Shown here in pieces: positions 1-64,000 of a stretch of DNA of 64,000 bases. Each line of letters opens with the position of its first letter. Positions within the stretch are counted from its first letter, which is position 1. The stretch comes from Styela clava (taxonomy: Eukaryota), in contig NC_135254.1 in the NCBI RefSeq assembly GCF_964204865.1, forward strand, positions 4,774,001 through 4,838,000. The letters run 5' to 3'. A program made the position numbers and the translations under genes. The notes under the pieces were generated by a model that ran no database searches, was not told the DNA's origin, and saw only the letters and a list, made by a program, of their open reading frames with translations.

Positions 1-1459
1 AAATATTACGGTATCCAATTTTGTAGTATATGGGTTGACAAAAAAATGTCAGTTTATTCAACATATTTTCATTAATAAATAATGCGAATAAATAGACTTT
101 ACACCGAATTTAATATATTGACAATACAGGCATCGTATTAGCCTAGTGTTTAGACTTGACTATGTTAGCATGTTTGATTAAAATACCCATGTTCAATTCA
201 TACCAGCACAATAAGACACCTCACCCTAAGTGTTGTATACACTGCTGAACAGGAGTATTTTAAGTTCTTTCCTGCTATGTAGAAGTTTCATATTCAGCAT
301 TGGATGCTTGTTCAAAGTCCTGTTTTGGGCAATGGAAGCTACAAATTTATCAAAAAATGCCCCAAAAATATTAATATTTAGCAGCCACTTAGTAGAGATC
401 TGCTATTAATTTGAAAGAACTAAAATCTTAAGCTTCGGCATTGACTACCCAATCTAACACACGCTGGGTGTGGTGGGGGTAGGGTGGAGGTGGGGGAGGC
501 ATGGAATTTAAACCTAAGATGTGTAATCTGAGATGCCCGCACAGTTGAGTCTTACGCTTCGGCTGCCTTGGTTGTTTTACTTATATTATGTTATGCCCAT
601 ACGGAAATCTCCCAAATACTATGTTGACAAAAAATTTCATCATAATATTTATAGTTTTATCGGTTCATTATTTGTAACAATTGATCAAATATATTATTTG
701 CACAATGGCTGCATTGGCAATATTGTTTTGGCTTTGTTGTAGATTTAATGAAGGCGAGTTCAAGATCAAAGTTAACATCTCAGTTCACTATCTTATGCTG
801 GAAACAGTGGAACCAGTGTTGCAGGAAATCTATCTAAATTCCCAGAAATTCTGTGAAATAAAAAAAGAATTATTATGCATAGAACAAAGGAAAAATTTGT
901 CAATCTGTACACTATGATATGGCAGCAAACATGTTGTGTTTCCACAAGCTCCACATTTCCCAACCACAAAACTAATGATGTGTTTTTTGGTCTCTATTTT
1001 TTGTAAAGTTAAAACTTTACTTTAAACGCGATTTATAATTTTCTTTCTTGCATTAGCGAATAAATATATGATATTGAATACTATTCATGTTATAATCCGG
1101 CCCACCGAGGACTTTATTTTCCCACATGTGGCCCGCCGACTAGAGAAGTTGCCCACCCCTAACATAGAGTGTCTGTCTCATTGAAAGGGCTTTTGGATCT
1201 GAATTTTTTCAAATAGGGATGGGCTTTTCAAATCAAATATTTGAATCAAATCGAATTGTAAATTATTAGAATCGGGCAAAACTTCATGTGAAGAAGCAAT
1301 CCTTTATTTACCTCAGATACCAATGCAAGTTCATTACTCAATTTAGTTTCAAGCGATAATTATCTACTTTGTTATTTCAGCAATTCAAGACCATTTATAT
1401 GAATGCATGTTGGGGAAAATGGACAAAGCATTATTTTGCCAGAGTGTCAAATGAATAAA

Positions 1460-4400
1460 TTATCTCACCATTATTGATGCATCAAACTCAAATTCCCTTG
1501 CCTTCAATGCTTTTTGCAGTTTCTTTGTATGATTTAGATCTGGATATCCATTGCTTAAATAAAAAATAATTGAAAATTTGTAAGTTTTGTATTTAACAAT
1601 GATAGATCCTGCCTGGGGGGTAATGAAGTACACAATTGGGTTCTAGGGATTTAAAGTCATTTTCGTCGTTCCCGAACCAAGATGGCAGACACCGGAATGT
1701 AGTATGTGCACCAGGTTTGGTACGGCCATAATTTTATTCCAATTTTCTTTAGTTCTATTACGAGTTCGGGCACTAGCCAAGTGACTCCCATAGTATTTCT
1801 ACCTGAAATCATAGCCTAACCCTAACCTGGTACACATACTACGTTCCAGTGTTCGCCATCTTGGTTAAATATTTCAGGAGTACCAAAATTTCGTCTGAGC
1901 AATTGAGAAAAAGTCATGATGGCTACAAATGGCCAATATAGTTTCTGTTTAAAGTTTGAGAAAACTTTAGCTTCATTAGACATTAGCTTCAAAAGTCTGA
2001 AATCAAAACTTTTTGACAAGACGAAAATACGACTCTGGCTTTGACGTCGATACCAAAAGGATTTCAAACTTTGTGTCATTTCACAATTTAAGATAAATTA
2101 TGGTATACCAAAAATTGTCCTAATTGACTTTACTTCTTGCTCATGTCACCATTGGTTTGATTGGAGTGAATTACAAGAATATCATTTGTACTAAGAACCA
2201 TAACCATGATGCAGATGCCAAAAATACAACATTTTAGAATTATAATATAAATATCCAATCCAGCGTTTCCCAAACTGTGTTCCGTCTTCCGAGTGTTCCG
2301 TGGAAAATAAATCAAAATACGTCTAAACGGGTCGCCATGGCGATCTAGGGATCGTGAAGTTGTCGCCCAACTGACCGTTCAATATCGTGTCTCGTTGGCC
2401 TAAAGCGGACTAACTAAGGTAGGGTAGGGGCATATTCGTTAACCGTCGGCCTTAGCTCTTTGACTGTTAAGTTCATTATCAAGTTTGCAGCAATAGGCAA
2501 ACAGGTAGGTCTTAAAGAATGAGGGCAAATGGTCAACTCTTCTTCCGTCATCTCTGTCTGATTTTACTTTGAAATGCTGAAAAATTTACTCATGTTCGCT
2601 AAACTCGATTCAGCAGATCAATAAACTGCAGCTCGCAAAGTTGCAGAAAGTACGTCTATCTCCATTAGACTTAACATTAAAGAGGCAAACACTACGTAAT
2701 CGAAAGTAAACGATATAGAAAGGTATAATGATTCATATACACAGCATTCAAATTGAGAAACAATAAAACATTTATAATAAATGAAATATGTAAAATATTC
2801 AATCATATTTTAGGTATGTTCAACATAATTCTGTTAGTTTTTGCGGCGCATTTGGCAACTCGCCACGACGAACCCATTGGGAACCGCTACATTACACCGT
2901 TTTTCTTTTTACCCTTTCATTTTTTAGTGTTCCGCGAGGCGAGATAAAAAGTGTAAGTGTTCCGTGGCCGAAAAAGTTTGGGAAACGCTAAATTCTAATC
3001 TATTTAATAAATACATTTGGTCATAGTGATTGATTATGTTTGAGACCGGTAGATCAAAAATAGTATGTCTTTCCAAATAAAATATATCATTTACAATTAA
3101 AGATACTTGAGAATAGTTCACAAAAAATCAAGAATAAATTCAAATGAAGTATCCATTATGCCTTTAATGCTTCAAAAATCTTTAAAAATCGGCAATACCC
3201 TAAATGTACTTCGAGCTGTAAACACAATTTTATAATATTTTTCCTGAATAGAAATTTAGTTATCAAAACTAATATTTTGAAAGAACTTTGAATTTTGTTG
3301 TAGAGCAATACCCAGTAATAACCTAATTTGAAGTAGGGTAAGTAATCATAAAACATACAACGCACTCACTTCTCTGGCCCTCCAGTTTTATTAGTCTTAT
3401 GAGGAAACTCATCGTTCCAAACAATTTTTCCTCGTCTGTCACCAACTTCTTGAATCTTGAAAATCAATCCTGCATTGAATGCTTGATGGAGTAAGTTGTG
3501 ACATATGTTTCCATCAAAAGTATTTGGCAAATATTCCGTGTATTCCTGAGCTTCATATAAAAAACCCTGGAGAAACAAACATAACTAATCATCTATCATA
3601 CCTGGGGATTTGTTAAAACGTAAATAAATATCAGAATATCTATGAACATTCACTAGAAGTAAGTCAAATAACTTTCTATCAAAATACTTGGTATTTTAAT
3701 TTTAAAACATCATTTTAACTTGACAACGGGATAACTCAATTATACGTTGAAAATCAGAAATTATGGCTATGTCAGGATTTCACCGCACCATTAAATCTAA
3801 TTCTAAATTAAAAATAGATGAACTAAATTCTATGAACATCTTATTTGATATTATTCAGATTTCAACAAGAATGATCTATATATTGCTATGTTATGATTTT
3901 ACTACACAAACTATTTTTCTATTTGAATTTTATATCAATACCAAATTTTTTAATGCTTTGATTTCCATTAGAACTGAATTCGATCAGGATACCCAGTTTA
4001 AATTAATCATAGACGGACAAAGCATGAACCAGAGTCAACACATATATTATAAGCATTATACCAATACTGCATGATTCTGTATATTTCTATGGGAGGCAAT
4101 AACTCATGTGGGTTATTGTAAACATTAACAATACCGCATTCAAACTTCTGGGCTGTGCGAAGGCCTACGGTTAAAGCGTTAGACTGAACTAAGCTGACAT
4201 CACATATTGAACATCTCGGTTCAGATCCCCATGCCCACCACCTCATCCAGGGTGAAATAAACGCGAACCAGAAATGCCTGATTCTTTGAAAAAATAATAA
4301 TAGCTCTTTAAATATAATTACGGTAGATATCAGTGGCTGCTTGTATAGGTCCTTGTTCAGAGCAAAAGTCATGAATAATAAAAATAAATTACTGGGGATA

Positions 4401-7400
4401 GCCAATACCCTATACCAGTACCCGAGTGCCACTAACATATCAAAGAAACTAGCTAGCAAGAACTCGTTGAAATATACACAATGTTATGAAAGCGTGTTTC
4501 TCACTGAATTCGGTGTGACAATTTTAAATAGCAGTTTTCTTTAGAAATTTTTGCGTCTTAACTAAACATTTCTGCCAAGACCCGAACATCGCACCATAGG
4601 ATCAATCAAAAATATAAACAATTTTTTATGCTTGTATATACTGTACAGTAGAAACTTCACCTTACAAAAATTCTGTTTGTTAAAATATTGTTTCGACTAA
4701 CGTAAGAGTTTCTACATAAGAAAGGCCGAAAATTGAAAACAAAAAACGCGTGTAGTGACATTTGTTTATTTTACGTTAATGCAGTGCTTGAAGCCCGGGT
4801 GTCCAATTCATCCGGCCCGTGGTCAACGTTTTGATCCAAAACACTTCACAATTATTTCATTTTTTAACGTATTCATAGGCAGTCGGTAGTAAATTACAGT
4901 CGGCATGAAAGGATTTCAATCAGCTCTGACTTGAAGTGCTTGTTACACATCACGGATATTTTTCATTAAAAATATTTTACAAATATTATAGTATATTTCA
5001 ATTTTTTCAAGGTAGTTTGTGCGACCTCGGCAATAAATCTAGAAGCAAATTGTTTAATTAATTGCATTCATCCTTTCATTTAATAGTGACCGAACACAGG
5101 GGAAATTTATTTCATTTCTTGCAATTTAGACTAGAGCTTATAAAATATTTCATAATTAATATATAGTATGTATCGCGGCGTCGTTGATGACAATATCGTT
5201 CAGTTTAAGTTAACGGTATCAATATATATTCAAAAATGAAATCATAACAGCCGACATGAAATATTTAAATCAGCGCCGAATGGCAAAATAAAAGAAGTCT
5301 TTCGGTCCTAATTCTTAAAACTGCAAAATAAAAAGAGTAAATTCTAATTTTAAATTTCATGTGCGTGTGCTCATTTTTGTACATTACGCTCTCTCTTAGA
5401 TTTCAACTTTTAACGCCTCCTCCGACCACCTCATCTCCGTGGTCTTCGCTTAGCCCAGTCAAATAGTATACCAAAATTTATGGGGGCTTGGAGCGGATGA
5501 ATGCATTTTCAGGTAAAAAGCATCCATACTTACGAACTTTTCTACTTACGAAGGGGCTTGGAACAAAATAATTTTTTACCATTACGGAAACCTTTTCACA
5601 AGTAGAAAATTCTGCAAGGTACACATGGCGAGAAGAAAGAACAGAGAAATACTAAATAAAAACTACAAATTTTTGTATCCAGAGATGTACTTAGAGACGT
5701 ATGTAGAGTTTAGAGGCCCGCGGTTTCACTCAGTTACTTTTATTTGGCCCGCCTAAAAAAAGGTTGCGCACCCCTGCTCCACTTAGTAGTTTTTGGCATA
5801 TGTAATGATTTTGCATCTCACTCACAATAAAATATATATTTGTAACCACTCAATGAATCGATTCATAAAGTTTACAATTACCGTACAATAATTGCACCAA
5901 GAATTATAGGCCATTTCTAAATATTACTTTCAAAGATTTGTGATTCCTCTTTATTGCACTGGCATTCGATGCATAAAATCGATTTTCATATATATATATA
6001 TATATATACTAATTTGCATTTGAGGATCAATATTATGTATAAGAACCTTCTTGATTAAGAATCTTGATTTGATTAAATCTATAGTTTATTTTCCAACCGA
6101 CAATTAAATTGGTTTCATATCTCACCATCAGACTTCCAGCAGGAAATGAGTAGGTGATGACACTAGTCCACACTCTTTCATATCCTGGCAGTGATTCAAG
6201 CAATAAATTCCTTCTCATCTCCCATCCAGATGGTTGTTGGTTGATGGTTATTAGACCAGATGTAGTTTGAATTGAAGATTGAGATTCTGCACCTGGATGA
6301 ATGAAACCAGAACTTGTAGCAAAAATAATGTTTGTTCTTATTTAAGCAAAAATGCTTGCGATTGAGGGGTTCGATGATATTTAAAGGGTACCATGATATA
6401 TTAAAATTATAAAATGAAAGAATGAAAATTATGGTTCCTGGATGTAAGTGAGCTTTTGTGTGATTATTTGAGTTTTGGGACAATGCCATGGCCTAGCGGT
6501 TAAACTGTAAGATGGCATTACAGATTACACATTTCAGGTTTAATATCTATACCACCCTCCTTGAGTCAAAGTGTATAATAGATTGGGCAGGCAATGCCTT
6601 ACAAAAAAAATCAGGTTCTCCAGAATAAAGTACCTTCCTACAAATCAATAGATATCAGTGGCTGCAAGTGTATGACCTCGTTTGTTAATTAATGTCTTAT
6701 AAAATGAATTCATCAAACATTTTCTGAGAAGTTGAGTTTATGGTTTACCAATACTTTAAATATGCTGAATCATGAGTTTATCCAGTAACTCAAATCTGGG
6801 TCAGAGGTCACATTTTAGCCCTAAAATGAGAATTTTGATGGGAACATTCCAAATTCCCAGTCTAAGACCCCCCGATTTATGAAAACTTACACAGAAGGCA
6901 CGTTATTCCTGACTTTTAGTATTCAATGTATTACTTTCATTACCATTAAGTGGTTTGGATTGGGCAGAGCCATAACCCGATGCACCCCCTGTGGCGAAAG
7001 ATTCTTCCTCATCATCTTCTGAAGAGCTTGAATTTGGTTGGAACAGGGGATTCTCTGCATTTGGTTTTTCCTCGGCTTTTGAAGATGCTCGTGAAAATAT
7101 TTCATCCACAAGGGAATCGTAGCATCTCTCTGAATTTTTTACTAAAGGCTCAATTCGAACTGTCTTTTTCAAAAACTCTAGAGATGAATCTTTGAGTTTA
7201 ATGAAACTAAACAAGTCTTGAAAGATTTTTTTTCTGTTTTTGACATCATGTTTTACCCATTTTATCATCGCCTCATATTTGACAGCCTCAGAAGAATAAT
7301 TTGTTTCTGAAGATTTGAAAAGTCTTAGTATGTCTTTTTTACTGATATCAAGAAATTCATTTTTCTTGCTAATTTGGTCAAAATTTGTCGCCAAGTATCG

Positions 7401-8246
7401 ATTAATGGAATCTTTAACTGTCATTTGTTCAGGAACTTCATTGGTTTCAGAAAGATTCTTCAAGATAAAGCAGTTGTTAATATCAAGGTTTGTCTCAAGT
7501 TTTTTGAAATCAGAAAATAATGCAGTGATTACCAATTTCTTGCCTGTTTTATTGTTTTTAACAATGGGTTCTTTGAGGACAGTTTCCAGGAGAAATTTGA
7601 AGGGAAATTGCTGAATGCAGACAAGCTCAGAAACGTCTACGTTATCTTTTCCTCTTGCCCATGTTACCACAGCTTTCCATGATGTTTGGTAAGTCTCGTT
7701 TCTCATGTAACGCAAGAGATCTGATTTGGTGATGAATGGAAACATTTCGGAAGAAATAATGGATTCGAAATTATCAATCGCGATCTTTTCGGCTTGTTGT
7801 TTTAGATCACGGCGATCATACATTTGAGCCAAGTTGATTACAGAGAGACAATTTATTGGAGAAATGTTAATTTCCAAGAATTGAAAACAAAGATTCGTTA
7901 ATTCCTCCATTTGTAAAAGATTGGAAGCATGCAGGATATGCTTAATGTTTTCTAATTTCAAATCTGCCTTTCCTTTATACATGAACTCTATGCATTGTGC
8001 GATCGCATCCTGATCGACATCCTTCATATTAATGTGACCGTCATGGACCTCCTTCAAGTTGCTTGAAAACATAGCTTCAAAGTATTCTGAAGAGGCTGCC
8101 AAGACAGTACGATGCACTTGAAATGATTGGTCGCCAACGTTGATGTTGAAATCGCAAAGAAACCCTTTCTCTTTGAACCTGTCATATGATGTCATGAGAC
8201 GATCTGACTGTTTTGCTCTAGCCTGGTTTATTACTTGTGAATTCAT
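1460..8246 (-). CDS. BTB-BACK-BACK-Deltex C-terminal (DTC) domain fusion protein, copy 1 (4 coding exons, 586 aa)
   Basis: Exons 8246-6944 (donor AATG|GTAATG, phase 1), 6292-6126 (CATCCAG|, ATG|GTGAGA, phase 0), 3566-3370 (CTCCAG|, AA|GTGAGT, phase 2) and 1553-1460 (TTTAAG|, TAA). They total 1761 nt in one open frame. Exon 1 encodes a BTB (CDFNINVG..VHRTVLAASSEYFEAMFSSNLKE) and two BACK-like repeats. Exons 2-4 read NQQPSG..SLPGYERVWTSVITYSFPAG / YLPNTFDG..LLHQAFNAGLIF..IVWNDEFPHKTNKTGGPE / NGYPDLNHTKKLQKALKA, which matches DTX3/DTX3L-type DTC motifs. Confidence 0.85.
1655..1885. mobile_element. Palindromic MITE family with internal CCTAACC repeats (other copies 13390-13480, 18188-18376)
   Basis: 1676-1718 is inverted to 1824-1866. 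The 18188-18376 copy has TIRs GGTACTCCCGAAGTATGTGAAC / GTTCACATACTTCTGGAGTACC. Confidence 0.7.
2261..2990. mobile_element. hAT (Charlie-like) MITE in intron 3 of copy 1, probably with a nested related element
   Basis: TIRs CAGCGTTTCCCAAACT / AGTTTGGGAAACGCT and subterminal GTGTTCCG repeats. A second TTGGGAACCGCT end lies at ~2880. Confidence 0.7.
3370..3566 (-). CDS. Exon 3 of copy 1: core of Deltex C-terminal domain
   Basis: GFLYEAQEYTEYLPNTFDGNICHNLLHQAFNAGLIFKIQEVGDRRGKIVWNDEFPHKTNKTGGPE, bounded by consensus AG and GTGAGT. Carries the YLP..G..LL..AF..LIF..WND..HKT..GGP Deltex signature. Confidence 0.88.
4150..4400 (+). mobile_element. tRNA-derived SINE (paralogous copy 21147-21350; related copies ~6487-6690, ~21955-22150, ~130-260)
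   Basis: Pol III A-box-like GGCCTACGGTTAAAGCG and B-box GGTTCAGATCCC, followed by a shared GATATCAGTGGCTGC core. No intact cloverleaf. Confidence 0.6.
4795..5776. mobile_element. Decayed Charlie-like hAT MITE(s) in intron 2 of copy 1
   Basis: GGGTGTCCAA..CCGGCCCG start and TTGGCCCGCC..GGTTGCGCACCCCTG end. Absent from the copy 2 intron. Confidence 0.5.
6944..8246 (-). CDS. Exon 1 of copy 1: BTB + tandem BACK domains + acidic/Ser linker
   Basis: ORF 6903-8246 with canonical Kelch-family BTB motifs, including the LKE (phi-x-E) CUL3-contact motif. The second BACK reads NF..I.K..EFLDISK..SEAVKYEAMIKWVKHD..R. No Kelch repeats. Confidence 0.92.
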
Positions 8247-11200
8247 CTTCTTTCTTTTACAATTTAAGCATTAAAGTAAGATATGAAAATGGTAGTTTAG
8301 TTTCTATCAAGCATGCCTTGAATAAAAAAAGTTTCAACTTTACTAGCTCAGCTCACAAACAACCTAGAATCAGACATAGCTCAACAAACTGGACCATAGA
8401 ATGGCAAAATATCAAGTTAGTATTGTCATGATATATTGATAATTGGTCTGAGCGCTGAAAACTAAAAATATCAGCTAAATCAATTACAAGGTTCAAGAAG
8501 TCACCGCAATTTTCCCACAATTTTAAATGAGTAGGATATGCCAGACCAGACTAAGAATTATAGCAGCCACTAATAATTTGAATATATCTGTTCATAACAC
8601 TTTTATGGAAGCGAAGCAACACGAAATGCATGACTTTTTTAGAATTTAACAAGTTATAATGTTTTAGAATCGGTTTTGGTTTGTTTTATTTCAACTCTGC
8701 CTCTTATCTTTTTGGTATTTACTCTATCACATTATATCATATACTCATATTTCACTCTTTATTTTATTTAAAGAAGACATAAATTTACATTTTCCTATTC
8801 AAAAGAGACAATAAATTTAGCCATAAAATACACTACCATAAGATGACAAGTCAAAATTTGTCAAATTCGATCAAGAGTTCAAAATGAAAAGTTAAATATT
8901 TAGTTCATTGACGTAACAATAATGCATAAATGCTAAAAATCTCTTTTATACTGCTTATTGAATAGAATTCTAGAGTATATTTACGACCCTGTTAAATATA
9001 AACATCAATACAGTGATTACTATTATAAGAAAATGTAGATCAAAAATGAAACCTTTCTTGCAAGATTTTGAGAAATATTTGAATAAATGTGACTGATTTT
9101 GATTGCACAAATTGATTGGTAACTTAATTAATTAATGTAGTAGTATTAATGTATTTAATGTGAGCTTGCCAGATTCCAAGATTTATTCATTCATTTCACA
9201 GTCATATCAACAAAAATGAACATCAAGATATAATGATCAATAAATGATAGGCCTAAATTTAGGCATACTGCCCTGTTTTCAGACGTGACTTATAAAATAT
9301 ATATTTCTAATAAAATGAATCAAGATAATAAATTTGCGAACATCAGCATGATACTTTTATAACATTATAACACAAACCTTGCTTACAATGAATCTGACAC
9401 TATTTAATAAAAGTCGTATAACATAAAATAAACAAGCTAAATATTGCTAAACTTCCAGACTAATCTGACCAGCTGTTCATGGGACCTTCTGTTACAAATT
9501 ATGTGTATATGCCTTTTTATGTTTACTCTGAATTATTGATAGAGTCTATTATAATTTTTAACTCAAATCCTATCAATTCCATAATTTTGAAGTTTTGGGT
9601 GAGTTTTATATAAGTTCATGTGATGAGAGTATTTGGCAGGAAACAATGTTTCGTTTCGCTTGAAAAAGGTTGATGAATATGGATTTTGAATACATATACT
9701 TAATTAATAAATTTCAATAACTTGAAAATGACATAAATTTTGCCAAAGTTGTGAACAGTCGAACAGGAGGTTTGTACTATGTAATTAGTTACCTTCTGTA
9801 ATTTGTCCCTGATTTCACATAGCTGGTTGCCGTAATCAGAAATGCAAACAAACCATTTTTAATAAGAGGTCACTTAATGAAAAATTCCTATTCGTTATCT
9901 CCTCGTAACACGTATCCCTGTTTGCTTTGTATTTCATATTAGATTTTACTTTTAACAAAATGTAGTTTTTGTAATATGCAAAATCAGGTTTTATTATTTT
10001 TAATTCACTATGAATAATTGTCCGCAAACTAGGAATAAAACAATACATATCTATATAAATATATTGTTAGAACATATTATGATATACTAGTACATATTAT
10101 TAGTATATGATTCTTGTGAATTCACTACCTCATTGTTATTTTCCCGAATATAACGACCTGAACTATTCTGAGTCTCACCCCAACCGTTATTTTGTGAATT
10201 GTATATTATCTCTTGGCCCCACAGTAGGATGGGGCTGGTAATGCCTGAATTCAAAATTGCCATTGCATGACAGAATAAATATGAATACTTGAACTTGGGA
10301 AGAATTTTATAATGAATATGAAAATCCAAAAGTGCGGATGTTGGGACTTGTAATTATGACTGAGATTTTGGCATGTTGAGTCAAATACATTAATATCGTA
10401 TGTTAGAGATTTTTGTGATAATCCTGATGAGTCTTGTGGCCAATCTAAGCAAATCACATAATATCAAACTAGATTATCTGGTGTATTAAGATAACACCTA
10501 ACAAGGCCATATCTATCATAATGGAGTAAGGCATTGGCTAGTTATGATCTGAGCAGAAAATATAAAAAGGTAATAAATTAAAACTTAATCAATCGAAGAA
10601 AATACACAATTGCTGAACTTCTGAAGGTGATAATGTAGATTTTGGTCACAAATAGAAGACTGGAAATAAGTTGTGAGATAAATGACATAGGCCTTAGCTG
10701 CTTCATCAGCTGCTTATCAATGGACAGAAACCTAATATTGTTTAAGTTACTGCATCACGATGAAATTGGTAAATTATAGAGCACTGTAAGAACATTATCA
10801 GTCTAGAATCCAGCACCTTTCAGAATGAAACTTGACAAATTGATGCCCTCTTACCCTGGAAGTTACTTTCGACCCTTATACAAACCAATAAGTCACTAAC
10901 ACTCCAGTAACTTTAATCTTTTTTTGATCAAGTAAAATATGCCTATTTTTCTGCAACATTTACCTAGTTGACATTCTGAACACCTACACAATTAACTGAG
11001 CCCATTTATTGAATCTGTCTTACTATTTTTGAACAATTAAATATAGAAGTCATTTTAAACATTAATTGAGATTTGTATACTCCCTTATTGTTTTCATACG
11101 TTTTTCATCTTAAAGTCGTCCTAATTAAAACGGATTTACTTAGTATATTGTTAATTCTTCCTAATTGGTCCTATTTATTTCATTCATGCATCCATTTATT

Positions 11201-14131
11201 ATTGAATATATCTTAAAATAAACAATACAATATTTTTTAAGTTTGTAACTACTAACTAGATGATTTAGAATGACTTGCTGGTAACATTTATCGTTTAATT
11301 CTGCTTTCACTGACTGAATTCGGTGGTTTAAACTGAATTAATGGTAAGTCAATGATAGGTAATTTGACCATGTTCTCAATACCTGATATCTAGCGCCCGC
11401 TTACGGTCGTCAGATAAAACCATATAATAAAAAATCACAAAAGTCGTTCTAAGTGAATAGGATATATTAATATAAGAATAATGTTATTTATTATTAATCA
11501 GGACCAGACAGTTGATAAGATATACATGGCATACAAGCATATTTTTATGACGCTTATTCGCGTATTTTTTCGACCAACGTCATGTACAAGCAGTCACTGC
11601 ATTTGGAAGGGACGGAATATTGCCGATTCGGTATTGCCTACCCAATTAACTACAGACTGGTTGAGGTGGTGGGCATAAAATTTGGAACCGATCGGAGGAA
11701 AAGTTCATTTTAAAACAGTTTATTAGTGGCCGATTGTAGGTTCTTGTGTTGTTCAGTGCGGCCAGATTTCGTGCTCCAACATACCCCGCTAAAAGTAAGC
11801 AACAAAGCAAAAATATTTTGAATCTATTTTTTTATTTTTCATTTTCTCTAAACGTACTAGATTTAACGGGTGTTCGTGATTTGATAAATGTTCTAACGAA
11901 AATCAAATAAGGTTACCTATATATCTGATTGATGGCATTGTTGTTACCAGGGAAACCCCCTTTCAAATCTAACATGTTAAGAAGGCCTCAAACATCGATC
12001 ATGTTCAACTGCTTTGGTCCTCGATCTATTGTGTGAAATCATGGAATTGCGCAAGTAAACTGACATAACCACAAAGATTTCGAGACATTTGTAAAACTCT
12101 CAATAGCAATTACGGTAGAGAATGATAATGGTCGTATCGCTCCCTCTTGACCATACCAAAACAATTTTGTTGTTGCTCCTTTTTTCTGTATTGATGACAT
12201 CACTCTTGGTTGACAATATTAAATCTCTCTGTAATGTTACCTTGCCAGTAATACATTCTTTGGTCAGAGTAGAATACGAGTACAAATTTTGTCACTGTTC
12301 TAATGAAACTATACATCCAAAATCGAATTCTGGACCTTGTGTGACAAAGTACGTTTATCAGCAAAAGTAAAGATACAGAGTATTGAATGTTCGATTATAT
12401 GCATTGAAGTTGACAGTTAGGTGTGGTACCTGAAAATTTTCAACACCCCTACTATTGCTCTGCTGACTACCCCCGTTTTTTTTGCTATCGATTTTGTCAA
12501 AGTAGCAGAAATATTTGAATGCTACTTACTACTACTTACTATGATATTTTTATGAAAGAGGTAGTTGAGCTTTTGGAAATTTGATTCATGGGTAATAATA
12601 TTAAAAATTTTGGGATTCATTGATATAGCCTTAACTAACAAATTGAATTTTTTTCAACCTGAAAATGCCATAAATTTTGGTCAAATTTTAAACAGTTCAA
12701 AAAGAGGTTTGTATTTAATAATAATAAGTTACGTTCTGTACTTTGTCCCGATATCACATCACTGGCTGCTGTAATCATAAATGCAAACAAACCACTTCTA
12801 GTATGAGGCCACCTAATATAAATTCTTATTTGTTATCTCCTCTTGACACGCATCACTGTTTGTTTTGTATTTCGTAATTGACTCTACTTTTAACAAAATT
12901 TAGTTTTTCTAAGATGCAAAATTAGGTTTTAAAAGGCATAAATTCTTAAGTCAACTTTAATTTTCAATTTAATATCCAAAACTTGTACTGACGAATCTCA
13001 TCAGATTTATATTTGATTTATTATAATTAATATTAATGAGTTGAATATTAATTAATAATAATCCTAAATAATTTTAGTAATGTCACAAGACTAGGAGAAA
13101 AAACAATATATACATATCACATATTATGAAAACCAGAACATATTTTTAGTAAATGATTCTTGTGAATTCACTGCCTAATCGCTGTTTTCCCGATAATATT
13201 GATTTAGAAAGCTTTAATCCAATCGATATTTGCTGAAGTGTAATTCTTTACTACCTTTTGTTTACATTACACAACTTGATGTAAAGTATGTGTACCAATA
13301 TGGAGCTAAATAATTTTGTTCATCTACTTTACATCAAGTTCGAAAGCTGATGGGTAGGGTGTATGTTGACTTGGCAAAAACAAACAGACAAAATTCCCCG
13401 AACTCGTAGTAGAACTAAAATAAGGAAATTAGGGATGAAATTACGGCCTAACTCTAACCTGGTATACATACTACGGCAATACTCATTTTTATTATATTCT
13501 CAGTAGACTTGTTACTTTTGTGATCACCCATATTGTCAATAGGAGTATGTCATGTGTGACCTTGCTTTAAACAAATTTTGTTATAAAATAATAATTTAGA
13601 AATATTTTTACAACATAGATTCCAAATTAATAACTTAATGGAATTGGTATTTTTGCATTTGATAATTCTAGGGATGATCTGGAAAGGGTTGGCATTGCCT
13701 GAATTCAAAATTGATTTAACAAAGTAACAAAGTTCCAATCTTAATGAATAATCCATACAACCTCAAATTAATAAATATTTTCTATATTTATGCTGTTCTC
13801 CTTCTATATGACATTTACAACTATTTATACAAAAAAACTAGCTTGCAGACCACAGAGTAATGAAAGGTTTCCCTGAAACTCACTTCAATTGTTTATCATC
13901 GTATTAATATCATAATAAAGTCTGCAGACACGGTCGATAATTACTAGATTCATGTGATAAATTCAAATAATATTTTGTAATTTGGTGACTACTAAAATCT
14001 ACTCTACACTAGCTTACTTCAATAAGGAACTACTAGAACTGATCTGTATATTTGGTGGAGGATAATTACAGTGCTCAAACTTTATATAGAAACTTCAATA
14101 GTCTAACAACTGTATATAAAGCTGTCTAAAC

Positions 14132-14467
14132 CAGAGGTTCTGAAACAGGGGGTGCGCAGACAATTTTTTGAGGGGATGTGAAGCTATAAACAATAAAAAT
14201 ATATGTTAGATTATCTACCACAAAACCTCGAATTAAACATCTTGTCAGTCAAATACAACTGCACTGATGAAAACAACAGCAAATTTTGCTTACAACTTTT
14301 CATTTATTTCATTATTTACGTTCCATCCACATATTTTCAACTTGGTTTCTGAATGAAAAATACTTTCACTTTACTATCTATTATTTAGAGCTTATTGTAA
14401 GCCTATTTATGAGGTGGGGCATGGGACTCGACAACTTCTGACAAGAGGGCATGCTCAAAAACTACTG
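14132..14467. mobile_element. hAT MITE with 8-bp TSD
   Basis: TSD GTCTAAAC at 14124-14131 and 14468-14475; CAG...CTG termini. Confidence 0.8.
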
Positions 14468-17400
14468 GTCTAAACAGAGAGTAGATCTCTGTTACCAAGG
14501 TTCACAAACTGGGGTACACTCCTATTTAAATGTATAAACAACTCAGTAAGGGGAAACTAAGAACAAAACTGTATATTTTGTACAAGAAAATTGCAGCGCT
14601 CAAAATCAATCTAGAAATTCAACAGAGTAATTATTGTATATAAAACTGCACAAATAGAAAAATTACATTCGACGAATCTGGATTATTGAATACGTATAAA
14701 TTCACTAAAACAAATCTGCATAGGTGTATTTGATCTTGGCATCAACTGAATATGTCTCAAATAAATCTACTCGACAAAAGTGTGAAACATAGTAATGTAT
14801 AAACTTTATTCTTATAAATGATAATAGCCTACAGGGGAAACTAAAATGAAAAATGCTATTTTCCCCCTATGTAATCAACAAGAAAGCATTTGCAAATCAC
14901 AGAGCAATAGAAAATTTTATTGATCTTCTCGCAAATCCCAAATTCTATATCATGGCTATAAAGTCAGCAGACAGATACAGCTTTCCTTTACCTCAAGAAA
15001 AATTTATAAATCCTATCCTGTCCTTTGTAATGAGGAGGTTAATTGATATTTTGTAATTTGCAGACTACCAAAAACTACTCTATCATACTAGCCTACTTAC
15101 TTATACAGCATCTCAGTAAGTAGAATCTCAGTAAGGAATCACTTCAATAGAACTGTATATTAACTGGAGCAAAGTTGCAGTGTTTAATATGATTCATAAA
15201 ATTTAAACTGACCAAGTACAGTAAATAGAACTGCCCAAAGAAAAATTTAAAAAAGATGAATCTGCATTATTATTTAAACATAAAATACACACAAACAAGT
15301 CTGCATTGGAGTTATTGTAATTATGCTTAGATGAATGCAGTTAGGCCATCAAATGTTTGTTTCAAATAATGATAGTCAAAGTGGTTCACATCAAAATTCC
15401 AAAACATATTCCTACGTAAATCTCAGAAATAATCAGAATGTTTCCCAAAATACACTGAACAATGAGAATATCATGGATAAATTGGTATTTGTATTGATAC
15501 AAAATAAATTCTTTAATAAATTATCTCATGGGGGAATGACTTTGAGTACCGAAGTACAACAACAGGCTACTATAACAGGCTAAAGGCTATCAACAACCAT
15601 TATAAACCTTTTATTTAAGAAAAACAAAGTTGGTTTTTAGATAAATGATATGATGAAAAATTACGATGCTCTGGAAATATTGGTATAAGTATTAACACAA
15701 TCGAAACTAAACAACAAATTATAAACAGACCATTTAATTAAGGCATTATCTGACTTTAGACATATACAGTAGCAACTTTGATTAAGAATAGACTATAAAT
15801 TTCAGAAAGCATAATAGCAACCATTGATAAAATGAACAAAAAGCATAAACAAGATGTAATAATTTAAGAACTACTGCTACCTGGAAACATTTACCATTAT
15901 TTAAATACGAAGCAACCACAAGAATAATGAGAACAAAATAGAATTAAAAATAAAAGTACATATTGAGTCAATTATCACTTGTGGATAAAAAGAAAAAAGT
16001 AAATATCATAACATTTTGTATAAAAGGATAAAATTGATGAGTCGTGCCTTGTGCACAATATTATAGGTCTCGTGCTCGTGTCTAATTTGCCATATAAATT
16101 TAAACTATATCATTTAAAGGCAGATAATTATTTCAACTCAACGAGAACCAAATAACAAACCATTGTCATTGCATAACAGATCAAATAAAAATACTTGAAC
16201 TTGGGAAGCGTTTTATAATGATAATGAAATCCAGAACGTTCATATGTAAATACTAGGACTTGTAGAACAATTATTATGGCTGAAATGTCAGATCAAATAA
16301 ATTCATATCGTATGTTAGAGATCTTTGTGATAACCCTAAAATAAAAAGGCGTATGTAATAATTGAGAACTACTCATATTGAAACTAAATACCAACTAGAC
16401 TGAAGTTGACTGGGTCAATAACAAAATGACTGGAGTAAATTCAAATCATCAAATTAAAGCATTGGAATCTTCAATTTTGCTTTCTCAACTGTCTAAGACC
16501 AGAAATAGAGAGGATAATTAGATAGCTATCGCCATATCCAATCTGTTATAACACGGGAAGTAACTCAGGGCCATGGCAATATGTTATGCTTGACATGAAT
16601 AACTAGATGAACTATGGAAAGTTATTTGGTAATAGTTGGCTAAAGTGTTTGTCATTGAATAACTAGTCGCGCTCATGACTAGAAAAAAGCTCTCGAGCCC
16701 ACCGGAAAAATGTGGTCACTTCAACGATGGTTAAATTCTCAGAAGAGTGTTCATCAGATATGCATACATTACTTGTATATAATCAACCTTTTATTCAATG
16801 AAATCATGCAGACGAACAATAATCAAGATCAAATAAAAAAACTGGTAGACGCATAATTCCAAGAACACATCTATTATATATAGAAATGGTTCTCAAACGG
16901 TGGGAACTACAGGGGGAGTTTTATTTACCGTACATTTCTTTATTTTGGATATTTGCATTCCAGCCTTGTATTTTCAACAAGTTTTTTGAATAAAATATAC
17001 CAGTACCTTTGCCTTACTATCTTTTAATTGTAGCTTATTGTTAGCTAGTTATTTTTAGGTGGGGAAACTAAATAAATTCTCAAACTAGGCTTAAAAGTTT
17101 TAGAAACACTGATATATAAACAATCAATAATCAAAGAAATTGTTCCAAATATAAAATCTTCAAATTTCGTGAATTGCATAAACCAATTTCAATGTAATAA
17201 AAAAAGGACAACAATCCTAGGTGTTTTTGAAAAAACAACGATTAGTGTTATTTCCATCTTGAAGCACACAAAGATAAAACAATCAGTAATCTAATTTCTC
17301 AATATTTTTTTTTGTATATATCAAACGAACTTAAATTTCTCTGTTTCGGATATCTAAAATTCATAATTTTCATTTATGAAGGGAAATCACATCACTCCTA

Positions 17401-18187
17401 AGAGAGAAGCACCTTGTGGGTCAAATGGTACGCACAAGGAGAGGACCATAAATATTAAAATGAGCCATGTAAAACACTAGGCAACAATGGTACGAAACAA
17501 TGGCATTCTTTAAATCTTTTAAAGTGGAAGGCATATTCAAGCTTAGGTAGAAGAGAAAATGAAAACTGAGCTATTGTAGTGTTAGTTCGTAGATGGGACT
17601 GAGAGAATGACATTTATGAAATACTGACCTAAGCATTACATAAAAGTCAAGTCATGTTTTTCAGCATTTTGACAGCTGAAAAGTTGACAATTGGCAACAC
17701 AACTGGTGATGTCCAAAACTGGTCAGGTGACTGAATGGTTGGAGGTGTTGCAAGCTGAATGGAATGTAGTGAGTTCAGAACTTCTTGTATGAAGTATACA
17801 TATGCAGTAGATCCAATTATGAAATATACAACACTATATTGATACTCGGAAAAGATATAAAACTGTCCAATTGAATATCGACACATAGGTAAGAGAGAAA
17901 TAAGGAAGTGTTTTTCCATGCGAGCTTTATCACTTGAGGATACCAACAGTCGAGCAAGTCAACTTCCGGTGACTTATTGAAAAAAATGTGTAATTTGACT
18001 TGATGCTATTACGTGATTGCACGATCTTAAATTTGTAATAAATAAAATTTGAAAAGGTCATGCCAAAATGGGAACATAATTGTTAGAGTGAGTGAGCCTA
18101 TTCCAATTGAATGCAAGGAACAATGTAAGACTTGGGCTCAATTGCAAAAGTAATGAATGATAAAAAGTAAAAATTCATATTGAAAGA

Positions 18188-18376
18188 GGTACTCCCGAAG
18201 TATGTGAACGAGGTTAGGGTTAGGGCATAATTTAAGATACAAATACTACGGGAAGTTTCGAACTCGTAATAGAACTGAAAAAAGGAAAATTGAAATAAAA
18301 TATGGCCTATCTCCAATCTGGTACACATACTAGGTTCTGATGTCCGCCATCTTGGTTCACATACTTCTGGAGTACC
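18188..18376. mobile_element. Palindromic MITE (GGTACTCC...GGAGTACC termini)
   Basis: 22-bp near-perfect TIRs. Interior shared with 1655-1885 and 13390-13480. Confidence 0.75.
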
Positions 18377-20090
18377 GAAAAATATTTATAACAGTAGGAT
18401 ATGCAAATGTCATAATGCTCACACAAAATTGCAACATGAACATTAATACAATGGGCCCAGTGGGTAAAGCATTAAATTCCGTCAGTTGGTATCACAGTTC
18501 CTTATGTTGGCTCAATGGCTCATTACTTACCAGTGGATGGTGATACAGAAAATTGTTGGGGAGGTGACAATGTGAAAATGTTGTCTAAAACATTGAATCG
18601 GGATCAAGTATTCTTTTTATATTTGTGAAACAATAAACAATTGCATATTTTAATATTTCTTAAAAATTCTAGTATAATTTGCATAAAACGAGAATTAAAA
18701 GCAAATACTGTAGGTATAAATCACAGTATTTGTCAGTCATGTCTACAGGGCAGAATTTGCTAGAATTGAATAAATGGAGATCAAAATAAATTACTATTAT
18801 ATCACAGTATCAGTTCAGTTTAAACTGTCACAAATGCGATATAATAAAAATGTAAAAAATTAGAAAACCTAATAGATATCATTATATTTACTGGTTATTA
18901 AGCAGGGTAAAAAATAATATCAGAATATTTAGAATTAATAACAACTGACTGAACATTTAAGGGGCTACAATAAATAACTTTCCGAGCTCAAATTCTGATT
19001 CCAAAATATTCCAAGCAATATGATTTTTACTAATATCATGATCTGTCAAGTGTCAATACAAAATTGAGCCGATATGGAAATTGCACGATTACAATTCGGA
19101 TTATTAAATTTTCTCATAATATTTATAGTTTTATTGCTTCATCATTTATAATATTTGATTAAAAACAACATTAGCATAACAGCTGCAATGAAATTATTAT
19201 CTTGGCCCTTGATGCAGTTTTAATGAAGGCAAGTTCAATATCAAAGTTCACTATCCTATGCAGGAAACAGTGCAATCAGTGTTGCAGGAAATCTCTCAAG
19301 TTTGCTTTCCAGAATTTCTGTGAAATAAATTTTTTTTTTATGAGAGTCAATTAAACGAAGCAAAAATTTGTCAATCTGTACATTATGATAGGGCAGCTCA
19401 TTCAAATATATTGTTTTTGCTATAACTATCATATCCATCCAAGCTACTAATTTCCCAAACTACCAAACTAATTTCTTGTCACTGGTAAAATTACAGTATC
19501 TGTAAAAAATGTTAGTCATTCACATATCAGTGGATGATTGTACAGAGCCTTGTCCGGAGGTACGAACATAAACAAAAAAGGGGTATGAAAAATTGTTATC
19601 TCTATATTTTCAAATTACTTTATCTTACACATTTGTACTACAATAGTGAAATGGCCAAGCAGTTACTTGAAATCAAAAGAACTGGGTAGAATTGAAATTG
19701 GGGCCTGGATTTATATTATCAATAAAACCTGCACAGCACACGGAGTGTCTCATTAAAGATAGCGCTTTCAAATTTGCACTTCAAAACCTTTGAAAACCAT
19801 GTGATTGTGATATCATATATGACAGTGGAGCACTTTATGATGTCTTTGGGGCTGGGCTTTTCAAATCGAATATTAGAATTAAATCGAATTGTAAATTGTT
19901 GAATCTGAGTAAACTTCATGTAAACGAGCGACCTTTTATCTACCTCGATACCAAAAGCAAGTTCATTACTCAATTCAGTTTCAAGTGATGATTATCTAAT
20001 TGTTATTTCAGAAATTTAAGACTATTTATATGGATGCATTTCGGGAGAGTGGACTCAGCAATATTTTTCCAGAGTGTCAAGTTAATACAA

Positions 20091-23000
20091 TTATCTCACC
20101 GGTATTGATACATCAAACACGAATCCTTTCACCTCCAATGCTTCTATCAGTTTCATTGTATGGTTCGGATCTGGATAACCATTGCTGAAGAAGAATAAGT
20201 TCATGAGCTATGTTTGAACATGCTCATAGACAAAATAATAGAAGTATGGTAAGTTTTTTGTTAAACAATGCTGGATCATGATCTTAGAGTTTTAAAGTGC
20301 AGAACTTGGTTCTATGGAATTATAGTGCAATACGCAGGGTAAACAAAATTTCAAAATTTGTTTTATTCTTCCTTATCTGCCAATATTTTTTGAAATACAG
20401 TAAATACTCATCAATCACAAAACACGCAAAGTACTTACTTCTCAGTTCCTTCAGTATTATTAGTCTTATGAGGAATATCATCGCTCCAAACAAGATTTCC
20501 TCTTCTATTACCAACTTCTTGAATCTTGAAAATCGATCCTGCAATGAATGCTTGATTGAGTAAGTTGAGATATATCCATCCATCATTAGTATTTGGCAAA
20601 TATTCAGCAAAATCTTGTGCCTCATATGAAATTCCCTAAAGAAAAAAACATAACTAATCATCTCTAATACATTGGAATTGGTTAAAACTGATATAAATAT
20701 GAGAATATCTATGAACATTCACCAGAAGTCAAATGAAAATTTCATCAAAATACTTGGTATTTTCATTTTCAATATATTATTTCAATTTGAAAACTCCATA
20801 CCTCAATTATACATTGAAATCAGGACCTATCCATGGGGAATCTTGTTAAATATTTGGCTATGCCATGATTTTATTGCACCATTGGGCCTAAATCAAAGTG
20901 AAAATAGAAGAACTAAATTACAAGCATCTTAAATTCAAATAAATAATTTAATTTTATTCAGATTTCAACAAGCTTCACATGACTATTTTATGATTCTACT
21001 GCATTTATAAATACTTTATTTAATCTTTGTCTCAAAAACAAACGTTTCAAAGCATTGATTTCCATCAGAACTGAATTCTATGACCATACCCAGTCTAAAT
21101 TAGGTATAGACGGACAAAGCACGAACCAGAGTCAACCCATATAAGCCTGTGAAATGGCCTAACGGTTAAAGTGTTAGGCTGAACTATGCTGACATTACAT
21201 ATTGAACATCTCGGTTCAAATCCCCATTCCAAGAGTGAAATAAATTGAATAGGAAATGCAGAACTAGAAAATCATACTATATAGGCATGAAAATCATAAA
21301 TTATAGGTTTTTCTTAAAAAATCATTAGATATCAGTGGTTGCTTGTATAGGGACCAAAGAATTATAGAATATCAAATCATTAGATTGTAGATATCCCTAA
21401 ATATTTTTTTCAACAAATTGTGATTCTTCAGTTATTACACTGGTATTTAATTAAGGAATGATTATTCAATCAAGTGAAGTTCTAATGCGCAGTGGGGATT
21501 TATATTATGCATAAGAACCTTCTTGAATAAGACTGTTGAATATAGAAAATCCATAATTTATTTTCCCACCAACAATTAAATTTGTTTCATAACTCACCTT
21601 CAGACATCCAGCAGGAAATGAGTAGGTGATGACAATAGCACCCATTCTTTCATATCCTGGCAGTAATTCTTGCAAGAAATCCCATGACAGCTTCCCATCA
21701 GGCGGTTGTTGATTGATAATTCTTAGACCAGGAGTAGTTTGATTTGAAGAGTGAGATTCTGCATCTGGATTAATAAAACCAAAACTTGTAGCAAAATCAA
21801 TGTTTCATTTTTTTAAGCAAAAATGCTCGTGATTAAGAGGTTCGGTAATATTTAAAAGGTACCATAATATCTACAAATTATATGTATTCGTAAAATGAAA
21901 ATGAACTGAAAGTTAATTGAGTTATTGATGGTTATTTGAGTTTTGGGCCATGCCATGGCCTTGTGGTTGAAGTGCTATAATTAACTGTAGGCATTACAGA
22001 TTACACATCTTAGATTTAAACCCTATTCCACCCCTCATCCCAAGTGTGTAATTAGTTGACAGGCAATGCCTAACAGAAAAAACTCTGGTTCTCCAGAATA
22101 AATTATCTCTTTACATATCAATAGATATCAATCGTTTCAAGTACATAGCCTTGTTTGTAACATAACATCTTAAAAAAAGTTTTAATGTATAAAATATCTC
22201 GGATAGGTTGAGTTTATGGAAAAACAACACGGACATGGGCAAATTCAAATATGCTGAATCATGAAATTATACAGTAACTGAGACCTGGTTCAGAGACATC
22301 ATTTAGACAAAGTAATATAAAATCTACTCCATTTTATAGATTTTATAATTTATTCATACATGTGGCTTTTGCAACGCTAAGGCTTGAAATTTAGTTCAAT
22401 TCCGTTTGCACCTAGACATAGACATGAATACAAAATGCTTTTCAGTATTATCAAATTTTTCGATTAATGAGCTGATGCAGCAGATATCCGAGGTTAATTA
22501 TTAGCCCTAAAATGAGAGTTTCAATGAGAGATATTTCAGATTCACATTGTAAGACCGCCGTTCCATACAAACTGACAGGGAAAGTACGGTATCTTTGTTT
22601 TTCAGTATTTAAAGTATAATAAACCTTCATTAGGTGGTCTGGAACTGACAGTGCCATAACCCGATGCACATCCAACGTCAGAAGATCCTTCTCGTCATCC
22701 TCTGAAGATTTTGAATCTGGTAAAGTCAAGGAATTATCTGCATTTGGTTTTTCTTCACCTTTTGAAGATGCTCTATATATGAATTCATCCACTATTAGAT
22801 CATAGCACTTGTCTGACTTTCTTACTAAAGGTTCGAGTCGAACTGTCTCTTTTAGAAACTTGAGAGATAAATCTTTGACTTTAATGAAACTAAACAAGTC
22901 TTGGAAGATTTTTCTTCTGTTTTTGACATCGTATTTCACCCATTTCATCATCGACTCATATTTGACAGCCTCCGAAGTATACTTTGTGACTGAAGATTTG

Positions 23001-23929
23001 AAAAGTCTTAGTATATCATCCTTGCTGATATCCAGAAATTCATTTTTCTTACTAATTTGTTCAAAATTTGTCTCCAAAAATCGTGTAATGGTATCCTTAA
23101 CTGCCGTTTGTTCAGGAACTAGATTGGTTTCAAAAAGATTCTTCAATATAAAGCAGTTGTCAATATCAAGGTTTGTCTCGAGTTTTTTAGCATCAGAAAA
23201 TAATGCAGTGATTACCGATTTCTCAGCTGTTTTATTGTTTTTAACAATGGGTTCTTTAAGGACAGTTTCCAGAAGAAATTTGAAGGGAATTTGATCGATG
23301 CATACAAGTTCAGAAATATCTACGTTTTTTTTTCCATTTGCCCATGCCACCACGGCTTTCCATGATGTTTGGTAAGTCTCATTTCTCATGTAGCGCAAGA
23401 GATCTGATTTGGTGATGAATGGAAACATTTTGGAAGAAATAACAGATTGGAAATTATCAATCACGACCTGTTCGGCTTGTTGTTTTATATCATGGCGATT
23501 ATACATATGAGCCAGGTTGATTACAGAGAGACAATTTATAGGAGAAATCTTAATTTTCAAGAATTGAAAACAAAGATTTGTTAATTCCACCATTTGTAAA
23601 AGATTGGAAGCATGCAGGATATGCTGAATGTTTTCTATTTTTAAATCTGCTTTTCCTTTATACATGAACTCTACGCATTGTGCGATTCCATCCTGATCAA
23701 CCCCCTTCATATTAACTTGACCATCATGAACTTCCTTCAAGTTGCTTGAAAACATTGCTTCAAAGTATTCTGAAGAGGCTGCCAAGACAGTACGATGCAC
23801 TCGGAATGATTTTTCACCAACGTTGATGTTGAAATCGCAAAGAAATCCTTTTTCTTTGAACCTGTCATATGATGTCATGAGACGGTCTGACTGTTTTGCT
23901 ATAGTCTGGTCTATTACTTGTGAATTCAT
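20091..23929 (-). CDS. BTB-BACK-BACK-DTC fusion protein, copy 2 (possible frameshift at end of exon 1)
   Basis: Exons 23929-~22625, 21764-21598 (167 nt), 20635-20439 (197 nt) and 20184-20091 (94 nt). Exons 2-4 have the same sizes as in copy 1, are all open and have consensus splice sites. They translate QQPPDGK..LLPGYERMGAIVITYSFPAG / YLPNTNDG..VWSDDIPHKT / NGYPDPNHTMKLIEALEVKG. A 1-nt deletion near 22690 shifts the phase of the homologous donor. Confidence 0.7.
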
Positions 23930-24679
23930 CTTCGTACACTCACTAAACTGAGATATAAAAATTATAATTAGCGAGCGTGAACTGCAAACATTAATGTATC
24001 TATCTATTAGAAGTTAGCTTTGACCTTACTTTTACAAATGAAACATAGCTCAACAAACTAGACCATAGAATTGTGAAATATCATGTTTGTAATGTCTTTA
24101 TGTATAGATAAGGGGTCTGAACACTTCAAAAATATGAAATCTCAGCTGAATCAATGCAAACAAACCACTATTTGTATAAGGCCACTTAATAATAAAAATT
24201 CTTGTTTACTATCTCCTTGTGGCACGCATCACTGTTTGTTTTGTCTTTCGTAATAGACTTTACTTTTAACAAAATGTAGTTTTTGTAACATGCAAAATTA
24301 AGTTTTAAAATAAAAAAGAATTCTGATCTTAAATTTATTATTCAAAAAAATATCCAAAAGTTGTATTTATTATTAAAATTATTTTTGATTTATCCTGATT
24401 AGTTGAATAATTGGTTGAATAATAACAAATGATAATCCCAAAGTTGTTTCATTAATATACTGACTAATTAAACTTCACCGTAAGTATTGTTACAAATATT
24501 AATACAACTAAAACGGAAATACATTAATGCCATAATAATTCTATTTATCACAACGTCATCTAAATGAATATTTGCAGCTATATAATCAACAAAAAAGTAT
24601 TTGCAAGTCAAAAAGCAATAAAAGATTTTATTAACCTTCATTCAAATCCTATATCATAACTATAAAGTCGGAAGACAGA

Positions 24680-25020
24680 TTCACAACTTGGCATCGTGCT
24701 AAACGCTGGGAACACACTCGCTACCGCACACCTGATAATCTTGCAACTGCATGGGTTTGTAGATTCGAATTGTGTGGGACATAATTATGTTTGAAAGGGA
24801 TATTGAACTACTCGCTGCCGTAGGGTGGTCAGTTACGTCTTTCTCCACCATCAAGTGCATCTGAAATAACTAACTGGATAACTAATCCCATATCTGACAT
24901 GGATGGACTTGCTAACTGTACTGTGTACAAGGGGCCATGGTTGGCTATATGAATAGGCTGTCTTATCGGATTTCCTTTCGCCCAGAAAAAAATTTGTAAA
25001 ACCTATTCTATCTCATATAA
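24680..25020 (+). mobile_element. Probable tRNA-derived SINE
   Basis: A/B-box-like head (GGCATCGTGCTAAACG..GATTCGAATT) and a CCTATC-like tail. Mostly missing at the paralogous site ~14975. Confidence 0.45.
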
Positions 25021-26136
25021 TAAAGTTAATTGAATTTTGTTATTTGAACACTACTAAAAACTACTCTATCACACTAGCCTACTTAATTATACAGCATCTC
25101 AGTAAGGAATCACTTGAACAAAACAGTAGGTTGTGATACAAAATTGCAGTGCTCAAATTGAATCATAAATTTCAACTGGCTAAATACAGTAGATAAAACT
25201 GTTCAAAGAAAACTTTAATATAATATAAATCTGCATTATTAAATAAGTATAACATACACCCAAACAAATCTGCATTGGTATTTGTTCTTAGATGAATGGG
25301 ACAGCAAATGTTTTTTCAAATAATGATAGTCAAAGTGGTTCATATCAAAATTCTAAAACATATTCCTATATAAATCTCTGATTCAGGAAGAATAATATTG
25401 TTCCACAAATACACTGAATAAAGAGATTACTGAAATTGTTACTGGTATTATTAAAAAAATTCTCTAATATATTATCTTATGGGGGCTTAACCTTGAGTGA
25501 TGGAGTACAGCAACTATAGAAAAAGCTATCAGTAACCATTATAAACCTTTAATTTAAAAATAATAAAGTTGTATTTGTCTATTGGTGAATAGGTTTTGCA
25601 CTTTTAAAACTCAAAATCTTAATATTGAAGGTATGATGGCCAAGCAGTAAACTTGTTTGACATGAGGGTTCAAAAACCATTGTTCAAGGATAACTAAGGA
25701 TATCTATTAAACCAGAAACTTAGGAAACAAAAAAAACTGACTAATCGAGGCATTATCTGTTTTAAAGCATATACAGCAGCAATCCTATAGATAAAAATAT
25801 CAGTAAACTTCAGGATTTCATTATTCGCTGTTTAAGATGGAAATAGGCTAATTTAACTAACTAGTAACTTATAATTAATGTATTGCTTTGTCTGCCTGCA
25901 CTGAAGAACAAAGAGCAGACTATTATTTCATGACCATTCTTCTGTATCACTCGAACATCATCCGATATATACTATGGATACTTCAAAACGACTTAATCCC
26001 GAATCTCCAAGTACATCACGGGATGAAGACAGTACTCTTATGGCAGTTATAACCAGAACAATCCTTCGCCACGTTCTTATACAATTACCTTCGATGATTG
26101 ACGAATGTTTGGCCACCAAACAATCACCATCTAGTC

Positions 26137-28328
26137 CAGTGATTCTCAAACTAGGGTTTGAGAGCCGCATGCGGCTCTCGACAACCTTTCCTGCGGCTCT
26201 TGTTGATGCTCCAAAAATTAATTACTTTCAAAGAAAATTTTTCATTGAAAACTCATCATTGACCTGAAATTAAAATTCGGAAGTCTATTTGTAAGTCGAA
26301 TGGATTCCCCCGTGTTTATTAGCGTAGCGTTGACTAATCTACAAGATGCAATAGTGACGCAACAGTAAGCATTTTCGCGGCCACTCGGACACTTTCACTT
26401 GCAAAGATTTTAGACATGGCTGTAATCATTGGCTTGCTTTCGTGGATTTTCAGTTTTTGTCGCATTTTCAAATATTATGTATAAATCAAATAACTCAATG
26501 ATTATTTAAATTTTTAGAGCATTTTAATTTTGTTCCAACAATCGAAAATAGTCCCGAAACATCTGGTGATCATATCAAGCAGCTATTGCACCTTTCATCC
26601 TCCACGATTACAACCCACTTTGACAAACTTATTAGAAATCAAAGCCAAATTAAATGGCTGTTAGGGTAGGGTGGGCAAAATCGAATCTTTTTTCGAATCG
26701 AATAATTTGAATATTGTTAACGAATACCGAATAGTCGAATAATGAATATTTTTATACATAACAGGGATCCAAAAAGTCGGAGGTCAATACTCCATTTGGA
26801 AAATAATAGAAACATTGAATAATTGACAATAAAGCTTTTTTTTTACTGGTCAATGGTTTATTTCATCATAATCCGCTGACTGTCTTTGTCGCCGCGATCG
26901 TTTCGGCAGCGATATCCTAAAGTTGGTTTTATATATTCCCGACCTTTAAGGGGTCGCCGTATTACAAGTTTCATATTTCTAGTATACCCTTGCGTTCACA
27001 TCAGCGACAGCTGTTGAATACATTAAGGGCTGATTTCAAAACCAAATCAATTTTAGTTTTATCCGCTGCCGTGGAATTGATCTTCCTTATCACCGCTTGT
27101 AAATTAACTGTGCCTGTTTAAAGTGAACTGTAATAACCGAGACCAGTAAGTGAGTTTCTCATGCTTTTCTATGGTGTTCGTGTTATTTTAGTATTAGATA
27201 GACAAACCTAGCAAATTTACGATTGCGTGAATCCTGAATGTTGGATTATAACTAATTCCTTCAAGTTTTAACGATTTTATTTCAACAAAACAACACCCCG
27301 ATGGTTATTATAGCTAAAATACTTACTGAGTAATGCTCAATTTTCTTTACGAAATTTGCAAATTCAGCATTTCACCTAATGATTTTGAATAGGTCATGCC
27401 GTAAGGCTTAATTATTATGCCTAAATGCTTCAAAATTTAACAATTGTAATCATTTTCGACGATAATAGACGCAACAATTCGTGAACGAATCAGTGTGCAT
27501 TGTCACAACGAAATTCACGATAGATTTTACGTTCTACTCTTGGCTCAACGGCTATGCATGGTCGAGTAAAATGTTTACATATTCGAAACATTACTTGGCC
27601 ACGGATAAAGAGCTAATAGAAAGTGTTTAGGGAGTAGGACATGACATTTCTTATCTGGTTACAACTTAATGAGTGTTTTTCATACAAATAACTCATACCA
27701 GCTTTTGGAAAAACTTTTGGTCATTTTTGAAAATCCATGCTATTCATATACCTAGAGTTTTCTAACGACCTAAAATCGCCTTTTTCACAATGAAACGCCG
27801 AAAAGTGATTTCAACTTTTAATTTTAATCAACTTTATGTTCGGTAATGCAAGAAAAGGCTAATGACTTGTCACCAAGCATGCGGAGTTTGAAATCTGGGG
27901 AATTTATTTTAAATAACTAATCTGGTTTGAAGTTTCTAAATTTTCAGAACGGTCGGATTTGCAAAATATGGAATTGAAACGATACGTTAAGTGCAAAGAT
28001 AAACGAACGACTTTTCAAATTTGTCACCATTGGGAAATCTCGCACAATTCACGATTGAGTTGGAGACGCGCGAGTTCGGTGTCCAAGCAGAGCGGCGCAG
28101 GTCACGTGGTACCGGATATTCGAATAGTAAAATGCCATTCGAATATTTTAATATTCGAATATTTTGCCCAGCCCTAGTTGTTACGTGTGTTGTTGTTACG
28201 ACGACTTGGTATTTTTAATACGCGCTCAAGGTTTGTTGCTTTTTTACTTTGCGTTGTTTGTGTGCGGCTCTTCATAACTTTGAGGTTTGAAATGCGGCTC
28301 TGGGACTAAAAAAGTTTGAGAACCACTG
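26137..28328. mobile_element. Charlie-like hAT MITE inserted in LINE A ORF1
   Basis: TIRs CAGTGATTCTCAAACT / AGTTTGAGAACCACTG, perfect TSD ATCTAGTC (26129-26136, 28329-28336), TGCGGCTC subterminal repeats. Confidence 0.92.
26667..28176. mobile_element. Non-autonomous hAT element (TAGGG termini) nested in the previous MITE
   Basis: TAGGGTGGGCAAAAT / ATTTTGCCCAGCCCTA with clustered CGAAT subterminal repeats at both ends. Confidence 0.78.
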
Positions 28329-29176
28329 ATCTAGTCCATCAGATTCTTCTCATATCACCACCAGCAGTTTCCAACATATTTTGAATTCATCTATGAAAGA
28401 AATGATAACCGAACTTGGTACGATAGCCTCCAGACTGAACTAAAAGACAGTCAGAAATTTTTATCTGACAAATTTGATTCCATCAACAACACTCCTAATT
28501 CCACTCAAGATTTGGTTAAAAAACAACAAAAAAAATTCAAAACCTAGAAGAACTTGTAGAAGAGCTTGAGGATGAATGTGACCACCTTGATGAGTGAGTA
28601 GAAGACCAAGAAAGAAGACCGCGATTAGAATGCCTCGAGTTTCATGGAATTACATATAAAAATAATGAAAACACTGACTTACTTGTATGCAATCTGTCTA
28701 ATCTGATTGGAGTAAAATTATCAACTTCAGATATTTACAACTCTCACAGATTATCTAACAACAACAAAGATAAACCATCTGCAATAATTGTTCGCTTTAC
28801 TTCAAGAAGAACTCGAACCAATATAATCAAGAATCGTAAAAATCTGCGAACAGCTAAGGATCCCAAAAACATCTTTAATTTCTTTAATATTTTTATTGTG
28901 GAGAATTTAACTAAATCAGCCAAATCATTGTATTTTCAAACAAGGGAACTTAAAAGACAATGTGGTTATAAATGATTATGGACTAATAATGGCAAAATTT
29001 TTATCAAGAAAAATGATGTCACTAAAACAAATATGATCAGAAATAAGGATGACCTGGCATATATCAAATAGGTCAGTCAATCTTACTAGTATTATTTTAC
29101 ATTCAGCTAGTAATGCTCATCTCTCAGCAATCTGATCTTTTATGTTATTCCTTGTTATTTTTTTATTCTCACCTAG

Positions 29177-32092
29177 ATGACCAATAATATGAATTTTGAA
29201 TGCATTAATATCGAAGTTTCAATTCAACTAGAATGTTTTCGGATCTAATTATTTTCCATTCGAATATTCGCTCTTTTCAGACAAACATTGATCAATTACC
29301 TTTTTCATTATCACATTTGTCAATACCCCCACACATTATAGCAATAAGCGAAACAAAATTATCAAATAACTATTCTTCTAATATTAGTATCGATGGCCAT
29401 AGCTTCATCCATTCACCATCTCCCACTAGAGCAGGTGGTGTTGGTGCATTCGTTAGAAATGATATAACTTTAACCGAAATTTTCGAATACAGAGTCCAAT
29501 ATCCGAACTGCGATAACTTGTGGCTTGAAATCGCTTTAGAAAATACTATTGATAAATTAGCAATTGGTATTATATATAAGCACCCACAAAATGACATTCC
29601 TAGTATTACAGATATTCTCGAATTATGTTTAACTAAATTGGCAAAAAAAAATTTTCTTATTGTCGGAGTCTTTAAACATTAATCTATTTTCAGCATCCAA
29701 TGATACCCGCATAGCAAACTATGTTGATATGCTTGTGTCACGTAATGCTGTTTCTATTATATCCAAAGCCACAAGAGTAGGCCGCACAATAGCCACCCTC
29801 ATTGACAATATGTACAGCAACTTGACACATCTAAAAATTAATTCTTATGTTATGCTTTCAGATATTAGTGACCACTCTCCACACATTTGCTGTCTAAGTG
29901 GCACCAAACCCACTAGAAAAAATAATTGTATATTGTCGAGAGACATATCAAGATTTTCAACTGATGCCTTTCGATCTGAGGTTCATAACATGTTAAATAA
30001 TCGGTTTGCCCTAATTCAATTTATTGCTAATAACTTTGAAAGCATCTTTGACGAATTTATACAGTCTTTCGTCAGTTGCATTGATCGTCATGCCCCGGTT
30101 TGACCATTATCGCGTAAACAAAAACGGCTACGGTTAAAACCTTGGTTAACCAAAGGATTGATCAATAGTCTGCGGCATAGAAACAAGTTGTTTAAAACCC
30201 ATTATTTGAGAGGTAATAATGGGCCAGTGCACTTTTTTCAAAAAGTATCGAAACACATTATCTTCAGCCATAGACAAACCTAAGCAGATTTTTTACCAAA
30301 ATCTTATAGCCCAAAACAAGGGCAATCCAAAGTCAACATGGAAAATTGTAAACGAGATTACTGTTACGAAAAATAAATCGTATCATACGATGGATGAAAT
30401 TGTAGGTAGATGTCTCGATAACGACAGTATCTCAAAAGATGGTCCCTCGATCGCATCTGAATTTGATAAGTATTTTTCAACAGTCGGGTCTAGCTTAGCT
30501 GTCAAATTCTCCAATAAAGTATGTGACTTTAAGCCGTATCTTCGTAATCAAGTTAGTAAATTCATTTTCTAAATCCCGCTACTGATTCTGGCAGTGGAAC
30601 TACCTAATTTGAATGAGAGAAAGGCAGTTGGGCCGGATAACATTCCACTTCGCTTCCTCAAAGTTGTCGCAGACCTTATTGCACCGTTCTTAACAAAATT
30701 GTTCAACGGCTCACTCTCTTTTGGAATTTTCCCTTCAACTCTTAAAGTAGCTCGAGTAATCCCGCTCTTTAAATCTGGTAATAAAAAACTTGTTTCAAAT
30801 TATAGGCCAATTTCAATCCTTTCTCCAATTAATAAGATATTTGAACGTCTGATCCATGTTAGGCTTACTAATTATTTCGAAAAACATGATGTAATAAACA
30901 GACATCAATTTGGTTTTCAAAATAATCTTTCCACTTCACATGCAATTCTAGATACCATCTTTTTTATCTATGACAAATTAGAAAAAAAAGAATTTGTTAG
31001 TGCAATTTTTGTCGATTTGAAGAAGGCTTTTGACACTGTCAATCCTAATATATTAACTTATAAGTTGTGTCATTATGGCATCAGGGGTTTACCTAATAAG
31101 CTCCTCTCTAGTTACTTAAGTGATAGAAGTCAATATGTTCAAGTAGGTAAATACTGCTCTTCTACCTTACCTGTAACACATGGGGTCCCACAAGGCTCTA
31201 ATTTGGGGCCTTTATTATTCCTAATCTACACCAATGACCTTGCCAATTGTTCATCCTTCTTCTCAAAACTATTCGCAGACGACACGAATCTTCTCGATAG
31301 CGACAAAATCTCCCAGCTCTTCAGTCAAGAGTGAACAGTGAAATTTTAAAAGTAACGAATTGAATGAGGGATAACAAACTAGCTATAAACATCGCCAAGT
31401 CCGAAACTATGCTTATTTCACCGCACAAAAATAGAACTCTATTGAATTTTCCAATTCGAATTGGCAACACTCTATTAGAAAATGTCATTTCCTTTAAATA
31501 TTTGGGCATTTATTTAGATAGTCAATTGAAATGGGATACGCATATAACGAACTTGGCCGCTAAGCTATCTAAGTCGGTTTGGATCATATACAATCTTCGG
31601 CATTTTATATCGGTAACAACTTTGCGCATGGTTTATCACTCACTTTTTCAGACCCACATTCAATATGGCATAATTGCATGGGGCACAGCTGATAAAACTA
31701 GACCCATCCGTGCTGTTTCTGGTAGTGGACATCATGATCAACTTAACCCAAACTACGTTGAACTGCAAATTATTAAATTGGCAGATATTCATAAAATAGA
31801 GGTTCTGAAACTAATGCACCAACATCATAACAAAGATCTCCCTGTAACATTTTCTGACTACTTTTCGAAGCAAAGCAGTATTCATTCACACAGATCTCGT
31901 TCTTCTGCCTGTGGCTCCTACTATGTGCGTCGTTTTTCCACAAAGCGTACCCAAAATTCAATAAAATATGTAGGTTTTATGTTATCGAATTCATTATCTG
32001 AAAGTATTCGAATCAAGAATTACAATGCATTCAAACAAGCATTGAAAAATGTTTACTTTGGGGGCTATTCGTCTGTTTCTTTGAGTGGATGA
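29177..32092 (+). pseudogene. LINE A ORF2 (APE endonuclease + reverse transcriptase), disrupted
   Basis: Fragments with IAISETKL, GGVGAFV, ISDH, NYRPISIL, DLKKAFDTV, GVPQGS, LFADDT and FKYLG across several frames, with stops. Confidence 0.92.
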
Positions 32093-32880
32093 GTTTGTTT
32101 GTCAACGCACCGGTCTGCCGGTACTGTATGTTTAGCTATACCTCCCAGTTTTGTTCGGCAATGGAATGATGATTCGTACAATTTTCTTGTAAAATTGATT
32201 CAGATTCAGATTCAGATATTTATTTCCGTCATGCAAGAAATATTGTACAAATAAACAGTAAAAATAAATCGAGAGAAGAAATAACAGACGTACAATAATT
32301 CGACTGCAATAGACGAGGAGTCGCGAATAAACTATAAAGTTAACGTGTCAGCGACACCTAAATAGCTGTAAACAGCAGCAGATGAAGTTAAATAAACAGG
32401 ATTTAAACATATATATTTTTTGAATGAACACAATTTGGAAAATGTAAGTCGAATTGGGGAAGTCAGTTAGGAGAAAATAGTTAAATCGAAGATAATCATG
32501 AGAAACGAGAGAAAAACAAGAGCGCGTCAGGAGGGGAAAAAATGCTCAAATCGTCAGCGTCATGCTCGGGTCGGCACCGTCACAGCTGTCGGGCTTCTGA
32601 TTGACATGACGCTGCCTTGCGGAGATAAATTACGGGGAATTCCCAGCAAACCATAATAAGGGAATTAGTTTTGGAGGTATAAATACATAATGAAGTTTGG
32701 GCAACAGAATCACAATACGAGAGGTTAAGTACACGGCGAAGAGATTTGGGGTAACGTAGCTTGTGTAAGAATAGTGAAAATATTCAATAACGCTGGAAAT
32801 GAATGATATGAACAAATAAGAAAAACATCACATTCAGCAAAATTGTCATCAAATACAGGATTGATGACCAGTGAATTAGA

Positions 32881-35823
32881 CTACTGGATGTTATAAGCAT
32901 TGAGGTAGTGATTTTTTAATTCTTTTTTAAATGTATTATAGTTCTTAGAGCGTATGGTAACTGGAAGCATATTCCAAAGTTTTATACCAATGAACTTAAT
33001 GGAATTTTGTGTGCGGCTAGATGAATAGCGAGTCATATAATATGAGCTATTGGCAGAAGACCGAGTTGCATGAGAGTGAATGGCGCTTTGCTTAACAAAA
33101 TAGCCGGAGAATGCAGCCGGCAGTTTTTTATTATGATGTTGGTGCATAATTTTCAGCACTTCAGTTTTATAAATATCTGCATTTTTAAGTATTTTCATCT
33201 TATAATAGTAGGATTCTAAATTGCACCGAGGTCCGGCGTGTGTAAGAGCACGGATTGCCCTGTTTTGCATGACTTCAATACGATGCAGTAACATTTTGCT
33301 TGCTGAACCCCAGGCCGCAATGCCATATTGGATATGGGACTGGAACAGAGCATAATAAACCATACGTAAAGTTGACACTGAGGTGTATGATCGAAGTTTA
33401 TACAACATTCCTACCGCCTTAGATAATTTAACGGTAATGTTGGATATGTGAATATCCCAGTTCAATTTATTGTCAATATCGATACCAAGATATTTATACG
33501 ATTCCACATTTTCCAGAATAGTCCCCCCAATTTGGATTTTTAAACCATCAATGCGTTTTGGTTTTTTAGGAGTTATCAACATAGTTTTTGATTTATCCAC
33601 ATTTAATGTTAGTTTGTTAAGTTCCATCCAATGAGCAACCTTTTGTATTTCAGTTTTCACTCTGGATTGAAGCACAACATGAGACTTATCACTATCGAGA
33701 AGGTTCGTATCGTCAGCGAATAATTTGGAAAATAGAGTGGAGCTACGTGCAAGATCATTAATATAAATTAAGAACAGAGCCGGACCCAAGGACGAACCCT
33801 GGGGAACCCCATGGGTCACAGGTAAGACAGAGGAGCAATATGTACCTATTTGAACATATTGAGTTCTACTTGTCAAATAACTAGTAAGGAGTTGATTTGC
33901 TACCCCCCTAATACCGTAATGCCACAACTTATACATTAAAATTTTGTGGTTGACAGTATCAAAAGCTTTTTTAAGGTCGAGAAATGTTGCACTGACATAT
34001 TCTTTCCTCTCTAATTTATCATATATATGAGAAATAGTATCTAAGATGGCATGTGACGTGGAGTGATTGCTTTGAAAACCGAACTGTGATTTATTTATAA
34101 CATCGTGCTTTGTAAAGAAGTCCATTAGCCTCCTGTAAATTAGACGTTCAAAAACCTTATCAACAGCAGATAATATGGATATAGGTCTGTAATTTGAAAT
34201 TTGTTTTGTATTACCAGATTTGAAGATTGGAATTACTCTGGCAATTTTCAGTGAAGATGGAAATATCCCCAATCGAAGTGAATTATTAAAAAACTCAGTT
34301 ATACAAGGTGCTATGATGTCTGCCACATACTTAAGGAAACGACTGGGAATGTTGTCAGCGCCAACCGCTTTACCCTCATTGAGGCATACTATTTCCATGG
34401 TCAGTTCATTCACTGTTGCAGGACTTAAGAATATGGATTGATTTACACGCTTGCTTAGAAATATTTTAAAGCCATCCATATCATTGGAGAATTTAGTACC
34501 AGGGTTGGACCCAACAGTGGAAAAATATTTATTGAATTCTTGTGCAATCAAGGACTTATCTTTAATGGTTCTGCCATTTTCCAAATCAATTTCATTAACA
34601 CTTTTGGTTTTTTTATTTTTAGTAGATGCTATTTGATTAACAATTCGCCAAGTACACTTGGGGTTGCCTTTGTTTTGGGCAATCAATTTTTGAAAATACA
34701 TTTGTTTGGCATCTTCAATGGCATGTGTTAGTGAATTGCGATATTTTTTATAGTATGAGGATTGAGAACTATTGCCGCATAAGTGGTGAGATTTGAACAT
34801 CTTATGTCTTAAACAGATGCTGTCACGTAATTTTTTATTTATCCACGGTTTTTGCTTTACCTTTATTTGTCGACGTGACAGTGGTCTCAATGGGGCATGG
34901 CGGTTGATTAGGCAAGCAATAGAATGCATAAATTCTGCAAATAGTCTATCAAAATTATGACAATTCAAGTTTAACGCGACAAAGCGTTCATCAACTATGT
35001 GTAGTATATCTGACCGAAATTCATCGATAGAGAATGAAGACATATCCCTTGATAATATGACATCATTTATAGTGGATGGTTTAATGCCTTTAAGACAGCA
35101 CATTATGGGAAAATGATCAGTGATATCAGATGATATCACATATGAATTAACTTGCACATCTGTCATGTTTGAATACATGTGGTCTATAAGAGTGGAAGAG
35201 CTACGTGTAACTCTAGTAGGCTTTGAAATGAGAGAAATAGCATTATAGGAAGTAAGCATATCAGAATAAGATGCAATTTGGGTGTTGGTATTTGATGCGA
35301 GTAAATTGATAGTAAGATCTCCCACTATTATAAAATGTTTTTTAGATAATTTTGAGATGCACTTTTCAACAATGCTTGTAAATTCAGGAATATCACTTCT
35401 CGGATGTTTATAAATAATGCCAATGCTCATATTATTGAATACATTTGTTAGGCTAATTTCGAACCATAAGTCTTCAGAATTTGGATAATTGAGTTGATAG
35501 TCACTAACTTCACAATAAGTAATGTCGTTTCTGATGAAGGCACCCACACCCCCTGCTTTTGAAGCAGAAGGGGTATGAATGAATCTGTATCCATCAATGC
35601 TTATATTGGAGGAGTGACTATTACCGGTATGTAATTTTGTTTCACTAATTGCTATTATATGAGGGGGAATAGTGAATTTTGACAAGAGTTCAATTGATGG
35701 GTCAATATTTTTTTGAATTGATCGAATGTTGATGTGAATAATTGTTAAATCAATATCAACTGGAATATCATTCAAATTTGAAACTTCTATGTTGTCACAT
35801 AGACAATTAGAAATATTAGCCAT
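32881..35823 (-). CDS. LINE ORF2: APE endonuclease + reverse transcriptase (980 aa)
   Basis: HINIRS, IAISETKL, GGVG, VGDLT, LIDH, TDHFP, NYRPISIL, DLKKAFDTV, GVPQGS, LFADDT and YKYLG; uninterrupted. Confidence 0.96.
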   Translation of the reverse strand: MANISNCLCDNIEVSNLNDIPVDIDLTIIHINIRSIQKNIDPSIELLSKFTIPPHIIAISETKLHTGNSHSSNISIDGYRFIHTPSASKAGGVGAFIRNDITYCEVSDYQLNYPNSEDLWFEISLTNVFNNMSIGIIYKHPRSDIPEFTSIVEKCISKLSKKHFIIVGDLTINLLASNTNTQIASYSDMLTSYNAISLISKPTRVTRSSSTLIDHMYSNMTDVQVNSYVISSDITDHFPIMCCLKGIKPSTINDVILSRDMSSFSIDEFRSDILHIVDERFVALNLNCHNFDRLFAEFMHSIACLINRHAPLRPLSRRQIKVKQKPWINKKLRDSICLRHKMFKSHHLCGNSSQSSYYKKYRNSLTHAIEDAKQMYFQKLIAQNKGNPKCTWRIVNQIASTKNKKTKSVNEIDLENGRTIKDKSLIAQEFNKYFSTVGSNPGTKFSNDMDGFKIFLSKRVNQSIFLSPATVNELTMEIVCLNEGKAVGADNIPSRFLKYVADIIAPCITEFFNNSLRLGIFPSSLKIARVIPIFKSGNTKQISNYRPISILSAVDKVFERLIYRRLMDFFTKHDVINKSQFGFQSNHSTSHAILDTISHIYDKLERKEYVSATFLDLKKAFDTVNHKILMYKLWHYGIRGVANQLLTSYLTSRTQYVQIGTYCSSVLPVTHGVPQGSSLGPALFLIYINDLARSSTLFSKLFADDTNLLDSDKSHVVLQSRVKTEIQKVAHWMELNKLTLNVDKSKTMLITPKKPKRIDGLKIQIGGTILENVESYKYLGIDIDNKLNWDIHISNITVKLSKAVGMLYKLRSYTSVSTLRMVYYALFQSHIQYGIAAWGSASKMLLHRIEVMQNRAIRALTHAGPRCNLESYYYKMKILKNADIYKTEVLKIMHQHHNKKLPAAFSGYFVKQSAIHSHATRSSANSSYYMTRYSSSRTQNSIKFIGIKLWNMLPVTIRSKNYNTFKKELKNHYLNAYNIQ

Positions 35824-35910
35824 TTATCTTAGGGAGAATATGAAAAATGGATATATATACACTTGATAATATTAAAAGTTAATAAATAGACATGAATATC
35901 ATATAATAAC

Positions 35911-36903
35911 CTACTTTATTAAAAGCAGATCATCTTCAGTGATTATGGGGATGGTAGCAGTATCCAGGTTCTTTTTGATAAGAACTCTTCCATTATTTGT
36001 CCATAAAAATTTATATCCACAAGCACGCTTTAAATCCCTGGCTTTAAAAAATAGATCTTTATTGGTATCCGAAAGATTTTCGATGACAAATACTTTGGTT
36101 GACCTGGAGATTTTTGGAAAAACTGTTGAAATGTCAAGTGATTTGATTTTGCTTCGATTCTTTATTATTCGGTCTCTCGTTTTTCTATTGATAAATTTGG
36201 CAATTATTGGTGATGGTTTTTTTTTATTATTTTTTGATAATCTATGGCAGTTTGAGATGTCGAATGATTGTATGGGGACATCAATTTTTTTACACAAGTC
36301 GGTAATCAGATTTTCACAGTTTTCACCGGTTGAGAATGGTATGTTGTGTAATTCCAGGTTATCAAGTCTGGAGCGACGTTCATGGTCTTGCTGTCGCTCT
36401 GTTAAAATGTCAATTTCCTCCTCTAGTTCTTGTACTAGATTTTCTAGGTCAGCCACTCTTTTTTTTGTTTTGATTGCTAATTTTTTGAGCTCACTTTGGC
36501 TGGAACAAAGCTCATCAAACTTTTTTGACATGAAGTGCTGGCTCTCTTTTATTTCATGAATCTCATTTTTGATTAGACCGAAGGATGTTACTTCTGTTTT
36601 GATCTCGTTTATAGAGTCTTTCAAAGATGTTAAAGATTCTTCTAAGCATGCACTGTTGGTGATGGCATGTGTCGAGTCAAAAGTAGATCTTTCTAGATGT
36701 TTCTCAATATGTTGTTCAATGATGGCAAGTATCTCGATGCGTAAAGTCTTAAGGACTGTACTTTCGAGAACAGACACCAAATTTGTAACGTCGTCTAACT
36801 CAATAGTGTTGGTCATTGTTGCAGCAGTACGCATAGGTTGATTGCTTGGACTCTTTCTTCTGGGTGGTGGAGAAGGAGCGCTGGATTTGCTAGGTGTATC
36901 CAT
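35911..36903 (-). CDS. LINE ORF1 (coiled coil + RRM/CTD, L1-transposase/FP-like), 330 aa
   Basis: Heptad coiled coil followed by NLELHNIP..CHRL..PIIAKF..FVIENLS..GYKFLWTNNG; lies directly upstream of ORF2. Confidence 0.9.
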   Translation of the reverse strand: MDTPSKSSAPSPPPRRKSPSNQPMRTAATMTNTIELDDVTNLVSVLESTVLKTLRIEILAIIEQHIEKHLERSTFDSTHAITNSACLEESLTSLKDSINEIKTEVTSFGLIKNEIHEIKESQHFMSKKFDELCSSQSELKKLAIKTKKRVADLENLVQELEEEIDILTERQQDHERRSRLDNLELHNIPFSTGENCENLITDLCKKIDVPIQSFDISNCHRLSKNNKKKPSPIIAKFINRKTRDRIIKNRSKIKSLDISTVFPKISRSTKVFVIENLSDTNKDLFFKARDLKRACGYKFLWTNNGRVLIKKNLDTATIPIITEDDLLLIK

Positions 36904-38359
36904 CTTCCTCTACAGCTGCAATTGGAGTTGACTGTCACAAATTCACAATTGATCCAAACATCGGTTCAGCATTACCAATATTATATTTTATTTATTTATC
37001 TATCATCTTGGACAGCAAACAATGAACTATTGCTATACTGTTATCTCTTTATCTATCATGTTACGTTACCATATATAACTATTATTGTGTGAAGTGATAA
37101 AATAGTTCTTGATTTTTAATCCGTATTCAACCCACCACAGTCGTAAACTCCAGCTTGAGCTTGCTATTGACAACGAGTCGCATTCTTTTTCTGCTTATTC
37201 ATATTAATAAGCATTTTTGTCATTGTTCGGTGAACGCACAGTTAAGCCCATGATGAGGGCGCTGTTTCGCCATTTCTTACTCCAGTGGTATTTTATGATT
37301 TTCATTTTGTGATACTTTTAAATTATTAAATTAGTATATTTTAGTCTTTTCCCTCTGAATTAATCAGCCAACAGGTGTCGCTGACTCGAAGACTGTTACA
37401 GTCCTTCGCGACCCCTTATCGATTGTAAATAATATTTGACGTTATTTCTTACGTGTATATTTCAATTTTTTCATACACTTTTGTGTTGTGTTTGCATTGA
37501 TTCTTGCATGATAAAAATAAATTATCTGAATCTGAATCTCTGGCATGATAACAATTAAAAATTGAAGTGATTATCAAATTACTGCTGCAACCTGGAAACA
37601 TTTACAATTACTTGATACAAAGCAACCACATTAAAAAACAAATTGACAAGTCGTGTCTTATGCGATCACAGTGAGCCCCACACTGTTATAGGCTCATACT
37701 TAGTCTAGGAAAAAACTAAATTTTGTATAATTTGCAATATCGAGATAAAATATATCCATTAGTGGCAGATAACTATTTTAACTTAACCAGAACCAAATAG
37801 CAATCCATTGTCATTGCATGGCAGGTCCAATAGGAATACTTGAACTTGGGAAGAGTTTTATAAACATAATGAAATACCGAAAGTTCAGATGTGATGTTGA
37901 TGCTTTGATTTGTAAAACAAATATTATGACCAAGATGTCGGGTCAAAGACATTAATATTGTATGTTGGAGATCTTTTTGATAATCCTCATGAGTCTTGTG
38001 GCCAATATATTCAACTCGCAAAGTAACAAACTAGATTATCGGTGTATTACCATACCACCTAACAAGGCCATAAATATCAAAACCGGTAAGGGCATTTGCC
38101 AGTTATGAACTGAGCACAAAATATAAAAAATGGCTGAATCCTGGAACCTTTCAGAAGCAACTAATCAAAATTTACTTTATCAGCAAAAAAGAAAATGCAC
38201 CATTGTTGAATCTCTAAGGTGATAATGTAGATTTTGGTCGCAAATAAAAAACTGAAAATTAAGGAGTTGTTAATTAAATGTAATAGATCTTAGCTGCTTA
38301 TCGATGAACAGAAACATAATATTGTTTGATTTGCTACAGCAGGATGAAATTGGCAATTT

Positions 38360-41140
38360 TATGTACAATTTTATATATATAGGTGATCATTCTATGCCTC
38401 CACTTCAACAATCATTTAGGTTTTTGTACTAACCGTATCCTATTGTCCAGATTACAATTCCCAGCAAACAATCAGATGTGATTCTCTTCTGACAATGAGC
38501 ATAGAGAAGTGATATCCTGCAAAAGTAAGAAAAGAATTATAAAATGAAAATCATAATCAAATTTTCAAGTTTGTAGCTTGTTTTAAAATGAGCATTTACA
38601 AATGATGTACTAAAAATGTATGCAATTGAACGTTGACTATAAAAAGTTTGAATTTATGTACTGTGGAAACATTCTGGAAGAATTTTTCGGAGAACCAAGC
38701 CCTTTAGTGAGTCTAAACCGTTATAACACTCCGTTAGTCTGGTGCTTTGTTTCAGACATACATTTCTGTTTGATTTCTGGAAACCTATAAATATGACTTT
38801 CATCATTTCTCGGGTTGGACTATCATAGAAACGTTTGAAAATATTTGCTGCTGATGTTGACACAGTACAAAATCAAACAGGATAATCAGTAGCATAGTTA
38901 TAACCGACATTCTAAAAAGCATCTGATCTGACTATAAAAACTTAGAAATTATGTACTGTGAAAATATGCTAAAAGATCCGAATGGAGAACGAAACCTTTC
39001 AGAAGAGTGTAACTTTGATAATATTTTTTGCCATTTCGGTCAGACTTTTGAATAGATATATATATGACTTCTAAATCATATTCTAGGGTGGATTCACACG
39101 ACTTAGAATATTTTTCGCTGTGATTGGTTTGCTATGGAACAAACAATTTCGAACAATTCGGATGTCAGTTTCGATTTGGGCTATAATTTTAAATACACTT
39201 ATATGTGTATAGGTAGAGAATTGTATGTTAGCACTTCGACAATCTTTTAAGTTTTTATACTAACCGTATCCTATTGTCCAGATTACAATTCCCAGCAAAC
39301 ATTCAAAGCTGATTTTCTTCTGACAATGAGCATAGAGAAGTAATATTCTGCAAATATAAGAAAAGAATTGTAAAATGAAAATCCTAATTAAACTTTCAAG
39401 TTTGTAACTTGTTTTCAAAATAGGCATTTATAAATGACGTACTAAAAAAGTATGCAATAAGAACTGACTATAAAAACTTTGAATTTATGTACTGTGGAAA
39501 TATTCTAGAAGAATTGGTTTAAGAGCCAAACTCTTTAGTAAGTCTAAACCTTTATAACACTCCGTAAGTCTGTTGATTTGTTTCAGACATACATAGGAAC
39601 TTGTGAAAATTTTTGCTGTAAATGATTAAAATGAAACATTGTATTATAATACAACGTCATTTGAAAGACAGGCTAAAGTTTACTAAATGATGTTGAGAGA
39701 TTGCCTTGTGTCAAATCTTCGACACACATTAAGCTATTTAGATCACAATACAAAAAAATTAAACAGGATAATAGGCAGCATAGTTATAACCGACATTCTT
39801 AAGAATCATCTGATCTGACTATAAAAACTGAAATATTACGTACTGTGAAAATATGCTAAAATTATTGATTAGAGAACGAAACCCTTTAGAAAGTGTGTAC
39901 CTTTGATATTATTTTTTGCCATTTTGGTCAGACTTTTGAATAGATATATATATGACTTCTAAATCATATTCTAGGATGGATTCACACGACTTAGAATTTT
40001 TCCGCTGTGATTGGCTTACTATGAAACAAACAATTTAGATGTCTTTTTCGACTTAGCCTATAATTGTATTTACAATTTTATGTATATATGAAGAGAATTG
40101 TATGCCATCACTTTGACAATCATTTAAGTTTTTTGTACAAACCGTATCCTATTGTCTAGAATACATTTCCCAGAAAACATTCCAAGGTGATTCTTATCTG
40201 ACAATGAGCATAGAGAAGTGATATCCTGCAAGAGTAAGAACAGAATTATAATATAAAAATCCTAATTAAACGTTCAAGTTTGTAACTTGTTTCTCAATGA
40301 GCATTTGCAAATGACGTACTGAAAGAGTATCCAATAAGAACTGACTATAAAAACTTTGAATTTATGTAATATGAACATATTCTAGAAGAATTGGTTGGAG
40401 AACCAGACCCTTCAGTAAGTCTGAACCTTCATAACACTTCGTAATTCTAGTGATTTGTATCAGACATACATTTCTGTTAAACTTTTGGAAAACTATAAAT
40501 AGGACTTTTCACCATTCTTCGGGTTGGACTAACATAGAAACGTGTGAAAATTTTTGCTGTAAATGAATAATATAAAACATTGTATTATAATACAACGTCA
40601 TTGGAAAGACAGACTGAAGTTTTATTTAAAGATGTTTGAGATTGCCTTGCGTCAAAACTTTGACACACATTAAGCTAATTATATTACATTACAAAATCAA
40701 ACAGGATAATCAGCAGCATAGTTATAACCGACATTCTAAGAAGAATCTGATCTGACTATAAAAACTTGGAAATTATGTACTGTGAAAATATGCTAAAAGA
40801 ATTGATTAGATTACGAAACCCTTTAGAAAGTGAGTAACTTTGTTATTATTTTTGCCATTTCGGTCAGACTTTTAAATAGGTATAAAAATGACTTTTAAAT
40901 CAAATTGTAGGATGGATACACACGACTTATAATTTTTTTTTTTGCTGTGATTGGTTTGCTTTGAAACAAACAATTCAGATTTGATTTTCGACTTGGGCTA
41001 TAGTTCTATGTACAATTTTATGTACCCATGTAGAAAATTGTATGCCAGCACTTCGACAATCATTTATGTTTTTGTCCAGAATACAATTCCCAAAAAACAT
41101 TCCAAGGTGATTCTCTTCTGACAATGAGCAAAGAGAAGAC
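38360..41140. repeat. Tandem array of ~830-920-bp units (3 full + 1 partial)
   Basis: Anchor ACCGTATCCTATTGTC at 38432, 39263 and 40141, with a partial copy at ~41075. Units are collinear. Confidence 0.9.
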
Positions 41141-41927
41141 AAGAATTATATAACTAATGGGAATGAGAACAACTGTTCTAGTTCATCTACAATTCTACAG
41201 GGATACTGTCTCTCAGCAGTCATTCCATTAAGTTGATATCCTTCACTTTATTAAGCTTTCTGGTAGGAAAAATCCATTTATATTATAAAACTTGCCTATA
41301 CCATGCCACAACACAATGGTTTTGATTTTGTTACTGTGCAATGTATGTAATAAAACAACAACATTGAATCAACAGTGCTAATTGTTTCGGTTTCCCATGC
41401 AGATAATAAACGAATATTTGATGCTTCATGTTGAACTGTTTTTCTCAATCAGGTAACCTTGTTGTAGGGATGAGCCGGGATTCGGATTAGAGTCGAATCC
41501 ACGCATTTTTGGACTCGGAATCGATTTTGAGTCCACGTCGTTTTTACCTAGTCTATAATCGATTCTGTTTTTACTAATTTTAATAATTCCACAAGTTATC
41601 GGTAACGTCGTGCATTGTTCAAACACGCTGAATCATGATTGGCTATCGAACCAAAGTGTTTACATGAACGCGATTCGGTCAAAATACGGGTTTGGCACGA
41701 TAATCGTTGCCATGTATACGCACTAAATGATAAGAACACGCTTTTCAGACAAGTAAGTCAACAAGTATTATGACTTCATAATGCACTGAAAAAGGGTTTT
41801 AGCTTATTTACACACTTGATTTGAGTTTACATTAATGCAATGCACGAGTCAATTCAATGGAATGACTCGAACTTGGCGTGGAGAAAAGTCTAATGATCGA
41901 CTTGACCCCTCACTCGGATGACTAGAC

Positions 41928-42246
41928 CAGCGGGTCCCAACTAGGGTCCCGTGTCCCCCAAGGGGGTCACATAGCAGTTGAAGGGGCCACAATGCTAAGC
42001 GCAAAACTGATTTTACTTTCCCCCTCGACAAGAAAACTCCCCGTTCTTCCTAGATTCATTGTTTGATAAGGTTATTTCACGGGGTGTTTTCACTTTGTGG
42101 AGCATGAATTATTTGAAAATAATCGGATTTAGAATCTACCAATCGAAATAACACTAGAAATACCATTGGAATAATAAACAGGGAGTCATGAGTGCTAAAT
42201 GCCTCAGGAAGTAGACCACGAGCCATAAAAAGTCGGGAATCTCTTG
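41928..42246. mobile_element. Decayed Charlie-like hAT MITE
   Basis: CAGCGGGTCCCAACT start, AAAAGTCGGGAATCTCTTG end, GC-rich subterminal block. Confidence 0.55.
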
Positions 42247-42816
42247 TTTACAGACTTCTACCTGACTCTAGCTGTTTGAATTATGCTGAGTCACATTTAA
42301 AAGCTTCAATAGAATTTTCCTGAATAACGTTTTATTTGAATCACATAAATGATAATCATGCCAAGTCATATTTGTAAGCCTCCTAGCTCAGTTGATTTTT
42401 ATTCGCTCAAATATCAGACTACTACTGGACTAAGTTTGTTTCAAAGATTCTCTCCCTAATATACCTGCCATAACCCAAGATATCCCTAGATCTGGTAGGC
42501 GTGGCATTTTTTTACGCATGAGTAATTTGCTATTTTACGGTTCATTTCCTTTTTTGCATAATTCCCATAAATTTACAAAATAATAACAAACTCACAAATG
42601 ACCGAATCAATTTTTAATATGATGTTTGGTTACATACATAAATCACATGTAGACTATGAATTTTATTTTCTGAGCAAAAAGTTTTAGTAGACAAGGCGAC
42701 CAATTCAAGGCATGGGTTAATATTTAAAAAAAATATATAAGTAAGAAAAAGTGAAAACTCTTTGTCGTTTATATAATTCAGTCCGTCAACGGAGTTCTGC
42801 CACTTTTTGAGCTGGT

Positions 42817-45800
42817 TTATATTTCACAAATGACACCGTGGCGCGAGTAGGATGGTTTTGTATTGCGCATTCCCTGATATGCAGACTCTGGAACTTTATT
42901 AATATCAACAGAAACAACTGACCACGATGCATAGGATTTTGGATGACCAGGATACCACACTTCAGTTGTCATAGTGATTGGTCCTCCACTTGACAGCAAA
43001 AGCTGATTGTTCTGTAACAATTGAATGAACGGCTTCAAAATCTGTTTGCAACTGACATATTAGATGAATAATGAAAATACTGGCCTTTAGTAATATGTTT
43101 TTTGGTAGTATCATAGACAAAGTATGGCAAGTGATGTGTTAAGAATTACATGAAAATGAGTGAAAACTAGAAATTACTGGAAATATCACAAATTCTAAAA
43201 TATTAGGCAAATACCAGAATATCATTCGCACCGTTCGTTTATGACGTCACAATATATTTGAAATTACAATCATATTCTATATCAGCGTGGTCCAAACCCA
43301 GGCCCGCAGTCTCAATATCTGTGGACGGGTCGTATTTGCTGAAGAGTAACCAAAAAATCGCATTTGGTGCTGTTTTGTCACAACAATAACCAGAAAAATC
43401 GTTTGACATATTGTTACATCACTAATGTCACTGAATTAACTAGGATAATGACTAGCGAAGTTGGGTGATGTGTTTGGCTCTGGCTTTCTATCGTTTTGGT
43501 CGGGAATATATGTTAATATAGGCATCATGGAAAACTAAAAATCGAATGCGAAATCTATTAGCCTAGGTTGGCTTATGCATGATAACTAAATATTAATGAT
43601 GTGGCCTAACATAATAAATTTTGCTTGTTTTTTTTCAACCATCCTAAACAGTATTACAAAAAATGATGCCTCTATGTCAGAAAATTTGGCAATTACCTTC
43701 ATGTACCTCACATTTGGTAATCAATCAAACTGCAGGTATTTGTGAGTTATTTTGTAAACATGAGTTTTCAAAATAAAACAACCAATCCAACCAGATTTTT
43801 GCCTGGACACGGGAAGGAAAATACCACAATGCTTGCTTGATATGTCGGTGACGAAAGAATATTATCTAAAACGGCATTTTAGAATATCATGAGCAATGAG
43901 CATTATCAACAGTTGAGGGATTTTTCTCTGAGAATCTTATTGATGTTCGAAAGCACTTACATTTGCGGAATCAATTTCTTCGTAAAAAGAACTTCGAAAT
44001 CTTAAACTAAATGTATAAAGAATTTTTGTTTGTTTTTTATTGTATTATTTACCTATTCTTGACACTAGTGTGGCCCGCGAACAATGCAAAAATAATTTTG
44101 TGGACCAGGTTTCTATATATTGGGTTTTTCAAATGATCCAATCTCTTAATAAAATATAAGGTATCGTTAACCTGCTGATTATTTTGTAATTTTTTTAAGA
44201 ACAAGCTTTGGATACAGCGAAGTTTACAAAAATGAGTCAAACTCCGCTGGATTGTGATCCATCAACTGACCTTATACTCCATCCCAGTCCAGACGTCTGT
44301 ACTCGTCTCACCAGCAGGGATCATTGGGCGTAGATAACGGAGCAGCGACTGGAAATGCGTGAGGTCGTAGATATTCGCGAGTTTTCCGTTGTTCATCGAT
44401 TTGCAAACGGATTGAGCGCCATTGAAGGTGACGTTGTCTGTACCATACACAACTGCTCGGAAGCATTTTGTCTTATATATGACGCTACATTTGTCTGAAA
44501 ACAATATTATTGTTGTCATTGAATTTTTAAAATTAGAATTTCAAAATATTTTAATGATCTGGGATTTTGTCGCTTTGCTTTACAAAATCAATAAGACGAA
44601 ACATAAAAAAACGACAGCACAAATCTGTGTCAGATATCATGAAAGCTATCAAGTTCAAATACATGGTTGGTCGTGACCGACTAGGGCAGGGTGGTTCAAA
44701 CCCAGGCCCGCGGGACACATGTGGCCCGCGGGACACATCTGGCCCGCCACTTAATTATCTGTGACCCGCGTCGCATTCGGAGAGGAATCAAAATATCGCA
44801 TTTCGTGTTGTTTCGTCATAAAATTAACCAAAAAACCTTTTGACATATTGTTGCATCACTAATGTCAGTGAATTGACTTGACTGGTGTTATGGCTTGCTG
44901 AGGCAACTAGCGAAGTTAAACGAACGAAGTTTTTGGCACTATTGTGGCCCGCGAACAATGCAAAAGTAATTTTGTGGCCCGCGGAGCTGCCAATCTTGGG
45001 CCATCCTAGACTAGGGGTTGTGTTAATCACCCAGTGGCAGCTCAGGGTCCAATACTTGAAGTATTCAGTAAATTAAATACTAATGCTTTGACGGTTGTGG
45101 CTTATTTTATAGTCAAATATAATTCAAAAAACACAAATATAAATTACTTTCAGCTTTTTTCTTTTCATCAAGACTCTTCTGGGTCAATCTGACGATATCT
45201 GTAAATAAATGTTCCATTTTATTAATGGATTGGGTAAGGCGTTTTAAATCAGTCATATTATATTGTCCACAGTTTTTTTTTTCATGGACGACCTTGTTTA
45301 ATTTTTTAACCACAGTATATTTTAACTATTTTTCACGCCAAGAATATTTTTTGACCATTGCGTAGTTATGACTCAAAAGTCTGTCATACTTTTATAGTCA
45401 CGAAAGTATTTTTAAACATAATACACATCATGAAGTAGGACAAACTCACCGGATCCATCGTCTTTCTGTGAAATAAATAAAATACAGATGATTCGTAAAG
45501 GGAATATAACACGTAAGTTATTTCAGATGATATTAGTTGCGTGAGATACAGAAGTCGGATTGAAAATTGGGTTGGAAATTCAGAAAAGCTTAGAGTCACT
45601 TCACAAATAGTAACTTCATACATAACAGTGACTGCTAGCCAAAGCCAAGCTCAAGAGTCAAATAGTGAAAACAGCTAAAAAAAAACTCAATTTTACCTTG
45701 CAATCTCCAACTTGGACGAGTTTCCCTTTTACAATCTGGGAACGGCAGGTTCCAGCTGTCAAAATAAAACGTAAAGTTTAATATAACATCATCATGCGCC

Positions 45801-46041
45801 AAAAATCATAAGTGTTGCTCCACTCGTTGAATGTAATAAATTTTGCAAATAATTTGAAAAATCTCTTATGTTTAAAATTTTTGGTACCAGAAGCCGGGAA
45901 TGGATGTAGACACGATTGCCTGCAATTCAGTTTTGCAAAACCTATAAACTTGTATACAAAACAAATCTTACGCGGTACTTTTAGCTCCGCAAACAAGCCA
46001 CAGATGAGAGAGAAGACCAGAATAATTTTGATAAGATCCAT
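42817..46041 (-). CDS. Secreted C-type lectin-like domain protein, 6 exons, 204 aa
   Basis: Exons 46041-45972 (signal peptide MDLIKIILVFSLICGLFA), 45755-45697, 45465-45450, 45198-45148, 44494-44271 and 43011-42817. All are GT-AG and phase-consistent (615 nt). CTLD motifs: KCF, AQSVC..GKLANI, VWTG, WYPGHP, GVICE. Confidence 0.88.
43283..44110. mobile_element. hAT MITE in lectin intron 5
   Basis: TSD TTCTATAT (43275-43282, 44111-44118). Same family as 44687-45008. Confidence 0.8.
44687..45008. mobile_element. hAT MITE in lectin intron 4
   Basis: TSD GACTAGGG (44679-44686, 45009-45016); GGCCCGCG subterminal repeats. Confidence 0.88.
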
Positions 46042-46129
46042 GTTTGCTCCTATAAAGGTTTGATGACGCAACTAAATGCTTAGCTATAAAGAAAATATCT
46101 GTAAAAATATTTAATGATATCAAAAGTTC

Positions 46130-49100
46130 AGAGCAGTCATCTTGACTCATAAAGTATTATAAAGCCGAATATGGCAACGAGTCCCGTGACAGCGCTTTGC
46201 GTCATTTCCGTTAGCCATTAGCTGATTTCTACTATATAAACATCAAACAGTCTACTCGGCACAAAAATTTAATTTATCCATATTTAATAGTTCAGTTTGT
46301 GGAGCATTCTCATCGAGCATAACTTTTTGTTTTCTAACACATAAAATGATACATATTATTCATTTTACTCAAAAACTAAATTAATTCTTTACAATTTTGC
46401 AGTTTCAAAACAAAATTTTAAGCATTTGAAAAATGCCAAAAGGTCGCCCGACGCTGCGCGCGGAAACACAGCAGATGACACTGATTATTAACAATAATCA
46501 GCAAAAAAACTCATTTTCCGCTAAATAATTGTGCAGCCCTAAAATACTATTTAAAACAAAGATTGTTGATCTTGGTGTGTCAAAACAAAACAGTTCGCAC
46601 TATTAATTAACATACGAGTTAGTACCAGCCCTGTCCTGACCTGAAATCATTCACGACTATGAATGATGCACTTTGAAAATTTCCAATGAACCGCGGACTA
46701 CAATCATCTTTTTTAATGCTCGCTTCTCTCTGTTAAATTTAGCAGTAAATTAGGAAAAACGCACTTTAGCGTAGCCAATCTTGAATCAAAAAATGTGAAA
46801 AATGTTTCCGTATTTTCCATGCGACACGGACTATTATTTTTACGCTCTTTCCTACATCCAGCACCTAAACTAACAAATACTGCGTATTAACTCGGCAGCC
46901 ATCTTGACTCATAAACTGTAATTACACAGCATATGGTGGCCCAACGAACGCGTTTTACCTCACTTCCCTTTGACAAAAACTAATTCCTACTATACAAAAA
47001 TGGAACGTTCTACTCGGCACAAAAATTCGACTCATCCATTATTATTAGTTCAGTTTGGATCATTTTTGCGAGCATAACTTATTGATCGACGTCAAGTCTC
47101 GTCCGCTGTTATATCTAACACAAAAATGATAGAAATTGTACATTTTACTCAAAAACCAAATTAATGTATCTTGACAATTGAGAAGTCCCAAAACAACATT
47201 TGAAAAATTTCAAAAGATCGCGCGAAAACAGAACGTAGGACAGTGAATATTGACTTAAACAACAAAATTAAATTAGGCTTTATAATTAATTGTACAGACC
47301 GAAGAAAATATTTGGAAAATTTCGGAAGATTGCCCGACGTTGCGCGCGAAAACAGAACATATGACACTGATTATCAACATAAGCAACAAAACTCTATTTA
47401 AAATTGTGCAGTATTAAATCAATATTTTGAACATAATTTGGCCACCATGGCTCGCCAGTTGGCACTGTGACTCGACATAAAAGTTAGTACCAAACGCCCC
47501 AGTCCTGACCTGAAATCATTTGCGAATATGAATGATTCATCAGTAATCAGTAATCAGTAGTTTATTTCTCACCATACTTAAAATAGGCACAAACATACAA
47601 ATTGCAATAAATTAAATTATAAATTGGCCATATTTCAGGGTGAAGGAGACGCGAGAAACCAATACTGGTTATCGAGCAGCGGCACCTATAAAATAAGTCT
47701 AACACTATAATTTAAAAAACAAAAAAACGAACTAAGTTTAAATAAATTGAGGAAAAAAATACATAAAATATCTCGAGACGATCTGCTGTAACCAGCAATC
47801 GCTCGCTTCAACCAAAGTGACTATAATAGTCACTTAGGCTTCAACAAAAGAAAAGACAACTCCGAACACCACTGATTCGGTAGCCATGGAGATGGCGTTA
47901 GTGGATTGTATCACAACAATGCTATTGTGATGCCCATTAGCTAACAATGGGCAATAAATGTCAAATTCTGATGGCGCATGGTTATTGGTTACAGTGGAAC
48001 CCATGGTTTGCTGAGGGCGACAACAGGATCAGCAACGAATAAACCATACCTTTATGCTTTATTACTGATTACTGATTACTGATTAGTACCAGCCCTGTCC
48101 TGACCTGAAATCATTCACGACTATGAATGATGCACTTTGAAAATTTCCAATGAACCGCGGACTACAATCATCTTTTTTAATGCTCGCTTCTCTCTGTTAA
48201 ATTTAGCAGTAAATTAGGAAAAACGCACTTTAGCGTAGCCAATCTTGAATCAAAAAACGTGAAAAATGTTTCCGTATTTTCCATGCGACACGGACTATTA
48301 TTTTTACGCTCTTTCCTACATCCAGCACCTAAACTAACAAATACTGCGTATTAACTCGGCAGCCATCTTGACTCATAAACTGTAATTACACAGCATATGG
48401 TGGCCCAACGAACGCGTTTTACCTCACTTCCCTTTGACAAAAACTAATTCCTACTATACAAAAATGGAACGTTCTACTCGGCACAAAAATTCGACTCATC
48501 CATTATTATTAGTTCAGTTTGGATCATTTTTGCGAGCATAACTTATTGATCGACGTCAAGTCTCGTCCGCTGTTATATCTAACACAAAAATGATAGAAAT
48601 TGTACATTTTACTCAAAAACCAAATTAATGTATCTTGACAATTGAGAAGTCCCAAAACAACATTTGAAAAATTTCAAAAGATCGCGCGAAAACAGAACGT
48701 AGGACAGTGAATATTGACTTAAACAACAAAATTAAATTAGGCTTTATAATTAATTGTACAGACCGAAGAAAATATTTGGAAAATTTCGGAAGATTGCCCG
48801 ACGTTGCGCGCGAAAACAGAACATATGACACTGATTATCAACATAAGCAACAAAACTCTATTTAAAATTGTGCAGTATTAAATCAATATTTTGAACATAA
48901 TTTGGCCACCATGGCTCGCCAGTTGGCACTGTGACTCGACATAAAAGTTAGTACCAAACGCCTCATTCTTGACCTGAAATCATTTGCAAATATGAATGAT
49001 GCATTTTGGAAACCTTCCGTGAACCGCGGAATAACCTTTTTTTGTTTTTATGCACGCTCCTCTCTCCTACATCCAGCACATAAACTAGCGAATACAAAGT

Positions 49101-49580
49101 ATTAACGCGGCAGCCATCTTGACTCATAAATTGTGATTATACAGTGTATGGCGGCCCAACGAACGCGTTTTACCTCACTTCCCTTTAACATAAACTAATT
49201 CCTACTATACAAAAATGGAAAGTTCTACTCGGCACAATAATTTGATTCGTCTATCATTATTAGTTCAGTTGAATCATTTTTCGCGAGCATAACTTTTTGA
49301 TCGATTTCAAGTATCATCCGCTGTTATATCTAACAAAAAAAATGATAGAAATTGTCCATTTTACTTAAAAACGAAATTAATTTGTCTTTCCAGGACAACA
49401 ATTTCAAAAGATTGCCCGCAATTGACCCGCGAAAACAGAACATATGACACTGAATATTGACATTCACAACAAAATTAAATTTACGCTAAATAACAATCGA
49501 AACTTTTCGGAAGATAGCCCGACGTTGCACGCAAAAACAGAACATATGGCACTGATTATTGACATATGCAACGAAACTCT
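46130..49580. repeat. Tandem array of ~0.6-0.9-kb units upstream of the lectin gene (further unit at ~53870-54330)
   Basis: CATCTTGACTCATAAA..TACTCGGCACAA block at ~46140, 46900, 48365 and 49115, with a partial unit at 54135. 46619-47498 is almost identical to 48083-48962. Confidence 0.9.
47539..48083. mobile_element. Retroposed insert bounded by inverted (TACTGAT)3 tails; left part is the 3' end of a CR1/L2-group LINE on the minus strand
   Basis: ATCAGTAATCAGTAATCAGTA (47539-47559) is the exact reverse complement of 48063-48083. AATAAA precedes each tail. A LINE-type 3' stem-loop lies at 47644-47687. Confidence 0.7.
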
Positions 49581-50789
49581 ATAAATAAAATTAAAAACCT
49601 TCTGCCCGCGCTTGACCCTGGCCCATTTTTGCCCATCAATCCTCCATCATAAACCCCAAAGACGTCACTCAAGGTTTGCTGAAACTATTGACAAGAAATC
49701 TATTCGCTAGACGTCGCTGCTTATAAAGGATTTACGTGGTATTTCACTTATTCAAAAAAAGCGATAATTTTCTATCGTAGGTTTTTGATGTTCTATACTT
49801 CATGGCCCCTAAAGGATTAAGTTTTTCAAATTGTGCTTTCAATGCTTCTATTTGTCTTTTTATGATCAAAGTTTGCCACAAAACAAATCTGGAACCAGTT
49901 ACGTAAGCCAAATTGTTATCAAACTACGGAAGTTCATGCTTCACTCCTTCGCGTCAACAAACGCAGTCGGCCATGCCTGTTCGCACTTGATTGCTCATAA
50001 ATGAATTATTGCGCGCTTTCTATCATGAAACAGAAAGATATAACATCCTGCCCGATGAAGTGAACTTTGTTTGTTTCCTATCTGAAATACTTGGCCGAAA
50101 ATATTCGCTCATCTCGAAACGTTGAAGACATCAGTCGGACATGCATGTTTGGCCTAGATAGCACCTTATTGCTCATAAATGTGTTATTGCGCGCTTTCCA
50201 TTATGAAACAGAAAGACATAACATTCTTCCCAATGACGTAAACCTAAACTTTGTTTTGTATCTGACCTACTTAGCCGAAAGTTTAGTCGAGAGTTCGTAC
50301 TTTATTACCCATTAGTTATTGCGTGGTTATTACCATGAAGATATGTTTATTAAATACAAATGTGAAAACAAAAAGAAGTAAACACAATAAGAAAATAACA
50401 CTGGTGCAAACAAAATAGAAAAAATGTCAAATGCGAAATGAATATACAATGAACAAAATGCGTAAAAAAAACACTATTTACAAAAATAATAGAATAAATC
50501 TATCTCCAGTATTCTAATTTAGTATGCCAGACTGCAAAACAAGTATGTTTGCGAGAAAGCAAAGGTGAACATCGCACTTGATACGGCTGCACGAAACATA
50601 GGATTTTTCATTACCGTCTCCTGACGCCACTTGATTATTCATCGAACAAACGGGGCAAACCACCTGCCTTCCGTCAAACAAAGGAAGGTGCCGGCCAACG
50701 TTCTGTAATCTTTGAAGGGAGCCGGACCCACATACGCGTCGCGAGGTCCTATGGGTCCCAATCAGACCGGTTATTATGAACATCCGGAA

Positions 50790-52095
50790 CGAAAATCCGA
50801 GCCACTTTAATTTCCGTAATGATTGTCTGCTTCAGCCTGCCAGAAATCATTTGGATAATTTCATTTTGGCACGTGGAACTGAGATACTTCCCTGACCCTG
50901 AAGGCATTTCAATAGGTTTCCCCATAACATTATCGTATTTTGAAAGCAATTCAACAACCCCCAAAAAGTTGCCGTTATTACCTTCGAAGAGGTTTCTCTC
51001 TATGACCCCGTAGCGATAGATTTCGCGCCGAAAGCATAAGTATGATAGAGATATAGCGTTCAACGATCAATCTCCAAAAATTCTTACTGCGTCGAAATTT
51101 CTCTTCGGCCAGTTTCTCAATCGTAGAACCACTTTTCCATTTTTGATATAACAGACACAGTTCTATGTGCGTCGTTGTGCTATCTCCATGTTGCGTAATT
51201 TTCGAAAATAACCAACATGGTTCGCAGTATGCCTTTTCAAGTCTTGGAGAGTAGCATAACCATGGTCGTTCTATGCTCAAATCTTTTCTCTTTGTTTGTT
51301 TTGTGTAATATGGTACGGAAAACATCTGTTTTCCCGCTGTGTATTCTTCGGGAAAGGCCCTCGGGGTCGACACGGGCCTGCGTCTATTATAATTTTTTTA
51401 ATTTGTGCGTTGATTTCAACGCCAATTAAGTTCCCCATGTCCGATGGATAGTGGATACTGGCATTGTGTCAGCTTCGTTAGCGAATCATCATCTAAAAAT
51501 TAAGTTTTAGTCGTTTTTACACCAAATTATGCAACTTATTCAATTTGCTTCAAAAATCAGTAGCTTACCTGTGATAATTGTCGTGTAAGTTTTGGAAGAA
51601 CTTTCATTCGCGCCGGCACCATCAATTTTGGAGATTGAACACGTATCTGGTTTTCCGGAGTTTTCTACCGATACCAGCGATGCTAGGCCTAATTCCTCCT
51701 CAGTTAAGCTCGGTATTCCCGAGTCTACTTGTTTCAATTTTGTTTTTCAAATATTTCGTTTATCTTGGTCACTTTAATTTTTTTTCATACGTTCTTCCTC
51801 TTTTGCCCTTTTTCTGCGTTTCTGTGCGCCACTGAGAGGTTTTGCTTTCGACATCATTCTGGCAGCCTTCGTAATTGTGCCGGTACGATCAAACCACACG
51901 ACGCCGAAAATCGATGACTCCCTGGCACTGTTACGTAACAAAACGATTTGAGCAGAACTAACATCAACATTATAAGATGTTCATTACTGGTTTTGCAGTG
52001 CAGCTTCATGTTTTGCAGCCTAAATTTCTAACCTCTTGGGGCCCCTTTGCGCTGTGCCCTCCCCCGCGACCGCGGGGATGGATGCTACGCCACTG
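50790..52095 (-). mobile_element. hAT (ZMYM1/DUF4371-like) transposon remnant nested in the piggyBac
   Basis: CAGTGGCGTAGC terminus at 52095. Fragments RPWLCYSP..AYCEPCWLF, LSLRGHRE, GNFLGVVELL and YLSSTCQNEII. Confidence 0.85.
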
Positions 52096-52669
52096 CCCCT
52101 TAGATAGCAAATATTTGAAAAGTTCTGGAATAGTGTAGAAATTATCTACATATAAACGTTGGTACATTCCGACAAACGGATCGATAAGGTACTTTATGAC
52201 ACGCGATGAAAGTCCATTCTCTGGATTTGCAGTTGAGTCTTCCCCAGTGTAGAATTGTAGTCGCGATACAAAGCAGATAGAAGACTCAGCTGAAACCCAA
52301 ACCTTGATCCCGAAGCGAGCCCGCTTTGATTTGATAAATTGGCGGAAACTAATTCTGCCCCTGAACGGGATCAAGGTTTCGTCAATTGATATTTCTCGGC
52401 CCATTGAATATTCAATTTGAACGAGTGGCAAAATCAGCAACAAGAATTGCCGTATTTTGAATAGTTTGTCTTTGTCAGGATCTGCAGCATCAGGTGCTAA
52501 TATCTCGTCGCATGGATGCAAATACCTCATAATTTCCCTGAAACGCTTTCTGGTCACGATTTCATTGAAGCAGGGAATAATATCTAGCAGCCAGTTCTTC
52601 TTTTGCCAATAAAAATTGACAACTGGAAGACGAATTATTGGACACGTAGTGGACATAACGATCGTTTCA

Positions 52670-52960
52670 ATATTATGTTGTTGTTGTTCTTGTTATCCTT
52701 GTTGTTGTTCTTGTTCTTTGACACGTTTTTAAAAAGTCGCTTTTCTCTTCGAATACTGGACCAATTGCTTTGAAATTTTCAGTGGTTGAAGATAAAATTT
52801 TTCTCCAGAAGGCTATTACTTTTTTTTTCGCTATGACGTCATCAAAATTATTGCCATTGGGTGGCGCTACGTGTCCATATATTTGAGCATAGCTCTCTTG
52901 TTCCCATAAGCATTATTAGCCCAAAAAAACAATGAAATTCTGCCGCAGTGACAAGCTCCC
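52670..52960. mobile_element. Short interspersed element with (GTT)n and CCAATTGCTTTGAAATTTTCAG motif (Helentron/DINE-like, tentative)
   Basis: Interrupts the piggyBac coding region; microsatellite followed by a TTGAAATTT core. Confidence 0.35.
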
Positions 52961-54559
52961 ATTCCATCGACTCAGTCACTGTTGCAACGGCGGCCGCTGT
53001 AAAAAAAATGAAATTAGCATACGGCGTTTTGATATTGTCGTAACTTCATTGATTGATTTGATAAAAATAATATAATTCTATATTTAACTATACTTCTATA
53101 CTTTATTGTAAACACAAAAATGAAACAAAAAATTTGTGGAGACTCACCTTGGAGTTTTCTAACGGCGTTGAGATTCGTCAATTCGTCAAAATTTAAAAAA
53201 GAAAGTCACCGGAATCGAGTTTTCTTTCAATTGGCGATTGCGTACCCGTCTTTGTCCCCCAAAGGGTGAGATTGTCCTCCCAACGAAAGAATTTGTCTAG
53301 TTGTAAGACGGGCGAATGCCACGCGACGACGACCGCCGAGCCCTTTTTCTTGCCCCCGCCCTTGCAGAGCGCCCCCTCCCCGTCTTCCAGGTGGAGCGGT
53401 AGAAGTTGACGGTTCATCATCTGAAGTAATAAATTGTTTGTTACGTTATCGATTGAGTCAAAATAAATTTATCTCATCTCACTGAAATCTATTAAACAAA
53501 TTAGTACGAAACTTCATCGGCTTGACTTTCTAAAATGTCTTCTTCTTCAGAAAAATCCGACATTTTCATATTGTCATTGTCCGACTCATCTTCTGGAATA
53601 AATTCCTCGTTCTCCAACTGCCATAAAACATCCTCTACATCTAAAACTCTAGTTGCCTGTCCAGCCATTTTTCAATAAGTGTAGTAGATAACTCGCATAT
53701 ATCGCTCTCAAAATGGCGCTATTTATAGAACAGTGGATATCAGAGGGCTACTAAAGCATTTTTCTTGAAGCTAACGAGGCCTAACAACCTCTCTCTTATT
53801 TACGGCCTCAGATTAACAGTACATTACCAGTAAGCTCAAAGCAAACACGCAAAAATCTCATATGAGCTTATCAATATTTTAAACAAAATTTGCCCACCGT
53901 TGCGCGCCAAAATGAAACAGTTGGCGCTGTGGCTCGACCAAAAAGGTATACCCGCTGCAACTTTCGATGGACCACCGCAGTAGGCGCTGTGACTCGACAT
54001 AAAAGTTAGTACCAAACGCCCCAGTCCTGACCTGACATCATTTGACTATGAATGATGCATTTTAGAAACTTTCCATGAACCACGGACTAATCATTTTTCT
54101 TGTTTTGGTCGCTCCTCACTTCTACATCCAGCCATCTTGACTCATAAATTGTGATTATACTGTATATGGCGACCCAACGAATGCGTTTTACCTCACTTCT
54201 CTTTGAAATAAACTAATTTCCTGTTTTCATGTCTCGTCCGTTGTTATTTTTAACACATAAAATCATACAAATTGTCCATTTTACTCAAAAACCAAATTAA
54301 TTTGTTTTATAGAACAGATGACACTGATTAAATCATACCTTTATTTACACACAGAGTGTGATGCTGACAAGTTTGTAATAAAACGTTTGTTTGAACTATT
54401 TGTACTAACGTATAAGATTCGTGTAACCACTCTATTTCAGTAATCGTCCATGCATTTGCGCAAAAATCAGCAATGGTGCCTTTGCCAGGGCACATCACCT
54501 TTCCTTGAAAAGTAGTTGGCAAAGGTGTGGCGAACCGAGTGAGCGTTCTGTGTTGCACG

Positions 54560-54690
54560 GCCATCACTCCCGGGTATGACATGCAGCCACTCTCACATCT
54601 TCGTCAACTGTTGCATCTCTCCTCAATAGATTATGGAAGCAGCATGTTGCTTTTATGATAAAGTCAATATTGCTGGAACTTTAAGGGTAA
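54560..54690 (-). pseudogene. PIF/Harbinger DDE transposase fragment
   Basis: Minus strand reads NIDFIIKATCCFHNLLRR, resembling the HARBI1-type I.AC..LHN motif. Confidence 0.5.
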
Positions 54691-55052
54691 TACTGTTGGT
54701 CGGTGATATACAACTTTTTTTATCATCCCGTTTCCTCAATCACAACAGTAATCGCAATCGTTGATTTTTGCTTAAAGTCATCACCAAACCTTAGAACAAA
54801 GCATCTAAACTCAACTCAAATCTCGGTCAACGCAGCGTGTCTCATTGCGTTGACGCAGTGCGGCAAAATTATGCGTTAACGCAATAACGCACGTTTACTT
54901 AATTAAACAATTAAGGAATAACACAGTCGTATGAACAGATGTGAGAGAACCCTAATGGTACAAGTAATACCGCATCTCTATTTCTTTAGGGCGAACTGTT
55001 CATTCGCCCAAGATTGTTATTTGAAATCTTGGATGTGGTTAATGCCTTGGAC

Positions 55053-55500
55053 CAGGGATGGCCAACCCGCGGTTCGCGAGCCGCATGCAGCTCTTGCTAC
55101 GATTTCATGCGGCTCTTTTCGCCTTGGTTATTGCAAGGAAAACATAACTTGCAAATTACAATTCATCACGTTTCCATTAAACATATTATGATTCGTCGTG
55201 CATTTTTTTACACCGAAAGTTCATGTGCGCCATTATTCAATCGCCCATTATTGCGTCACAATCAAAGTCTTCGTTGTGAAACGTGTTTATTGCACCATTA
55301 ATACCATTCAAAATGACCATTGTCATACCGTTGTTATGTTGCAGATAGTAAACGCTTGACTGATCTTCTGTTTCGACGCATTTCTTGTCGGCTAATGCAT
55401 AGGAAATAAGGGGTGAAGTGACCATACTTTGTAAAAATCTAATGTTTTGACGCACGACACGTCACGTGGGATATTTGGTAGTGATAGAAAGTTTGTAACT
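55053..55500. mobile_element. Charlie-like hAT MITE (5' part)
   Basis: CAGGGATGGCCAACC..GAGCCGCATGCAGCTC..TGCGGCTC, like 26137. Confidence 0.6.
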
Positions 55501-55505
55501 TCAGC

Positions 55506-55755
55506 TCAATGATTTAGCAAATGAGGATCTTGATAAAAATCGGTGATCGTAAAAATCTTGTTAGCAGTTAGCCAAGATTGAATATTAGTTAAGCCAGCAT
55601 TAGCTTTTTCAAGAAAGTCTGGTAAATTTTTCCCCTGTAGGAAAGGGGTGGTGTCAACAGCAAATAGAATAGCATCAGAGTTTTTGAGTGATTTAGGGAA
55701 ATCATTAATCATAATTAAGAAAAATATAGGCCCCATAAGCGACTCTTGAGGGGCT
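55506..55755 (-). pseudogene. LINE reverse transcriptase fragment
   Basis: PQESLMGPIFFLIMINDF..LFAVDTT..WLTANK (degenerate GVPQGS/FADD region). Confidence 0.75.
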
Positions 55756-55915
55756 CAAAGAAAACGCACAAATAGTTGAATCAATAGTTATTACCATGTT
55801 TGGTTATATATAGAAATCACATGCTGTGAGACAGCTATGAATTACATTTTCTGAGCAAAGAGTTTCTTCAATAGACAAGCTTCCTAATTCAAGACATGGG
55901 TTATAGATTATATTC

Positions 55916-56271
55916 CAAGGGTGGGCAAGGTTTTTGAGCCAGGTGCCAAATATTTTGCCAACCTAGACTGGCGGGCCATGTAAGGGCGACGTGAAAAGTT
56001 ACATTTTATGAAAAGAAATATATTTACAGTGTTACAAGTTTTGTTAACGTCCCCATAGCAGGAAAGTCTGTGGCAACCTAAAATAGAACTTACACAGATT
56101 ACTATCATAATCTAACAAGCCTATCCATTGCACAATACCGATTTCAATAACAACAACTATGTAGTGCATGCAGCATTGATAAAAAGCATAAATTTATGGC
56201 AGCACCAGGCGGGCCAAATTGAATCACCTAACGGGCCAGATTTTGCCCGAGGGCCGTAGTTTGCCCATTTC
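55916..56271. mobile_element. Charlie-like hAT MITE
   Basis: GGGTGGGCAAGGTT start, GGCCGTAGTTTGCCCA end, GCGGGCCA repeats. Confidence 0.6.
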
Positions 56272-56330
56272 AGAATTATACCGTTAATAAGAATAAAGAA
56301 TTATTTTAGAAATAGAGTTAGACTCATTGC

Positions 56331-56531
56331 TTATTCATTGTTCTTATAACTGACACTGTATGTTTTCAAAGATGGTGGGTCATTGAACATTCCCTGATGT
56401 TCATCCTCTGCAATTTCAGAAACTTGCACAGCATCATTTGTCGAGGATGGATCGGATTTAGGATTATCAGAATACCATATCTCTGTTGGCAGAGTGATAG
56501 TTCCTCCACTTGATACAAAAATCTGATTGCT
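56331..56531 (-). pseudogene. Orphan last exon of a paralogous C-type lectin gene
   Basis: TTGTTACAG acceptor, then SNQIFVSSGGTITLPTEIWYSDNPKSDPS..QGMFNDPPS, homologous to 43011-42817. The terminal Cys (ICE) is lost. Flanking intron and 3' sequence are homologous to 42600-43280. No upstream exons found. Confidence 0.7.
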
Positions 56532-56706
56532 CTGTAACAATTAAACAAACAGTTTTCAACAGAATCGGTTGCTTGAAATGTAAATGCGACTGACATAGTA
56601 AGAATAAAAGTATTTGCTTTCAGCAATAGACTTCATAATAAAAGTATTCGACAGAGACAAAATACGACAGGTTAACGCTACAAGTTAACACTCATATGTA
56701 AAGAAC

Positions 56707-57092
56707 TGCAACAGTACGACTTAACCGGAATACCGGTAGGTGCTAGCCATTAATATAGTCTAGTAATAATTATTTCAGAAGATCCCGTGTGCTGCAAAGA
56801 CACGCAAATAGGTTCGAAGTTCACGATGCAAACAAAAGACTTTATTAAAATAGTGTAAAATCCACTTTTAAAGCAGATAAAATAAGAGCGACAAAATACG
56901 TTCCTCACCCAGCGACAGCAGAAGCAAGAAGAGGCTGACCATATGCAGTGGTGGTTGGAGTCGTGTAACTGAATCTAACTATTGGGCGAATTAGGCTCAG
57001 ACTCCACACACCAATGCATATGCCATAACTAGACACTAAATATAAATAAAATACAAAACAATAAAAAATAGGACAATTCCAGTCCCGCCACA
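56707..57092 (-). mobile_element. Solo LTR (Gypsy-like)
   Basis: TG...CA termini, TSD GAAC (56703-56706, 57093-57096) and AATAAA on the minus strand. The paralogous intron at ~43140 (AAGAATTACATGAAAA) shows the empty site. Confidence 0.72.
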
Positions 57093-58016
57093 GAACTACA
57101 TGAAAACTTGTCAAAATCAGAAAATATCACATATTTTAAAATACTATATTCAAAAAATACCAAGAGATAAATCGTTCATCACGTCACAGTATATTCGAAG
57201 TCTACAATAAAATCCTATATTTTAAATTTTGTTGTTCACACAGTCTCTCAATCATACAAATGCATTTTTATTTTGCCCACTTGCTCAACTTGCCCAAAAA
57301 CTGGTTTGAGCCAATATTGAAGCCGGTGTAGTTAAATGTACAAAAATGTATCAAACTCAGATTTTAGTTTGTGACCTGTCAAACTGACCTCAATCCCACC
57401 CAGTCCGAAACTATGCCCGACCAGCAAGGAATATTGCTACACTGCACTAATCTCACCCTGATTCCGAACGACTTCCCGGAAAATTTATATAATCTCAGTT
57501 TGGGAAACCTTGATCTAATCTAATGCAGTAGAAGTAGGCTACCGAGAGACATGAGATGGGCCGGTGTTTTATTTGCATTCTTCATGTATTTATAGGGCTG
57601 TACCAGCAGCGGCTTTATTTATACAACATATGCATTTGCAGTCGATACCACTTTCCGCAAGCGTTCGAAGCAGTCAATTCCGTCGACTTAATGAGTTCTA
57701 CACAGCGAGAAAAAATGACCTCAAACTCAGTGATTGAAGTGTTGCTCAACAGTAAATGTTGGGAAGTATCACAGCGTAAAAACTTGGCATCTGCTGTTGG
57801 TCATCAGTTCATTTTGTAACTATAACGCCTAGTATTCGAGCAGATTTCTGGGTCGCGAGATTTTACATAATTTATATTCTAGAAGATTTACCTAAACGTC
57901 ACAGCCTTAATTGCTTTGTCACATTCGCAGCTGTATTCGATTCTTAAGGCTTTTTTCTGCTTTATTCGCGCGGTTGTCGTCGGCTTCATAGTTTAACATA
58001 GCGGAAGGGAAGGTGG

Positions 58017-58940
58017 GTGTTTGTTGAAAAAATCGGAGTGAAGTATACGATGTGGAAGTATTTCCGCGTACAAACAGCCTCAGAAAAAGATTATGCTAGC
58101 TGTATATTGTGTAACATAAAGTTTTCAACCAAAATATGCACAACAAGAACAACATGTCTGCTCAATCATCTCCGCTGTCATCATCTTCAGGAATTTGAAT
58201 GCGTGAAAGCGAATAACCAAAAACGCTATTCAACATACAAACCTGCTTTGAAAACGAGCTGAATATCCAAAATCAAGCGCTCACTGGAATAGCGTTACAG
58301 AAGCAATAACGAGTTGTCTAGCTAAAGTGGTTATGCCAGTCTACAATGTTAAGAAAGAGGGCTATCGCGAGATTCTGTGAACAATAAACAAACGGTACCG
58401 TTCACCCAGCTGGAACTATTTTACAAAGATACCTATACCGGCTTTATATGGATGCTGCTCGTGATGCTTTAACGACGGACCTGTAGCCTAGTTACAACGG
58501 TGGACCGCGTACATTAGCCTGTGTCAGCACAATATATAACCGCAAATTGGAAGATGGGTTCATGCTGTTTAGAAACGCACTTCATACCAGGGGACCACAT
58601 TGGCTTGAATATAGCAGATACGCTAAAATGTACGCTTCAAGCTTGGGTAAAAAAAACATCGCTGCAACAATGGGACAGATATGAAATCGACATGAATCGT
58701 ATTGACCCGTGTTTTTGCTTTGGTCACATTTAAACCTTGCAATTGCAAACTTGCTGTAGGATTTGCGCATCACTCGATTATTTTCTGTATAGAAAAGACT
58801 TGTGGCATCGTTCGCATAAAAATTTCTCTAGGTACGATTGAACGATTCTATCTCCCAAGCCACATACTCGTCGTAAACTGCCCGACCAGGTGGATGTCGC
58901 TGTTCCACATGATCGAAAGAATTTCAGAACACGAAGCGAA
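58017..58940 (+). pseudogene. hAT/Ac (ZBED-like) transposase remnant
   Basis: BED finger WKYF..ASCILC..LLNHLRCHH, then H.G.NIA and CPTRW.S.F.M.ER motifs, with stops and frameshifts. Confidence 0.8.
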
Positions 58941-59099
58941 TAGCGATCCGAGATATATTAAGAACGGATCGAACAGATGCGTCTTTATCATCCTCTTGGC
59001 AAGAACTATCGAATTCCACACAGATACCTCGATTTTGTTGAATATTATAGCGATTTTTTTTAATTTGTTCCAGTAATCATGAGAACTTCAAGTTTTCAA

Positions 59100-61810
59100 C
59101 TGGTCTTTTTTGCGACGAGTCCTGGTAAGCCCGCTTGCGATGGTCTTGGTGGTACTATTCAAACAGTATGACTGCGACATGGTCTTGGCTGAACAATTTA
59201 ACTCCAAGGACGACTTGGCATAAAAATTTGACTCTGACAATGACTTGCCTAAACAATTTGACTTCGAAAAGGACTTGGCTAACGCAGTTACACTCCGATG
59301 AGGTCTTAACTAAACAATTTGATTACGACGAGTTCTTGGATAATCAATCTGACTTCTACGAGGTATTGGCTAAATAACTTGACTCCGGCAAGATATTGGC
59401 TAAACAATTGATTTGCAACAACGAACGTATTGGTTTGACTCCGACGAGTTCTTGGCTAAAGATTTTGATCTCCGACAAGTTCTTGGTTAAACAGTTTGAC
59501 CCCTACAAGGCCTGGGCTAAACAGTTAGACCCAGACAAGACCTTGACTAAACAGTTCGAACCCGACAAAATTTTGGCTAAACAATTTGATCTCCGAGAAG
59601 TTCTTGGCTAATTAATTTGACTACGACAAAGTCTTGACTAAACAATTTGAACTCCAACAGTGCCTCGGCTAAACAATTTGAATTCGACGAGATCTTGACT
59701 AAACAATTTGGCTCCGTCAAGAGTCGGCTAACCCAGTGATTCCCAAAGTGGGCGATATCGCCCCCCGGTGGGCGAAAACGATACAGAGGGGGGCGATTTC
59801 GCGTAACCTGTTTTTGCTCGGCGCACAGTGCACTTAATTCTGTACTCTGTATGCATTCACAGGCTTGAATCTCGTGGTCGATTATCACACGCGAAAAGAT
59901 TGCTGTACTCGTCTCCGCAGTAAGGTACGGTAGTTTGCGTATCCCAGTGGTCGCAGGTCCAAAATACGGCCTGAGTAAAATAATCTGGCCAGGGACGATT
60001 CTCTGAATGGACCTATCCCCGACCTTTGACCGCGGAAAATTCTTCCTATACTTTACCATTTTAAAATTTTCTGTGCTTATTTTAAGAGTGGTTTTGCGAG
60101 TTGTTGCCTGTGTAGAATGGGATATTTGTTTCAAACTATCATCATAATTCATATATCATTCAACAATCTGTTTTTTAAAAGTACCGATAAAGAATTTTAG
60201 CCTAGTCTATCACAGCTATTTCTACTCTAATTTTTGATTACTGTATTTAAACTGAAACTCATAGGAAGACAAAGTAATCATTGACGTATATGATTTAGAA
60301 TTAAATTTCCGGAAAACAACAAAAAACTAACGATTATAATCCAAAAACGGGAAAATGAGAAATGTTCACGACCACACCTGAAAGTCTGTCTGAGTGAGTG
60401 TGTCTGAGCGGATGCGAAAGGGGGTATTGTTACGTTTATTTTTGCATTTTGCTGATTGGCCAATGTCACGATGTAAACAAGGGTAAACATCCAAACGGCG
60501 GTTTTGACGATGAATTTATTTTATTTATAATCTACGCTCGAGGAGTAAATTACATTTTCTCACGTAACAGAATTTATCGTGAGACACGTTTAGACTAAAT
60601 TTTATTATATCCTGAAAATTCTATTGAACAGCTAACTACTCGTTTAACGAGCCTACAATTTAATTCTAATTGGACAAATGGTAACACGAAGAAAAAAAGT
60701 TGATGTTGAGGGCAAGGGATATTTCTATTCGAGAGATTCATTACTGCGTAATTTTTGTAAGAATGTACCTTCTTGAAGAAAATCTTTATTTAAATTTCAC
60801 AAACCATGCGAGAATATTCACTTAGATGTTCGGAAGTACATATTCGTGCGAACAATTATTTCCGAAAATGGACATTACAAAGAACAAGCAAAAAACTGGT
60901 ATTAGCCCATTTAGAAAATGTTCCAATCTTGGCGTCGTAAAGCCACCAAGAGTGATGCAGCAACAGGAAAGTGTCACATTAAAGGTCATTGTATTAATTT
61001 TTTAATAAGATGATTAAGTTGAGTTCACGAATTGTCGCAATTTTCACGCGCTGTTCCGTTTTTACTTTTTAAAAAATATATGCGACCCGCAAAAGACTAG
61101 CAACCCTAAATTTTGTCTCGCGAGCGAGATAAAATTTGCCGATCCATGGGCCGTAGTCGATAGGCGGTCACAGCGTCTTCCACATCCGAGTCCATGAATC
61201 CAAAAACAAATAGCTGATTAATTCTATGGAGTGGTGATCGGACTGGAGGCCGTGGTAGGATGAGGAATCGGGTATCGAGTATTTTGGTGCAGGTCATCAG
61301 GCTGTAGGAATGATGAGATGTACGAAAATCATAATAATAACTTTGGAAAAATTAACTTTGTTTTCATTATTTTAATGTGAAATGGGGTGAATTTAGGGAG
61401 AGAAATGCTATAAGACAAGAGTACACGGCGGTTTTTGAGGAGGTAGAACTCTGGATTCTTTCATTTCCGACCTATCACTATAGTAAAAAGGGTTTTTTGA
61501 GCCGTGCTACTATTGCTATCAAAACAATGAAATCGCCTTTCCATCAGTAAACTAGGTAATTTCAGATATAATAAAGAAAACTCGCTAAAGAACACCAAGC
61601 TCATCCATCTCATTAAAACACCATAAACTATTATTTGTCTACTTATTTGGTCTGCAATATATTCGTTTCTGACTTTCCATTTTTTGTAGTGCCGGGGGGC
61701 GATGAAGTTGTGTAAACTAGTGTAGGGGGGCGATGGTCAAAAAAGTTTGGGAACCACTGGGCTAACCAATTCGACTTTCACAAGGCCTTGGCTAGACTCC
61801 GACAATGCAT
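59100..61810. repeat. 30-bp minisatellite (consensus ~AAACAATTTGACTCCGACAAGGTCTTGGCT), ~20 units, split by a MITE
   Basis: Units at 59100-59733, resuming at 61760-61810. Confidence 0.85.
59734..61759. mobile_element. Charlie-like hAT non-autonomous element
   Basis: TIRs CAGTGATTCCCAAA / TTTGGGAACCACTG, TSD GGCTAACC (59726-59733, 61760-61767), GGGGCGAT subterminal repeats. Confidence 0.92.
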
Positions 61811-62635
61811 TGTCATACGAGCAAAAACATACCCATTGAATAAAATCAAGTTTATTTTATAATGCCAAGTTTATAATTCTTATAACGGTTTATTAGAAAT
61901 TACAAGACTGTTCAATAAACGTGGACAGGAGTACCAAAATACCACTTCTCCCTAAATGGATCTTTTGATGTTGCTTCTGTCTACTGTCGGGTTTAATAGA
62001 TGAAACGAAATGCCGTGGATTAATGGAAGTCGCACCAGATGTAATAAGGCTAAAAGAAAAAGGGGTTGAAACACACGACTTAGTTTGGAAAGGCATAGGA
62101 AATATGGAATGCATGTGAATAAATTAAATACACTTTGCCAATGTTTTTAATATTTTAATATAAATGATTTTATCTTAAGTACTGGTAGCTGTAAGATAAG
62201 ATTATTATGTCTTAATTTATTAATATTAGTGTAACATATTCATTCGCTAGTATACGATTATGTTTCTAATAATAACCTAAAAATTTCATAATCGAAACCA
62301 ACTGGTGATATGTATTCAAATGAATTGGATGATACTGATGCTGAATTCATGAAATATGCAAAAGTGATGGGAATTATAGAATTGGAATGGTAACTATTGA
62401 TGTAATGTGATAAATATTGTTTTAACACATATTGAAAAAACGTCGCTACAAACTCATGCGGTTGCCTTTTGTTAAATCGCAGAGGTGTTATTTGAGGCTG
62501 TAAATATCTTACTTTCTGTGTTTATTATTCCTTAATCACAAATTTCCATTGACAGATGTCGTTTGCCTCAAGGACTATGTATACCTTTCCAAGCATCAAA
62601 CTGTGCCCACTTACCATTGTGCCCAGACCCACCAC

Positions 62636-63432
62636 TAGGGTTGCCGACTATGAAAAGTCTCAATAAAGGACAGAGATTACCGTCATCATTTATTTTGTAA
62701 CTTGCAGAAAAGAACAATATAAAACAATGAACTACAAATTATATACAAGCTAAAAAGATATATTAAAAAATCTTCATGTATTTTTCATTAAATGTTTATT
62801 TAACATTGACCCACTCAAGCTGCATTCTGTGAACAGTTTAGTGCTTTGAATCGTGCCAAATTGTTTTTGAATGAGTGCAACTTTATCAAGATTAAACATA
62901 TGCAAATTAAGTTTGTCTTTTAGCTTCGAATGCTCTACAATTTTTACAAGTTTCTGATATTTTGGAGAAAGATTATCCAAAAGAGATTATTTTCCAAATG
63001 TTGAATTTTCATCAAATTCAAATCTTTTTTCCAAATACGTTATCGCAGAGTTGAGAAATAATCTAAAATCTTAGAGACCAATTATATTCTAGTTAAAATT
63101 CTAGTTATTGAACTAAAATTCACTTCAATCTTGGAGGGTTGCCACTTGTCATCTTCGGAAAATTAATGTAAAATATTTGAAATTGTTAATAAAATTGGTA
63201 TTTATTTGGCTATTTGAGCCGTGCCGAAGCGAAATTAAAAAGAATAATTAAAAGCTTGCAAATACATAAACGGAGGCGATTTAAGAACGAAACAATATCA
63301 AACACAGTACTATAACTATCGGGCAAAACGACGTTGGAAAAAATAAAGTACAATTATCATCTTAAGAAGAACAAGAACAAAAATCTCAAATAAAGGATTG
63401 TCCGTTGAAATAAAGGACGGTTGGCAACCCTA
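62636..63432. mobile_element. hAT deletion derivative (TAGGGTTGCC termini)
   Basis: TIR TAGGGTTGCC/GGCAACCCTA, TSD CCCACCAC on both sides, AATAAAGGA subterminal repeats, decayed coding-like interior. Confidence 0.9.
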
Positions 63433-63562
63433 CCCACCACATCCCAACCGAATCGATCCTCCATATGCTCAGAGTCTTTTAACAATTCTGGAGACTTTTC
63501 CCCAAGGGAAAAACAGATTTAAACTAACCTTATGATAAATATATAATACTTTGTTTATAGTT

Positions 63563-63952
63563 AACGTGTTTCCCCGAAAATAAGACTGGGTCTTAATTCA
63601 ATTTCCTTCCGGAAAAAAACACTAGGGCTTATTTTTGGGGGATGTCTTATATTTTCATTTATCAAAAACAAAATTACAAGGTAGAGCACTTTGAGATTTT
63701 CAAATATACAAAATATGAAAACCGATATCCATTTTCTTATAAATACCACGTTTTTATTCAAAATATCTGCAAAACATAGATTAGTAATCATTTAAAACGT
63801 GTAGGAGAGATTTCCTGCTATCGACCAGGACTAAGTCGAAAAACATTTCGAGTTATTGACTAAGTCTTATTTTAAGGGGAGGGCTTATAATAATATCATT
63901 TTTAAAATTCAGGCTGGGTCTTAATGAAGGACAGGTCTTATTTTCGGGAAAA
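63563..63952. mobile_element. Tc1/mariner (pogo/Tigger-like) MITE
   Basis: GTGTTTCCCCGAAAATAAGAC / GTCTTATTTTCGGGAAA, with internal GG(G/T)CTTATTTT repeats. Confidence 0.7.
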
Positions 63953-64000
63953 GAGAGAAAGATGTGATCGCATACCGAGGAGCGACAAACGCGTTGTAAG

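Follow-up and report, generated by a model that had tools for sequence, protein, structure and literature searches.

In a 64-kb stretch of Styela clava DNA (the window), we characterised a minus-strand gene, here called gene A, whose predicted product of 586 aa joins a BTB domain, an extended BACK region and a disordered linker to a DTC domain. As judged from its sequence, gene A is intact, has four exons and belongs to a family restricted to the Styela lineage. Our favoured reading, to which we give slightly better than even chances, is that these proteins combine a CUL3-adaptor head with a diversifying, non-Deltex DTC recognition module that is shared across effector heads. To our knowledge, and automatic annotation aside, the only known role of the DTC domain is in Deltex ligases, where it partners the RING and provides catalysis and ADP-ribose binding. 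A BTB+DTC architecture was unfamiliar from characterised proteins to an earlier, sequence-only reading of this DNA, and the searchable literature likewise held no description of it.

That reading had proposed that an apparently truncated Kelch-like frame splices in frame to three small exons. The resulting gene (1303+167+197+94 = 1761 nt; phases 1, 0, 2) was borne out by its open frames and by the GT/AG sites that bound every exon (G6944/GT donor; AG/G6292 to G6126/GT; AG/G3566 to A3370/GT; AG/C1553), and 16 further paralogs agree with it. Exon 1 (8246-6944, 1303 nt, 434 codons), identified by its open reading frame, its donor G6944/GTAATG and its Pfam BTB and BACK matches, ends in phase 1 and encodes the BTB domain, the 3-box/BACK region, a second BACK stretch and an acidic, Ser-rich linker. 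Its residues are 100% identical to those of RefSeq P0001, which also contains the junction across intron 1 (6293-6943, GT...AG). Exon 2 (6292-6126, 167 nt) holds the end of the linker and the first DTC strands, with the motifs QQP, LPGYE and YSFPAG. Exon 3 (3566-3370, 197 nt) encodes the DTC core (YLP, a helix, WND, PHKT and GGPE) and corresponds to the match at C5:4777369-4777566 in a whole-genome DTC scan. Beyond intron 3 (1554-3369, GT...AG), exon 4 (1553-1460, 94 nt) encodes GYPD and the last helix up to the stop TAA at 1462-1460. Pfam searches, run on gene A exon by exon, matched all three of the domains expected from the earlier reading (BTB, BACK and DTC).

RefSeq P0001 (520 aa), the model for this locus, is truncated: it reads through the exon 2 donor into intron 2 (3567-6125) and meets a stop 33 codons on. 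An explanation that we regard as unlikely takes this model as it stands, so that gene A would make a BTB-BACK-only protein and exons 3-4, perhaps unused in the sampled tissues, would be a decaying remnant or belong to a rare isoform. Family entries that lack the DTC domain are indeed present (P0008, P0014 and P0021), and the adjacent paralog B (20091-23929, minus strand; exons 23929-22625, 21764-21598, 20635-20439 and 20184-20091) is frameshifted in this assembly. In its exon 1, one nucleotide is missing near 22691/22692 and the donor sits 3 nt downstream, which breaks the frame into exon 2; the older allele P0017 (598 aa) is intact. The claim that the paralog keeps the exon sizes and splice sites of gene A therefore stood for exons 2-4 (167/197/94) and fell for exon 1. 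However, in gene A the frames of exons 2-4 are uninterrupted, the splice sites follow the GT/AG consensus and a polypyrimidine tract is present; an older RefSeq model, P0058, splices exons 2, 3 and 4 exactly as proposed. P0058 is a near-identical natural allele of the C-terminal half of gene A (91-96% identical; 96% for exon 2, over P0058 residues 109-164), and it has a different ending after ...SIM. A conserved GTGAGA donor, which follows position 1469 of the window within exon 4, gives a short extra exon in older gene models, and the read-through ending ...VR-stop is conserved in 15/17 paralogs. The 16 further paralogs taken from the same contig all keep their frames (16/16), with indels that are in-frame only. 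Because they also retain the four exons and the AG/GT sites, the four-exon structure predicted for gene A is far above chance, and it corrects the truncated RefSeq model at this locus.

The BTB-BACK-DTC family comprises about 50 Styela clava genes in tandem arrays on contigs C5, C6 and C19, and genome matches amounted to at least 52 DTC exons and at least 79 BTB-BACK exons. The close homologs of gene A were all Styela clava proteins, most of them annotated BTB+BACK+DTC. Many family members already stand in RefSeq under the name "uncharacterized protein"; the fusion, described earlier as hidden, is hidden at the gene A locus only, since dozens of its paralogs are modelled with BTB+BACK+DTC.

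Pfam matched BTB (E 1.4e-27) and, in two stretches, BACK (E 1.2e-24) in exon 1. The BTB domain (PF00651; residues 22-125; 7872-8183, minus strand as for all features of gene A) aligns to KLHL3 42-184 and to KLHL11. Within it, L64-K65-E66 (8049-8057) are aligned (phmmer; chains 3i3n/4ap2) to F130-S131-E132 of KLHL11, the alpha3-beta4 loop residues that insert into CUL3 (PMC3597819). There follow a 3-box with a first BACK-like helical segment (residues 126-260; 7467-7871; KLHL3 alignment up to residue 164) and a second BACK stretch (residues 275-363; 7158-7424), which is the best PF07707 stretch (profile positions 14-102) and gives a second KLHL3 alignment, to 173-273. The acidic, Ser-rich disordered linker (residues 366-434; 6945-7151) runs on into exon 2 codons 1-17. 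P0058 and the full-length paralog P0003 served as structural proxies for gene A. The P0003 model shows the BTB-BACK region, then a disordered linker, then the DTC domain: the region of the 3-box and first BACK-like segment is all-helical and a helical stalk continues up to about residue 397, both with pLDDT above 90, and pLDDT falls below 50 in the linker at residues 394-449. Foldseek matched this model to BTB domains with TM 0.88-0.89, and its head to the KLHL11-CUL3, KBTBD2-CUL3-RBX1, KLHL3-CUL3 and vaccinia A55-CUL3 complexes. The L-K-E loop, the 3-box alignment to KLHL3 and closest folds that are CUL3-complexed adaptors thus agree with the BTB and double BACK of an adaptor-like head, as first proposed. 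The head of gene A looks like that of a CUL3 adaptor, and from homology alone we infer that it may bind CUL3.

The C-terminal module keeps the Deltex fold. Exon 2 matched Pfam DTC profile positions 3-36 (E 0.037) and exon 3 positions 48-110 (E 5.6e-9; score 36.7 bits, cut-off 25). Exon 4 on its own gave no Pfam match, but through the allele P0058 it can be aligned with the last part of the human DTX3L DTC domain; paralog P0003 scored 83.7 bits against PF18102 over profile positions 3-132. In the P0058 model the DTC part has pLDDT 93-98 and superposes on the human DTX3L DTC structure 3PG6 with TM 0.84 and rmsd 2.0 A. The assignment of this domain to the DTX3L type is supported. The absence of a RING also held: Pfam gave no RING match for exon 1, nor for P0003 and P0088, two full-length paralogs, and no C3HC4-type pattern was open in any frame of the 64-kb window or present in the family proteins.

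The Deltex pocket, in contrast to the fold, is replaced. DTX2 contacts ADP-ribose through Arg535, Trp578 and His594 (PMC7442474), and the catalytic His-Glu pair, His582/Glu608 in DTX2 and His707/Glu733 in DTX3L, is described as strictly conserved in DTX proteins (PMC7615817, PMC11460948). By alignment and census, gene A has Tyr at the Arg535 position (3540-3542; Phe in most paralogs), Pro at His582/His707 (3402-3404), with the following His retained, Asn at the adenine-stacking position His594 (DTX2)/Tyr719 (DTX3L) (1550-1552) and Ala at Glu608/Glu733 (1508-1510). The six-residue HPNPG loop beside the pocket is deleted in the family, and intron 2 of gene A holds no micro-exon coding for HPxPG. 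Among 69 family members, Pro replaces His582 in 65/69 and Ala replaces Glu608 in 63/69, and Trp578 is present in 69/69; in the other DTC domains of the census, His and Glu occupy the catalytic positions in 89/124 and 88/124. Because it combines these replacements and the HPNPG deletion with the lack of a RING, the gene A protein is therefore predicted not to be a Deltex-type ADP-ribose ubiquitin ligase.

These data weigh on the proposal of the sequence-only reading that the DTC domain binds ADP-ribose, NAD+ or nucleic-acid 3' ends, which would make gene A a CRL3 receptor for ADP-ribosylated proteins, NAD+ or such ends, with RBX1 supplying the RING. The fully kept fold speaks for a retained pocket, as do DTX3L as the closest solved relative and the conservation of Trp578, the second His of the HHKT motif, GGP and GYPD, which leave some chance of nucleotide binding. 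However, the replacements at Arg535, His582, His594/Tyr719 and Glu608 and the loss of HPNPG extend to 63-69 of the 69 members, and mutants of the enzymes point the same way: the DTX2 mutant S568A/H582A/H594A, designed to abolish ADP-ribose binding, lost ubiquitination of PARylated substrates (PMC7442474), and DTX3L Y719A was defective in ssDNA ubiquitination in work that assayed H707, E733 and Y719 mutants alike (PMC11460948). The fast-evolving DTC sites also differ from the known pocket positions. From the residues present, binding of ADP-ribose/NAD+ or of nucleic-acid 3' ends by the gene A DTC domain is unlikely, and we judge a receptor with an intact Deltex pocket to be very improbable.

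The favoured reading, a recognition module of another kind, draws on the way variation is distributed. Among paralogs, exon 1 evolves under purifying selection on BTB-BACK (dN/dS 0.29, 0.23-0.36), with the BTB domain as the most constrained part (0.17); the linker reaches 0.37 and the DTC part of exon 2, taken without site picking, 2.42 (1.38-4.85). Variation concentrates in three patches: exon 2 codons 24-32 in the first DTC beta-strand (6195-6221), where 16 paralogs show per-codon pN of 0.19-0.59 and 4-7 different residues; exon 2 codons 39-43 (6162-6176), in the loop that follows LPGYE; and exon 3 codons 15-23 (3498-3524) with codon 27 (3486-3488), which cover the loop behind YLP and the beginning of the helix and where paralogs also differ by in-frame indels. 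The hypervariable codons, which were picked after inspection of the data and compared over non-independent paralog pairs, gave dN 0.50 against dS 0.10, with K of 0.08-0.28 in intron flanks. The dS of 0.10 in the DTC exons is below the 0.22 of exon 1, which suggests gene conversion, a process that distorts dN/dS. The patches are variable in both genomic clusters and behind BTB as well as kinase heads.

Indeed, the three-exon DTC cassette is found behind Ser/Thr kinase heads and a ZU5/UPA-like head as well, with the phase-1 junction common to all, and these genes are interleaved with BTB genes on C5. The kinase heads look active, with their catalytic Lys, HRD, DFG and APE motifs intact. The head that is neither kinase nor BTB was placed beside ZU5/UPA/FIIND clusters in the ESM Atlas, which we take as a lead only. 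The nearest DTC relatives of the cassette are vertebrate DTX3L-like proteins, sister to it in the DTC tree (SH-aLRT 93, node not starred), which have the Phe/Pro/Asn changes in common with it and for the most part have no RING. The earlier scenario, in which a DTC domain replaced the Kelch repeats and dropped the Deltex RING, is too simple for a cassette that sits on several heads and whose nearest relatives are mostly RING-less.

Certain BTB-BACK proteins function without CUL3. A reading along these lines would have BTB-BACK dimerise or scaffold with no CUL3 role, the DTC domain imitating the animal's own Deltex DTC domains as a decoy or competitor, for example by trapping pathogen factors or Deltex partners. 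It could draw on the cassette being joined to cullin-unrelated kinase and ZU5/UPA-like heads, on a fold retained with its catalytic residues gone and on the presence in S. clava of RING-bearing DTC proteins such as P0110. Yet the BTB domain, with its CUL3-contact motif and 3-box, is under the strongest constraint, and a mimicked surface should stay conserved whereas three patches diversify; we give this reading a low probability.

On this basis, we favour the combination of a CUL3-adaptor head with a diversifying DTC module and propose the following mechanism. The BTB domain would dimerise and, with the 3-box, dock on CUL3-RBX1 by analogy with KLHL and KBTBD adaptors, and the DTC-fold domain would stand in for the Kelch propeller as target-binding module. 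It lacks the Deltex active site, and its targets are probably not ADP-ribose but something else, with proteins as the likeliest candidates. Recognition would pass through the three candidate surface patches, hypervariable and changing faster than synonymous sites, with the remaining fold and BTB-BACK conserved. The same phase-1 junction behind the kinase and ZU5/UPA-like heads leads us to view the family as one diversifying module that would be coupled to different effectors. Patterns of this kind are typical of conflicts between host and pathogen or between self and non-self. We tentatively suggest, as a possibility with clearly less than even chances, that the cassette is the hypervariable recognition module of an innate-immune or self/non-self system of the tunicate lineage, with three effector heads: a CUL3 adaptor (degradation), a Ser/Thr kinase (signalling) and a ZU5/UPA FIIND-like head (death-fold signalling). 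The family would then be a large group of candidate immune or conflict genes in an invertebrate chordate, and a previously undescribed use of the DTC fold outside ubiquitin-ADP-ribose chemistry. More generally, the fold appears to have left Deltex chemistry behind and to have become an evolvable module for binding, with at least 70 copies on cullin adaptor, kinase and possibly ZU5/UPA heads. If confirmed, it is a natural experiment in trading a catalytic pocket for a variable recognition surface and, if CUL3 binding and target recognition hold, a new class of substrate receptors for CRL3 ligases.

Compared with known systems, the gene A family shares the BTB fold, the hydrophobic-x-Glu loop, the 3-box and the BACK helical stalk with the BTB-BACK-Kelch CRL3 adaptors KLHL3, KLHL11 and KBTBD2, and, by sequence as well as by structure, it is matched best by adaptors whose solved structures include CUL3. 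It differs from them by an extended or duplicated BACK, a disordered linker of ~55-70 residues and, instead of a Kelch propeller, a C-terminal module of DTC fold. With the Deltex ligases DTX3L and DTX3 it has in common this fold (TM 0.82-0.84, 36-42% identity to 3PG6) and GGPxxxGYPD-type motifs, whereas the RING, the His-Glu pair, Arg535, His594/Tyr719 and HPNPG of the ligases are missing or replaced. The uncharacterised vertebrate DTX3L-like proteins with NID/RRM-KH-DTC architecture (frogs, coelacanth H3AJ71, tuatara, teleosts) carry Phe at the Arg535 position, Pro at His582 and Asn at Tyr719, as in Styela, and also lack the catalytic Glu; at a Pfam threshold of E<=1e-5 none has a RING, and just 2/9 retain a C3HC4-like pattern. 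Unlike the Styela family, they keep the HPNPG loop and a DTX3L-type N-terminus, have no BTB or kinase head and show no large tandem expansion in these data. Within S. clava, the kinase-coiled-coil-DTC and ZU5/UPA-like-DTC genes share the cassette, the phase-1 junction, the dead pocket and the hypervariable patches with gene A, but bear a kinase or ZU5/UPA-like head in place of BTB-BACK. Finally, the MATH-BTB genes of nematodes and grasses, reportedly described by Thomas in Genome Research in 2006, form expanded, positively selected families of CRL3 adaptors. As in the gene A family, the genes are numerous and arranged in tandem, and the end that binds cullin is conserved while the end that binds substrate diversifies, but they belong to different lineages and use MATH rather than DTC as recognition domain.

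Within the window (C5:4774001-4838000 of the 377-Mb Styela clava assembly), a minus-strand open reading frame of 447 codons (8246-6903) contains a consensus splice donor after G6944, and gene A is predicted to use it to join a 1303-nt exon 1 (8246-6944) to three small exons on the same strand. Exon 2 (6292-6126, 167 nt), exon 3 (3566-3370, 197 nt) and exon 4 (1553-1460, 94 nt) were found at the positions proposed by the sequence-only reading, with AG/GT borders, phases 1, 0 and 2, and a total coding length of 1761 nt. Pfam searches run one exon at a time recovered all three expected domains: a BTB domain (residues 22-125, E 1.4e-27) and a BACK domain split into two stretches (E 1.2e-24) in exon 1, then positions 3-36 of the DTC profile in exon 2 and positions 48-110 in exon 3 (36.7 bits, cut-off 25). 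No kinase or RING exon able to claim the DTC exons was found in the 64-kb window. The close protein matches all come from S. clava, a solitary ascidian.

Existing annotations were then compared with this model. The current RefSeq protein of gene A (P0001, LOC144411715, 520 aa) has an identical exon 1-exon 2 junction, runs through the exon 2 donor and meets a stop 33 codons further on. An older RefSeq model of the C-terminal half, the 264-aa P0058 with the name DTX3L-like, shows 91-96% identity to gene A, has its best genomic matches at the gene A locus and splices exons 2, 3 and 4 together just as proposed; it gains a short extra exon via a GTGAGA donor after base 1469. This donor lies just before the exon 4 stop and is kept in gene A and in paralog B, the second copy in the window (1463-1469 and 20094-20100, minus strand); through it, older gene models gain a short C-terminal exon as an alternative ending. 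The two copies also share a conserved stretch of about 60 nt located 3' of the exon 4 stop. The fusion had been described as hidden, which holds at the gene A locus only, because BTB+BACK+DTC models named 'uncharacterized protein' already exist for dozens of S. clava paralogs 580-600 aa in length. In one of them, the intact full-length P0003, the DTC reaches 83.7 bits over profile positions 3-132.

Paralog B (23929-20091, minus strand) was described in the sequence-only reading as sharing the exon sizes and splice sites of gene A. This is the case for exons 2-4, whose sizes and AG/GT sites are identical, but not for exon 1, which carries a 1-nt deletion near 22691/22692 and a donor displaced 3 nt downstream. 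The frame into exon 2 is therefore broken in the present assembly, and the frameshift rules out paralog B as an intact control. The older allele of this gene (P0017, 598 aa) is intact, so paralog B as assembled represents either a genuine null allele that segregates or a mistake in the assembly. Elsewhere in the window, two non-LTR retrotransposon copies occupy 30594-36903, with a split reverse-transcriptase ORF on the plus strand (30594-32092) and an intact one of 980 aa on the minus strand (32881-35823), the latter preceded upstream by a 330-aa ORF (35911-36903, minus strand; Pfam Baculo_FP_2nd, E 5.8e-11). A piggyBac-type transposase fragment is found at 52006-52656 on the minus strand (Pfam DDE_Tnp_1_7, E 4.9e-31).

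A six-frame scan of the genome returned at least 52 DTC exon matches and at least 79 BTB-BACK exon matches, with family clusters on C5 (2.6-6.0 Mb), C6 (21.7-22.5 Mb) and C19 (1.45-1.74 Mb). Sixteen further C5 genes share the four-exon structure with its AG/GT borders, and every frame is open; insertions and deletions among them come only in multiples of three, giving exons 2 of 161, 164 or 167 nt, exons 3 of 194, 197 or 200 nt and exons 4 of 88 or 94 nt. On C5, about 14 sets of DTC exons lack a BTB exon, and a single-exon protein kinase lies 6-11 kb upstream of each. These Ser/Thr kinase genes, also about 14 with one DTC cassette each, are interleaved with the BTB genes at C5 2.65-4.44 Mb (for instance a kinase at C5:3102288-3103034 and a DTC exon at C5:3109332). 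RefSeq models such sets as kinase, coiled coil and DTC, the coiled coil lying upstream of the shared linker. In the kinase heads the catalytic Lys is retained along with the HRD, DFG and APE motifs, and the same phase-1 junction links these heads to the cassette, ahead of the shared Ser-rich linker. A third head is borne by the same cassette in the S. clava proteins P0080, P0076 and P0069 (24,297,679-bp contig). It consists of a coiled coil and about 300 residues, a region without Pfam match in P0080 and P0076 that adjoins ZU5/UPA/FIIND clusters in the ESM Atlas with a score of 0.92; we treat its ZU5/UPA-like nature as a lead only. Other large tandem arrays lie on C10 (4.06-4.38 Mb), with at least 25 copies of a single-exon kinase whose ORFs measure about 295-319 aa, and on C14 (3.85-3.95 Mb), with about 11 single-exon BTB-BACK ORFs (590-713 aa).

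The DTC part of the P0058 structure model is predicted with a pLDDT of 93-98, and its top Foldseek match is the DTC of human DTX3L (3PG6; TM 0.84, rmsd 2.0 Å), followed by RING-DTC structures of DTX1 and DTX2. DTX2 holds ADP-ribose via Arg535, Trp578, His582 and His594 (PMC7442474); its catalytic pair, His582 and Glu608, is described as strictly conserved; its equivalent in DTX3L is His707 and Glu733, with Tyr719 in the place of His594 (PMC7615817, PMC11460948). The gene A residues at the positions of Arg535, Trp578, His582, His594 and Glu608 are Tyr, Trp, Pro, Asn and Ala, respectively. We compared 69 Styela-type DTCs with 124 other DTCs: the Arg535 position is Phe in 66/69 versus Arg in 98/124, the His582 position Pro in 65/69 versus His in 89/124, the His594/Tyr719 position Asn in 63/69 versus Tyr or Phe in 100/124, and the Glu608 position Ala in 63/69 versus Glu in 88/124. 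Six residues of the HPNPG loop are also missing from gene A. The corresponding gap of about 10 positions in the DTC profile could have reflected a missed micro-exon, but a search of all frames of 1-8300 and 15000-24000 turned up no HPxPG-type motif, and the loop is absent from every RefSeq paralog and from 69/69 Styela-type DTCs, while its His is kept in 102/124 others. The gap is therefore a family-wide six-residue deletion. The replaced pocket residues and the lost loop indicate that the DTC has retained its fold and lost the Deltex chemistry. Canonical ADP-ribose binding by Styela-type DTCs is thus unlikely, and the earlier suggestion of an ADP-ribose or nucleic-acid ligand does not survive this dismantled pocket.

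The nearest relatives of the cassette are the DTCs of uncharacterised DTX3L-like proteins from frogs, coelacanth, tuatara and teleosts, which also have Phe, Pro and Asn at the Arg535, His582 and His594/Tyr719 positions. Pfam detected no RING in these vertebrate proteins, and a C3HC4-like pattern is left in only 2/9. Seven non-mammalian vertebrate proteins with a DTX3L-like NID/RRM-KH-DTC organisation (P0139, P0155, P0157, P0166, P0177, P0197 and P0209) show this Phe, Pro and Asn set in the pocket, lack the catalytic Glu and are named RING-type E3 transferases in UniRef despite the absence of a Pfam RING; a Ciona protein made of a DTC only (P0137, 208 aa) also lacks the catalytic pair. In the DTC tree, the Styela clade is monophyletic (SH-aLRT 95) with the vertebrate DTX3L-like proteins as sister group (93, on a short branch without a star), and the Styela cassettes group by genomic cluster, not by head type. 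Since the DTC exons also show a lower dS than exon 1 (about 0.10 versus 0.22, roughly half, for paralogs L005-L020 and window exons 2-4), the sequences suggest gene conversion, or repeated head swapping or exon shuffling, within the arrays.

Selection was estimated by the Nei-Gojobori method on the 16 intact C5 paralogs, with bootstrap over codons. With pairs that are not independent and possible gene conversion, dN/dS was 0.29 (0.23-0.36) for exon 1, 0.17 for the BTB, 1.09 (0.78-1.60) for the whole DTC and 2.42 (1.38-4.85) for the DTC part of exon 2 without any selection of sites. Variation clusters in three patches (codons 24-32 of exon 2, codons 39-43 of exon 2, and codons 15-23 plus 27 of exon 3), the other DTC positions being nearly invariant. 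Over the patch codons, a choice made once the data had been seen, dN was 0.50 versus a dS of 0.10, with an intron-flank divergence of 0.08-0.28. The same patches vary in a second genomic cluster and in kinase-linked cassettes. That the DTC evolves about three times faster than the BTB is roughly true for dN (0.09-0.17 versus 0.024-0.065) but fails on overall DNA identity (78-92% versus 87-90%).

A HMMER search of 1.84 billion representatives retrieved a single BTB-BACK-DTC protein outside S. clava, P0088, encoded on a 2175-nt Logan contig. It shares at most 42% identity with any copy in the S. clava genome, and so probably comes from another species. The ESM Atlas gave BTB-BACK clusters only, below 0.9, and the searchable literature, including a recent preprint on DTX3L evolution, held nothing relevant on the BTB+DTC architecture, Styela Deltex or Styela BTB proteins.

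Sharing of the cassette with kinase heads, and possibly with ZU5/UPA heads, makes the family resemble a recognition module attached to several different effectors, a pattern that would fit an immune or conflict role. For the BTB-BACK version, the P0003 model comprises four parts: the BTB, a long helical BACK stalk extending to about residue 397, a disordered linker (394-449) and the DTC. Its head matches the KLHL11-CUL3, KBTBD2-CUL3-RBX1, KLHL3-CUL3 and vaccinia A55-CUL3 structures. In gene A, L64-K65-E66 aligns with F130-S131-E132 of KLHL11, a loop that inserts into CUL3 (PMC3597819), and the 3-box region aligns to KLHL3. Both in sequence and in fold, the conserved head shows every mark of a CUL3 adaptor, and the architecture and RING-less adaptor idea of the sequence-only reading stand. 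Combined with a catalytically dead DTC bearing diversifying, putative surface patches, these marks incline us, if only slightly, to view the gene A protein as a CRL3-type receptor in which a CUL3-binding head resembling that of the KLHL proteins would carry the DTC as its variable target-binding end.
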